This document shows, in pieces, positions 1 through 64,000 of a DNA stretch of 64,000 nucleotides. The notes under the pieces were generated by a model. It made no database searches. It was not told the DNA's origin and saw only the letters and a list, made by a program, of their open reading frames with translations. Position 1 is the first letter of the stretch, and each line of letters opens with the position of its first letter. Source of the DNA: Octopus vulgaris. Taxonomy: Eukaryota. The stretch covers positions 24,366,001 through 24,430,000 of the forward strand of contig OX597838.1 of the NCBI GenBank assembly GCA_951406725.2, written 5' to 3'. A program made the position numbers and the translations under genes.

Positions 1-206
1 TTTTTATAGCTTTGAGATTTTGATGATGTGATTGTTTATCAATAGAATGACATTGTAGGGTAGGTGTGAAATGTAGGATATGGCCAGTTTGACCATAAAA
101 CATGGAGGATATTTCGTCCAGACATGGCCGGTTTAAAATGCTAACAAGAAACCACATATACTTGACAGTAAAGCAAAAGGTTTGAAACATGATTCAATGT
201 ATTCAC

Positions 207-397
207 CTCATGAAGTATGGATAAGTATCAGACGGAATATAGTAGTGTTTTATGTCTTGAATATAGAGGTGAGTGTTGAGTTCAGCTTTTTGCAGATGCA
301 GAAGGGAGCTTGATGAGCCGATGAGACGCAGCCGCCATCTACCACTAGGTATGGCTTGTTCCAGACTCCGAGCCTCTGCGATGAATGTGTACCCACG
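207..397 (-). CDS. ADGB: ADGB exon 30 (RGYTFIAEARS..RWRLRLIGSS..IKHYYIPS..)
   Basis: GYTF.AEA, RW.LRLIGS and YYIP motifs; GTGAAT donor, so the gene continues. Confidence 0.94.
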
Positions 398-2392
398 CTG
401 TTCAAGGAAAAAAAAAAAAAATTAAACCATAGGCGCAGGAGTGGCTGTATGGTAAGTAGCTTGCTAACCAACCACATGGTTCCGGGTTCAGTCCCACTGC
501 GTGGCATCTTGGGCAAGTGTCTTCTGCTATAGCCCCAGGCCGACCAATGCCTTGTGAGTGGATTTGGTAGACGGAAACTGAAAGAAGCCTGTCGTATATA
601 TGTATATATATATGTGTGTGTGTGGGTTTGTGTGTCTGTTTGTCCCCCTAGCATTGCTTGACAACCGATGCTGGTGTGTTTATGTCCCCGTCACTTAGTG
701 GTTCGGCAAAAGAGACTGATAGAATAAGTACTGGGCTTACAAAGAATAAGTCCCGGGGTCGATTTGCTCGACTAAAGGCGGTGCTCCAGCATGGCCGCAG
801 TCAAATGACTGAAACAAGTAAAAGAGTAAAAGAGTATAGAGAAAAAAAAAAAAGAGAGATTAGTTCCTGTTGATTGTCTTCGAATAAAAGTAATTTTCAG
901 GTTAATCTTTTGCTGGGGAATGTCATGTTTGGAACCATTTTTTTGTTGGGATATTCTTTATTTTCATTAGACTTCGACCATGCTGGGGTACCACCTTGAC
1001 AAATTCCAATTAAGCGAATTAATCTCAATACTTATTTTTTTAAAGCCTGTTAATTATTCTATCAGTCCCTTTTGCAAGAACTGCAAAGTTACAGGGACAT
1101 AAACACACCAACACTGGTTGTGATGTCATAGCGGAGGACAAACACAGACACAAATACACCCCCCACACACAAATACACCCCACACACACAAATACATCCC
1201 ACACACACACCCATAACGTTTTCGGTTTCCATCTACCATATCCACTTTCAGGGGACTTTCATCAAATCAGGGCTTTCATCAACACTTGGTCAAGGTGGTC
1301 ACACAGTGGGACTGAACCCAGGACCACGTTGGAAAGCAAATTTCTTACCATGCAGCCATGAAGCAAGGTGAAGAGGAGAAAATACCAATTCTATTTTCTG
1401 GTAGACATTTAATATCATTACCATAAAATTTAATTTAGTGATGAAAGGGTCCCTCCTCCTCCTCTTCCATTGTTGCCGCCATCACCGCCACTACCGCCAT
1501 TACCACTTGATGTCTGTCTTCGACGCTGGCATGGTTTAACAGGAGCTGGCAAGCCAGAGGATTGCACTAAGCTGCACTGTCTGTTCTGGTATGGTTTTTA
1601 TGGCAGGATGCTAGCGCTGCCTGACTGGCGTCCGTGTCGGTGACACGTAAAAGCACCAACCGATCGTGATTTGTTTGCCAGCCTCCTCTGGCCCCTGGTG
1701 CTGGTGGCATGTAAAAAGCACCCACTACACTCACGGAGTGGTTGGCGTTAGGAAGGGCATCCAGCTGTAGAAACACTGCCAGATCAGACTGGAGCCTGGT
1801 GCAGCCTCCTGGCTTCCCAGACCCTGGTTGAACTGTCCAACCCATGCTAGCATGGAAAACGGACATTAAACAATGATGATGATGATGATGATGATGATGC
1901 CCTTTCTAATGCCAACCACTTTACAGAGTGGACTGGATGCCTTTTAAATGACACCAACAAGGGACATAAATTCTGCTGTCATGGTAACAGGGCTTAAACT
2001 CTCTAACCCAATTATTGGTTGCCCAGTGTTTAACATTCCCTTGAAGACCCTACAGTGGAACTCTGGGGAGGTGAGTAAACATCTTGCAAAAAAAAAAAAA
2101 AGATTAAAAAATTGGGAGGAACTGACCTTATTTTTCCTATACACAAAAGGGGACACCTGCTTGAATACTTTGTTTATTTCGGCTCCGTTGTCGTTGTTGA
2201 TGACACGCAAAAAGCAGGTTTTTAGGTTCACATAAAGTTTGGGAACTACCATGATTTCCTCCGACACCAAAAATACCTCCCTGGATAAGAAAAGAAGATA
2301 TAAAAAAAAAGGAGAAAAGAAAAACATTAACAAATTATTCATCCTCATCATTGTTGTTGTTTGTTTGTTTGTTTGTTTGTTTGTTTGTTTGT

Positions 2393-2429
<37 letters not shown>

Positions 2430-5400
2430 CGTCGTCGTTGTTGTTGTTGTTGTTGTTGCTGTTGCTGCTGTTGTTGTTGTTAAGCAACAAGATGGGTAAG
2501 GGTGATTAGGTGATGGTCTAGGGCTTAGGGGCGGGAGACCCCCAGACCTTGGGGAAAAAAAAAATTGGTTGTCTTGTTGTAGTCGAGGGCTCTTTGTAGA
2601 CGCCCGACACCACTGGGAGGTGGCCCTCGAATTCACTGGAAATGGAGATCTCCAGGTCCAAATTCTTGAATGGCTGCTGCTGCTGCTGCTGTTGTTGTTG
2701 TTGTTGAGGTGATGAACAGGCAAAATTTTGAGCATGCTGAACAAAGTACTAAGCAGGATCTCATCTGGATTTATGTTCTGAGTTCAAATTCCACCAAGGT
2801 CAACTTTGTCTTTCATCCTTTTCGGATCACCAAAATAAATTCCCAGTCAAAAGCAGGTCTCCCTCGTCCAGAAGTTCTGTCCACTTTAAGTGATTGGCAC
2901 TTTTGTATGGAAACTGTCTACATCCATCCGCATCACATAACCAGACTATGTCAGTCTTCCCCCTTGCACACTACATAGAGGGGACAAACAAGGACAGACA
3001 AAGGGAATTAAGTCGATTACATCGACCCCAGTGCATAACTGGTACTTATTTAATCGACCCTAGTGACTTTTGCCCTTCTGACAGAACCCCATGGCTAAAA
3101 TATTCTGTGAAAACATGTCCAGCCATGGGGCTAGATACTATCTTATATAGAAAGAAGTGAGGGTTGGTGACAGGAAGAGCATCCAACTGTAGAAAATCTG
3201 CTTCAATAAACCCTGTTAAACGCATGCAAGCATGGAAAAGGGGGCATTAAGAGGATGATGATGACTGCAAGCCATTTTGACTTCCACTCTGTTTTGAAGA
3301 AATATTGGTTTCAAACTTTGGTGCAAGGCCATCAATTTCGGAAGAGGGGTAAGTCAATTACCTCAACACCAGTGATAAACTGATACTTATTTTATCAACC
3401 CTAAGACAATGAAAGGCAAAGACAACCCTGACAGAATTTGAACTCAGAACGTCTAAAGACGGACGAAATACCACTAAGCATTTTGTCCAGCATGTTGACA
3501 ATTCTGCCTGTTTTGAAGAAATATTAACAAAATAAATATCTTACCTGAAAACCACAAACCATGTCTCAGGGGGCTGTTCCCCGTATACTCCTTGGTAATC
3601 GGTGTAAGAGATTTTGTGCCAATCCTCTTTGTAGAAGCTGTGGTATGGGATGATTTTGGGGTTTTTACTTATCAGATACCTGGATAAATAGAGATGATAT
3701 AATAATGCATAATTATGATTGTCTCTGATTCCTTATATTAGGTCATCCGGAAAGTTTGTGCCACTTTATAGTAGCTTACCTTTCAACTTATTTTAGAACA
3801 TGGTTGAGTCCATAAAATAGGATTTGACTATACCTCCATTTAGAGCAGAGTTTAAGCTATCTTTTCGTGGAAGAAGGTTTATATTACTATGACCTGTGTT
3901 AATTCTGTAGCCCTTTAAAATGGAAGATAAGAAAGTTCATTTTTGGCACTTGATGCTTTTCTTTTTCCGAAAAGGGAAAAGTGCCTCACAAGCAACCAAA
4001 GAAATGTGTGCAGTTTATAGTGATGTTTCTTTATCCGAAAGAACTGTACGGATTGGTTCACGAGGTTCCGAGCTGGAGGTTGTAGCCTTATTGATAAAGA
4101 GCGATCAGGCAGACCATCCACTACAGATGATGACCAAATCAAGTCATTAATTGAGAATAACCCACATTGCACAACCTGAGAATTGGCAGAAAGCCTCAAC
4201 CTATCAAAATCCGTCATTCATGAGCACCTGGTAAAGCTTGGGTAATGGCAGGTATTTATTGACCTTTTTCTTTCCTTTAAAAACCGGCACGAACTTTCCG
4301 GACAACCCAATATTATATTATAACATAACATTATGAAAAAGCACACACACACACACACAAACACACACACATACACGCACGCACACATGTATGTACATGT
4401 ATGGAGGTCGTCATGTAAAAATGGTATAAGAGACTTTGCTTCGACCAGGATTACCAGGCTAAGGAGTGCAAGGCATAGTAGAAAAGCAGCGACAAATATA
4501 CCACTTGCACTGACCATTAACCCTCATCTCTCGCAACATCTGCAGGCTTCTTTGCAAATCATTGGCAGGATTCAAATGTCACATTCGATATAAGTATTAT
4601 GACTGACAAAGGGAATGGAGGCTGTCAGATACACATATGTCAAAACCAACAGGAGAGTCCATCACATATATACATACATATATATATATATAAAAGTATA
4701 CATATGTATATTTATATATCATCATCGTCATCATCATTGTTTAACGTCCGCTTTTCATGCTGGCATGGGTTGGACGATTTGACTGAGGACTGGTGAACCA
4801 CATGGCTGCACCAGGCTCAAATCTGATCTGGCAGAGTTTCTACGGCTGGATGCCCTTCCTAACACCAACCACTCTGAGAGTGTAGTGGGGGCTTTTATGT
4901 GCCACCGGCATGAGGGCCAGTCAGGTGGTACTGGCAATGGCCATGCTCAAATGGTGTTTTTTACATGCTACCTGCACAGGAGCCAGTCAAGCAACACTGG
5001 CAATGACCTCATTCGAATATTTTTTTCACATGGCACCGGCACAAGTACCAGTAGGGCAATACTGGTAACAATCATGCTCAAATGCTGCTTTTTACATGCC
5101 ACAGACATGGGAGCCAGTCAGCTGCCCTGGCAACGGCAACGATCACACTCGGATGGTGCATATATATATATATATATATATCAAGGAACTCTATATATTT
5201 ATTTATTTCAAATGGAACCTTAGCAAACAAGAGTAGAAATGTCTCCATTTTGTAGCTATGTAATTAAAGAAAAATAATTATATCTGTAGTTAGTCTGAAA
5301 TATAACTGATGTAATTAAAATAATTACCTGAACACATTAAGACCAATCTCTTCAATATTTGGTTTAATTTGAAGCCAAAACTTTTTCAAAACATCACATA

Positions 5401-6112
5401 CAGCGATGTTATCAGGTGTACCTTTAAGAAGATATTTTAACTCCACTTTAATCTCATTTCAATAACTGATTGCAAAACACCATCATATATACAGGTACAA
5501 CACTGTTCCAGAACCTGATTTTCCCAAACTAGGTGTGGCTATCTTCTTCAACATACTCTAAATTAAAGAAATATTGTCTTCAAATTTTGGCAGCAATTTC
5601 AGGAGAGGGGTAAGCCGATTCCATCAACCCTAGTGCTCAACTTTGAACTCAGAATGTAAGGCCAGACAGACAAAATGCCACCAAGCATTTTGCCCAGCAT
5701 GTTAATGATTCCGCCAGCTTGTTTGTTCCTTCTCAAGCCATGCCTGGCTCATAGGGCTGGTTTCCCGGTTTCCTTGGTATATAGGTTCCCCACCTGGACA
5801 GGACACCGGTCCATTGCAGGTGAGCTGCAAGATGCAGGAGGAAAGAGTGAGAGAGGAATCGAAACCACAATCTTACAATCATGATGCTGACACCCTAACC
5901 ACTAAGGCACGCGCCTCTACAATAAAGTTGGTGTTGTACCTGTATATTCTTCAATTTGGCAAATACATAAAACCTCTTTCTTACCGTGTGTGCGAGATCT
6001 TTTTATTTTACGAACATATGCCCCACGCCAGAAAGTCTGTATCTTTACCGCAGCGATTTGAAAGTCAATGTTGGTTTCCCTGTGAATTGTTTAAAAAGGA
6101 TACCACAAATTA

Positions 6113-6157
<45 letters not shown>

Positions 6158-6391
6158 TGTTGTTGTTATTATTATTTAAATAAATTGATAAATAAACAAT
6201 CAAGCAAACAAATAAATGGTTGTGTGGTTCAGAAGCTCACTTTGCTTCCACATGATTCTGGGTTCGGTCCCACATTGCAGCACCTTGGACAAGTGTCTTC
6301 TATTATAACCTCATACATATGTATATGTGTTTGTGTGTGTGTGTGTGTGTGTGTGCGTGTATGTATACACATATATGTATGTTTGTGTATA

Positions 6392-6424
<33 letters not shown>

Positions 6425-9400
6425 ATGTATGTATGTGGCTGTGGAGTGGCTGTGTGGTAAGTAGCTTGCTAACCAACCACATGGTTCCAGGTTCAGTCCC
6501 ACTGCGTGGCATCTTGGGCAAGTGTCTTCTGCTATAGCCCCGGGCCGACCAATGCCTTTGTGAGTGGATTTGGTAGACGGAAACTGAAAGAAGCCTGTCG
6601 TATATATGTATATATATATAAGTGTGTGTGTGTATATGTTTGTGTGTCTGTGTTTGTTCCCCTAGCATTGCTGGTGTGTTTACGTCCCCGTCACTTAGCG
6701 GTTTGGCAAAAGAGACCGATAGAATAAGTACTGGGCTTACAAAGAATAAATTCCAGGGTCGATTTGCTCGACTAAAGGCGGTGCTCCAGCATGGCCGCAG
6801 TCAAATGACTGAAACAAGTAAAAGAGTATGTATGTATGTATGTATGTAAAATTGTGTGGTTAAGAATTTTGCTTCCCAACCACATAGTTCCAGGTTCAGT
6901 CTCACTACATGGCTCCTCGTGCAGGGGTCTTCTACTATAATCCCAGGTCAAGAACGGATTTGGTAGACAGAATCTGAATGTTGCATTGCGCGTGTGTGTG
7001 TGTGTGTGCATACAAGGCAGTACTGAAAACACAAACAAGGCAGTACTGAAAAGTTCCTGGCTTTAAGGGTATTGTGAAAGGCCTAGTTGGAGGCCCAACC
7101 TTCTAGGTTCTTTTACAGGGTTTAGAAAATTTGACAACCTTACTGCAGAAAGCATATGAATCTCAATAAAATCCCAATCCTCCTGTATTTTCTTTTATCC
7201 TAAGCCAGGAACTTTTTCTGCACACCCTTGTGTGTGTGTGTGTGTGTGTGTGTGATTATTCAGCTTATTTCAAGATTTCTTACCAATAAAGAAAGGGCTA
7301 ATTTCTAATTCATTTGAATTTCATCAACATCAACAGGGTAAGCAGCTGTGGCAGAAAACACATGGCCATGGTCATGGGGCTGGAATGTCTTTGATCATAG
7401 GACCTGCTCAATCCCATATGACATTGGGGGTGGGGGTGGGGTTAAACAGCAGCAACAGCAGCCGTTCAAGAATTTGGACCTGGAGATCTCCATTTCCAGC
7501 AACTTCAAGGGCCACCTCCCAGTGGTGTCGGGCATCAACAAAGAGCCCTCTCGACCAAAGTTGTTTTTTTTTTCCCCAAGGTCTGGGGTCTCAATCCCAT
7601 ACGACATTGGGGGTGCAAGGGTTAAACAGCAGCAACAACAGCCGTTCAAGAATTTGGACCTGGAGATCTCCATTTCCAGTGACTTCAAGGGCCACCTCCC
7701 AGTGGTGTCGGGCATCAACAAAGAGCCCTCGACCAAAGTTTGTTTTTTTTTCCCCAAGGTCTGGGGTCTCAATCCCATATGACATTGGGGGTGGGAGGGT
7801 TAAACAGCAGCAACAACAGCCGTTCAAGAATTTGGACCTGGAGATCTATATTTCCAGTGACTTCGAGGGCCACCTCCCAGTGGTGTCGGGCATCAACAAA
7901 GAGCCCTCGACCAAAGTTTTTTTTTTTCCCCAAGGTCTGGGGTCTCCCACCCCTAAGCCCTAGACCATCACCTAATCACCCTTACCAGTATTGTTGCTTA
8001 ACAACAACAACAAAAACAACAACATGCACCAACATGTACTAACATATGCCAACATGCACATCTTTTCCAAAATTTTTTTTTTCACTCTGGCCATTGCCTG
8101 TTGACACATAATGTTCTAAGCAACATAGAGTTAACGAAGTACCAATTAGACACAATCCAAAAGAATCAAAAGAGAAACTCACATCTGCGGGAAAGGGTCA
8201 TACTTCTCAGTCTCTGTAGTGAAAATACAAACAAAAGGTACATTAATTTAGGGATAAAAAAAAAAGGGGGTAAAGACTCGTTTTGGTCACGAATGACCAT
8301 GGGATTGCACTTAGAAAGTTCCCCTCTGAGGCACAATTATAGGCAAGGTTGTTTATGGAAGACCAGCAGTTGCCCATGTATACCAGCCTCCCCTCTCCAC
8401 ACCACCAGTGTTATCCAAAGGAAAGACAAAGGGGCCAATATAGCTTGGCGCCAGTGACATTGCACCTCATTTCTACAGCTGAGTGAACTGGAGCAACGTG
8501 AAATAAAGTGTCTTGCTCAAGAACACAACACAGTCTGGTCCTGGAATCAAATTCACAACTTCATGATTGTAAGCCCAACACCCTAACCACTGAACTATGC
8601 ACCTTCACATAGCTATGCACCTTCACATACCTATGTGCCTTCACATAGCTATCTGCCTTTACATAGCTATTCACCTTCACATACCTATGTGACTTTACAT
8701 AGCGATGCACCTTCACAAAGCTATATGCCTTTACATAACTATGCACCTTCACATAGCTATATGCCTTCACATAGCTATTTGCCTTTACATAACTATGCAC
8801 CTTCACATAGCTATGCGCCTTCACACAGCTATATGCCTTCACATAGTTATGCACCTTCACATACCTATGTGCTTTCACATAGCTATATGCTTTCACATAG
8901 CTATGCATCTTCACATATCTATGTGCCTTTACAAAGCTATGCACCATCACATAGCTATGTGCCTTCACATTTAGGGATATCATTAACTAAAACTTGAGTA
9001 ATGTGTATAGCATTCTTGAAATATTATTATAGAACAAAGAATATCGATTAGATGTGAGAAAAGGGGTTGTGTGCAGATATGTCCGTATTGTTAAGAAGTT
9101 GTTTATGTAACTACCATGTAGTTGTGGGTCTAATTCCACTACATAGCACATTGAACAAATGTCCATTCAACCATAAATTCACCTTGATTAATTCCCTGTG
9201 GGTAAAACTTAATTTGCTTGATGGAAATTCTGTGGAAGCTCATCTCAGCTACATTATCTTCTATGAATACTTCGAATCATACACCATCTGCAAGTGGCAC
9301 AATATCTTTGTCGGTTTTTTTTTTATGTAAACTTTCTGCTTGTGAGAAACTTGTAAAATTAGTTTTCATTCACCGGGGTTTGATTGACACAAGGTAACCC

Positions 9401-10806
9401 AGAACCATTCTCAGAAGAGAGAACAACAATAAAGGAAGGAAAATGGACAGATGGACGGACAGACAGAGCCAAATAAACAACGAGACATATACATCAACAG
9501 ACAGACACATAGACAAACATAGAAAGACAGACATACAAACAGATGGACAGATGGACAGAAAAACATACAGACATACAGACAGATTGACAGGCAGTCAGAC
9601 AGGTATGTAGATAGGTAGACAGACAGACAGATAGACAGAAATATAAATAGAGAGATAGGTGGACATGGAAGCACTCCGTTGGTTACGACGACGAGGATTC
9701 CGGTTCATCCAAATCAACGGAACAGCCTGCTCGTGAAATTAACGTGTAAGTGGCTGAGCACTCCACAGACACGTGTACCCTTAACGTAGTTCTCGGGGAT
9801 ATTCAGCGTGACACAGAGAGTGACAAGGCCGGCCCTTTGAAATACAGATACAACAGAAACAGGAAGTAAGAGTGAGAGAAAGTTGTGGTGAAAGAGTACA
9901 GCAGGGATCACCACCATCCCCTGCCGGAGCCTTGTGGAGCTTTAGGTGTTTTCGCTCAATAAACAATCACAACGCCCGGTCTGGGAATCGAAACCGCCAT
10001 CCTATGACCGCGAGTCCGCTGCCCTAACCACTGGGCCATTGCGCCTCCACAAGAGAGATAGGTAGATAGGCAAAGAGATGGGGAGAGAAAGACAGATAGC
10101 TAGGGAGATAGACAGACAAAAGCAAGCAGATAAACAGAGTGACAGATAGTCAGATAGACAGATAATACTTACTTAGTTTACATGGTTGTTGTTGAAATGT
10201 AACTGGAGTGTTTTTCCAGTTCAGATCAAAGAAGAATGCCCTCCATGCAAACAGAGTTTCTGCGTTGAAGGGGACTGATTTAGAAAGGAGCCGAAGTAAA
10301 GACTCTTTAAAATTCTACAATGAGACAAAACAAAACCTCAGAGTAAATGTGTGCGTGTGTGTGTGTGTGTGTACACGTGCACACACACACACACACACAA
10401 GCACATACGTACATGCACGCATATATATAATCAAGACATCGCAAAAAGGAATGGAGAATTACACAGCTTCAAAACTTGTTTATTACAGTAGTATTCTCAT
10501 TAAATTCACATTAGATTCCAATCCAACACCTGTTTCTTCTGCATAAGTGTCATATTGTCCTTTGATGTAGCATTTATGTACATTTAGTTGGTTCATTTGC
10601 AGTGATATTCTCCTTTCTTACTTGTCCTATTTCTTCCTCTCTCACTCTTTTAACCATTCTTTTCTATTTGTCCCTGCCTGCTTGCATAACTCATTTGCAC
10701 TTTACTGCTAGTTATCTATCTTCCCTTCTCTGTCTGTCTATCTGTCTCTTTGTCCATCTGTCTGTCTCTCTGTCCATCTGTCTATCTGTTTGCCTGCCTG
10801 TCTGTC

Positions 10807-10859
<53 letters not shown>

Positions 10860-13025
10860 CTATCTCTATCTAATCCACTTCACTTTAGAATACTTTCTTT
10901 CTCTCTCTTCCACTTCTCTCAGCACAGCCACTGCTTTCCCTTTACAGCCTGACAGAAATATAGTGTGCATAAGATATTTGAGGGCATATTTACGTTTATA
11001 AAAAAACAGATATACAATAACAGATAATAACTTTATTTATCAAAGAATGCTATGAAGATAAAAATAAACCCCTAAAACCATGACAGTTGCAGGAAATTTT
11101 GTATGCATAACACTTGGAACTTCAGAAGGGTCTGCACATAACCATCTGTCATTTCTTCTCTTAACTATTTGATCTTGGTTGAAGTTTTTCTCATTTAAGA
11201 AAAGCCAAATCAAATCTTCTTCTGCTGGATTTTTCAGTTTGTTTAAGAGCCTTTTAGATCTGATGTAATGATTTACTTTTGCTTTTTCGGACAAAGTGAC
11301 CTTTCTATACCTTTACTACCCACATGGGGCTAAACACAGAGAGGACAAACAAGGACAGACAAACGGATTAAGTCGATTACATTGATCCCAGTGCTTAACT
11401 GGTACTTAATTTATCGACCCCGAAAGGATGAAAGGCAAAGTCGACCTCGGTGGAATTTGAATTCAGAACATAACAGCAGACGAAATACGGCTACGCATTT
11501 CGCCCGGTGTGCTTACATTTCTGCCAGCTTGCCGCCTGACAAAGTGACCATTCCTCACCATATAAGACTTATACCTGATGTCTTTGTGAACAACATTTCT
11601 GACTGTTCCTTCTGACACATGGAAATCTTTTGCAAATGACCTGTTGGACTTTCTGGGACTGTAATCAATGGTCTGTTGAACTTGCTGGATAAATTCAAGT
11701 GTTCTGATGATTTCAGAGCATTTAGAATGCTTTTTATGCTTTGATACTGGTGATACGTTTCCATCTTCAGTCTTTAGCTCCTTACAAACTTTGTAGACGA
11801 AAGATCTGGCAACTTTTAAAAATTGAGATATTTCTAAATGACTATGCTCAGCCTTTATAAACACAGTAACAGCATGCCTCTTCATCTCTTGAGTAAGCTG
11901 AGGACCTGCTACTATTATTTTCTGAAACAATGATTATACAAAGCGAGCAAAAAATGCAGCAATGACCCCAAAAACGGTATGTCCTCAAATACCTTACGCA
12001 CACTGTATATAATGCAACAAACAAACAAAAAAACATGTGACTTGGTATTTTTGTATATTATGTTACTAGAAAAAAACACCTTTAGTGATAGAATAAAAAC
12101 AGTATGTCCAGTTAATGTCCCCAAAATCTGATATTTTTAATGAAGCGCCTCCCTTATACCTCTTTCTCTCTCTCATCAATAATATCTAGCCATGATCCAC
12201 CAAATTCAGATACTTAAAAGGGAGATTTGGCTATTATTTCCAGCTAGCCATGTAACTAAATATCGACTCCCTAAGTGGTTTCTGTGTTCTCTAGTGTAAG
12301 GTCAAAATGCTCAGTGTGAACAAGACGGGTTTTGCTTTACCTCATACTGCTGACCCTTTGAGTAAGCCATTGCTGGTGCGGTGGGAAATAGGTAAACTCT
12401 CATTTTCTCCTTTGCTCGTTCATATTTTTCCTTGGAATGGAAATTCTCGATACAACTTTCAAAGCTGAGTATCAGTTGTGAAGCAGATTCTATGAAATGA
12501 CAGCTTTCCTGAAATAGAATTTCAAAAAAAAATTTTTTTTTAATTAAACAAAAATTGGAATTGCTTACAGATTTGGATGTTGGGTGAAAACTTAGAAGCA
12601 TGGGCATAATTCTGTAATCAAAGGTTGGGTTGCATAGGAAAGATGTTTAATTGAAGATCTGTATTACTATCCATTGGTCTTAGAGTATTCAAAGATGATG
12701 CAAAACATTGTAGAACAAAATAAGTTTAGAGGTATATGCACATGTATGTACACATGCATACACACACACACACACACACATACACACATACATACATACA
12801 TACGTACATACATACATACATACGTACATACATACGTACATACATACATACATTCTTTTATTCTTTCACCTACTTTGACTGCAGCCATGCTGGAGCACTA
12901 TCTTGAAGGGTTCAAGTTCCAGGACTTATTTCTTAAGCCTAGTACTTATTCTCTCGGTCTCTTTTGCCAAACTGATATATATATATATATATATATGTAC
13001 ATATCTATCTATCTATCTATCTATC

Positions 13026-13078
<53 letters not shown>

Positions 13079-13722
13079 ATATAATCAAAATAGCAACAAG
13101 GATATCCAGAGGTAATGCAGTACGATCGTTTCATGCGACTCCATTTAATTGAACAATGCAAACATTACATCAATTTAAAATGTAGAGCAATCTTCAGCTG
13201 CACTAAATTCTATATTTTTATGCAAGTTTTAGAACCCAAAGTCTTAGAATAGTTCTAGTGCACATGTTCTCAACCAGGATCCATATAAGCCCTTGTGGGG
13301 GTGGGGTCTATCTGTAATAAATTGGTTTTATTTCTGCAATACACAAAATATTTTAGCAATTTTTTAATACAATTCCTGATAATATTTAATTATAAAACAT
13401 AAAATAGATTTTTTTTAAACAACAAAGGGCTAGATGCATCCATCTGAGTAAAATAGGTGTCAAAGGGGTTTCTACGGGCAAAAAACTGGTTGAGAAACAC
13501 TGTTCTAGTGGGACTTAGAGAAATTCCGTTCAGATATGGAATGGAATGAAATGGGGGCAATATTTTCCAAAGAGGACTTACTTTGCTGCATTGATTCATA
13601 ATGGTCTCTTCATCTCCAAATATGAAAGGGCTATCGGAAGACAGGTGGATGCTGTAGCCTAAAGGGCTGGTCATCATGAACTTCAATACATGGCGTCTGA
13701 AATAATAATAATAATAATAATG

Positions 13723-13754
<32 letters not shown>

Positions 13755-16700
13755 TAATAATAATAATATATGGCTCAACTGACTGAAACAAGTAAGGAAA
13801 AAAAACAGAAAAAATGGACAGAGAAAATTTACCTACCCAGGTGGTAGTGTTAGTGTCACAGCACGGGTAGCAGTGGTTCGTAGCATTAGTATCGGTTGAC
13901 CAATGACCAGACTCTTCCAAGAATAAGGTTCGACAACGAGTTGACCAGGCTGAAGACTTGGAATTGAACCACTTTCTGGATGGCTGGAATCTAAGAGATT
14001 GGCAAAAGATTAGAGAAATTCATTTCTCACCATCAATGTCATTGCCACCACCACCACCACCACTACTGTCACCACAGCAACACACCATTATCACTACCAC
14101 CATTACCACCACTGCCATCAGCTTCATCACCATCACCGTTATCACCACCAACATTACCATCACCCCCCATCACCACCACCACCACCATTGCCATCAGCAC
14201 AATCATCAACCGCACCACAACCCTCACAACTACAACTACCATCACTACCACCATCACCACCATAGCCACCACCACCATCACCACCATCACCACCACCACT
14301 ACCACCCTCACCACCATAGCCACCACCACCACCACCACTACCATCACCACTACAACCACCACCACTACCACCATCACTATCACCATCACCATCATCAAAA
14401 ATCATCATCCTTCTGAAATTCCCCACCCTGTTCACATTTTTTATTGCACCGGATGCTGGGCCTCACTGAGGAGATGATAAAGGACCAGGAGTCATGGTGA
14501 TCTGCTGTACTTGAGAAAACACATCAAGCTAAGTAAAATCGCGCTATCCCCCATACACACAGGCTTCTTCTTTGCAGGCACTGGTGCCACATAAAAAGCA
14601 CTTTCATGTGCTGGTGCCACATGAAAGGGCACTCATGCTAATGCTGTGTAAACGCATCTGTGCTAGTGGCACATAAAAGACACCCAGCATACTTTGTATA
14701 GCAGTTCATATTAGGAAGAGCATCCAATTTCTTTATTAGCCACAAGGGCCCAAATATAGAGGGGGACAATACAGCCTGATTGGGATCAGATACACAATGA
14801 TTATATGACTTTTAAAATTTTACAAAATATAATGAAATCGAATGAAATCGAATGAGATACAACAAGGACGAAATACAAACATGAGATGAAGCAGAGAGAT
14901 GGCTTATGCTCCGACCCCACGAGCCCCATTCTCCTACTGAAACTTTTGTATGCAGACTTATGACATGTTCACGAGGAATCTTTCATTCCCAGCACCCTCG
15001 CAACATGCAACCATCTTTCTTTGAACATCGAGCCATAGAAACCATATTCCCAGCAGACAATTGGGAGTCTGGACAGCTCCCCCAGCTGACCAGCCCTTGT
15101 TAAACGGTCCAACCCATGCCAGCATGGAAAACAGACGTTAAACAATGATGATGGTGAACAAACACCATCGAGAACATCAGCTGCCTCAACTTCCCCAGTC
15201 ATGGAGGTGCCAGTAAAGGCCAGAAGCACTGACTCTTCCACCAGATGGTGCTGTTAGAGAGAAACGGCACCAGCCCAAAGCAATGTGGAATATTGGGCAA
15301 GCAGGTTTGTCTTGGATGGTTATTTCATGAAATGAACTCACCCCTTGAAAGAAAGCTCCCGAGAACAATCTAGTTGATAGAGCATGAACCATGGCTGAGC
15401 TTCACTGAAGGGAGCCCTAGCTTTTGTAACAGACAAAAATATAGTCAAATGAATGGGTCGGATAAAATCCACTACCCTAAGGGGCTAAACATTAATAAGA
15501 GCAGAAACGACAACAAAGTTTATACATATACACCCATAAAAACTCTACAGAGTCTTTAGTCATTATGTAGACCCATATGTAGACCCTTGTAAAGATACTA
15601 CATAAATCTCACACAGAGACCCTTACAGTTACTATAGTGTTTAAATAGAATCTGTCCGGTCCTTATTCACACCTATATTTCCCCTACGTTGTTTCCATAT
15701 AGCCCTGAAATAGATCCTTATAGTCACTATGTAGTCTCTGCAGAGACCCCAAACAACCAGGGTCATCTTCAGAGCATTATTAGCCCCAAGGCTAATAATG
15801 CTACTCTGGGCCCTATAGCATGTATTTATTGACAGGAAGCCACATCATAGATAAATTAGAATTGGGGCCCCTGAACAAGGTTGTTTGTGAAAGACCAGCA
15901 GTCTCCCTACTTCACCAGTGTGTCCATGCTTTGAAACAGCACTATGCACAGCCCTTATACACACTAATATAGTCCACATATGGTCACTGTATTGCCATCA
16001 AATATATCCTTACAGTCACTAAATAATCTCTGTACAGACCCCACACAGATCTTATACAGTTCTATATAGTCCCCACATAGACAATATATAGTCCTCAAAG
16101 GTGCCCTTACAGTCGTTATATACTCTCTACATTAACTACAATACAGTTCTTACACATACTCTCTTCATAATTTAAAACAGCCCCTACACAGACGCATCAT
16201 GAAACTGAAGAGGTAAAAATAAAAGATGCTATTTTTTTATCAGTTGATACTCACTTTCATATGAGTTTGGACTGAGACGGGCTTCTTCTTTTAATTTAAC
16301 GACATTGTCTTTGGGATTGGAACATTCGTTCCAACGGGATAATGATGAATAGCACACTACCAGCTCTGAGTTCACCAAACCATCTAAAACTGAAAAGAAG
16401 CTTAAGGAAAATTCCACTTGAATCTCACATTAGCATTAATATTTTTTTTTTTCTACTCTAGGTACAAGGTCCAAAATTTTGGAGGAGGGGCTCCAGTTAA
16501 TTAGATTGTCACCAGTATGCAACTGGTACTTAATTTATTGATCCAAAAGGATGGAAGGTACAGTCGACCTCGGTGGAATTTGAACTCAGAATGTAAAGAC
16601 AGACAAAATACCTATTTCTTTACTACCCACAAGGGGCTAAACATAGAGGGGACAAACAAGGACAGACATAGGTATTAAGTCGATTGCACCACAGATATAC

Positions 16701-17053
16701 ATACACTTAATGTTCTGTGTCTATAATATATATGTCACTCTGTCGGTCATGACAATGAGGGTTCCAGTTGATCCAACCAATGGAACAGCCTGCTTGTGAA
16801 ATTAAGTGGGCTGAGCGCTCCACAGATATTCTTTCATTCTTTTACTTGTTTCAGTCATGTGACTGTGGCTATGCTGGAGCACCACCTTCAGTCGAACAAA
16901 TCAACCCCAGGACTTATTCTTTATAAGCCTAGTATTTATTCTATTGGTCTGTTTTGCTGAACAGCCAAGTTAAAGGGGATGCAAACACACCAGTATCGGT
17001 GGAGGGATAAACACAGGCACACAAATACATTCATACATACATATATATGTAGG

Positions 17054-17095
<42 letters not shown>

Positions 17096-17298
17096 CATAT
17101 ATTTATATGTATATGTATATATACAATGGGCTTCTTTCAGTTTCCGTCTATCAAATCCACTCACAAGGCTTTGGTCAACCCAAGGCTATAGTAGAAGGAT
17201 ACATAAATATTGCATTGATTTCTCTTCTAAAAGAGCAGAAGTCATCTGAAAAAAAAAAACACGGTATGGAGAGGTGAAGTTGCAATGAGAAAACGTTT

Positions 17299-17355
<57 letters not shown>

Positions 17356-18478
17356 CTCTTTCTCTCTTTTACTTGTTTCAGTCATTTGACTGTGGCCATG
17401 CTGGAGCACCGCCTTTAGTCAAGCAAATCGACCCCAGCACGTAAAAGTACCCACTACACTCTTGGAGTGGTTGCCGTTAGGAAGGGCATCCAGCTGTAGA
17501 AACTCTGCCAGATCAAGACTGGAGCCTGGCACAGCCATCTGGTTCGCCACTCCTCAGTCAAATCGTCCAACCCATGCTAGCATGGAAAGCAGACAACCCA
17601 TGCTAGCATGGAAAGCAGATTATTATGATGATGATGATGATGATGATGATTCTCTCAGCTGCCTATTGTAGCCTTTGGGCGTAATAAAAATACAAGAGAA
17701 CTACTAACCACTACCTCTGACTCCAAGAAAACTACCATTTGGAGTTTCTGAATGCTACACCTTGAAAAACAGTCACAAGAAGGCTAAGCCCTGTGCATTG
17801 TGGTGGGATGCGTAAAGATTCCCATTTGGTGCGTGCGGGCAGATTGCACCAAACACAACAAATGATTCAATGGGCAGAGGTATGACATCAGACACAATAA
17901 CAATAGTTTGATAGAACTTGCTGAACATTTTGCATCAAACAGCTGCAATTTTGAGGAACTTAATTTATCGACCCCCGAAAGGATGAAAAGCAAAGCTGAC
18001 CTTGGCGGAATTTGAACTCAGAATGTAGCGGCAGACGAAATACTGCTCAGCATTTTGTTCGGCATGCTAACAATTCTGCCATTCGCCACCTTAATAATGA
18101 TCATTATATATTTCTTTACTACCCACAAGGGGTTAAACATAGAGGGGACAAACAAGGACAGACAAAGGGATTAAGTCGATTACATCGACCCAGTGCGAAA
18201 CTGGTACTTTATTTATCAACCCCGAAAGGATGAAAGGCTAAGTCGACCTCGGCGGAATTGATGATGATGATGATGATGATGATGGTGCTACTTACCCTAA
18301 TGTCAGATGCTTTTATATTGTTCTGGTACAGCATCGGTTTATGGTAATAGGAGAGACTACTGAAAATAGATATCAGAGAGATTACATAGACAATGAAGTG
18401 GTGGTACATATGAGTGATATATCTTTGGTCTATGCATAAGTGTGTGTGTATGTGTATAATGTGTCTGTATGTGTATAG

Positions 18479-18511
<33 letters not shown>

Positions 18512-19457
18512 ATATATACTCTTTTACTTGTTTCAGTCATTTGACTGTGGCCATGCTGGAGCACCACTTTTAGTCGAGCAAATCGACCCCAGGGCTTATT
18601 CTTTGGAAGTCTAGTACTTATTCTATTGGCCTTTTATGCTGAACCGCTAAGTTACAGGGGCATAAACACACCAGTATCGGTTCTCAAGTGATGTTGTGGG
18701 GACAAACACATACACAAACACACACACATATATACATATACATATATACGACAGGCCTCTTTTCAGTTTCCATCTACCAAATCCACTCACAAGGCCCAAC
18801 ACAGGTGCTCTTAACGTGTTACTAGCACAGATGTCTTTAACGTGTCACTGGCACAAATGCCCTTAACATGTCACCATCACGGGTGCCTTTAATATGTTAC
18901 CAGCGTGAGTACCTTTAATGTGTCATAGCACTGGTGTTCTTAATGTGTCACTGGCACAGGTGCCCTTAACATGTCACCAGTGCAGGCGCCTTTTACTAGT
19001 CACTGGCACAGGCCACGACTACAATTCCACTCAGCTTCACATGGTTAAGCAAGTACTATACTTAGTAATATTACTAGTTATGAAATACAGAGCAAATTTA
19101 GGAGAAACTGAGATAATCACAAGATTATACAACTTATTGCATCTACTACAATAATACTCTCATGTATTTCTCAGTCACAACATATGAATGAGAAAGGAAG
19201 GGGTGATAGATGAATGAGAAAGGAAGGGGTGATAGATGAATAAGGAAGGAAGGGGTGACAGCAAACTTAGTAGAGGGAAGATGGAAGTTCTACAGTGAAA
19301 AAAGTCAAACAGCGTTTCAACTCTGCGTGAGTATATGTGTGTGTATGTAAAAGGGTGTCAAGTGAATGTGTGTGTGTGTGTGTGTGTGCAATGGAAGTGA
19401 GATGGTGAACATTCAATGCTGAAAAGGAAAATCAAACAGCATTTCAACTCTGTGTGA

Positions 19458-19490
<33 letters not shown>

Positions 19491-22400
19491 TGTACAAGGG
19501 AAGTATGTGAATGTTTGCATCTGTGATTATTTTGTACCTTATTACCTCCGCCTTAGCGAAGGCAGAGGTATTGTTTTCAGTTGTGTTTGTTTGTTTGATT
19601 GTTTGTCCATGGACAAGATATCTCAAGAACCGCTTGATGGATTTGGATGAAAATTTCAGAGATGTTTGGCCTCCTGACTGGCACAAACTGATTAGATTTC
19701 GGGATTGATCCAGTACCAGACAAGGATTCTGGATTATTTTTCCTGTTCTTTGACTTAATTTTTGAGAGCAGTCAGGTTCATTTTTAGTATTCTCGTTTTG
19801 AGAACAGTCAAGTTTATTTCAGATATTCTCATTTTAAAAATCATCTCTGGCTAATCATTGAGAGGACATTGGTGTTACCTTGGTGGAGGTTTGCGCTCTC
19901 TGAGTGCTCTTGTTTATATATAAAATACTACAATTAGCCATCATATTTGACAGCACAGGGCCAGCTAGCTCTATTACTCTCTTTACTCTTTTACTTGTTT
20001 CAATCATTTGACTGCGGCCATGCTGGAGCACCGCCTTTAGTCGAGCAAATCGATCCCGGGACTTATTCTTTGGAAGCCCAGTACTTATTCTATTGGTCTC
20101 TTTTGCCGAACCGCTAAGTGACGGGGACGTAAACACGCCAGCATCGGTTGTCAAGCAATGCGGGGGGACAAATACAGACACACAAACATATACACACACA
20201 TACATATATATATATATACATATATACAACAGGCTTCTTTCAGTTTCCGTCTACCAAATCCACTCATAAGGCATTGGTCGACCCGGGGCTATAGCAGAAG
20301 ACACTTGCCCAAGATGCCACGCAGTGGGACTGAACCCGGAACCATGTGGTTGGTAAGCAAGCTACTTACCACACAGCCACTCCTGCGCCTATTATAGAGA
20401 ACTAATGTCAACCAAATCCACTTACAAGGCTTTGGTTGGCCTGAGGCTAGAATAGAACACAACTTGTTCGAGGTACCATGCAGTGAGGTTGAACCCAGAA
20501 CCATGTGGTTGAGAAGCAAACTTCTTACCACACAGCCACGCTTGTGCTTAATAGATTAAAAATATATTTAAAAAGGACCTCGTAGACTTACTTGAATGAT
20601 TTGCAGAAGAGCTCAAAGTCGACCCAGGTTTTCTTAAATCCAGTATGTTCTAGGTTAGGGAGAGTTGCAACTAAGTCGAAGTCACTTACTGGAAGTCCAT
20701 TCTTCTCATTGACTTCTTTGGTAACATTACTACTGTCTATGCTGTTGTCTAGAAAATGAAGCCAAAACAAAGTAAAAAAGAAATACTGCAGGAAGTTTCT
20801 CTCCCTTTTCTGTCTCTCACTCTCTCTCTTATTGCTCTCCTTACTCTCTATCCTCTTGCTCTCCTCACTCTCTATCCTCTTGCTCTCCTCACTCTCTTCT
20901 CTTACTCACCAAAGATCTCAGTTGCCTGTCATTGCCTCCATGAGGCCCAACATTCAAAGATCATGCTTCACCACCTCATCCTATGTCCTCCTAGGTCTAC
21001 TCCACTGTTAGAGTGTAACACTTCTTCACATGGCTATCCTCATCCATATGCATCATATGACCATGCCAGCGCAGTTGTCTTTCTTGCACACCACATCTGA
21101 TGTGTCTCTTATGCCCAACTTTTCTCTCAGGATGCTTACACTGCCTTGCATGAGATCAAACTGGTGTGATCAGCCTACTCTGCCATACTGGCTCTCATCT
21201 TTAGACCTGTCCACTCATAGATGTTGCTTTCCCATCTCTTTCTCTGTTCCCTGAAGGATTGTTTTGGCCATCAGACTGGAGCCTGGTGCAGCCTCCTGGC
21301 TTCCTAGGCCCTAGTCAAACCATTCAACCTATGCCAGCATGGAAAATGGACATTAAACAATGATGTCGTACCTATGCACTGGTCAAGTAGAAAAACGATG
21401 AGTGATAAAAAATTGGATTGTCTTCTGGTACCAAAAAAGTGAAGAAAGAGAGTAGAGAAGGTTAGGGAAGAGCAAGTAGGAAGAAAGAGAGAGTGCGGAG
21501 AAATAAGGGAATAAAGATAGGCAGTAGGTAGTTGACAGAGATGGACAGAGGAAGAAATGGAAGGCAATAAAGAGAGAAAAGCAGCAGACAGGTAGATAGA
21601 GGGGAGAGGAGAAGGACAGAGAAATAGATAGAAAAGAGAGACAGTCTTGCACCAGATATTGATCACTGTGTAGGGTACCACTGAGTGGGAACAGAAGTGG
21701 GTGTGTGACATTACATTGAGTAACAGCCATAAAATGTTGCACAGAAAGTCAACACACACACATATATAATGATGAAGGAAATTGTTGTATACAGTGCTCA
21801 GGTGCACTACAACTAAAAAGAAAAAAATGGCCATCAGGTGTACTGTTGGCGGATTTCAGGACACATGGAAGTTTTGAAGGATGTAGTGTCTCAACAGCTA
21901 ACAACTGATGTCTGACAGTTTCAGTCATTTGATTAGTGCCCATGCTGGAGCACCGCCTTTAGTCGAGCAAATCGACCCCAGGACTTATTCTTTGGAAGCC
22001 CAGTACTTATTCTATCAGTCTCTTTTGCCGAACTGCTAAGTGACGGGGACATAAACACACCAGCATCGGTTGTCAGCAATGCTAGGGGGACAAACACAGG
22101 CACACAAACATATATATATATATATATATACATATATACGACAGGCTTCTTTCAGTTTCCGTCTACCAAATCTACTCACAAGCCTTTGGTCAGCCCGAGG
22201 CTATACTAGAAGACACTTGCCCAAGATGCCTTGCAGTGGAACTGAACCCAGAACCATGTGGTTCGGAAGCAAGCTTCTTACTACACAGCCATGTGAAGGC
22301 ACATGGCCTAGTGGTTAGACTGTTGCACTCATGATTGTTAGATCATAGGTTCAATTCCCTGACTGGGCAGTGTGTAGTGTTCTTGAGTCAAACAGTTCAT

Positions 22401-23678
22401 TTCACATTGCTCTAGTCACCTTTTCAATCATTGGGGATTGCTCGCTTTGCCAACAGGGTGGCGTCATATAAAGGCTAAAACAATGCAAAAGTGCACTGTA
22501 GCCAGCGATGTGTAACAACATCTGACAGTCTGGTCAGTTACATGATATATATATACACACACATTCACACAGACACACACACACTCATACAAACACACAC
22601 ACACATATATTGTATATGTATGTATATATGAGTGCGTGTCCTTTGAGTTTGTGTTTGTTCATTCCCCACCCCCCTCACCATTGCTTGACGACTGGTGTTA
22701 GTTTGTTTATGTCCCATAACTTAAGGATTTCAGCAAAAGAGACCTAGAAAGCAAGTACCAGATTTAAAAAAGAAAACAAAAATACAGGCGCATGAGTGGC
22801 TGTGTGGTAAGTAGCTTGCTTACCAACCACATGGTTCCGGGTTCAGTCCCACTGCGTGGAATCTTGGGCAAGTGTCTTCTGCTATAGCCCTGGGCCAACC
22901 AATGCCTTGTGAGTGGATTTGGTAGACGGAAACTGAAAGAAGCCTGTCGTATATATGTATATATATATATATATATATGTTTGTGTGCCTGTGTTTGTCC
23001 CCCTAGCATTGCTTGACAACCGATGCTGGTGTGTTTATGTCCCTGTCACTTAGTGGTTCGGCAAAAGAGACTGATAGAATAAGTACTGGGCTTACAAAGA
23101 ATAAGTCCCAGGGTCGATTTGCTCGACTAAAGGCGGTGCTCCAGCATGGCCGCAGTCAAAATGACTGAAACAAGTAAAAAAGAAAAAAGAAAGAAAGAAA
23201 GAACATGAGTAATCAGGAAGGTGAGTGGGGGGGTGTTTAACTACTGTGCCCTTCAGGGTGATGCTCCAGCATGGCTACAGTCAAATGACCGAAACAAGTA
23301 AAAGACTAAAGGTGTGAAAAAGAAACAAAAACAAAAAAAAAGAGAGAGAAAACATATGGCCCTCACCCAATAATGGATGGATGTTTCCATTCACAGAGTC
23401 CTTTTTACTTCCTTTCTTCTTCTTTTCGGAATTGATGGAGTGGTTGTATTTCTCACTGCCGCTGGTTCTGGTCTGTCTTGGTTTATCGGAGTTGTTTGTC
23501 CCTGGCTGTTTTACTTTGCCCTATCGTTACAGGAGAAGGTCAAATGAACATCAGTGAATCATAATTTATATCAATGTGAGACAGAAGAAGTTGTTTTTAT
23601 TGTTGCTGTCTTAGCAGTGCACACATGCACGCACACGCACACACACACACACACATACATACACACATGCACGTACAC

Positions 23679-23712
<34 letters not shown>

Positions 23713-23898
23713 TACAGTTCTATATTTAAGAGATAAGGAATTATGTACATTATTTACATTATTTACATTATACATTTGACGGATATTTGTCCTCATCTTG
23801 TTTGTTGTTAACACGTTTAGGCTAATATACCCTCCAGCCTTCATCAGGTGTGTTGGGGAAATTTTGAACCTGAGTTCTCATTCCTAAGGTATTTTCTA

Positions 23899-23931
<33 letters not shown>

Positions 23932-25340
23932 AGTCACTGCCTGGAATTGAACTCGGAATTATGGGGTTAGTAGCCCACACTCTTAACCACTAGACCGACG
24001 GGCATATGGCATAGTGGTTAAGAGCTTGGCCTACTAACCCCAAGATTCCAAGAAGAATAATAATAATATAATAATAATAACAACAACAACAACAACATCA
24101 AAAATACCTTAGGAATGGGAACCCAGGTTTGAATTTCCCCAAGACACCTGATGAAGGCTGGAGAGTATATCAACCGAAACATGTTAACAACAAACAAGAT
24201 GAAGAGAAATATCTGTCAAATGTAAATAATGTATATGTTTGTGTGTGTGCGTATATATATATATATACTAGCAGCATAGCCCGGCGTTGCCCAGGTATGG
24301 AAGGCGTCCCCTAGACAGTCTGTGGTTTGTGTTTAATACACAAATCGGTTTGCTATGTGTGCCACATATGATTTAATTAACTGATTTTTTCCAGTAATAA
24401 AGTATCCTATTGGAATAAAAAGGGCCATATAACTCCTTGGAGCAGACATGATGCTCGCTGTGAATTTAAAAAAAAATTCCTGCCAATTTGTGAAAGATAT
24501 TGTTGAAAATATGTCATCTTGAATTTGAACGCGATTTCCCAAAATGGCATGATTTTATCGATTTTTTCTCATGGTAAGGTATTGCATGGAAAACTTGAAA
24601 AGCTTAGATTCTTGACCCCATGTCGAATTTATCGATTTTTTTCAGAACTTGGGGAACTTTTCAAAACTTTCGCTGCGTTAGTTTTGAATTATGACATTGG
24701 GCTATGTGTGTGTCAAGTTTCATCAGAATCGGTTGAAAGCCGTGGTCAGCGTGAGGGTACAACCTGACAGACACACAAACACACAGACAGACAAACTGCC
24801 GTTTATATATAGATATATAATATATATATATATGGGGGTTGCCGAAAAGTTCCTGGCTTTAGGTAAAAGAGAATACAGGAGGATTAGTTAATTATGATTT
24901 TATTCAACATATTCCTCTCTCAGATTCCCATACTTATTGCAGCGGTCCTTCAGTTTTTCTAAGCCCAGTAAAAGAACTCGGAAGGCTGGGCCTCCAACTG
25001 GGACTTTCACAACACCTTTAAAGCCAGGAACTTTTCAGCAACCCCTCATATGCACTTCCACATACATACACATGCACTGTGGTAAACTGGTGTTGCAAAT
25101 AGAAATGGTTCAGAAACAATTGTAACTTATAAATTAAGATGTGTTAGAGAATTTTCTTTGTCTTTTTTTTTCTTTTCATTGGATTGTTTATTCTTTGCCA
25201 AACCCATTTTATGGTAGAATCGTCATGAAACTTGGATTTTCTACACCCGAAGAATTCCGGCTTTGGCCTAGAATCCAACAATGTTTGGGTCAAGTGCTTC
25301 TCTGGAAATACCCTAACTTCACAATCCACCCACCTGACCT

Positions 25341-25424
<84 letters not shown>

Positions 25425-27901
25425 TACTTACACAGACATACATACACTGACACACACACATAAACACACATACACACATAAACATACATACATACACAAA
25501 AACACACACATGCATACATGCACATCATCCTCGTCTTTTAATGCTCATCTTCCATGCTGGCATGGGTTAGACAGCTTGATAAGAACTGCCAAGACCAGGG
25601 GCCACACCAGGTTCTGTAACCTGTTTTGGCTTGGTTTCTATGGCTGGATGCCCTTCCTAACATCAGCCACTCTACAGAGTGTACTGGGTGCTTTTTATGT
25701 GACACCAGCACCCACACCAATGGTAGTGGAGCTGGTTGCGATGATGATGATGATGATGATGGCAATGATAGTTGTAGCAATGGTGGAGGCTGTTGCGGTG
25801 ATGGTAGTGATGGTGGTGATGATGATGATGGTTGGGTGGAGTGGTGGTGGCAATGTTGATGAGTCAGTGTGTGCATATGTGTGCATGCGTGTCTGTGAGT
25901 GTGTGTGTGTGTGTGTGCTGCCAGCCACTACAAAATGCACCTGCTCATTCCACCTATGTTGTCCAAGCATTTGTTGTCAAGCAAAACACACCACTTGTTT
26001 GTCAGGCTTTGTACTTCCCAGACTTGATGATTCCATATGACTTTTGGCTATTCCCAAAGCTCAAAAAGCAAAAAAAAAACACTCAGAGGGAGAAGATTTG
26101 AGTCAACAGAGGACATTAAGCAAAATTCGATAGCACACCTCTACAGCATCATCATCATCATTGCTTAACGTCCGTTTTCCGTGCTAGCACGGGTTGGACG
26201 GTTCGACCGGGGTCTGGGAAGCCAGGAGGCTGCACCAGGCACCAGTCTGATCTGGCAGTTTCTACAGCTGGATGCCCTTCCTAACGCCAACCACTCCGTG
26301 AGTGTAGTGGGTGCTTTTTACGTGCCACCGGCACAAGTGCCAGGGGAGTCTGGCACCGACCACGATCGGTTGGTGCTTTTTACGTGCCACCGGCACAGAA
26401 GCCAGTCAAGGCGGCGCTGGCATCGGCCATGTTCGGATGTTGCTTTTTACGTGCCACCGACACAGGTATCACAACTACTATTTCCATTTGATATTTGATA
26501 TTCCATCCCCAAAAGCAATTTCCAGAAATGTTTCCAGCAATGGCAGGAACACTGGCAGAAGTGTGTAGACTCCCAAGGCAAATACTTTGAATGAGACTAA
26601 ATCAAAATGGTGTGTTTTTTAATATTACTCGTTTCTTGACCAAAGGTTGGATACTTTTTAACTACACCTCATGTGTTATTGTTTGTTCCTTCTCGAGCCA
26701 TACCTGGCTCATAAGGGCCAGTTTCCCCGGTTTCCTTGGTATATAGGTTCCTCACCTGGATGGCACGCCGGTCCGTCGCAGGTGAGCTGCAAGATGCAGG
26801 AGGAAAGAGTGAGAGAAAGTTGTGGCTAAATAGTCAGTAGAAGTTCGCCATTACCTTCTGCTGGAGCCGCGTGGAGCTTAGATGTTTCGGTCATAAACAC
26901 ACATATCGGCCAGTCTGAGATTCGAACCCGCGATCTCTCGACCGCGAGTCTGCTGCTCCAACCACTAGGCCATGTACCTCCACACCTCATGTGCATGTGT
27001 GTATGTGTGTGTGTAAAGTATGGCAGTTTTCTTACCTCAGTTTCATTGGTATCCAGCAGCGAACACGTGGCACTAACGTTCATTTCTGTCTCTGTACTCT
27101 CATCCAGGGGCAGACTGTCCTCATTCTCCTCCTCGATTTCTTTTATGATGAGATTGTTCATAGTCCTCTGTTTTTTCTCTGGTTCCAAATTGGGACACTG
27201 CCTGGTTTTGGTACTGAACGTGGTCGAAAGCAGGAAGAAGAGGAAAAGGCTCAGAGAAGCAGAATAAAATACGAGGAATATGAACGAAATCCACAGCAAA
27301 ATGTTGTGGTGATACTCTGTGTTCCATGCAGCAGAGGCCGGTGGATAGATCAAAACATATCATCATCATCATTACTACACCACCACCACTACCACCATCA
27401 TTTGTCACTACCACCACCACCTGTGCCAGCATCATCATCATTGAGTGAGTGAGTGAGTGAGTATGGGTGGGTGAGTGGGTGAGTGAGTGAGTGAGTGAGT
27501 GGGTGACTGTCTCTCGTCCCCGTCATCTCCAACTACACCTGTCTGTCTCTGGCCGTCATCATCTCTAACTCACTCCCTTGTCCGTCTGCTCACACTTCTG
27601 GCTAGCTGTCCCACATCGACTGACCGCTAACTCCAATGCCAGGCGCATTTATATAGGGTAACATTTTAATTTTTTTCTTAAACTTTCCGTAACCGTGTTG
27701 GGATCACAGCTCACTTCCTAAGATCATTAGTTACCGTGGCCGTGACAGGACAAAGAAGATTCCATCATCCTGAACAACTGGAGCACTGGTTCAACTCCAA
27801 CCAACGGAACAAGGGGCACAATGTTTTTCTGCTTATTTACCTCCATAACACTATATATATATATATATATATACACACACATGCATGTATGTGTGTGTGT
27901 T

Positions 27902-27946
<45 letters not shown>

Positions 27947-28085
27947 GCACATACAAATCCACAACAAGGCTTTGGTTGGCCTGAGATTATAGTAGAAGAT
28001 ACTTGCCCATGGTAACACAGAGTGGGACTGAACCAAGACCATGTGGTTGGGAAGCAAGCTTCTTATCACATAGCTACATCTGCAC

Positions 28086-28164
<79 letters not shown>

Positions 28165-28551
28165 CACACATACATAGATAGGTTTGCATGTATTCAGGTA
28201 CATTGGTCTTTGATAAATAATTTAATAATTCTTCTGTCGGAACTTACATTATAGTTGGAATTGAGACTGGGTTGATTTTGTAATACAGAAATGCTGTGGC
28301 TAATTCCAAACACCTAATTTGGGTTGATTCTTCAGTGACTGGTTAATTTTATGCAAAAGAAAAAAACAGAAAAAAAAAAGAAAGAAACAATTCAAGATAA
28401 TAATTGATAAATTAATTAATTATTTTAAAAAATTTTGTCAATAAAACATGCTTGATGTATGTGTGAAGTTGAAACACCAAAAGCTGCAATTTTCATCCAG
28501 GAAAAAAAAACTGGGCTTTTTTTAACACAACAATTCTGCCAGCTCACCGCC

Positions 28552-28584
<33 letters not shown>

Positions 28585-28658
28585 TTAATAATAATTAATA
28601 ATAATAATAATAATTATAATAATAATAATAATAATTAATAATAATAATAATAATAATA

Positions 28659-28691
<33 letters not shown>

Positions 28692-28725
28692 TAATAATAA
28701 TAATAATAATTAATAATTAATAATA

Positions 28726-28783
<58 letters not shown>

Positions 28784-31700
28784 GTGCCAATTATTGTTGG
28801 GTCCTCCAGTCCCAATTATCGTTGTGTCCTTGGGGACAGTATCAGAAGGCATCAAGGGGAATATAAAGGAGATTGGAATAGAGTGCCCGGGGGAACTGTT
28901 ACAAAAGGTTTGCCTCCTTGGTTGAAAAAAACAAATAGCATGGTACCGTAGGCTATGCATGCAAAACTCCAGGAGTTCCAACAAAACTTGAGTTAAAAAA
29001 AGTAAAAATAAAGATAATAGGAGACAAAAATATATTATAAAAGAATAATATTTCTGATTTCTTACTTTGTGGCTCATCAAAGGGAATATTCTTCTTTTTT
29101 CTTGGACGAATCAATTGCCAGTTTGGAATTACATGAGGGGGACTCTGTGGCTCCAGAGGTTGCGTACGACTCTGTGAGATCCAGACAGGATGTGGATGGA
29201 AATATGACAATCCTATCTGGCGAAGTTTTTCACTTGCTGTAGCCTACAAAAGATGAATCTATATAATAATCTGCTAGTTTGTGAGTAAGAGGTGGAGTAA
29301 AAATGAGAGAGAGAGAGAGAGAGAGGGGAGTGGGGGAGAAATGTGAGTAGAAAAGAAAGAAGAGAAGAGTTTAATAATACACTAAGGCGAAATGCATCAC
29401 GTGGTTAGTTGAGAGAGGGGGTGATGAGTGACAGAAAAAGATGGTGAGAGGAAAGAGGGAGAGAGAAGTGTTAATGATGTGCTGTAGGGTAGGGAGAGAA
29501 CGGTGAAGAGAAAGAAGGAAATGTTAAAGACATGAAGAGAGGAATGACATGGTTAAAAAGTTTGTTGAAGAGGTAGAGAGAAAGAGAGAAATGTAAAGTG
29601 CTTAGCTGGGGGAAATTTTAAAATCAGATAATATATTATTGTGACTGGACAGACAGACAAACAGATTGCGAAAGTCTACTCAAAAGTATGCTAGCAAGAG
29701 ATGCTTGCTTCATTTTTTTTACAGTTTTAGATGGACGAACAGACAGACAGGCAGACAGATAAATAGACAGACAGACAGGCGGCGAGCTGGCAGAATCGTT
29801 ACCACGCCAGGCGAAATGCATAGCCGTATTTCGTCTGCCGTTACGTTCTGAGTTCAAATTCTGCCGAGATTGACTTTGTCTTTCATCCTTTCGGGGTCGA
29901 TTAAATAAGTACCAGTTACGCACTGGGGTCGATATACACGACTTAATCCGTTTGTCTGTCCTTGTTTGTCCTTTCTATATTTAGCCCCTTGTGGGCAATA
30001 AAGAAATATAGACAGATAGACAGACAGAAAAATAGAGACTTTATTTATATGTAAGTATTCAAATATATACATATAAACGACACAAAAAAACGTCATATTT
30101 AAAAAGAAAGAAAAGAAAAAGAACAATAAAGAAAAAAATGCTTGTAACCTTACCATTTCCGCAAATGAAGAAGCTTTTAAAGGTGCTGGTGGTGTCCAAT
30201 GCGTAGCAAATATCATTAATCCGCTGTTTTCATTATTTTTCACATCAATCTGATTGAATCTTTCTCCTGGAAAATGATGGGAAATTCCAAGAATAGGTCG
30301 TCTTCTAGAGTTTATTCATATAAAAAAGCTATAGAATGCCAAAACTAAAATACCTGGTGGTAGTTAGTTTCATCCTTGTAGATTTGTCATTATTGACACC
30401 GTCATTGTCATCAACATTGTCGTCGTTATCATTTAATGTCCATTTTTTCATGCTTGCATGAAATTGGACGAAATTTCTTGAGGTACCTTTTTTTCCATCT
30501 TTTACGGCTGGATGCTCTTCCTGTCACCCACTCTCACCTGTTTCCAAGTAAAGCAGTATTTTCCCTTGGCTGAACATGTCTTCCACAAAAGACTAAAAGC
30601 GAAGGACACCATTTGCATGGTGGTGGCACTTGCTTACAGCTATCATGTGGCACTTGCTTACAGCTATCATGGGAAGGAGACCATAATGTGGGATGATGTC
30701 AGCAGCTGGGGAGCTGATCAGAAGAGGAAGGGTACAGAGGTGATGTGCGCACAGGCAGGGGACAATCGGGCCTTTTCGATTGGGATAGCTGACAGTGCTG
30801 GATGTGTGAGCATTTCGATAAGGTGAGGGACAGCAGCTGCTATTTTTAGCATTTGGGTCGGGCCACATGGAAGGGTGCATTACCACTGGAGAGGTTTGCG
30901 TCAACAAAGAGAAGGTAGGTATCTTACTTCTAATCTCCCACATACACCACACATAACTCAAACACATGCAAACATGCACACATACGTACATATATATATA
31001 TATTTGTCTTAGGAAGGGCATCCAGCCATAAAAACCATACCAGAACAGACCTCAATGATGATGGTGTCACATAAAAAGCAGTCAGTCCACTCTGTAAGGT
31101 GGCTGGCTTTAGGAAGGGCATCCAGCCATAAAATCCCTGCCAAAACCGACAGTGAAGTCTGGTGAAGTTTTGGTAAATGGAAACTGAAAGAAGCCCATTG
31201 TATATATGTATGTGTGTGTGTGTGTGTTTGTGTGTCTGTGTTTGTCCCCTGCAACATTGCTTGACAACCAATGCTGGTGTGTTTATGTCCCTCATAACTT
31301 AGCGGTTCGGCAAAAAAGGGACCGATAGAATAAGTACTAGGCTTACAAAGAATAAGTCCTGGGGTTGATTTGCTCGACTAAAGGTGGTGCTCCAGCATGG
31401 CCACAGTCAAATGACTGAAACAAGTAAAAGAGTAAAAGAGTATAAAAGAGTAAAAAACAGAAATAAAAAAATTTGGCTTGGGTTACCTACTTGAAAGTTC
31501 TCTCTCAACGGCGTCCCTTTTATCTTTGCCTTTTTCCTTGTCTTTGTCTTTATCTTTGTCCCTGCCTGTTCAAAAAAGGAATCGAAATTCCACAAGAGAA
31601 AACCTTTATCAAAGTGTTTCAAATGACTTGCTAAATACAATTAAAATTTTCCAGGCTTATGAATTTTCATTAGACTATAAGACTATTAACTTCACTAATT

Positions 31701-34700
31701 TTACCCTTACAACATATTTATTTCTTTATTGCCCTCAGGGGGCTAAACATAGAGGGGGCAAACAAGGACAGACAAAAGGATTAAGTCGATTACATTGACT
31801 CCAGTGCGTAACTGGTACTTATTTAATTGACCCCGAAAGGATGAAAGGAAAGGTCAACCTTGGTGGAATTTGAACTCAGAGCGTAACGGCAGATGAAATA
31901 CTGCTAAGCATTTCACCTAACGTGCTAACGATTCTGCCAGCTTGCCGCTGTAACAACATATTGGCAGAGTGAAGGAATCCTTGAAGGTCACTGGTCAGGA
32001 TCACCAAGCTCTATTAAGAGAGTAACTGTGATGCATCCATAGGAGTGGTGCCCATCGTTGTGAAATCAGCTGATAAAAGATTCATTATGACTCCAGCTTC
32101 CAATTCAAATTCATAACAATAGAATTGGATGATGACAAAGAATCATGGGAACCTGTGAAAGCAGCATGGTGGATTGTGAAGAGGTAGCTGAGACCCCCTT
32201 CGGTCATGACTGACCCTGGGATTGCACCTAGAAAGTTACTCTCCCAGGCACAAGTCTGGGTAAGGTTGTTTATGGAAGACCAGCAGTCGCCCATGCATAC
32301 TGGCCTCCCCTCTCTATGCCACCAGTTTTATCCGAGGGAAAGGCAAAATTTTGTTTTAAGTTGTTTGGAATTAGTACAATGCTTCTAGGTTGAGTTGTCA
32401 AAAAAAAAATGTCTTGTACTAATTTTTCTGGTTCTTTATGTTCTAAGCTCAAATCCTACAGAGGTTAATTTTGCTTTCATTCACTTGCGATCAATTAAAT
32501 AAAGTAAGTGCTGGTCAAGAACTGCAGTCAATACAATCAACTAACCCAATCTCTCGTCGAAATTACTGGCCTTGTTTGTATCTAAATCAAAAATTATCAT
32601 AAAGATCTAACATTACCACTACACACATTTTTGTCTTTCAACCCTTTCGTTACCAACCTGACTGAAACTGAATCTGGCTCTGTAGTACAAATGTCTTGTT
32701 TTCATAAGTTTTGAATTAAAATCTTCCACCAAACCTTATTCATAATTTATGTTCCTAACACTAGCTGAATGATAACTAAGTTATTTTACTAAATTCTTTG
32801 TTATATTTAAATTGATTGAAAGAAACACAGAGCATCTCAACAGAAATATAGTAAGAAAAGGGTTAACGTCACCATGATATTTTCAACCCTTTCATTACCA
32901 ACCCGGCTGAAACCGGCTCTGGCTATGAGTACAAATGTCTTGTTTTCATAAGTTTTGAATTAAAATCTTCCACAATTTATGTTCCTAACACTAGCTGAAT
33001 GATGACTAAATTATTTTACTAAATTCTTTGTTATATTTAAAATTAATGGAAAGAAACACAGAGCATCTCAAAATAAATACAGTAACGAAAGGATAAATCA
33101 AATTTAGGGCTAAAATTTTCAAATAAATTTCTTTCACCTCTCCTGGAAGTCGCAGTTCTTGTTGGTTCGTGTTTATCTCCATGCTCCCTTTCTGACTTCT
33201 CGGACTTTTCGACCTTTTCAGTTTTAGGAGTACTTTCCTTCTGAAAGGCAAAACAAAAGTTAATCAAAGAACAGATATGGCTTGGCTGGTGTGCTTAAGA
33301 AATTTGCTTCTCAAATATTTGGGGAAATATGAGTGTGTGGGGGCAAGGTGAGAGAGAAAAAAAATGACTCAGACATGATAGATCAGGAAGTAGGGGATGA
33401 TGAGCAAGGCATAGGAGTGGGAGGGAGGGAGATGTAGAAGTAAATAAGGGTGACTACAGAACGTGGGGCTGTTGAGTGTTGAGAATGATAGCAGATATGA
33501 GACATGTTAAGATGGAGTATGGCAGAGGAGAGGAGATAACTGGGGGGCACAGAGAAAAGGTATAGGTAGGGATGGAGAAAGGAGTGGCTCCAGGGGTTGA
33601 GGGAGGTGACTGGAAATGCAAAGAAACAGGGAAAATAATATGTGCTGATGCTGCTTTCGAGTGATTCCAGTAGTCAAGATAGAGGGGTGATGGGTGCTGT
33701 GGTAATGCTTGATTAGGCTGAAAGGCTGGAGAAGTAGGGCCCTGCATGTACAAGCATACCCGAGGTGGTTTTACAACATCAGTTTTTTCTGTGATGGACA
33801 GATCTTCTCAAGAGCAAGGAATCACTGATTATCTCAATCCTTTTTTATTTCCTCAATAAGGCTCAATATCTTGAGATCAGCCTCCACTACTTTATCCTAT
33901 GTCTTCCTGAGTCTCTCTCTTGTGCAAGTTCCATCCATTTTATGTTATCAGCACTTTTTTTATGCAGTGTCCCTCATCAATATGCATCACATAACCTTAC
34001 AGGTTCTCTCTTGCACACTACATGTGATGCCTCTTATGCCCGTTTTTTTCTCACAATACATTAGCACTTTGTCATACATGAACACTGGTTTAGGACGAAT
34101 GTTGCTGTAATTTAACCCCAGGAGACATCATCTCCAGTTGGCTATACAACACAGTCTGTGTCCTTATATTTTCGAACAAGGGACACAGATCATGTCGTAT
34201 AGCCAACTGGAGATGATGTCTCCTGGGGCTAAATTACAGCAACATTAGTCCTAAACCAGGACTGCCATGTTATGTTGGCAAACAATCTTTACTACAAAGG
34301 ACTGTTGCTGAATATCTCATATTGTGAGATTTAAAAATAGTAATTTTCAAATGAACACTGGATGTTGCACATCTAACGGAGCCTTCCAACTTCATTCCTC
34401 TCTTGACCTTGCATGTCCAATGCATTCAAGGTCCATGTCTCACTACCATGGACAATTGTTGTTCATATGCAGGTATCATACAATCTGCCCTTCACTCTGG
34501 GAGAGAGGCCTTTTGTTATCAACACAGGTAATAGCCCTTTCGACTTTCTTTGTCCCATTCTTATTCTAACAACTGTACCTTCAGAACACCCTCCTATGCT
34601 GCTAGGTAACAAACTATCTAATACCTTTTGGGAATTCAAGAAAATTAATTTTCCATCTACCTTTAGTGTTTGTGGCTCCTGTGCATGTTGCATACAAACA

Positions 34701-34714
34701 CTACTTTCTATATA

Positions 34715-34771
<57 letters not shown>

Positions 34772-37700
34772 GTATATATATATGTATGTGTGTGTGTGTG
34801 TGTGTGTGTCTGTGTTTGTCCCCCTAGCATTGCTTGACAACTGATGTTAGTGTGTTTACGTCCCCGTCACTTAGCGGTTCAGCAAAAGAGACCGATAGAA
34901 TAAGTACTGGGCTTACAAAGAATAAGTCCCGGGGTCGATTTGCTCGACTAAAGGCGGTGCTCCAGCATGGCCGCAGTCAAATGACTGAAACAAGTAAAAA
35001 AGTAAAAGAGATATATATATATATATATAAGCACAGGAGGAGGAAGAGGAGGAGGAGGGGAGATGAGGAGGAAGATGAGGAGGAGAAGGAGGAAGAAGGA
35101 AGAAGAAGAAGAAGAAGAAGAAGGAAAGAAAGAAAGAAAGAAAGGAAAGCTCACTGATTTGCTTGGTTGAACAATGAGTGACTCTACAGCATCGATAGCG
35201 ATTGCGTCAACAACTGGTTCTTCCTTTACAGTCACCGCATCCTCTGGCTTCCATTCCGGCAGCACTTTGGTCAGCAACTGCCAGGTCTTCTCTGTGTTTT
35301 TGTGGCTGTGATAAAACAACAACAACAACATCAGCAAGAAATTTTCTTGGACTACAGATTTGATGGCCTATGTATAACTCCCCATACATCATTGTCACTG
35401 TCACCACCACCACCACCACCACCACCACCACCATCATCATCATCTTCTTCTTCTTCTTCTTCTCCTCCTCCTCCTCCCCCTTCTTCTTCTTCTTCCAATC
35501 AGGACTCATGCCATTAGCCACAAAGAATAATCTCTAATTCGAGCCTACTCTAAGCTACTAAGAGTGCGTGTGTGGCAACTTGAAGATCCACCCACCACAC
35601 GCGATAGACTGGCAGTTGCACGGGCGCGAAAGCTACGTTGTTATCCTCAGTCCATAAAAGGTGGTTTTTTTAACGAGTGGAGAGCTGAACCATCCTGGAG
35701 TACAGAGGATTCGCAATCTAGACTAGGGTCTGAAAGTTTACCACACCATAGTGGGGTACACCATGGTTCCTCTGCTTTGTGGCAGAAGTAGGAAGAATGA
35801 GTGAGAGAAAGTTGTGGTGAAAGAGTACAGCGGGGGTTCACATCAGCCCCACCCCTGCCGGAGCCTTGTGAAGCTTAGGTGTTTTTGCACAATAAATACT
35901 CACAATGCCCGGTCTGGGAATCGAAGCCACGTTCTTACGACTGCGAGTCCACTGCCCTAACCACTGGGCCATTGTGCCTCCACATCGTCATCATTGCCAC
36001 CACTGCCACTATCATGGTCATCATCATCATCATCAATATCATGATCATTGTCGTCAGTTTAACATCCACTTTTCAATGCTCACATGGGCTAAATGGAATT
36101 AATTTCGGCACATTGGATTCTGAATGTCTGAATGTTCTTCCAGTCACTAACTCTCACCTGTTTCCAAGTAAGGTAACGCTTCCCTGTGACCACACATATT
36201 TTCACGGAAGATTGGAAAAGAAGGACACTGCTTGTATGAAGGTGGCACTCGTTTACAACAATCACACAATGTCAAAGCAAAGAGACCGTAACAACACACA
36301 CACACACACACACACAATGGGTTTCTTTTAGTTTCTGACTACCAAATCCACTCACAAGGGCTTTGGTCAGTTTAAAGCAGTGGTTCTCAATCAGGAATTT
36401 CGAAAGAAGTATCCATAAACTAGTTTTTAAACAGCAAATGGCTATAGGGGTCTGCCAGAATGAAACCGTAATCAAAGGAGTTCATAAATAAAAAGAAAAA
36501 ATGGTTGAGAACCACAAGCTGTGGCTGAAGATGCTTGGCCAAAGAGTCACACAGTGAAGTTGAACCTGAAACCCTATGGTCAGCAAACAAACTTCTTACC
36601 ACACAGCCATGCCTGCTTCTATACACTCTCTCGCCACTTCATCACCACTAACTATGCCACCACGGGGCCACTTAGTATTGGCCTTTATCATTCTCTTATT
36701 ACTATTTATTCACCAACATTTTGTCTTTCTCCACTTTACTTTTAAAACCCATCACTCACCCTTAAAACTTTCAAATGCCTCATCCCCTTCAAATATCCCT
36801 AATCACTCAGCTTCTTATCTCTTTACTGCCCACAAGGGGCTAAACACAGATAGGACAAACAAGGATAGACAAACGGATTAAGTAGATAATATCGACCCCA
36901 GTGCGTAACTGGTACTTATTTAATTGACCCTGAAAGGATGAAAGGCAAAGTCAACCTCGGTGGAACGTAGCGGCAGACGAAATACCTATTTCTTTACTAC
37001 CCACAAGGGGCTAAACACAGAGAGGACAAACAAGGAGAGACAAACGGATTAAGTCGATTATATCGACCCCAGTGCGTAACTGGTGCTTTATTTATCAACC
37101 CCGAAAGGATGAAAGGCAAAGTCGACCTTGGCGGAATTTGAACTCAGAACTTAACAGTAGACGAAATACATATTTCTTTACTACCCACAAGGGGCTAAAC
37201 TCAGAGAGGACAAACAAGGACAGACAAATGGATTAAGTCGATTAAATCGACCCCAGTGTGTAACTGGTACTTTATTTATTGACCCTGAAAGGATGAAAGG
37301 CAAAGTCGACCTCGGCGGAATTTGAACTCAGAACGTAACAGCAGACGAAATACCGCTGAGCATTTCGCCCGGCGTGCTAACATTTCTGCCAGCTCGCCGC
37401 CTAATCACTCAGCTTCTACCATCATGTTCTCACTCCATCCCCTCTCTCTCTTTCTTTCTTTCTCTCTTTCTCTCTCTCTCTCTCAACCCTCCTGGTTCTT
37501 TTGCTGTCATCATTCTCTCTGTTACTACTCTTCACTGTCATTATCACTGCCGTTGTTGTTGTTGTTGTCGTCATCCTCATTACAGCCAACACCATATAAT
37601 TAGAAAATATGTACAATTAACCCTTTAGCATTTGGCTTCCCCTGTCAAGCATAAACCCTATTTATTCATTGTTTTGAATTAGTCACACATTACCTCGTAG

Positions 37701-40700
37701 CTTTGCGATCTTTGATGATGTGATTACTTTTAGGGTATGTGTGAGAGGCTGGATCTGGCCAGTTTGAACATAAAAACAGGTAGAAATAACTTGGCTGGGT
37801 AGGGCCCGGTTTAAATGTTAAAGGGTTAAACTATCAAATTTTGGACATGAAAAGGATATTGAAAATTACAATGCAACACAAAGGCAAACTCACGTGATTT
37901 GAACTACCTCAGGGAGCCAACCGGTCAGAGTGTGCAAAACATTGAATTCCCCAATCTCATTGCTTCCACAGTTCAGAGTGTAGCTGTTCAACAGAGAGAA
38001 AAGGAAAAGACTGACACATTGTTGCGATTAAACATCATCATCATCATCATCATCATTTAATGTCCGCTTTCCATGCTAGCATGGGTTGGACGATTTGACT
38101 GAGGACTGGCAAACCAGATGGCTGTACCAGGCCCCAATCTGATTTGGCATGGTTTCTACGCCTGGATGCCCTTCCTAATGCCAACCACTCCGAGAGTGTA
38201 GTGGGTGCTTTTATGTGCCATCGGCATGAATCTGCTCCAAGCTTTATTTGCACAACATCACACCCTAAGTTTAAAAACAACTCAGATGACACTTTCTTCC
38301 ATGATCTCAAACATTGTATTCCAGATCACGATGACGAGTTGATCCTAGGTGCCATGCAGTGGGATTGAACTCAAATCTATGTAGTTGGGAAGCAATCTTC
38401 TTAACCACACAGCCAATTTTAAAAAATAAATAAATATATATAAATAACATTTAAAACTACAAAAGAAAAGTAAAAACAAATACTATCTTACTTTAGGCTG
38501 GCAACTTTGAGCAGTGCCTTTGTAAGTAACATGGGCCATAATTCATGTGGTTGCGTTGTCGTAGGTAGGAGTAACTTGTCTTTGCCAAATGGCAAAGTGT
38601 CATCAACGATCAGCTTTCTCCAGCAGCCCTGAAACAAATAATTATAATAATTACTGTATTTACTCTTACTCATGGATAAGTCACACTCCTAATTTAGCAT
38701 CAAATCTTGGTGCAGCTTAATATGTTCCTAAAAAGGTCGTTTCTAATATCTAAAACGGGTCCACCATTAACAAGTGAACCTCAGTATATAATCAGGAGAC
38801 TGAGTAGATCCAGCTTAATTTGACAGAGCCAAATATGTAATGCTTTAAAAAATGCGCCCCTTATCATTGACGGCAGTGGCGGCGTCCTTTAATATCTGTT
38901 TTTCATGCTGGCATCGGTTGGACGGTATGACTAGTGCTTAAGGCGGTGAGCTGGCAGAAACGTTAGCAGGCCTGGCGAAATGCTGAGCGGTATTTCGCCT
39001 GCCGCTACATTCTGAGTTCAAATTCCGTTGAGGTCAACTTTGCCTTTCATCCTTTCGGGGTCGATAAATTAAGTACCAGTTACGCACTGGGGTCGATGTA
39101 ATCGACTTAATACCTATGTCTGTCCTTGTTTGTCTCCTCTATGTTTGGCCCCTTGTGGGTAATAAAGAAATAGGTATGACTAGTGCTGGCAAGCTGAAGA
39201 GCTGCACTAGGTTCCAGTCTGATTCAGCTTGATTTCTATAATGCAACACCCTCCTTAATGCCAGCCATTTACAGTGTGTGTTCTGGGTGCTTTTAGCGCA
39301 CCACTGGCACAAGCACTTTTACGCGACACCAGTACAAGTGCTAGTTATGTAACAACAGCATGGGTGCTTTTTTCGTGGCCCCAGCACAGCACTCTTACAG
39401 GTCAATCCTCTTCACCAGGAGAAGATGCGGCCTTAACACTTCTGCCGTGGGGGACGGGGTCTTCTTGAGTACAACAAGGCAGCAGGTATCTCACTCCTTC
39501 ATCATAATCTTATTCATTATGCAACAATAAGCTCAACCAAAAGTTTGGAGTTAAATCCCCCCACTGAAGGTGATATTTAAATAAACAGCAGGTCACCAAA
39601 GAGTTACTACCTAGGTGGACCCAGCTCCCTTAGAGGAGGTGGAGGAGGAGGAAGAGGAGAGGAAGAGGAGAAGGAGGGGAGGATGTGGGAGGGGAGGAGG
39701 ATGGAAGAGGAGGAGGGGAGGAGGAGGATGGAAGGAGGAGGTGGAGGAAGAGGGGGAGGAGGGGAAGAGGGGGAGGGGAGGGGTGGAGGGGAGGGGAGGC
39801 GGGGAGGAGGATGGAAGGAGGGGGAGGAAGGAGGGGGAGGGGGGGGGAGGGGAGGAGGAGGATAATCTTGATTAAATAAAGCAGTGATATGATGGTTGCA
39901 TCTCGTTATTTTTTGGGAGTGTGATTTAGATTATGATAAACAATATCTGCCAAGACAGGCAATAAAAAGGTTGCCCAGGGTTGTGAAAGAAATAAACTTA
40001 CCATGAAATATAAACGAACGATGTATTTGCCATGAGGATTGTATTGGGGCATGTGTGGCCCTTTGCCTGACTTGCACAATGCATACAGGTGTTCCCAGGG
40101 TCTCCAGCTGTGGCTGTAGCTAATAAAGGGTGTGTTGGGATCAGAAACAGCAAACAAGTGTGGCACAGGTAGGAAACTGAACTCCCACAATGCAATGATC
40201 TGGCCTATTATATTCCGCATGACCTAAAATGGAAAGGACGCACATTATTAGAATGTGTGTGTGTGTGTGCGTGTGTGTGTGTACGCACGTGCGGGTGCAT
40301 GTGTATGTGTATGTGCATCTTAGCATATGTGTGCATCTGTGCACACGTGTGTATGTGTGCATGTGTATGTGCACATGCATGTGTGTTGTGTGTGTGACAT
40401 GCGTGTGTGTGTGTGTACGCACGTGCAGGTGCATGTGTATGTGCATATTAGCATATGTGTGTGCATTTGTGCACATATGTATATGTGTGCATATGTATGT
40501 GTGCATATGTATGTGTGCATGTGTATGTGTGCATGTATGTGTATGTGCGCATGCATGTGTTGTTGTTGTGTGTGTACACACATGTGGGTGCATGTGTATG
40601 TGTATGTGCATCTGTGCACGTGTGTGTTTGTGTTTATATGTATGTCTGCATGCATGTGTATGTGTGCATGCATGTGTATGTGTGCATGCATGTGTGTGTT

Positions 40701-43700
40701 GTTGTTGTTGTGTGTGTGCATGTGTGTGTGTGCGTGTGTGTACGCACATGTGGGTGTGTGTGTATGTGCATGTACATCTTTGCATGTGTGTTTGCGTTTG
40801 TGCACGTGTGTGTATGTGTGCATATGTATGCATGCATGTATGTGTATGTGCACACATATGTGTGTTGTTGTGTGTGTGCATGTGTGTACGCACATGTGGA
40901 TGCATGTGTATGAGTATGTGCATCTTTACACGTGTGTTTGCGTCTGTGCATGTGTGTGTATGTGTGCATGTATGTGTAGGTGCACACATGTGTGTGTTGT
41001 TGTTGTTGTGTGTGTGTGTGTGCACAAAAAAAGGAGGGAGAGATACAAGACGTATAACAGAGAGGATAATTAGATGTTCTTAGAGGAGAATTTTTACGGA
41101 GCAAATCGGTGGTTTGTGCTGAATTCCAGTCAGACCAAAGTTGATATTGTGGCAGAGCAAGAAAGTAGACTGAGCCATGAAAGTGAAGAGGCAGGCTTGT
41201 AAGGTCCAGAAGAACAGAGGAGCAAAGAATTCTAACAGGTGGCTAGAAGAGAAGCTCCTATTTAGAAATAGGAGAAGCAGAAAAGAAGACATGAGGAAAA
41301 AGCGGCGAGCTGGCAGAAACGTTAGCACGCCGGGCGAAATGCTTAGCAGTATTTCGTCTGCCATTACGTTCTGAGTTCAAATTCTGCCAAGGTCGACTTT
41401 GCCTTTCATCCTTTTGGGGTCGATAAATTAAGTACCAGTTACGCACTGGGGTCGATGTAATCGACTTAATACCTGTGTCTGTCCTTGTTTGTCCCCTCTG
41501 TGTTTAGCCCCTTGTGGGTAATAAAGAAATAGGTATAAGTGTTCTGGAGGTGGGGCGGGGGCTGGTGTCAGGTGTACTGTTGGCAAATTTCAGGATGCAT
41601 GGAGATTTTGAAGGATGTAGTATCCCAACAGCTTATTCTATGCTTCAGCAGCTCTGAGCATGCAAACCTCTGTACTTGGCATTCATAAACTTGGAGAAAG
41701 CTTTTTACAGAGAGCTTTGCTTCCTCATCAGGCAATTGCTGAAGACGGTGACTGGCTAGTGAGAGCCATTCAAGCCACGTACAGGATGCTGTTAGTAAGG
41801 TGAGAGTGAACGGTGAATACAGCAATAAATTTATGTGCAGGTAGGAATTCACCAGGGTTTGGGTATTGGTGCCCTTCTGTTTATCATAGTCCTCCAGGCC
41901 GTAACAGAAGGATTTAAGACCCATCTATGCTGATGCCCTTGTTTTTATAAGTGAAATAGTAGTAGAATTAGAAATGAAATCCCAAGCATGGAAGCAAAAT
42001 CTGGAATCAAAGGGTCTTAAATGTAACTTAACAAAGACCAAAGTGTTGGCTAATAATTAAACGGGCAGGAGCGCTAATCCCTTCAGGTAAATGGCACTGT
42101 TTAATATGTAGGTGTTGGTAGAAATTCCATATGGTGTACTCAGTGCAAACTATAGACACATAAGAGACAAACAGACAGAGAGAAACAGACAGGCAGGTAG
42201 ACAAACAAGCAGATAGATTACCTCACTTTCATGAAGATGTTCATTGTTTGTGACCAGATCAAACGTGTTTAACGAGTTATTTTCAACAATCACAGGTATC
42301 TACGAAGAAACAAATAATGAGAAAAGAAAAGAAAAAAAAAGTACAAACAATCAACGAAAAATGGAGAAAAAGATGGGTTTACCATTATTGTTTTCATTTG
42401 TGAAAACATCTTATAATCATCATCATCGTCGTTTAACATCCACTTTCCATGCTAGCATGGGTTGGATGATTTGACTGAGGTCTGGCGAACCAGACTCCAA
42501 TCTGATCTGGCAGAGTTTCTACAGCTGGATGCCCTTCCTAAATCCAACCACTCCGAGAGTGTAGTGGGTGCTTTTACGTGCCACTGGCACAAGGGCCAGT
42601 TTGGTGGTACTGGCAACGGCCACGCTCAAATGCTTTTTATGTGCCACCTGCACAGGAGCCAGTCCAGCAGCACTGGCAACGACCTCGTTCAAATGCTTTT
42701 TTATGTGCCACCAGCAGAAGTGCTAGTAAGGCGACGCAGGTAACGATCATGGTCAAATGGTGTGTTTGTGCGATCGGCACAAAGGCCAGCTCTGGCAATG
42801 ATCTCACTCGTATGGTACTCTTAGCGCTAATCATGTTTTATATTTGTGATTTTTGTAATATTCTCCTCCTTGCTACTATTGAGGTTACAAATAAAATATC
42901 TACTCTTTTACTTGTTTCAGTCATTTGACTGCGGCCATGCTGGAGCACCACCTTTAGTCAAGCAACTCGACCCCGGGACTTATTCTTTGTAAGCCCAGTA
43001 CTTATTCTATCGGTCGCTTTTGCCGAACTGCTAAGTGACGGGGACATAAACACACCAGCATCGGTTGTCAAGCAATGCTAGGGGGACAAACACAGACACA
43101 AAAACATACACGCACATATATATATATATATATATACATATACACGACGGGCTTCTTTCAGTTTCCGTCTACCAAATCCACTCACAAGGCTTTGGTCGGT
43201 CCGAGGCTATAGCAGAAGACACTTGTCCAAGGTGCCACACAGTGGGACTGAACCCGGAACCATGTGGTTGGTAAGCAGGCTACTTACCACACAGCCACTC
43301 CTGCACCTATCTAAATAATTTTTGGTGTTTAACAATCAATATTTTTTTTCTCTGTTGGATTCCAAGTCAATTTTTCCCCACACTAATGTCTAATTTGATC
43401 ATTTTTCAAGTTTCATAAAAATGATGCCTAAAACGATGTCTAAAATTTTGCCCATCATGCTAATGATTCCACCAGCTCGCTGCCTTAACCCTTTCGTTAC
43501 CATATTTATTTTGAGATGCTCTGTGTTTCTTTCAATTATTTTAAATATAACAGAGAATTCAGTAAAATAACTTAGTTATCATTAAGCTAGTGTTAGGAAC
43601 ATAAATTGTGACTAAGGTTTGGTGGAAGATTTTAATTCAAAATTTATGAAAACACGACATTTGTACTACAGAATCAGAGCCGGTTTCAGCCGGGTTGGTA

Positions 43701-46700
43701 ATGAAAGGGTTAACAATGCAGTATTATTGACAAGAGTAAGAAAAGCTTTTGACTTACCTTATCAATTAAGATTTCATGAGGCCGTTTCCAGTGATCTACC
43801 TTTAACGAGGGAGGAAGCTCAATTTTCCCTTCAGGGTCTTCGAAGTACTGGGTCTAGTAAAAACGAAAGAAATGTTTTTGACTGTTATAGCTATAAAACA
43901 ACACGTTGCTTACTGCAAGTTATGGATGATTCTTTTATGACTTCATTGCTTTCAGGCTTAGCTTAAGGTATTTTCGCGTCCGACATCACAAAATGCCTCT
44001 GAATAAACATTGCCAGACAGCAAATAGAAACTCGGACATTGGTTAGGAAATAATTTTCATTTTTAACCTCGTATATAGTATGCACTAGGGATTCTGACCT
44101 TTAAATTTTGGGGAAAAAAATGCAGATTATACTCGAGGATTTACAGTACTTCAACTCACCACGGGGGATTTTGTCTTGGACGCATCTTTTCCTTTACCGA
44201 GACATTCCTGAAATGATAAAATCCAAGAATGAGGGTCACATCACATGGAAAAAAAAAAAAGGAAAACTGCACCAATGTAATTAACATCTCCCAACCAATC
44301 AAATGAACATAAAAACACGTATGACAGACACATAGCACAGATATATAACAGACATATAACAGACATATAATTCATGTGTAATGCATACATAACAAACATG
44401 CATACATATAATATACATCATCATCATCATTGGAAGATGGATGTTAAATGATGATGATGATGATGATGATGTTGATATATGTTTGCTATAACAAACATAC
44501 AAAGACAGCGAGCTGGCAGAAACATTAGAACACTGGGCGAAATGCTTAGCAGTATTTCATCTGCTGCTACGTTCTGAGTTCAAATTCCACAGAGGTCAAC
44601 TTTGCCTTTCATCCTTTCGGGGTCGATTAAATAAGTACCAGTTACGCACTGGGGTCAATATAATGCACTTAATCCATTTGTCTGTCCTTGTTTGTCCTCT
44701 CTGTGTGTAGCCCCTTGTGGGTAGTAAAGAAATAGGTATTTCATCTGCCGCTACATTCTGAGTTCAAATTCCACCGAGGTCGACTTTGCCTTTCATCCTT
44801 TCGGTGTCGATTAAATAAGTACCAGTTACGCACTGGGGTCAATATAATTGACTTAATCTATTTGTCTGTCCTTGTTTGTCCTCTCTGTGTGTAGCCCCTT
44901 GTGGGTAGTAAAGAAATAGGTATTTCATCTGCCGCTACATTCTGAGTTCAAATTCCACCGAGGTCGACTTTGCCTTTCATTCTTTCGGGGTCGATTAAAT
45001 AAGTACCAGTTACGCACTGGGGTCAATATAATTGACTTAATCTATCTGTCTGTCCTTGTTTGTCCTCTCTGTGTGTAGCCCCTTGTGGGTAGTAAAGAAA
45101 TAGGTATTTCATCTGCCGCTACATTCTGAGTTCAAATTCCACCGAGGTCGACTTTGCCTTTCATTCTTTCGGGGTCGATTAAATAAGTACCAGATACGCA
45201 CTGGGTTTGATATAATCGACTTAATCCATTTGTCTGTCCTTGTTTGTCCTCTCTGTGTGTAGCCCCTTGTGGGTAGTAAAGAAATAGGTATTTCATCTGC
45301 CGCTACATTCTGAGTTCAAATTCCACCGAGGTCGACTTTGCCTTTCATTCTTTCGGGGTCGATTAAATAAGTACCAGTTACGCACTGGGGTCAATATAAT
45401 TGACTTAATCTATTTGTCTGTCCTTGTTTGTCCTCTCTGTGTGTAGCCCCTTGTGGGTAGTAAAGAAATAAGAAACATACAAAACACATAGCAAACATAT
45501 CTGCCAAACACAGAAAACAAATATAACAAACACATAGCACACATAATAAACATGTAATACATATATAACAAGCATACAACATATATGTAGCAAACAACAT
45601 ATAACACATATCATAAGCATATAACACATATGATAAGCATACAACATATGTATAGCAAGCATAACAAGCAGACAAGAAATATGATAAAAATATAACACAC
45701 ATATAACCTTTCATCATCTGACACAAGATCACCTCCTCCAATGCCCTCTCACCACTCAAAAATTCCTTGTCTGGCAAAGTTATTTGGTGATCCTGCCGGT
45801 GCTGGTGCCATGTAAAAAGCATCCAGTCCACACTGTAAAGTGGTTGGCATTTGGAAGGGCATCCAGCTGTAGAAACCACACTAAAACTGTCCTAATCTGT
45901 GCTGGTGCCATGTAAAAAGCATTCAGTCCATAAATAAAGTCAACTGAATTGCTTGACCGGTACTTCATTTTATTGACCCTGAAAGGATGAAAAGCAATGT
46001 TGATTTCATTGAGTATTGAACCCAGAACATAGAGAGTCATAACAAAATGTCATTGGCACGGGTCATTTTTCTCTTGAAATGATCCTTGCCAATCCACTCT
46101 GACTCCTATGTAATATGTTTGCCAGCCTCCTCTGGCCCCTGTGCCAGTGGCACGTAAAAAACACCCACTACACTCATGGAGTGGTTGGCGTTAGGAAGGG
46201 CATCCAGCTGTAGAAACACTGCCAAATCAGACTAGAGCTTGGTGCCGCCTCCATGGCTTCCAGACCCCGGTCGAACCATCCAACCCATGCCAGCATGGAA
46301 AACGGTTGTTAAATGATGATGATGATGATGATGATGTAATACAGGTACAACACTGATTTTTCAAAACTTTTGGTTCTGAAGCCTTTTTTAGACTACTGGT
46401 GTAATGGAAAATAGGTCAGTTTCAAAACATTGATGTCCAGGTGACAAAATCAAAGACTGAAGGGAATAGTAGTGATTTCGGAGATGTACTTGCATAGCGA
46501 GTGACTTGATCTGAGATCGTGTGCTGGAACGAAAACAATTGCAGCGTGGAAGGTATTTATAAGCCATTTAAGAAACACACAAAACCATTAATAATAATAA
46601 TAATAATAATAATTGTGTACAGTGCTCAGGTGCACTACAACTCATCTAAAGTGTATATATAATCAGGTGTAGTTTCATCGGATTTCGGAAAGCATGAGGG

Positions 46701-49700
46701 CCTTAAAGGATGCAGTGTCATGGCAGTCAACATTAGATTCACTTTAACATTTAAATTTAGCTTGTCAAAATATTTTCGTCGCTTTGAGACCGTGACCTGT
46801 TCACTGACAACACGAAGTGAATCTAACGGTTTTGTGTGTTTCTTAAATGGCTTATAAACACCTTCCACAGTAGAGATTTTCTTTGATTTCTAGATAGAAA
46901 CAAATAGGAAACAACACATACTGACCAAAGACAATAAAGATTTTAAAAATTTGTTACATAGGCGCAGGAGTGGCTGTGTGGTAAGTAGCTTGCTAACCAA
47001 CCACATGGTTCCGGGTTCAGTCCCACTGCGTGGCATCTTGGGCAAGTGTCTTCTGCTATAGCCACGAGCCGACCAATGCCTTGTGAGTGGATTTGGTAGA
47101 CGGAAACTGAAAGAAGCCTGTTGTATATATGTATATATATATATGTATGTGTGTGTTTGTGTGTCTGTGTTTGTCCCCCTAGCATTGCTTGCCAACCGAT
47201 GCTGGTGTGTTTACGTCCCCATGTCACTTAGCGGTTCGGCAAAAGAGACCGATAGAATAAGTACTGGGCTTACAAAGAATAAGTCCCGGGGTCGATTTGC
47301 TCGACTAAAGGCGGTGCTCCAGCATGGCCACAGTCAAATGACTGAAACAAGTAAAAGAGTAAAAGAGAAAGAGTAAAGAAGGTGTAATCCAATAATCTGA
47401 TAATCTCTTACCCATTTCTCTGAATCCACATCTGTGAACTCTGGCCATATAAGGGTGGTTTTGGCTTTTTGAGTAACATTTCCAACTGGTGTCGTAGCAG
47501 AGCTGGAAATAATAATATTTTTTACATCAAATAATGATTACTGTGGAAATGAAATGATTGATTTTATTTTAAGTAAAGAGAGAATGATATTGTAATGATA
47601 TACTTTAGGTAAGGATAACTGTAGGCAAAGAATGATAGCTCCTATTACAAGGAAAAAGAATGTGGCAAGATGGCAGAATCGTCAGCATTTTGAATTAACT
47701 GCTTTGTCTTTATGTTCTAAGTTCAAATTCTGCTGAGATTGACTTTGCCTTTCATCCTTTCAGGGTCAATGGAAAAAGTACCAGTTGGGCAATAAGGTTG
47801 ATGTAATCAACTAGCTCCCTCCCCACCAAAATCTAATGTTACATTAAAATCAGGGTACCTCAGATATCAATCTAGTAATGCATTAAAAGCAAAGTACCTT
47901 CAGGATGTTAGTCTAGAGTTACATTGAAAGCAGGTTACCTAAAATATTTAGTGTTAAACTGAAAGCAGAGTACCTCAGATATCAATCTAATTTGAAAGTA
48001 GAGTACCTCAGGTACATCAGTCTAGTGTTACATTAAAAGCAGGGTACTTCGGATATCAATCTAGATAAAAAGCAGGGTACCTCAGATATCAATGTAATTA
48101 GAAAGCAGATACCTCAGGTATCATTCGAATTAGAAAGCAGAATAGCTCAGATATCAATCTCATTAGAATGTAGGGTAGAATGTAGAGTACCTCAGAGATT
48201 TCAATCTAGTGTTACATTAAAAGCAGGGTACCTTAGCTATTAACCTTGTGTTACGTTGAAAGCAGGGTACCTAAAATATCAATCTAGTGCAACATTTTCT
48301 CAGATGTCATTGTAGAGCAATGTGTTGTTAAGCTGATTTCAACAAATGTTTTTGTTTTTAAACTGAATTATTATTATACATTCCACTTTAAGGCAGCAAG
48401 CTGGCAGAATCGTTAGCAAGCTGGGTGAAATGCTAAACGACATTTCGTCCACCTTTACATTCTGAGTTGAAATTCCGCCGAGGTCAGCTTTGCCTTTCAT
48501 CCTTTCGGGGTCGATGAATGAAGTACCAGTGAAACAAGGGGGTCAATGTAATCAACAAGACCCCTTCCACAAAACACTCCAGACCTTGTGCCTTTTAGTA
48601 GACAAACTTGTTGATATGACTGGTGTGTCCTGGAGCTCCTGCTAATGAACTTTGAGAGAGGAATTGTGAATGAAAAGTGTTGCAGCAAAATATGTGCCTC
48701 GTTTGCTCACGGAAGATCAAAAGCAGTCACGACTGAATATGTGTCATGAACTGAAAGAACAGTTGGAAGTTGATCCAAACCTTTTTTCAAAGGTCATCAC
48801 TGGAGATAAAAGCTGGTGCTATGGAATTTGCAGGTGTGGAAAAGGTGAAGAAAAAACGTCAAAGGCGTTAAAAGGCATCACTTCGTAAGAGTTCCAGCAC
48901 TGCTTCGAACAGTGGAAAATGCATCTGGACCAATGTATTACTTCAAATGGAGAATACTTTGAAGATAATAAAAGCGTAAACACATTTGTGTCAGAAAACA
49001 GCACAGCTCCCATGACTTTAGGAAACATTTTTTCACGCTGAAAGTTGCTGAAGCATGGAACAAACTGCCGGCATCAGTTGTTAGTTGTCGGAGCAGTGCA
49101 TCCTTCAAAACTTCCATGCTTCCTGAGATTCGCCAACACTACACCTGATTTTCTCCCCTCCATACACACACAAACATGTATCTGACTCATACATTGTTCG
49201 CTTTCCAGACATTTTTACATTACTGCATATACTTTATACGCACTTTCTGACAAGTTGTAGTGCACCTGAGTACTGTATACAATAATTTCATTATTATTAT
49301 TATTATAACATAAAACTAAGTGAATAAAATAATATTGCAAAATTACAGTTTCTTTTGGATACCTTGTTGTATGTGGCCTAGTATAATGTCAAGTGAAATT
49401 TTTCCTAAATTTGAATGATTTAATTTTGGAGAAATATTTTTGTGAAAAAAACTATTTCATGCATTATCATTATGTGTTTCATCTTCAAAGAGACATCACA
49501 AAAACATTTATCTTCTTAATATAAATTTGATGTTTCTCTGTCCGTTACGTTTTTATGTTTGTTAACTCCTCCTAAACCGTTCGTGTAAGGACAACGAAAC
49601 TCAAACAAGCAACGTCCCTAATCCCAGGGAATGTCTTAAGGGGGGGGTCTACTTTTTTAAGGGCCGCCTAATTGGGGTCCTCACTGATCCCCTATTTTTA

Positions 49701-52700
49701 CTGCATTTTAAACTAAATACATGGCACTGGCAGCCAAATCAGAGCAATGACAATGAATTTCATACCATTGAACTTCCAGGGAGTATCATAAGGAGGTTCG
49801 ATTTCTGAAGGGCCATTTAAATGGGGCTCCACTGACACCCCCTCCACCTATTTTTATTGCATTTACCTCGCTCCTACATTTATTGATTAAACTATGATCA
49901 GCATCATTGCTTAGCACATTTGCAGAAATAAGCTTTGGGCATTCTAAATACCTTCACGTACATTCAAATCGAGAGAAAGAGTTATAACAGGTACTTTTCA
50001 AGTGTGGTAGTATGGATATTTATATTTTGTAGTTTATGAAACTTATATCTAGGTGGAAAACTAATCTTGCTGATCCAGTTACATATTGGTGCTTGGGCCT
50101 TCAGCCCCAGAGTTCTAGATTTTGTTTTTTTTTTCTACCTGAATACCCTACAAAATTCCCAGTTGGCCAGAATGCCAAAATTCACATAGCCTGAATACTG
50201 CCTGAAGGGCAGCTTCAAGGCTAGAACTTAGCTGTAAGTCAAGCCAGAAACTAGCTGTATGTCTATCAGCAAAGTTGGCAGAAAGCAGTCCAAGGGTTGA
50301 GACAACAACATACTGAACAAGTTAATGGGACAAGGGGTTTAGGTATGGGTGCGAGTGAAGTACAAGTATTGGGCGGACATAAAGAATGTGGACCGCACCC
50401 CCTTTCGTTCTTTTTTTTTTTTTTTACAGAAACCATTTTCGAGTATGGAGATTCTGATTCTGCAAAAAAAAAAAAAAAACCGCATTTTAAAAATTTCAAT
50501 TAACAAATTCTTCAATTTTCAGTTTTTTCAAAAATCCTTTTTTGCAAAATACGTAGAAAAATACGGAGAATAATCTTTTTCTACGTATTTCGCAAAAATA
50601 TTTTAAAATTCTGAAAATAGTGAAAATTGAAGAATTTAGGTGTGTGTGGTAGGGGATTAAAATTTTGAAATGTCTTTTTTTTTTTTTTGCAGAATCAGAA
50701 TTTCCGTACTCGAAAATGGGGTTTCTGTAAGAAAAACCAGGGGGGAGGGCGCCCTACATTGTTTACGTCCGCCCAGGTATCGAGCGTATAGGTATGGGTG
50801 TGTGAATATTTGTCGTGTACGGAGTTTGGAATGGGGTATCGGATAATTAATACCAAGAGATACATATACAATGAATGTGTCCGAGTCCATTACATTACAC
50901 AAGAGTAGAGGGCCGCAAAAGACGCGATAATGGGGCCAAAGGCCTCGAAGGTGCTCTCTGTAGGAGCTAACCTGAAATCCGCCCGAAAGGCGGTTTCAAG
51001 ATTAGTAAATAAAAATGACTAGTCGTTCTTTAAAATTCACTACATTACCATTGGAAAAAAGTTGTGTTGTGATGTCCACTTGCATAGTTCAACTTAGTGA
51101 TTTTCTCTTTTTTATGCATTTTATGTATCTGTATCCCAACTGAATTAAGTTTACATTATTTACATTTTCGATCCCACATTTTATAATAATAATGAAATTA
51201 TTGTATACAGTGCTCAGGTGCACCACAACTTGTCAGAAAGTGCGTATAAAGTATATGCAGTAATGTACAAATGTCTGGAAAGCGAACAATGTATGAGTCA
51301 GATACATGCTTGTGTGTATGGAGGGGAGGAAATCAGGTGTAGTGTTGGCGAATCTCAGAAAGCATGGAAGTAAAGAAGGATGCAGTGCTCCGGCAACTAA
51401 CAACTGATGCCGGCAGTCTGTTCCATGCTTCAGCAACTCTCAGCATGAAAAAATGTTTCCTAAAGTCATGGGAGCTGTGCTGTTTTCTGACTTTGTAAAT
51501 ATGTCCACGGGTGTTAAACGGGTGTTCGAAAAGGTGCTCAGAGTTATTGTTTGTAAGATGGTTGATAATTTTATGGGTGTCTGCCAAGTCAGCTGCCAGA
51601 CGTCGGAGTTTCAATGTGTCCATGCCCAGGGAAGTAAGGCGTTCAGAATATGGCAAATGCCTGATGGAGGGAATAGAAATACACAGTTTGTATTCCTAAT
51701 TTGAGTAATACTTAATGTTAGTCATCGTATGATCAGTTGGCAGCACACCCAATGACAACAACCAACATACGCCACTGTGAAATATCGTTAAACATTTTGC
51801 CCAGAGAGCTAACAATTCTGCCATCTCGCTGCCTTCATTTCACTGAATATTAAGTATTCAGCTTTTGTTGGTCAGTTCAGTAGTCAAAGGCACTGTAGCT
51901 ATGACCATCCAACCTCACCTGTTCCTCAGACTATACTGTATATAACATGGCAAGCTGGCAGAATTGTTAGTATGTCGGGCAAAATGCTTAGCTAAATTTC
52001 TTTGGACTCTTCAGATCTGATGTGTGTGTCTCTTTATGCTTGTAGGAAAAACGGGTTTAGGGTCGGAAAAAACATTGTAAAGCTTAGTGCTTTATGGATG
52101 TGAAACTCCGAGTAACCCCCATAAACCGGACACATCTATCTCGTATACATACATACATGATGGCTGCCCCCTCGTTTTCGAGTATGGCCATTGCACGAAG
52201 CTTAACTGTTACTGGTGCTGTGAGCGAATGTGACTTTTTAGCCCTGCTAAAGATCTACAATGTCTTGTACAGAATTGGCAACTAAATCCTTTACTGGTAA
52301 TAGCCGGCTGCAGTTGTAACTGGGCTTCATGTACCTTTGCATGTCGTTTAAGTCCTGCCGAATTACACTCTCTTTCACATGCCCGACAGATATGATTAGT
52401 ATGGTGTGTTACACCACTACCAGTGGCCAGGTTGTCACTACATATGTATAGAGTGTTAGGTATGATGTACAGAGATTGAATATTGAAGAAAAAAAGTTGT
52501 CAGAATTTTGGAAACAAAATCTTTTTATTTCTTCATTATTATAAGCGCTCTCGTTCTTTTCTCGAACTTGTCAAATAAATTTTGTGAATGTGCAAACACC
52601 TTGTTCATTTATATAAAACATGGTTTTTGGGGGATTTTGTTTAGAAGAGAACATGTTTTGGGGTGGTTTTGTTTAGAAAACGTTCTCTTCTAAACAACCC

Positions 52701-52871
52701 CCCCCCCCCACCAAAAATCTCTTTTATATAAAAATGAACAAGCTGTTTTGTACATTCACAAAATTTTATTTTTGACAAGTTCAAGAAAGGAACGAAAGCG
52801 CTAATAATAATGAAGAAATAAAAAGATTTTGTTTCCAAAATTCTGACGACTTTTTTTTTCTCAACATACAT

Positions 52872-52912
<41 letters not shown>

Positions 52913-52954
52913 CATAGAATATATTATATATAACATATAACACACACACATACA

Positions 52955-52990
<36 letters not shown>

Positions 52991-53721
52991 TATATATAAT
53001 AATATAATATACACCCATATATATATATATATTTATATATATATATATATTTATATATAAGCTGCTTTCTAACACAAACATATAACAATTACAGCGCCTG
53101 TGGCATGTGTCGTCTGTTTCTTCCATTTTAATCTCACATCTAGGAAGCTTTATCGAAACAATAAATCAACCCAATTTTTTTTCTTTTGCTTCTTTTTTCT
53201 TTAACCTAGTGCTGGAATTACAACCGTGCTTCGTGGTCTGCTACCACAACAGCTCCTTTACAGGATCCAGTTAGCTCAAGACATCATCGGGAGGAACCAC
53301 GTCCGGTTTTGGCCCCTACTCCTCTACCGTTTCTCTATTGAGAACAAAAGGATGAAAGGCAGAAAGAAGGGAAAACCAAAACAAATCTAAAACAAAGCTC
53401 ATGAATTAAATAACGGCAGACATGGAAAAATTTAACGGCCTTATTTTACGATCGGGGTTAACTTATGAAAGCCAAAAATACTAAATAACACTTGATTATT
53501 ATTTTTTTCTTTTTTTAGCTTTGTTTTAGAATTGCTGATGTTATTGTTTTTCTCTGGGAGGTATTATTGTTATTCCTGAATAACATTTTTCTTCAAAGTT
53601 TTAAAGTAAGCGATGGGACTTTACAAAATTATCGTTTGAATAAGATTACTCACTCCTTCGCGGTAGTTACAGGACTAAACCTTTTGCCCTCCACAACTTT
53701 CTTGTTCGATTTTGGCAACAT
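207..53721 (-). CDS. ADGB: Androglobin (calpain-like domain + permuted globin + IQ motif), 30 coding exons in window, 3' end lies beyond the left edge
   Basis: 30 exons joined with GT-AG sites and consistent phases (3551 nt, no stop). Motifs WPEF..SEKW, FEDPEGKIELPPSLK, WRPWEHLYALCK, GCWRKLIVDDTLPF, ELWPMLLTKALLK, LTGWLPEV, YSWKSL, IQTFWRGAYVR and GYTFIAEA..RWRLRLIGS occur in the order I recall for androglobin. Confidence 0.96.
430..836 (+). mobile_element. tRNA-derived CORE-like SINE family A (about 400 bp); near-identical copies at about 6443-6826 +, 19985-20390 -, 22785-23180 +, 42905-43310 -, 46959-47370 +, 56861-57570 +, plus many fragments
   Basis: A box TGGCTGTRTGG, B box GGTTCAGTCCC, CTTGGGCAAGTG core, internal (TA/TG)n, (AAAGAGTA)n tail. 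Confidence 0.9.
1680..1898 (+). mobile_element. SINE family C with AGGAAGGGCATCCAGC domain and (GAT)n tail; copies e.g. about 4720-4930 -, 38035-38225 -, 42415-42720 -, 46120-46335 +
   Basis: Dispersed repeat ending CATGGAAAACGGACGTTAAA(C)GATGATGAT. Confidence 0.8.
2127..2280 (-). CDS. ADGB: ADGB exon 29 (EVFLVSEEIMVVPKLY..VINNDNGAEINKVF..YRKNK)
   Basis: VPK.Y..NND..KVF..KNK motif. Confidence 0.94.
3545..3679 (-). CDS. ADGB: ADGB exon 28 (YLISKNPK..DYQGVYGEQPPETWFVVF)
   Basis: EQPP..WF.VFR motif. Confidence 0.94.
3738..4310 (+). mobile_element. Internally deleted mariner transposon
   Basis: About 25-bp imperfect TIRs, TA TSDs, N-terminal HTH remnant MEDKKVHF.HLMLFFFRKGKSASQA..VY....SERT. 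Confidence 0.85.
4400..4665 (+). mobile_element. RTE-type LINE C-terminal/3' fragment
   Basis: WRSSCKNGIRDF..R and C..LCKSLAGFKCHIR remnants. Confidence 0.5.
5328..5421 (-). CDS. ADGB: ADGB exon 27, globin helices A-B (TPDNIAVCDVLKKFWLQIKPNIEEIGLNVF)
   Basis: Globin A-helix W and B-helix G..VF pattern. Confidence 0.92.
5985..6079 (-). CDS. ADGB: ADGB exon 26, IQ calmodulin-binding motif (AAVKIQTFWRGAYVRK)
   Basis: Canonical IQxxxRGxxxR. Confidence 0.95.
7408..8022 (+). repeat. Three tandem copies of an about 180-bp unit; inverted copy at about 2472-2700
   Basis: Unit starts at 7408, 7591, 7769; reverse complement matches the 2.5-kb region. Confidence 0.92.
8183..8213 (-). CDS. ADGB: ADGB exon 25, 31-nt micro-exon (KTEKYDPFPQ)
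   Basis: Needed to convert phase 1 to phase 2; cag/GTGAG sites. Confidence 0.65.
8594..8970. repeat. 18-bp minisatellite (about 21 copies, ATGCCTTCACATAGCTAT-like)
   Basis: Direct periodicity; produces the spurious VKAHSY ORF. Confidence 0.95.
9672..10050 (-). mobile_element. tRNA-headed SINE family D; copies at about 26690-26985, 35790-35983, 60215-60582 (-)
   Basis: TGGCCCAGTGGTTAGGGCAGCGGACTCGCGGTC..GGTTTCGATTCC head followed by a shared body. Confidence 0.8.
10173..10314 (-). CDS. ADGB: ADGB exon 24, globin helices G-H (NFKESLLRLL..LFAWRAFFFDL..)
   Basis: FA.RA...DL motif. Confidence 0.9.
10961..12005 (-). mobile_element. Deleted Tc1/mariner (maT/DD37D-like) transposon with a nested SINE
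   Basis: TIR CAGTGTGCGTAAGGTATTTGAGG, TA TSDs; remnants EKNFNQDQ..RRNDRWLC..HTKFPATVMVLGV. Confidence 0.85.
12341..12508 (-). CDS. ADGB: ADGB exon 23, globin helices E-F (ESCHFIESASQ..KMRVYLFP..QQYE)
   Basis: ESC.F.E motif; 168 nt, phase 0-0. Confidence 0.92.
13113..13205 (-). ncRNA. Type I hammerhead ribozyme (Penelope-type, palindromic stem III)
   Basis: UAGUGCAG-CUGAAGA-[stem II]-GAA-ACGAUCGU-A-CUGCAUUA: 8-bp stem I, intact core, GUA cleavage triplet. Confidence 0.75.
13582..13696 (-). CDS. ADGB: ADGB exon 22 (RHVLKFMMTSPLGYSIHLSSDSPFIFGDEETIMNQCSK)
   Basis: GRH.L.F...SP.G.SIH..S...F..GDE motif; start of the permuted globin. Confidence 0.95.
13837..13990 (-). CDS. ADGB: ADGB exon 21 (..LQPGQLVVEPYSWKSLVIGQPILMLRTTATRAVTLTLPP)
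   Basis: SWKSL and T.AT.A motifs. Confidence 0.93.
14040..14396. repeat. (CAC/CAT/TAC)n compound microsatellite
   Basis: Direct; source of the poly-His ORF. Confidence 0.95.
16255..16389 (-). CDS. ADGB: ADGB exon 20 (LDGLVNSELVVCYSSLSRW..NSYE)
   Basis: EL.VC.S.L.RW motif; GTGAGT donor. Confidence 0.9.
16390..17202 (-). other. U12-type (minor spliceosome) GT-AG intron 19 of ADGB
   Basis: 5' site GTATCCTT; branch-like TTTTCCTTAAG at 16411-16401, about 12 nt before the AG. Confidence 0.8.
17203..17245 (-). CDS. ADGB: ADGB exon 19 (MTSALLEEKSMQYL), followed by a U12-type intron
   Basis: T11-cag acceptor; donor GTATCCTT; joins exon 20 to give QYLFLDGL. Confidence 0.85.
18296..18359 (-). CDS. 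ADGB: ADGB exon 18 (SLSYYHKPMLYQNNIKASDIR)
   Basis: HKP..Y motif; phase 2-0. Confidence 0.88.
19540..19913 (+). mobile_element. HINE/DINE-1-like non-autonomous Helentron
   Basis: Subterminal IR ACCTCCGCC/GGYGGAGGT, (GTTT)n, 3' hairpin GCGCTCTCTGAGTGC, T-rich ends. Confidence 0.7.
20592..20748 (-). CDS. ADGB: ADGB exon 17 (..GFKKTWVDFELFCKSF)
   Basis: Calpain-like W.DFE.FC..F motif. Confidence 0.92.
23367..23520 (-). CDS. ADGB: ADGB exon 16 (GKVKQPGTNNSDK..NGNIHPLL)
   Basis: Open frame, phase 0-1 bridges exons 15 and 17. Confidence 0.75.
23727..24232. mobile_element. Two head-to-head copies of a tRNA-headed SINE with a degenerate hammerhead (Penelope-like) tail
   Basis: A box TGGCATAGTGGTTAAG, B-box-like GAGTTCAATTCC, (AAT)n, then ACAC-CTGATGA-AGGCTG..CARCC/TAGCC-(G/T)AAAC; about 23727-23990 (-) and 23997-24232 (+). 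Confidence 0.6.
24268..24813 (-). mobile_element. Non-autonomous Helitron
   Basis: A|TC 5' end, GC-rich hairpin CCTGGGCAACGCCGGG, then CTAG|T 3' end. Confidence 0.8.
24832..25050. mobile_element. Mariner-type MITE (related copies at about 7040-7228 and 61978-62190)
   Basis: TIR GGGGTTGCYGAAAAGTTCCTGGCTTTA with TA flanks. Confidence 0.7.
25990..26670 (+). mobile_element. Mariner transposase 3' fragment split by a SINE (about 26146-26500)
   Basis: PDL..YDFWLFPKLK and FQKCFQQWQEHWQKCVDSQGKYFE remnants. Confidence 0.7.
27036..27213 (-). CDS. ADGB: ADGB exon 15 (acidic linker TKTRQ..DTNETE)
   Basis: Phase 2-0, GTAAG donor; acceptor choice slightly uncertain. Confidence 0.75.
28248..28338 (-). 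CDS. ADGB: ADGB exon 14 (TEESTQIRCLELATAFLYYKINPVSIPTI)
   Basis: LE....FL.Y...P..IPT motif; phase 1-2. Confidence 0.88.
28553..28782. repeat. (AAT)n microsatellite
   Basis: Direct. Confidence 0.95.
28783..28922 (+). mobile_element. RLE-type (R4/Dong-like) LINE C-terminal fragment
   Basis: VPIIVVSLGTVSEGIKGNIKEIGIECPGELLQKVCLLG, abutting a long (TAA)n. Confidence 0.55.
29066..29243 (-). CDS. ADGB: ADGB exon 13 (ATASEKLRQIGLSYFHPHPVWISQSR..WQLIRPRKKK..DEPQ)
   Basis: Conserved EKLR..GLS..HPV..W.LIR motif. Confidence 0.94.
30154..30266 (-). CDS. ADGB: ADGB exon 12 (ERFNQ..LMIFATHWTPPAPLKASSFAEM)
   Basis: ccag/GTAAG sites; phase 1-0. Confidence 0.88.
31491..31565 (-). CDS. ADGB: ADGB exon 11 (RDKDKDKDKEKGKDKRDAVERELS)
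   Basis: Phase 1-1 fits both neighbours; K/D-rich linker. Confidence 0.75.
33138..33240 (-). CDS. ADGB: ADGB exon 10 (charged linker KESTPKTEK..TSRR)
   Basis: Open frame, phase 0-1, splice sites; low sequence conservation. Confidence 0.75.
34085..34259. repeat. Near-perfect 175-bp palindrome/hairpin
   Basis: About 80-bp arms with few mismatches. Confidence 0.92.
35155..35305 (-). CDS. ADGB: ADGB exon 9 (HKNTEKTWQLLTKVLPEWK..QPSKS)
   Basis: W.LL...LPE motif; cag/GTGAG sites. Confidence 0.9.
36815..37402 (-). repeat. Three-unit tandem array of the SINE B body
   Basis: Same GAAATA..TATTTC junction as the 44.5-kb array. Confidence 0.85.
37617..37828. mobile_element. Second piggyBac-like MITE family (related pieces at about 1-140 and 59750-60172)
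   Basis: TTAA-CCCTTTAGCATTT..AAATGTTAAAGGG-TTAA. Confidence 0.7.
37894..37983 (-). CDS. ADGB: ADGB exon 8 (YTLNCGSNEIGEFNVLHTLTGWLPEVVQI)
   Basis: LTGWLPE motif, phase 2-2. Confidence 0.94.
38492..38628 (-). CDS. ADGB: ADGB exon 7 (GCWRKLIVDDTLPF..ELWPMLLTKALLKVASL)
   Basis: Calpain-like VDD.LP and ELW..LL.KA motifs. Confidence 0.96.
39632..39862. repeat. Polypurine GGA/G-run tract
   Basis: Direct. Confidence 0.9.
40002..40223 (-). CDS. ADGB: ADGB exon 6 (VMRNIIGQIIALW..WRPWEHLYALCKSGKG..GKYIVRLYFM)
   Basis: Calpain-like GKY.VRLY motif; 222 nt. Confidence 0.95.
40254..41022. repeat. Complex (TG/CA)-based satellite with higher-order blocks
   Basis: Recurring GTGTACGCACATGTGGGTGCATG and TGTTGTTG blocks. 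Confidence 0.9.
41301..41531 (+). mobile_element. SINE family B (about 230 bp, GCCTTTCATCCTTTCGGGGTCGAT central domain); many copies, e.g. 11308-11537 -, 29776-30008 +, 38940-39172 +
   Basis: Repeated head GGCGAGCTGGCAGAA, B-box-like GAGTTCAAATTC, shared tail TAAAGAAATA. Confidence 0.85.
41889..42170 (+). mobile_element. RTE-type LINE reverse transcriptase fragment
   Basis: VLQAVTEGFK..YAD.L..WKQNLESKGL..N..KTKVL and Cys-rich GRNSIWCTQC remnants. Confidence 0.65.
42222..42299 (-). CDS. ADGB: ADGB exon 5 (IPVIVENNSLNTFDLVTNNEHLHESE)
   Basis: FDL..NEHL..SE motif; gtag/GTAATC sites. Confidence 0.9.
43489..43709. mobile_element. piggyBac-like MITE (related tandem copies at about 32640-33092)
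   Basis: TTAA TSDs, TIR CCCTTTCGTTACCA / TGGTAATGAAAGGG. Confidence 0.8.
43758..43853 (-). CDS. ADGB: ADGB exon 4 (TQYFEDPEGKIELPPSLKVDHWKRPHEILIDK)
   Basis: Strong androglobin motif; tag/GTAAG sites; 96 nt. Confidence 0.95.
44160..44207 (-). CDS. ADGB: ADGB exon 3 (ECLGKGKDASKTKSPV)
   Basis: tttcag acceptor, GTGAG donor, 48 nt, phase 0-0. Confidence 0.85.
44552..45470 (+). repeat. Tandem array of five 184-bp units derived from the SINE B body
   Basis: Unit starts at 44552, 44736, 44920, 45104, 45288; single SINE head at about 44507. Confidence 0.95.
46762..46810 (-). ncRNA. Hammerhead-like motif with G3:C8 core swap
   Basis: UUGUCA-GUGAACA-G-GUCAC..GCGAC-GAA-AAUAUU-U-UGACAA. Confidence 0.5.
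47412..47502 (-). CDS. ADGB: ADGB exon 2 (SATTP..LIWPEFTDVDSEKW)
   Basis: ccag acceptor, GTAAG donor, conserved WPE..SEKW motif. Confidence 0.9.
47830..48310. repeat. Degenerate about 35-45-bp minisatellite
   Basis: Recurring TTACATTAAAAGCAGGGTACCTCAGATATCAATCTAG. Confidence 0.8.
48667..48975 (+). mobile_element. Mariner transposase fragment
   Basis: AAKYVPRLLT..VITGDKSWCYG and C-terminal CFEQWK..CITSNGEYFE. Confidence 0.8.
49511..50224 (+). mobile_element. Possible Helitron-derived element
   Basis: A|TC start with a TGTC/TGTT-rich 5' part; hairpin CTGCC-TGAA-GGGCAG before CTAG, but no T after CTAG. Confidence 0.4.
50368..50776. repeat. Imperfect foldback with about 200-bp arms
   Basis: GGGCGGAC..TTCGAGTATGGAGATTCTGATTCTGCA mirrored around about 50570. 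Confidence 0.8.
51182..51680 (-). mobile_element. CR1/L2-type LINE 3' end (related ends at about 48990-49305 +, 21765-21915 -, 46590-46730 -)
   Basis: YSERLTSLG..LRRL..TRGH..FF..RV.EAWNRLP plus (TTA)n tail. Confidence 0.85.
52483..52864. repeat. Imperfect foldback with about 170-bp arms
   Basis: GTCAGAATTTTGGAAACAAAATCTTTTTATTTCTTCATT mirrored around about 52665. Confidence 0.85.
53654..53721 (-). CDS. ADGB: ADGB exon 1 (MLPKSNKKVVEGKRFSPVTTAK)
   Basis: ATG at 53721, donor GTGAGT, phase 2 fits exon 2; X-box upstream. Confidence 0.75.
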
Positions 53722-53887
53722 TTTTCTTTAAAATAAAAATCTATCCGCTTTTACTCTCTGTCTCTGTTTTTCTCTTTCCCTCTCACTCTATTTGTTTTTC
53801 TCTTTTTTTGTCATTTTCTGCATTTTCTTTTCTCTGTTTCGCTCACTCTCTTACGTTGTTATCGTCTTGCACGTTTATGGCATCGGC

Positions 53888-53901
53888 GTTACCTTAGTAA
53901 C
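53888..53901. promoter_or_regulatory. RFX X-box in the ADGB promoter
   Basis: GTTACCTTAGTAAC fits GTNRCC(N0-3)RGYAAC, 167 nt upstream of the ATG. Confidence 0.75.
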
Positions 53902-54891
53902 AGATACGGTGTCGAGTAACGTGTAGAGCCCACGTAAAAATAATCCGGATCGAAGTAGGTGATAGTGGAGGGGCTTATTCTTGTTCTAATTAAAGCGATT
54001 CAAACTGTTTGACTGCGTTCAAGATCCTAACCGCTGTCATTACGAACAGACACACATTTACCAAAGAAAACTATATGTTATTCAAAACATGTATTGTAGG
54101 ACGTATGACATGCCAAGCATGAAACTAATAGCCTTAGGGTACCAACAAGAACAACCGTATTAGATGCGCAGAGCATTTTATTCATAATCCAGTTCAAATC
54201 CATGATGTCGCTATCACCATTGGAATTGGTATGAACGTTTTTGAGCAATCTTTATCAGTTGTAATTGTTTCAAATTTTAATTCGTTCATTTTTCGTCTAT
54301 GAAACCGCACCTACATTCGTTGTCCCCGAAGCCCACATAGTAATCTTTCTTTCTGTTACTTCTCTCTTCTCTGTTGTGCGATGCTCTTCTTAGCATCGGC
54401 CACGTTACAGTGTTGACTGGGTACATTGTATCAAGCCAGAGGTTCAATGCAGCACGACTTAAAACAGTCCTCAATCAGTTTTCTTTAATTAGGATTACGT
54501 CTCCTAGAGTAATTTCCTATTTTTTCTTTTCTCTCTTTTTCTTTTTAATTTTTTCAATTGTGTTCTCTGTTTTGTCCAATTTTCTATATTTATTTTGTAA
54601 AACGGTAAAAGGCAAGACTTCCGCCCCCCACAAAAAACCCCACCCTTTTTAAAAACTTTTTTTTTATATACCACCCCCGCCCCCATCGGCTACGGGGAAT
54701 ACGAATCCACAAAAAAATTGGCAAAAATCGACATTTCTAAATTACCACCCCCACCACCCCCATTTCCTTCATTTAAAACTTTTTTCAGAATTTTTTTTTT
54801 TCTCAGAATATGCGGAAAATACGGAGATTATGATTCTGAAAAAGAGAAGACGACACAACTGTAAAATGTTAAGAGAAAGGTTTTATTTAGA

Positions 54892-55688
54892 TGTTAGCAG
54901 AGTGTATATCTGTGTGTGCGACTTAAGTACATATATAATAAGAACAATAATAATAGACAGGCCGTCATGCATGCAATAATGTGTATGTGTGCTAGCAGAG
55001 TGTGTCTGTGTGTGCATCATAAGTACATATATGATGAAAACAATAATAATAGACAGGCTGTCATGCATACAATAATGTGTATGTGTGTACAAACAAGGGT
55101 GTATGCGTGTGAGATAAAACACAGAGCATGGGAAGAGTCTACAATAGGATGCTAGATGAATGTTCAGACACAGGATGAAGGTACACAATGGTTGACGCTC
55201 TGTGCAAGAAGTTGAGGCGAAAATTGCAGAGCCGGTCGAAAGCACATGTCGTTACTTGATACAGAAGGTTCTCACAGGTTGAGTTTACTGTTAACCATGG
55301 TGAAGTATTCACAAACAGAGAGAAGTTAAACCTAGGCGAAGTTGCTGTTGGCGTCGTTATGATGAAGGCGGCGGTGGTGGAGGCGACAGAGATAGAGGTC
55401 CGGAAATGCTGCTAGTGTTGTCTGTTGCTGGAACTGGCTGTGCTCTGTGGTCAGTGGTCTAGAACCAAAGACAAAATACGGTTTGGTGATCTAGCTTTTA
55501 TAGTTACAAGGAGGCTCCAACAGAGAATTTAGAAGACTGTGTCATGGGGCCTTATCAGAAGGCTGCAATTGGTTGGATCGCACATTGGTGCACAATAGAA
55601 CAAGAGACAAATTGCACCAATACCAACCAATCAGACTAGTAGACACAACATGGCCCAAGTCTCCGAAGGTTAGCTGTTATCTGCTACG
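54892..55688 (-). mobile_element. Solo-LTR-like element
   Basis: Short terminal IR (TGTTAGCAGA / TCTGCTACG), minus-strand CCAAT boxes and TATAAAAG at 55502-55495; no TSD seen. Confidence 0.4.
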
Positions 55689-55934
55689 TCCGTATTTATG
55701 TTATATAACGGAGAGAGAGAGAGAAAATTTCACTGTGGTACCGGAAAAGAGGGTATTTACAGTATATATAAAAAAATATAAGGAGTGGTTGTGATAAGAA
55801 ACTTGCTTCCCAGCCACATGGTTCCAGGTTCAGTCCCACTACATGACACCTTAGGCAAGTGTCATCTACTATAGCCTCGGGCCAGCTAAAGCCTTGTGAA
55901 TGGGTTTGGTAGATGGAAACTAAAAGAACACTGT

Positions 55935-55979
<45 letters not shown>

Positions 55980-56640
55980 GTGTGTGTGTGTATCTTTGTG
56001 TCTGTGTTTGTTCCCTGACCATTGTTTGACAATTGATGTAGGTGTGTAACTTAGCAAAAGAGACCGATAGAATAAGTACTAGGCTTAAATCTACCCAGGG
56101 CAGATTTGTTTGACTAAAACCCTTCAAGGCGGTGCCCGAGCATGACCACACTCAAATGACTGAAACAAATGAAAGATTTTAAAAATGTGTGTGTGTGTGT
56201 GCTTGTTCTTCACCACTGCTTGACAACTGGCGTTGGTGTGTTTACACCCCCATAACTTAGCAGTTTGGTAAAAAAAAAAAAAAGAAGAATAGAATGAGTA
56301 CTGGGTTTCATTCATTCAATTAAAATTCTTTAAGGCAATGCCCCAGTATGGCCACAGTCTAATGGTCGAAGCAATTGAAGTCAAAGGTAAAATATCTATG
56401 AACCTGGTGGCAATTGTTGGCAACTCTCAACATAAAAGGGGAGATAATTCAAAGCCCACTGTATTTCACAGACAGGGAAGAGAATAGAAAGAAAGAGAGA
56501 GAGAGAGAAAAGGTAAAGTTTAACAACAAAATTATGACATCACAATATTGTGATGTTGTAAATATCTTGTTTGGTTTCTATGTTGCTATTTTTACCATTC
56601 CTTAGCTTCTGAATTGGCCGTGAAGAAGAACTGTAAGATA

Positions 56641-58875
56641 ATGGACAGCTTCAGAAATATTCCGCCACTGCCCTTCTCGTTAAATCTACTCAAATTTACA
56701 TTTTATTTGATCTGGTACTTCATAGTTTTTATAGATATATTTTATTATTTAATGTGCGGGTGAGTTTATTTATTTCATTTTATTTTATTTTATTTTATTT
56801 TATTTTATTTTCAAATGAGAAATGAAAGCAGCACTAGTGTAACAAACATTATCGACATTATAGGCGTAGGAGTGGCTGTGTGGTATAGATTACTTTCTTG
56901 GTACCCCGACTTGCGGATGCAGGGATGCCTGCAGGTTGTAAGAGAATTAATCGGGGACTTGAGGTAAGAGGTTCATCGCCTCAATAGATGTCTTGTTTTA
57001 AATTGTAATGGACTTCTTAGTCCAAAAAATTGTAAGATATTGTAAATTGTAAGATGGTTGTTACCTCAAGATGTGTCTTTCTAAAAGAACAATGTTACAG
57101 AGAAGCAGAGGGTCGGCGGGCGCTTTCTGTCTTCTCCCATCCTTATCATCCTGTATTATTATCATTCGCTTCATCAATGTCTTGTCCAGCCCGCAAAACT
57201 ACCCATCTTTGTACTGCCTCTATGAGAAATTTGATAAAATAAAGTAGCTTGCTTACGAACCACGTGGTTCTGGGTTCAGTCCCACTGCGTGCCACCATGG
57301 GCAAGTGTCTTCAACTATAGCTTCAAGCCGACCAAAGCCTTGTGAGTGGATTTGGTAGACGGAAACTGAAAGAAGCCTGTTGTATATATGTATATATATA
57401 TATATGTACGTGTGTGTATATGTTTGTGTGTCTGTGTTTGTCCCCCGCCCCCCAACATCACTTAACAACTGATGCTGGTGTGTTTACGTCCCCGTAACTT
57501 AGCGGTTCAGCAAAAGAGACTAATAGAATAATTACTAGGCTTACAAAGAATAAGTCCTGGGGTTGATTTGCTCCACTTGCCTTTCATCCTTTTAGATTCA
57601 ATAAAATAAGTACCAGTGAAATTCTGGGGTCGATGTAATCAACTAGTCTCCTTCCCCAAAACTTCAGGCCTTGTGCCTATTGTTGAGACCCCCTTTGGTC
57701 ACAAATGACCATGGGATTGCACCTAGAAAGTTACCCTCCCAGGCACAAGTCGGGCAAAGTTGTTTATGGAAGACCAGCAGTTGGCCATGCATACCAGCCT
57801 CCCCTCTCCACACCACCAGTGTTATCCAAGGGAAAGGCAAAGGGGCCAATACAGCTTGGTACCTGTGATGTCACAACTCATTTCTACAGCTGAGTGAACT
57901 GGAGTAACCTCACGATCTTAAGTTCATAAACTTACAACCTCACAACCTTAAGCTCAACGCTCTAACCACTAAGCCATGCGCCTTCACCCTTGTGCCTATA
58001 ATAGGATTATTATTATTATAATTATTATTATTAAGGTTGTGAGCTGGCAGAATTGTTAGCACACTGGGCGAAATGCCTGGTGGCATTTTGTTCGTCTTTA
58101 CATTCTGAGTTCAAATTCCATGGAGGTCGACTTCGCCTTTCTTCCTTTTGGGGTTGATAAAATAAGTACCAGTTGACTACTGGGGGCGATGTAATCGACT
58201 AGTCCTCCTCCTCTGAGCTTGCTGGCCTCATGCAAAATTTGAAACTGATATATTTGTGGATCATGTGTTTGTGTGTGTGTGTGTGCATGTGTATATATGT
58301 GTTTGTGTGTGTGTGTGTGTGCATGTGTATATATGTGTTTGTGTGTGTGTGTGTATATGTTACTGTGTGCCTTTGTATATTTGCTCGCCACCACTATTTG
58401 ACAACCGGTGTTGGTTTGTTTATGTCCCTGTATCTTAGCAGTTTGGCAAAAGAGGCCGATAGACTAAGCACCACACTTTAAAAAATTACATATCGGGGTC
58501 AATGTATTTGACCAAACCCTTCAAGTCATTGCCCCAGCTTGGCCACAATCCAATGGCTGAAACAAGTAAAAGATAAAAGATTTATTCTAATTCCTTCTCC
58601 CTTTCTCTGTCACTTACGGATTTTTTTTTCTATTCCTTTTTTTCTTCTCTTCCAGTTGCCACAATTGTAGTGAAGTAATACCGGAAAATGTTCTGGCTGA
58701 CGAAATATTGACAACAACATCAATGTGGGACAATTTCCTGATCTTATCAACGGTAGTTAAGGGAAATTATTGCTGTGAGCACTGCCACTCTCTCTACAGA
58801 GTCCGAATCTGGAGGAATTTACCCGTTATTGGAAACTGGATTTGTGACATTACTTTAGCTTTCCATTTACTATAA
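56641..58875 (+). CDS. Candidate small two-exon ORF (56641-56759 + 58656-58875; 112 aa, hydrophobic segment and two CxxC)
   Basis: GTGAGT donor and strong pyrimidine-tract acceptor are phase-compatible; AATAAA at 58886; no homology recognised. Confidence 0.3.
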
Positions 58876-59336
58876 GCTGTACAATAATAAACAGGATTAT
58901 CTCATCATTGCTAAAGGTCTCATGCTGTCAGTTGGTCACATTCATCAGAGACACCGAAATAAATTTGATTGTATTTCAGACTGACTCACATGTTTGGCCG
59001 ATCGACACGACATGCATGAAACCTTTAGGGATGAGGAAATATTCTGTTTAGCAACACACAATCGAAACAGACTGTACACACTTCTAACATAGACATGTAA
59101 TGATGAACAGCTTGCAATTTTTCACAAAACACAAAACTAGTACCATTTAAATCGACATATATAATGTGTGTATATACAGGACAAATATGTGCACACAAGA
59201 AGGTGAAAGGAGAGATCTTAACACAGAATTCAGAGCATATATTATATTGTAGGAAGCTGAAACCAACAAAAATTGTAACTCCAAGTTACTAGTTTCCAAT
59301 CTCTGGAAGATAATAACTGATAGAACACACAAAACA

Positions 59337-59490
<154 letters not shown>

Positions 59491-62400
59491 ACACACATAC
59501 ATATATGTATGTATGTATCTGACAGAAAAATATGATGCAAATATTCAAGTGTGATGTGTAGATTTTGTTTGATTGGACATTGGAAAAATACCCATCATGC
59601 ATTGCTTTGTTAGATCCTGTGTGGTTTAAATATGTTGAAAAAAAATAAAAATAATTTTTTAATTAAAAAAAAAATCTTTAAAAATAAGTGTATAATTTAA
59701 TTATTGTAAGAATACTTAAATTTATATAATTGTGACATAAAATTGGTTTAACTGTTTATAGCATTCAGATTACTCTGTCAAGTATCATACTTTTTTATCC
59801 GCATTGTTTGGAACTAGTCATGCATTATCGTGTGGCTTCAAGATTTCAAGGATGTGGTTGTTCATGTTTACAATGACTTTGTTGGGTAGGTGTAAGATGT
59901 TGGATCTGGCCAGTTTGAATATAAAAGGCAGAATAGTTTGGCCAAATATGGCTGGTTTAAATGCTCTTTCGAATTCAGACTGCTCTGTCAAAAGTAAAGC
60001 TTATTTATTCACACTTGTTTTGAACTAATCATGCATGATCTCATAGCTTTGAGATTTCGACAATGTGATTGACATTGTAGGGTAGATGTGAGAGTCTGGA
60101 TCTGGCTAGTTTGAACATAACATAACAGAGTAATTGGGCTGGATATGACTGGTTTAAACACTAAAGGGTTAAAGATAACACATACATGCATACATACACG
60201 ATAAATGATAAACGTTGCCCTTTTCAAGCCTAGCCAGGCTCATGGGCCTGGTTTCCGTGGCGTATGTGTCCCCACCAGCTGGACAGGACGCCAGTCCATC
60301 GCAGCGTTACTTAAGAAACAGGAAGAGAAAGTGAGAGAAATTTGTGGCGGAGGACAGGACGCCAGTCCATCGCAGCGTTACTTAAGAAACAGGAAGAGAA
60401 AGTGAGAGAAATTTGTGGTGGAAAAGTACAACAGAGGTCGCCACCACCCCTTGCCAGAGCCTCGTGGAGCTTTTTAGGTGTTTTCGCTCAATAAACACAC
60501 ACAATGCCTGGTCTGAAAATCGAAACCGCGATCCTCCGACTGCGAGTCCGCTGTCCTAACCACTGGGCCATTGCGCCTCCACTAAATTAAATGCGCCCTT
60601 TTTAAAGCTTAGCCAGGCTCATGGGCCCGGTTTCAATGGTGTATATATTCCCCAGCTGGATGGGACACCAGTCCATCACAGTGTTACTCAATTTTGCCAG
60701 CTGAGTGAACTGGAGCAATGTGAAATGAAGTGTTTTGCTCAAGAACACAACGCGTCGCCCGTCCAGGAATCGAAACCACAATCTTACAATCATGATGCTG
60801 ACACCCTAACCACTAAGCCACGTGCCTCCACACCTACACATATATGTGTGTAAGAAAGAGAGACTGTCTGTGAGGTTAAGAAATCTCTTCTTGATTCATG
60901 TTGACTCAGACTCAGTTCCACTTTGTGGCACTCTGAGCTGACCAAAGCCTTGTGAGTAGATTTAGTTGATGGAAACTGTAAAATGCCCATCATACACGTG
61001 CATAAGGTGGTTGGTGTTGGGAAAGGCATCCAGTCATAAAAACCATGCCAAAACAGATGGTGAATCCTGGTGCATTTTCTGCCTAGCCAGCCCCTGTCAA
61101 ACCGTCCAACCAATGCCAGCATGGGAAACAGACATTAAGTGATGGTGGTGGTGCTGCTGCTCTTTTTTCTTCTTATTACTATTATTGTTTTCTAGGCACA
61201 AGGCCTGAAATTTTGGGGGAGAGGGCCACTCGATTAGATCGACTCCAGTACACAACTAGTACTTAATTTATTGACAACAAAAAGATGAAAGGCAAAAATC
61301 GACCTCGGCAGAATTTGAACTCAGAACATAAAGACAGACGAAATACTGCTAAGCCTGTCGCCCGGTGTGCTGTTTCTGCCAGCTCACCGTCGCCACTATT
61401 ACTGTTAAGGCAGCGACCTGGTAGAATTGTTACCACACTGGGCAAAATGCTTAGAGGCATTTCATTCATCCCTATGTTCTAAGTTCAAATTCTGCTGAAA
61501 TCAACTTTGCCTTTCGTCCTTTTGGGGTCAATAAATTAAGTACCAGTCAAGTACTAGGGTCAGTGGAATCGACTAGTCCCCTCCCCCAAATTTCAGGCTT
61601 TGTGCCTTTAGCAGAAAGCATTATTATTATTATTACTACTGTTGAAGCTATACCAAAGCAGACATTGGAGCATGGTTCAGTCGTCCAACACATCAGATCC
61701 TATCAAAGTGTCTTCTGACCTGTGCTAGGATAAAAGACATGTTAAAAGATAATCACGACAATGGTGAAAGAAGTGTTCATTAGAGACCATGTTAAGACAG
61801 TGGATTAGAGGAATTATTAGAGCATTAGACAAAATCCTCATCTTTTAATGTCCACGTTCCGTGCAGACATGGGTTGGATGGCTCGACAGGATTTTACAAG
61901 TCTGAGGACTTGATCTGCTTTGGCATGGTTTCTGCAGCTGAACACCTTTCCTGTTTCCAGCCACTTTACAGAATACAAGGGGGTGCTGAAAAGTTCTTAA
62001 CTTTAGGTATAAGAAAATACAGGAAGATCGATTAATTAGGATTTTATTCAATATATTTCCCTCTCAGATTCACACTTATTGCAGCGGTTCTTCATTTTAT
62101 TCTAAGCCCTGTAAAAGAACTTAGGTTGGGCCTCTACCCAGGTTTTTCGCAATAACCTTGTAGCATGGAGCTTTTCAAAACTCCCCCATATACTAGGTGC
62201 TTTGCAGTATTTGTTTCAGTTCTTTATATTCTTAGTTCAACTCCCACCTTAAGTTAACTTTGCTTTTCATCCCTCAGGGGTTGATAAAATAAAGTACCAA
62301 TCATATTCTGGGGTTAATGGTATTAACTAATCCCTCACCTTTTGTTTGGTGTGTTAATGATTCTGCCAGCTTGCCATTTTAATAATAATAATCCTTTCTA

Positions 62401-63074
62401 CTATAAGCGCAAGGCTTGGATTTTGTGGGGAGCTGGGCAGTCGATCACATCAACCCAGTACTCAACTGGTACATAATCTATTGATCCCGAAAGGATGAAA
62501 GGCAAAGTTGACCTTGGCGTAATTTGAACTCAGAACATAGCGACAGATGAAATACCACTAAGCATTTCATCCAACATGCTAACAATTCTGCCAGCTCACC
62601 ACCTTAATAATAATGATTTCAAATTTTGACATAAGCCCAGGGAGGGGATAAATCAAGTACATTGATCCCCAGTGTTCAATTGGTACTTATTTTATCAATC
62701 CCCAAAGGATAAAAGGCAAAGCTGACCTCGGTGGAAACATTTTGCCCAGCATGCTAACAATTCTCCCAGCTCACTACCTTTTTAATAATAATAGTTACTA
62801 ATTTAGGCACAAGGCAAGCAACTTTTAAGGGAAGAAGTTAGACAATTACATCAACCCAACTACTTAATTGGCACCTATTTTATTAAACCCAGAGGTGAAT
62901 AACAAAGTCAACCCTGGAGCGGTTTGTACTCAAAATGAAAATAGCCAAAAACAAATACCACAAAAGATTTTCTCCAACCCTCTTAATAATTCTGCCCACA
63001 TAATCTTATTTCCTATTGTAAAAGTGGTTAAGTAAACTGTCATCAACAAATTAAAACAAAACCAAAAGCCAAGA

Positions 63075-63372
63075 TGAAATACATAGCTGTATTTATTAAA
63101 ATATTTTTGTTTTTAATTACTTCAAAAGAAAAAAATTGGTACGGCAAGAGTTTATATTACAACAATTTTATTATAATTAAATTTTCCACTAATGAATAAC
63201 AGAATGATCAAAGTGATAAATACACCAACACAGAATTGTTGTTCTTTAATATTAATGGGTGGGTAGTAGTAGTAGTAGTTGCAGCAGCAGCAGTACGAAC
63301 CAACCAGTCCGTCAGCAACAGTCCAGTTCCACTGTCTTCTAGCGTTCACCACTAGACAATGCTGGGCCAAAT
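63075..63372 (-). other. Possible terminal exon/3' UTR of a neighbouring gene to the right
   Basis: Pyrimidine tract + TAG acceptor at 63373, non-repetitive sequence, minus-strand AATAAA at about 63097. Confidence 0.3.
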
Positions 63373-63460
63373 CTACAGATGGAAAAAGTGTGTAGGGGCA
63401 GGGCAGGGTGGTGGGGAAAGGGTTACAGAGAGCAAAACCAGATTCAACTAGTTCGTAATA

Positions 63461-63499
<39 letters not shown>

Positions 63500-64000
63500 G
63501 TGCGCGCATAGACTTAGAAATAAAATTTTAAAATTAGCAGAGCTAGGCTAGTTCCAGTATCTTTGGGGATTAAAAGGGGATGGGGAAACAAATTGGAGGT
63601 TTCTGACATTCCAACCGATGCCAAATCAAGACAAAGAACTATGATAGTTTAATTACGTTTGAGTTCTAAAACTGAAAAACAGAGAACAGTTTGTTTTTGT
63701 TTTTTTGCCATAAGTTAAGCCTTAAATAAAAACTCAGAGATCGATAAATTAATATTCAAGCCATAGACTGGTGTGTTGCGACAGATACAACATTACACCC
63801 ACAAATATGTGTATATTTGCTTATTGGATGTTCATCAGATGACTTTTTTTTTGTTTTGTTTCACTGAGCTGGGTTTGTGGAAAAGTGCAGAGGGGGAGGA
63901 AAAGAGGGAGAGAGAGAACATATCTGCACTTGCAGTTATGCACCACACTCAGATCTCTACACCGATTACAGCAAGAGAACATAAAACTCAGAGAGCAGAA

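Follow-up and report, generated by a model that had tools for sequence, protein, structure and literature searches.

The androglobin gene in the window

The window, a 64-kb stretch (64 000 nt) of Octopus vulgaris contig OX597838.1, carries an androglobin (ADGB) gene on its minus strand. The peptide of exon 23 gave a single protein match, 100 % over its full length, to the androglobin-like protein P0001 of O. vulgaris, whose cluster includes P0002 of Octopus sinensis. Thirty in-frame coding blocks running from 53721 down to 209 are the ADGB exons, and exact-block matching placed 1174 of the first 1183 residues of P0001. Coding exons 1–30 (P0001 residues 1–1183) lie at 209..53721, and the exon blocks put the 3′ end of the gene beyond the start of the window. 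On P0002, which is nearly identical, Peptidase_C2 and Androglobin domains II, IV and V all exceeded the Pfam cut-off; the calpain-like N-terminal domain and all three Androglobin domains of the family are present. A tree built from the flanks alone grouped Octopus with two decapod-type rows (support 0.999), as expected of an orthologue.

Globin helices in permuted order, split by an IQ motif, were identified by alignment, motif and structural model. Androglobin domain II, the beta flank upstream of the globin, ends in exon 22 (13582..13695, minus strand, as are all exons below; block match and Pfam). Exon 23 (12341..12508; residues 848–903), placed by block match, spliced contigs and the model, encodes helices E and F and the start of G. 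The rest of helix G, helix H and a linker follow in exon 24 (10174..10314, edges to whole codons; block match and model), the permuted helices A and B in exon 27 (5327..5419; block match and model), and helices B–C with the start of domain IV in exon 28 (3544..3678; block match). The IQ calmodulin-binding motif, in exon 26 (6010..6054), keeps the IQxxxRGxxxR pattern, and one of its seven conserved sites is changed in octopus. The Pfam IQ score of 11 bits lies below the cut-off of 20.3, which no scanned relative reaches either.

Contigs from runs X3 and X6, which belong to two studies, cover exactly 12341–12508 with no letter differences, and their loose ends match the first letters of the following exon, which starts at 10314. 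We took them as spliced transcripts from these exon-exact ends, the RNA label attached to both runs being itself a guess; contigs of this kind hide rare variants. Runs X15 and X18 (organisms B and C, with 0.75 of words) contributed no cover of the exon and are uninformative here. Octopus ADGB is an intact, spliced and expressed orthologue. An earlier note on this DNA had described the gene as otherwise intact and retaining its IQ motif, and the 30 in-frame blocks, the spliced contigs and the motif pattern bear this out; its numbering of exon 23, the 23rd of these blocks, is also right.

Two introns contain further open frames. Two minus-strand frames in intron 23 (11933–11466 and 11312–11043) are presumably a broken transposase of Tc1/mariner type; Pfam gave the first weak helix-turn-helix matches only (CENP-B_N, E 0.0007, below cut-off) and the second no match. 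In intron 1, again on the minus strand, the frame at 52499–52212 resembles a C2H2 zinc finger (its best Pfam E of 4.7e-06 is below cut-off), and the one at 51695–51336, without a Pfam match, resembles the end of a LINE reverse transcriptase. The intron 1 frames are probably retroelement remains. The start of the Octopus bimaculoides protein P0122 resembles the intron at about 12672–12509 (minus strand); since that frame is closed by a stop in the window, the P0122 start is likely to be a gene-model artefact.

Exon 23 and the globin fold

Re-reading the window confirmed the exon 23 peptide, its coordinates and its AG/GT borders, together with the two codons on which the earlier note had built its claim. 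These are TCT (12487–12485), encoding Ser855 at the E7 column (12485..12487), and CTA (12391–12389), encoding Leu887 at the proximal His F8 column (12389..12391). Alignment placed four further residues of interest, likewise on the minus strand: His851 (CAT, 12497..12499), four residues before E7; Tyr886 (TAC, 12392..12394), at F7 and a candidate substitute ligand; Gln901 (12347..12349), which replaces a G-helix His; and His1037 (3642–3640), in exon 28 at the revised CD1 column. Exon 23 of O. sinensis is identical to that of O. vulgaris, and P0122 of O. bimaculoides has Ser and Leu at the same two columns. The residue calls are real and not an assembly error, as three Octopus species and the contigs of two studies agree.

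The assignment of Leu887 to F8 depends on the alignment register. Register shifts of −5 to +5 gave a positive score only at shift 0 (mean BLOSUM62 18.2; next best −3.4), and this shift places the octopus Leu opposite His. No indel relative to octopus was found over residues 848–905 in 24 of 25 mollusc rows. In the vole row of an alignment of 121 ADGBs, a Gln and a His 32 residues apart stand at octopus columns 855 and 887, and the column five before the vole Gln is Cys in most rows. This spacing agrees with the human Cys787, Gln792 (E7) and His824 (F8) as numbered in passages of PMC9249397, PMC11077535 and PMC11665612. The register is unambiguous. In AlphaFold2 models, helix F ends at model residue 52 in both octopus and cuttlefish, with Leu in the former and His in the latter; confidence over the ten residues from model residue 51 was 77 in octopus versus 96 in cuttlefish. 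The gapless alignment with Leu at F8 proposed in the earlier note thus holds in the shift test, the mollusc alignment and the predicted end of helix F, and neither the cross-family alignment nor the structure prediction that it had called for places a His at octopus F8.

Could the histidine be restored in the transcript? From CTA, either His codon is two substitutions away, and the only codon that A-to-I editing can make of CUA is CUG, which also encodes Leu. We rejected editing as a rescue on these grounds, as the earlier note had done.

Profile searches do not see the octopus globin. The Pfam Globin model matched neither of two octopus proteins but all 13 others scanned (11 above cut-off), and exon 23 alone had no match in Pfam or PDB. 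The helical fold nonetheless seems to persist: the AlphaFold2 model of the octopus domain has the same helix order as that of cuttlefish (mean pLDDT 83 versus 85), a likeness that is weak evidence because the two 45-row alignments share most rows. Foldseek returned no match at E≤0.001. With VIA-align, 8 of 50 rows for octopus were globin-fold by entry title (best Z 4.3, rmsd 3.6, 87 aligned residues, spanning model positions 7–98), compared with 19 of 50 for the cuttlefish control (best Z 4.9, rmsd 3.5, 86 aligned), both below the level at which the tool is trusted. In both models the matches cover the E–H half only, as expected for a permuted domain. As the scores are weak for octopus and cuttlefish alike, they do not demonstrate a collapse of the pocket.

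Heme-pocket columns and substitution rates across the family

Heme globins hold their iron through His F8. At this column Leu is found in all three Octopus proteins and His in all 29 other mollusc rows, which represent one row per species where discernible, with duplicate isoforms left out. The His-keeping rows include the cuttlefish Acanthosepion pharaonis (P0003) and P0004, which groups with it. Babylonia areolata has two divergent ADGBs (P0030 and P0057), both with His F8, in a gene described as mostly single-copy. Across the family His F8 is present in 99 of 122 ADGB rows and missing in 23, and loss has been published for hexapods (in part of PMC7457136), so that this residue, which the earlier note had called essentially invariant in heme-binding globins, is not invariant within ADGB.

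The claim that both heme ligands had been lost stands for F8, where Leu replaces His, and fails for E7. The octopus residues had been placed rightly, but Gln is not what molluscs have at E7: the column is mostly Gln in vertebrates, whereas of the 29 other mollusc rows 28 have Asn, and the octopus change is Asn to Ser. Among the 99 rows with His F8, E7 is Asn in 47, Gln in 34, His in six, Lys in four, Thr in three, Ser in two and other residues in three. Because the column is variable family-wide and Asn in molluscs, the octopus Ser is not the loss of a conserved ligand.

Other pocket columns also differ. The His at column 901, which may correspond to a motif common in globin G helices, occurs in 91 of 99 His-F8 rows versus four of the 23 non-His rows (rows that are not independent of each other). 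At the CD1 column, which corresponds to Tyr976 in the numbering of PMC11077535, every one of the 92 ungapped His-F8 rows has an aromatic residue, Tyr or Phe; O. vulgaris and O. sinensis have His1037 there and O. bimaculoides has Tyr. Phe852, at or near an older CD1 assignment, is kept in octopus.

By reading the flank-only tree by eye, we counted seven clear lineages of F8 loss in the 122 rows: Octopus (Leu), sea cucumbers (Tyr), rotifers (Ile/Tyr), Hyla (Leu), Pampus (Leu), Etheostoma (Tyr) and Scatophagus (Tyr). The count leaves out a jellyfish row and its sister, whose alignment is uncertain, as well as a gapped shark row, and the four vertebrate losses rest on single records. These frog and fish records (P0078, P0093, P0097 and P0107) have close relatives that keep His and, if real, represent recent vertebrate losses. 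Tyr at F8 was seen in P0092, P0095, P0102, P0104, P0105, P0109, P0110, P0119, P0121, P0037, P0056 and P0096, which are bdelloid rotifers (with rows that group with them) and sea cucumbers; the sea cucumber proteins still score above the Pfam Globin cut-off. Unlike the octopus Leu, a Tyr at F8 could itself ligate heme. In a further set of 142 proteins (139 representatives and three shorter matches), which is enriched for divergent sequences, 62 cover F8, 17 of them with His and 32 with Tyr.

A relative-rate test with 12 outgroups, from which the F8 column was excluded, compared the globin helices with the downstream flank. Octopus had 31 private changes in the helices versus six in cuttlefish, and 18 versus 18 in the flank (Fisher p=0.003). 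Across the four pairings of an octopus with a decapod row, which are not independent, p ranged from 0.003 to 0.005. For O. bimaculoides versus cuttlefish the first comparison gave p=0.10, because P0122 lacks domain II and has a start that resembles the upstream intron; with the downstream flank alone, p=0.003. On a fixed tree, substitutions per site on the octopus stem amount to 1.00 for the globin and 0.29 for the flank, compared with 0.14 and 0.18 on the decapod stem. Of the sites conserved in at least 95 % of other mollusc rows, octopus has changed 12/34 in the globin versus 9/97 in the IQ motif and flanks, the globin changes including Cys888 and the G-helix His901. Within Octopus, 29 of 141 globin sites differ versus six of 189 flank sites. 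It should be noted that in most lineages, His-keepers included, the globin outpaces the flank (tree-wide ratio 1.7), and that, among 21 pairs with small counts, a His-keeping clam pair has a higher globin/flank ratio (8.3) than the Octopus pair (7.1). None of eight tests found a globin-specific excess in the other F8-less lineages, and in Hyla the trend was opposite (p=0.049). There is statistical support for a relaxed constraint on the octopus globin domain, as judged from these substitution patterns, and the octopus-specific jump in rate would imply that a constraint was lifted.

A putative heme-less scaffold and its alternatives

Octopus androglobin, though intact, has lost its proximal heme ligand, and this loss is real and lineage-specific. 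We think it probable, from sequence comparison, that octopus ADGB is a globin fold without heme, retained as a scaffold for calmodulin binding. A heme-less domain had been the earlier note's reading too, and it stays the likeliest one given Leu at F8 in an intact, spliced gene, with the two-ligand framing dropped. F8-based heme binding would have ceased on the octopus stem, between the divergence from cuttlefish and, apparently, the last common ancestor of O. vulgaris, O. sinensis and O. bimaculoides. Among the matches listed, no further octopod, vampire squid or Nautilus ADGB was present to date the loss. A Leu side chain would be unable to ligate iron, and with it the heme, NO and nitrite chemistry known for human ADGB would be lost; heme spectra and nitrite reductase activity of the human domain are reported in portions of PMC11077535 and PMC11665612. 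We propose that the helical domain is retained for its IQ motif and for keeping the beta domains in position.

By analogy with better-known relatives, the octopus protein may still work as a calmodulin-binding structural subunit of the central apparatus (C1b) of cilia and sperm. Calmodulin binding by the human domain survives mutation of F8 and E7 and depletion of heme (from a section of PMC9249397), and its targeting to the centrosome is likewise described as independent of F8, E7 and heme (in part of PMC13696810). ADGB has been located in the distal C1b projection (according to an excerpt of PMC8175508), and a model fitted to density from mouse sperm shows it together with SPEF2 and calmodulin (PMC12642653, in part). 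Relatives without heme ligands or without the globin would be the precedent for such a role. In the available text of PMC13331133, ADGBs of unicellular eukaryotes outside the choanoflagellates have no globin; with Chlamydomonas FAP42 (PDB 7n6g_6M, E 4.7e-21; also excerpts of PMC8175508), they are members of a central-apparatus family that function without it. In these the globin insert was never present, whereas octopus ADGB still has both insert and IQ motif but has lost the ligand.

An artefact (misalignment, an assembly error, or an alternative exon or paralogue that bears the His) is very improbable and largely refuted already. Contigs do drop rare variants; on the other side stand the register test, positive at shift 0 only, and the concordance of three species and two transcript studies. 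Moreover, no His-[Cys/Tyr/Phe]-Pro-[Tyr/Phe] motif occurs in any minus-strand frame of the 64-kb window, and of 163 full-length matches the 120 that were listed include no second ADGB from Octopus, nor do the three shorter matches. It is also unlikely, to a lesser degree, that the pocket was remodelled so that heme or another cofactor is bound via Tyr886 or His851, or without a protein ligand. Helices E–G have no indels, the helices persist, and the long octopus stem branch could represent an adaptive burst. Tyr886 and His851 are shared by O. vulgaris/O. sinensis and O. bimaculoides and absent from the two decapod-type rows, which makes them octopus-specific among the cephalopods sampled. The bolder version of this proposal, in which about one substitution per site on the octopus stem rebuilt the pocket into a new sensor that binds heme or another small ligand via Tyr886 or His851 and is coupled to calmodulin in the ciliary central apparatus, we consider quite unlikely. 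However, Tyr at F7 also occurs in six of the 99 His-F8 rows, which weakens the case that the earlier note made for it as a ligand, and His851 lies one turn from E7, where it replaces an Arg conserved in 94 of those 99. Met883, the other substitute proposed in the earlier note, was rejected, as O. bimaculoides has Leu there, and His1037 is confined to O. vulgaris and O. sinensis. Fast change is ongoing within the genus, a pattern more in keeping with relaxation than with a new site that has become fixed.

The remaining alternative holds that heme is marginal to ADGB in vivo, that His is kept for folding or by weak selection, and that the octopus change is drift with function unchanged. The 23 rows without His F8 in the 122 of the named search, spread over seven clear lineages of which four are vertebrate, speak for it, as do the 45 of 62 divergent representatives without His and the variability of E7. 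Against it, all 29 other mollusc rows keep the His, the vertebrate losses are single records each, the human domain shows heme spectra and nitrite reductase activity (parts of PMC11077535 and PMC11665612), and the jump in rate specific to octopus implies the release of a constraint. We regard this alternative as unlikely. According to the available portion of PMC7457136, all hexapod ADGBs, whose globin domain is degenerate, lack the E7 His/Gln and the F8 His; octopus ADGB is of the same kind, with the gene kept, both residues absent and the globin missed by profile search. It differs in that the loss is independent, with a close His-keeping sister group (cuttlefish), in the absence of indels relative to molluscs in helices E–G, and in having Leu at F8. 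Human ADGB shares with octopus the calpain-like domain, domain II, the IQ-split permuted globin and domains IV–V (as laid out in sections of PMC11077535, PMC11665612 and PMC9249397), but it binds heme and has His824, Gln792 and Tyr976 (PMC11077535, in part), where O. vulgaris has Leu, Ser and His at F8, E7 and CD1. A globin fold without heme is also described for the N-terminal domain of RsbR (2bnl) and for photoglobin (PMC8717448), unrelated bacterial families in which the likeness to the proposed octopus state is one of principle only (weak structural score, Z 3.6).

We did not find the octopus F8 loss in print; the passages available from PMC4527676 and PMC7475203 add nothing on F8 loss, and earlier ADGB alignments may bear on the known His-less cases. 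A passage of PMC8136487 states that Adgb was lost in octopus. The intact gene contradicts and corrects this, the globin being invisible to Pfam; our guess is that a globin-profile search missed the gene.

Octopus is a new instance of a published kind of loss, and the surprise is limited, since the same loss is already published for insects. Judging from the repeated losses, in sea cucumbers, in rotifers and in individual records from a frog and from fishes, ADGB can often do without heme. A natural pair for bench comparison is given by octopus and cuttlefish, with domains of equal length without and with the His. Gain of the globin has been suggested to add oxygen or redox control (in an excerpt of PMC13331133), and the human domain performs NO and nitrite chemistry in vitro (PMC11077535 and PMC11665612, in part). 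The octopus case bears on whether ADGB needs heme for its work in cilia and sperm.

Follow-up and report, generated by a model that had tools for sequence, protein, structure and literature searches.

The window, a stretch of 64,000 nucleotides of Octopus vulgaris DNA, carries part of an androglobin gene. The exon at 12341-12508 was 100% identical to the O. vulgaris androglobin-like protein P0001, and the 37 coding exons of P0001 were mapped to the minus strand. This mapping confirmed that a hammerhead ribozyme motif described in the first-pass annotation lies in the sense strand of intron 22 (the number counts coding exons only, UTR exons of androglobin being left out). The relevant part of the gene is as follows.

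13582..13695, minus strand: androglobin coding exon 22, encoding residues 810-847, where Pfam Androglobin_II ends
12509..13581, minus strand: androglobin coding intron 22 (1,073 nt, GT..AG from 13581 to 12509, phase 0)
12341..12508, minus strand: androglobin coding exon 23, encoding residues 848-903, where the globin part likely starts

Pfam Androglobin_II spans residues 701-841 of P0001 and takes in most of exon 22, implying that intron 22 lies near the start of the globin part and not within it. An earlier placement of the motif between two globin-domain exons is thus half right: it suits exon 23, likely the start of the globin part, and not exon 22, which is mostly Androglobin_II. The globin boundary was also sought in solved structures; none was obtained. 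A 242-bp element lies in the same intron just upstream of the ribozyme (window 13261-13502). Its terminal inverted repeats are imperfect, its 8-bp target duplication (13253-13260 and 13503-13510) is exact, it is repetitive by contig depth, and it is likely a hAT-type MITE. Intron 25 holds a ~140-bp tandem repeat with long open frames (window 7256-7975), and intron 23 holds broken frames on the plus strand (window 11040-11933), which we take to resemble a Tc1/mariner-type transposase.

Our own descriptor and reading of the sequence placed a type I hammerhead motif on the minus strand from 13205 to 13113, with all core bases intact. Its parts are listed below in 5′ to 3′ order.

13113..13205, minus strand: whole hammerhead motif, type I, GUA triplet, predicted cut 13121/13120
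13205-13198, minus strand: stem I 5′ arm
13197-13191, minus strand: CUGAAGA core
13190 / 13133, minus strand: U·U pair closing stem II
13134..13189, minus strand: stem II, 56 nt (a proximal stem of 3 bp, then internal loops and a hairpin at the distal end)
13132-13130, minus strand: GAA core
13122..13129, minus strand: stem III palindrome ACGAUCGU (2 bp plus a 4-nt loop in a monomer, 8 bp between two copies)
13121, minus strand: A17
13120-13113, minus strand: stem I 3′ arm

The layout, core, GUA triplet, predicted cut position and self-complementary stem III were all present as first described. The motif contains C3-U4-G5-A6-N7-G8-A9, G12-A13-A14, A15.1-U16.1 and H17, and has three helices, open at stem I; the canonical G10.1-C11.1 pair at the base of stem II is absent and U·U stands in its place. 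It was the sole match of our type I descriptor on both strands of the 64-kb window. Among 200 dinucleotide shuffles, two gave a match with stem I of at least 8 and stem III of at least 3, and none gave a match with an 8-nt self-paired stem III. A chance origin of the motif is ruled out. The covariance-model check that had been proposed came back empty, as the Rfam models gave no hammerhead match over the window at the gathering score or over 12500-13800 at E<=5, and the remaining Rfam matches in the window were microsatellite artefacts. The hammerhead was probably missed because of its long 56-nt stem II.

The genome-wide copy count called for earlier gave 1,553 exact matches of a 20-nt piece from the 3′ half of the motif, compared with none for the reversed control. 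A 141-bp query returned 1,765 genome candidates, and the 40 that were scored all matched at 94-100%. The results showed that the insertion in the androglobin intron is an end fragment of a repetitive element, ~140 bp including an inverted 5′ piece, with the following structure.

13203..13224, plus strand: inverted junction piece of 22 nt from the same element, adjoining the 5′ truncation
13083..13202, minus strand: direct Penelope-like fragment, consisting of the hammerhead and a 38-nt tail running into a TA/CA microsatellite
12967..13082, no strand: TA/CA/GATA microsatellite, the insertion site

The inverted piece was recognized in other copies, where query positions 7-29 matched at 100% on the opposite strand. 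The three outermost bases of the stem I 5′ arm (13205-13203) come from this junction piece. The 8-bp stem I reported earlier is accordingly correct for the window copy and does not hold as a family trait: the family stem I is 6 bp, and among 118 copies the 8-bp 5′ arm was found in 2. The window copy is fully intact, as are 43 of the 118 sampled copies, and showed no difference from its subfamily majority over 111 columns, which marks it as a young insertion rather than something old and conserved; the median divergence from the majority was 3.6% among 87 sampled copies, in a sample that favours close copies. The 3′ ends fell into two groups, with 43 of 84 copies stopping 30-49 nt past the cut and 38 of 84 at 110-150 nt. 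A preference for (TA)n targets was evident, 72 of 84 copies running into microsatellite, and the 5′ ends were ragged, many with an inverted partner.

Walking upstream from the hammerhead led through ~2.3 kb of non-coding sequence (25% GC) to an endonuclease, an asparagine-rich linker and a reverse transcriptase (RT). One strand carries RT, linker, endonuclease and hammerhead in this order in L094, in its near-duplicate L135 and in L133, so that an ORF with RT followed by a GIY-YIG endonuclease was found on the hammerhead strand, broken in every copy seen. The front end of L132 reads inverted partial copy, hammerhead, ~190 nt, start codon, RT, and this order indicates that the 'tails' seen in short copies correspond to the element's 5′ UTR. 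A terminal repeat with the hammerhead before the ORF, 5′ truncation, inverted 5′ copies and a 30-40-nt tail were thus all found. In the ~2.3-kb 3′ UTR no second ORF was detected, the longest open frame in a 179-match pile-up being 74 codons. By our own estimate from L132, L094 and the 3′ UTR pile-up, the element is ~5.4 kb long.

The endonuclease was identified from motifs read by eye (CxCx5C, VVY..YFG, R, CxxC, E, N, CxH), as no Pfam match to it was obtained; the Pfam RVT_1 match to the RT was weak (E 8e-4) and below the cut-off. Comparison by eye with the Hydra alignment of Penelope-like elements (PLEs) revealed DKT, LKDHK, F-D-x-x-MG-S, GLYRDD and CxCx5C, with DKT seen in L132 and RWK degenerate (RVRWI in L094). 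In L093, L094, L095 and L098, the CxCx5C linker is combined with CxxC and CxH around E and N, without CCHH. These motifs, on whose reading by eye the assignment rests, suggest that the parent element likely belongs to the Hydra clade, and the Penelope-like origin put forward in the first-pass annotation is borne out by the linkage of the hammerhead to an RT and endonuclease with motifs of this clade. The Naiad clade was considered when the endonuclease appeared 2.7 kb upstream of the ribozyme, and was rejected on finding the RT further upstream of the endonuclease and not C-terminal to it; Naiad elements have the endonuclease N-terminal to the RT, DKA, and no canonical hammerhead, according to the sections of PMC8557442 covered.

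With the RT core as query, a protein search retrieved three fragments of 68-76% identity in O. bimaculoides and O. sinensis, and a search with the N-terminal RT piece retrieved none among 691 candidates. The three fragments (P0002-P0004) are annotated as uncharacterised proteins or as a kinase, labels that likely stem from their asparagine-rich tails. Several further features were observed in the loci. At ~1850-1880 of L132, a few bases before the start codon, a pyrimidine tract and CAG resemble a 3′ splice site; Penelope carries an intron in its 5′ UTR (PMC8557442, in part). The 3′ UTR contains old internal duplications, ~880 nt apart with 67-74% identity (L092 3600-6200, L098 4139-5471). In L093, L098 and L132, another retroelement is inserted into the AAT repeat that codes for the asparagine-rich linker. 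L094 also carries, at ~2510-2745, the inverted 3′ end of a different Penelope-like family, found again at L055 and L070; this family has its own short hammerhead-like motif with a palindromic stem III, and L070 carries its GIY-YIG endonuclease frame.

Short copies dominate the family, with 267 candidates 1 kb upstream in a first look compared with 1,765 at the hammerhead, and PLE terminal repeats are the reported source of retrozymes (bioRxiv 10.64898/2026.07.22.740005, in the part available). Both would suit a non-autonomous retrozyme or SINE-like unit that moves in the form of a small circular RNA. However, the tandem monomer unit of non-LTR retrozymes was absent from the loci examined, and the ragged 5′ ends continue into a coding element. 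A long-standing intronic ribozyme adapted to the host, of the kind seen in amniotes and CPEB3, is likewise at odds with a window copy that equals its subfamily majority and is hence young. We consider both explanations highly unlikely. The hammerhead in androglobin has an ordinary origin and is not a gene-specific ribozyme.

The ribozyme was compared across copies. CUGANGA was intact in 105 of 118 copies, with position 7 varying in 5. In the 41 of the 118 copies that were aligned, 93.6% (92-94%) of cells were paired, compared with 26-50% in slid controls. The first stem II pair was U-A in 85 of 118 copies and A-U in 21, a compensatory change that counts as one evolutionary event. A second subfamily, sampled through its 5′ half alone (59 matches, of which 25 loci were used), has the A-U form of this pair, and its altered stem III still self-pairs, via G·U. 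The majorities of the two subfamilies differed at 16 of 126 columns, none of them among the 27 positions of the core, the U·U pair and stem I (hypergeometric P 0.016, for a position set chosen after the fact). These data suggest that the hammerhead fold was kept while the element was mobile.

This variation also bears on another possibility: a core spoiled by the U·U closing pair and by a stem II that is long and loose might leave the family hammerhead without catalytic activity, dimers included, in which case it would persist only within the terminal repeat of the element. The missing G10.1-C11.1 pair is called highly conserved in the part of PMC4209133 covered, the unconstrained fold of the motif is not a hammerhead and is no better than shuffles (z -0.56), and ribozyme mutants of the anole PLE still inserted in vitro, cleavage being dispensable there (PMC11167929, in part), all of which would fit a dead ribozyme. 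The absence of subfamily differences from the 27 positions, the swap of the first stem II pair and the preserved self-pairing of stem III argue the other way. So does the U·U pair itself, since 14 of the 25 Hydra families in File S2 of PMC8557442, a source covered in part, show the CUGANGAU..UGAA U·U layout, indicating that it is a known variant and the norm of the clade. Pointing out a U-U closing mismatch was therefore correct as to its presence and mistaken in treating it as a defect of the window copy, for it occurs in 112 of 118 copies. We consider a dead family hammerhead quite unlikely.

The folding model was used to predict activity. The active monomer fold lay 2.5 kcal/mol above the minimum, and its predicted share of the ensemble was ~1e-3 at 37 C and 6e-5 at 15 C, lower still with the upstream flank containing the inverted piece. 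Nearest-neighbour models leave Mg2+ and tertiary contacts out of account and disfavour three-way junctions, so this share may be an underestimate. Two copies, in contrast, were predicted by unconstrained co-folding to form a double hammerhead at 25 and 37 C (-48.4 vs 2 x -19.3), in agreement with the earlier pointer to dimers; stem II was predicted to misfold at 15 and 20 C, with stems I and III still formed, and the predicted dimer Kd was 0.3-4 micromolar. In the part of PMC4209133 covered, metazoan PLE hammerheads were inactive as monomers and weak as dimers, and the anole PLE hammerhead cut only when the element's own protein was present (PMC11167929, in part).

Among transcripts, contigs joining exons 22 and 23 with exactly 1,073 nt removed were found in five of eight runs (X1, X3, X8, X10 and X18), which come from five studies; the other three look like DNA. 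These contigs are compatible with partial cleavage, and the source animals may lack the insertion, whose site was bridged by none of the contigs listed. In the RNA-type runs, sequence of the element family reached a summed contig depth, a poor measure, far above that of the androglobin exons.

It had been suggested at first that the motif cuts the ADGB pre-mRNA co-transcriptionally. Cutting at a meaningful rate, which would lower or tune androglobin mRNA, might proceed in the monomer with the aid of Mg2+ and RNA chaperones, or by pairing in trans with other transcribed copies. The core is intact and in sense orientation, the junction lengthens stem I to 8 bp, ~680 nt of intron are left to transcribe between the ribozyme and the 3′ splice site, and the abundance of family sequence in RNA-type runs, as far as summed depth can tell, would provide partners. 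However, the predicted monomer share is 1e-3 or less, the predicted dimer Kd is far above the level of one pre-mRNA, the spliced exon 22-23 product was present in the five runs, and no reads of the anole element started or ended at the cut site in the part of PMC11167929 covered. The motif is moreover one of at least 1,553 dispersed copies, and no second hammerhead copy was found in the 104 kb spanning every androglobin coding exon; an apparent second match at 43 kb proved to be this copy again under different coordinates and was rejected. Taken together, these results make meaningful cutting of the androglobin pre-mRNA unlikely, and the suggestion could not be sustained. That host-intron copies are cut in trans by element RNA, or with the help of the element's protein, is very unlikely; if true, it would tie cleavage of host introns to transposon activity, for example in the germ line.

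We hold with good confidence that the motif derives from a high-copy PLE, likely of the Hydra clade, of which it is the terminal hammerhead; it is present as a young, short, 5′-truncated insertion and is predicted to be a near-silent passenger. The element endonuclease may have nicked the TA-rich tract in intron 22, whereupon reverse transcription would have started inside the element RNA ~38 nt beyond the ribozyme and halted after ~120 nt, adding the 22-nt inverted piece; internal RT initiation is the published explanation for the tails of PLE copies (PMC11167929, in part). A complete element would carry the ribozyme in both terminal repeats, the upstream one ~190 nt before the start codon, and the two copies in a transcript would dimerize via the palindromic stem III, and their cleavage would trim a longer transcript down to the element RNA. 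The androglobin pre-mRNA holds one copy, and the intron would likely be removed by splicing uncut. The hammerhead is predicted to be near-silent because a second copy or the element's protein would be needed; with a lone copy predicted to need a partner, little effect on androglobin is likely, and the insertion is likely a neutral passenger. Two points against near-silence are that the window copy is fully intact and that stem III truly has 2 bp and a 4-nt loop, exceeding the minimal motifs in the part of PMC4209133 covered.

For androglobin, the insertion is thus probably of little consequence. What appears to be new is an octopus family, likely of the Hydra clade, with a 56-nt stem II missed by the Rfam models and a ~2.3-kb 3′ UTR. 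Neither this family nor its long stem II was found in the literature searched, and Repbase and the repeat library of the 2026 O. vulgaris repeat paper may contain the family; the main text of that paper mentions neither Hydra nor ribozymes. The U·U form of the hammerhead, common in the Hydra clade, seems unassayed in the literature covered. The more than 1,500 dispersed copies would allow a direct test, at population level, of the harm that PLE hammerheads may do to host genes: if the copies cut, intact sense-oriented ones should be depleted in introns.

Amniote intronic ribozymes and CPEB3 are single, conserved loci, whereas the octopus motif is one young insertion among the more than 1,500 members of a repeat. 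They share with it a self-cleaving-type motif in the sense strand of an intron (PMC6765202, in part). Poseidon of Anolis (Frangieh et al. 2024, PMC11167929, in part) resembles the octopus element in having the hammerhead at the junction of terminal repeat and ORF, two preferred copy ends downstream of the cut, and AT-rich targets. It belongs to another clade, and its ORF overlaps the ribozyme, whereas the octopus start codon lies ~190 nt past the cut.

The minimal PLE hammerheads described by Cervera and de la Pena (2014, PMC4209133, in part) are likewise of type I with a palindromic stem III, have an extra base after A9 and a predicted dimer, and occur mostly as single dispersed copies of truncated elements, so that the published link between PLEs and hammerheads already includes lone dispersed copies. 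The octopus motif differs from them in its stem III helix and loop, where the minimal motifs have none, in lacking G10.1-C11.1, and in its much longer stem II.

The closest resemblance is to the Hydra-clade PLEs of Craig et al. (2021, PMC8557442), as far as the covered parts of that source go. The octopus element differs from them in its stem II of 56 nt, compared with published stems of 3-7 bp and loops of 3-10 nt, in its length of ~5.4 kb, compared with generally <3 kb, and in its asparagine-rich linker and ~2.3-kb 3′ UTR. Two short motifs of the octopus hammerhead were absent from the covered portion of the supplement, and Hydra-1_Obim (2,507 bp) has a different hammerhead, showing that the octopus family is not identical to it. 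Both the clade and the octopus element nevertheless have an RT followed by a C-terminal GIY-YIG-type endonuclease, share DKT, the CxCx5C linker, CxxC/CxH and (TA)n targets, and carry the hammerhead close to the 3′ end, and Penelope-5_HM matches the octopus hammerhead in its core and in the first stem II bases with U·U.
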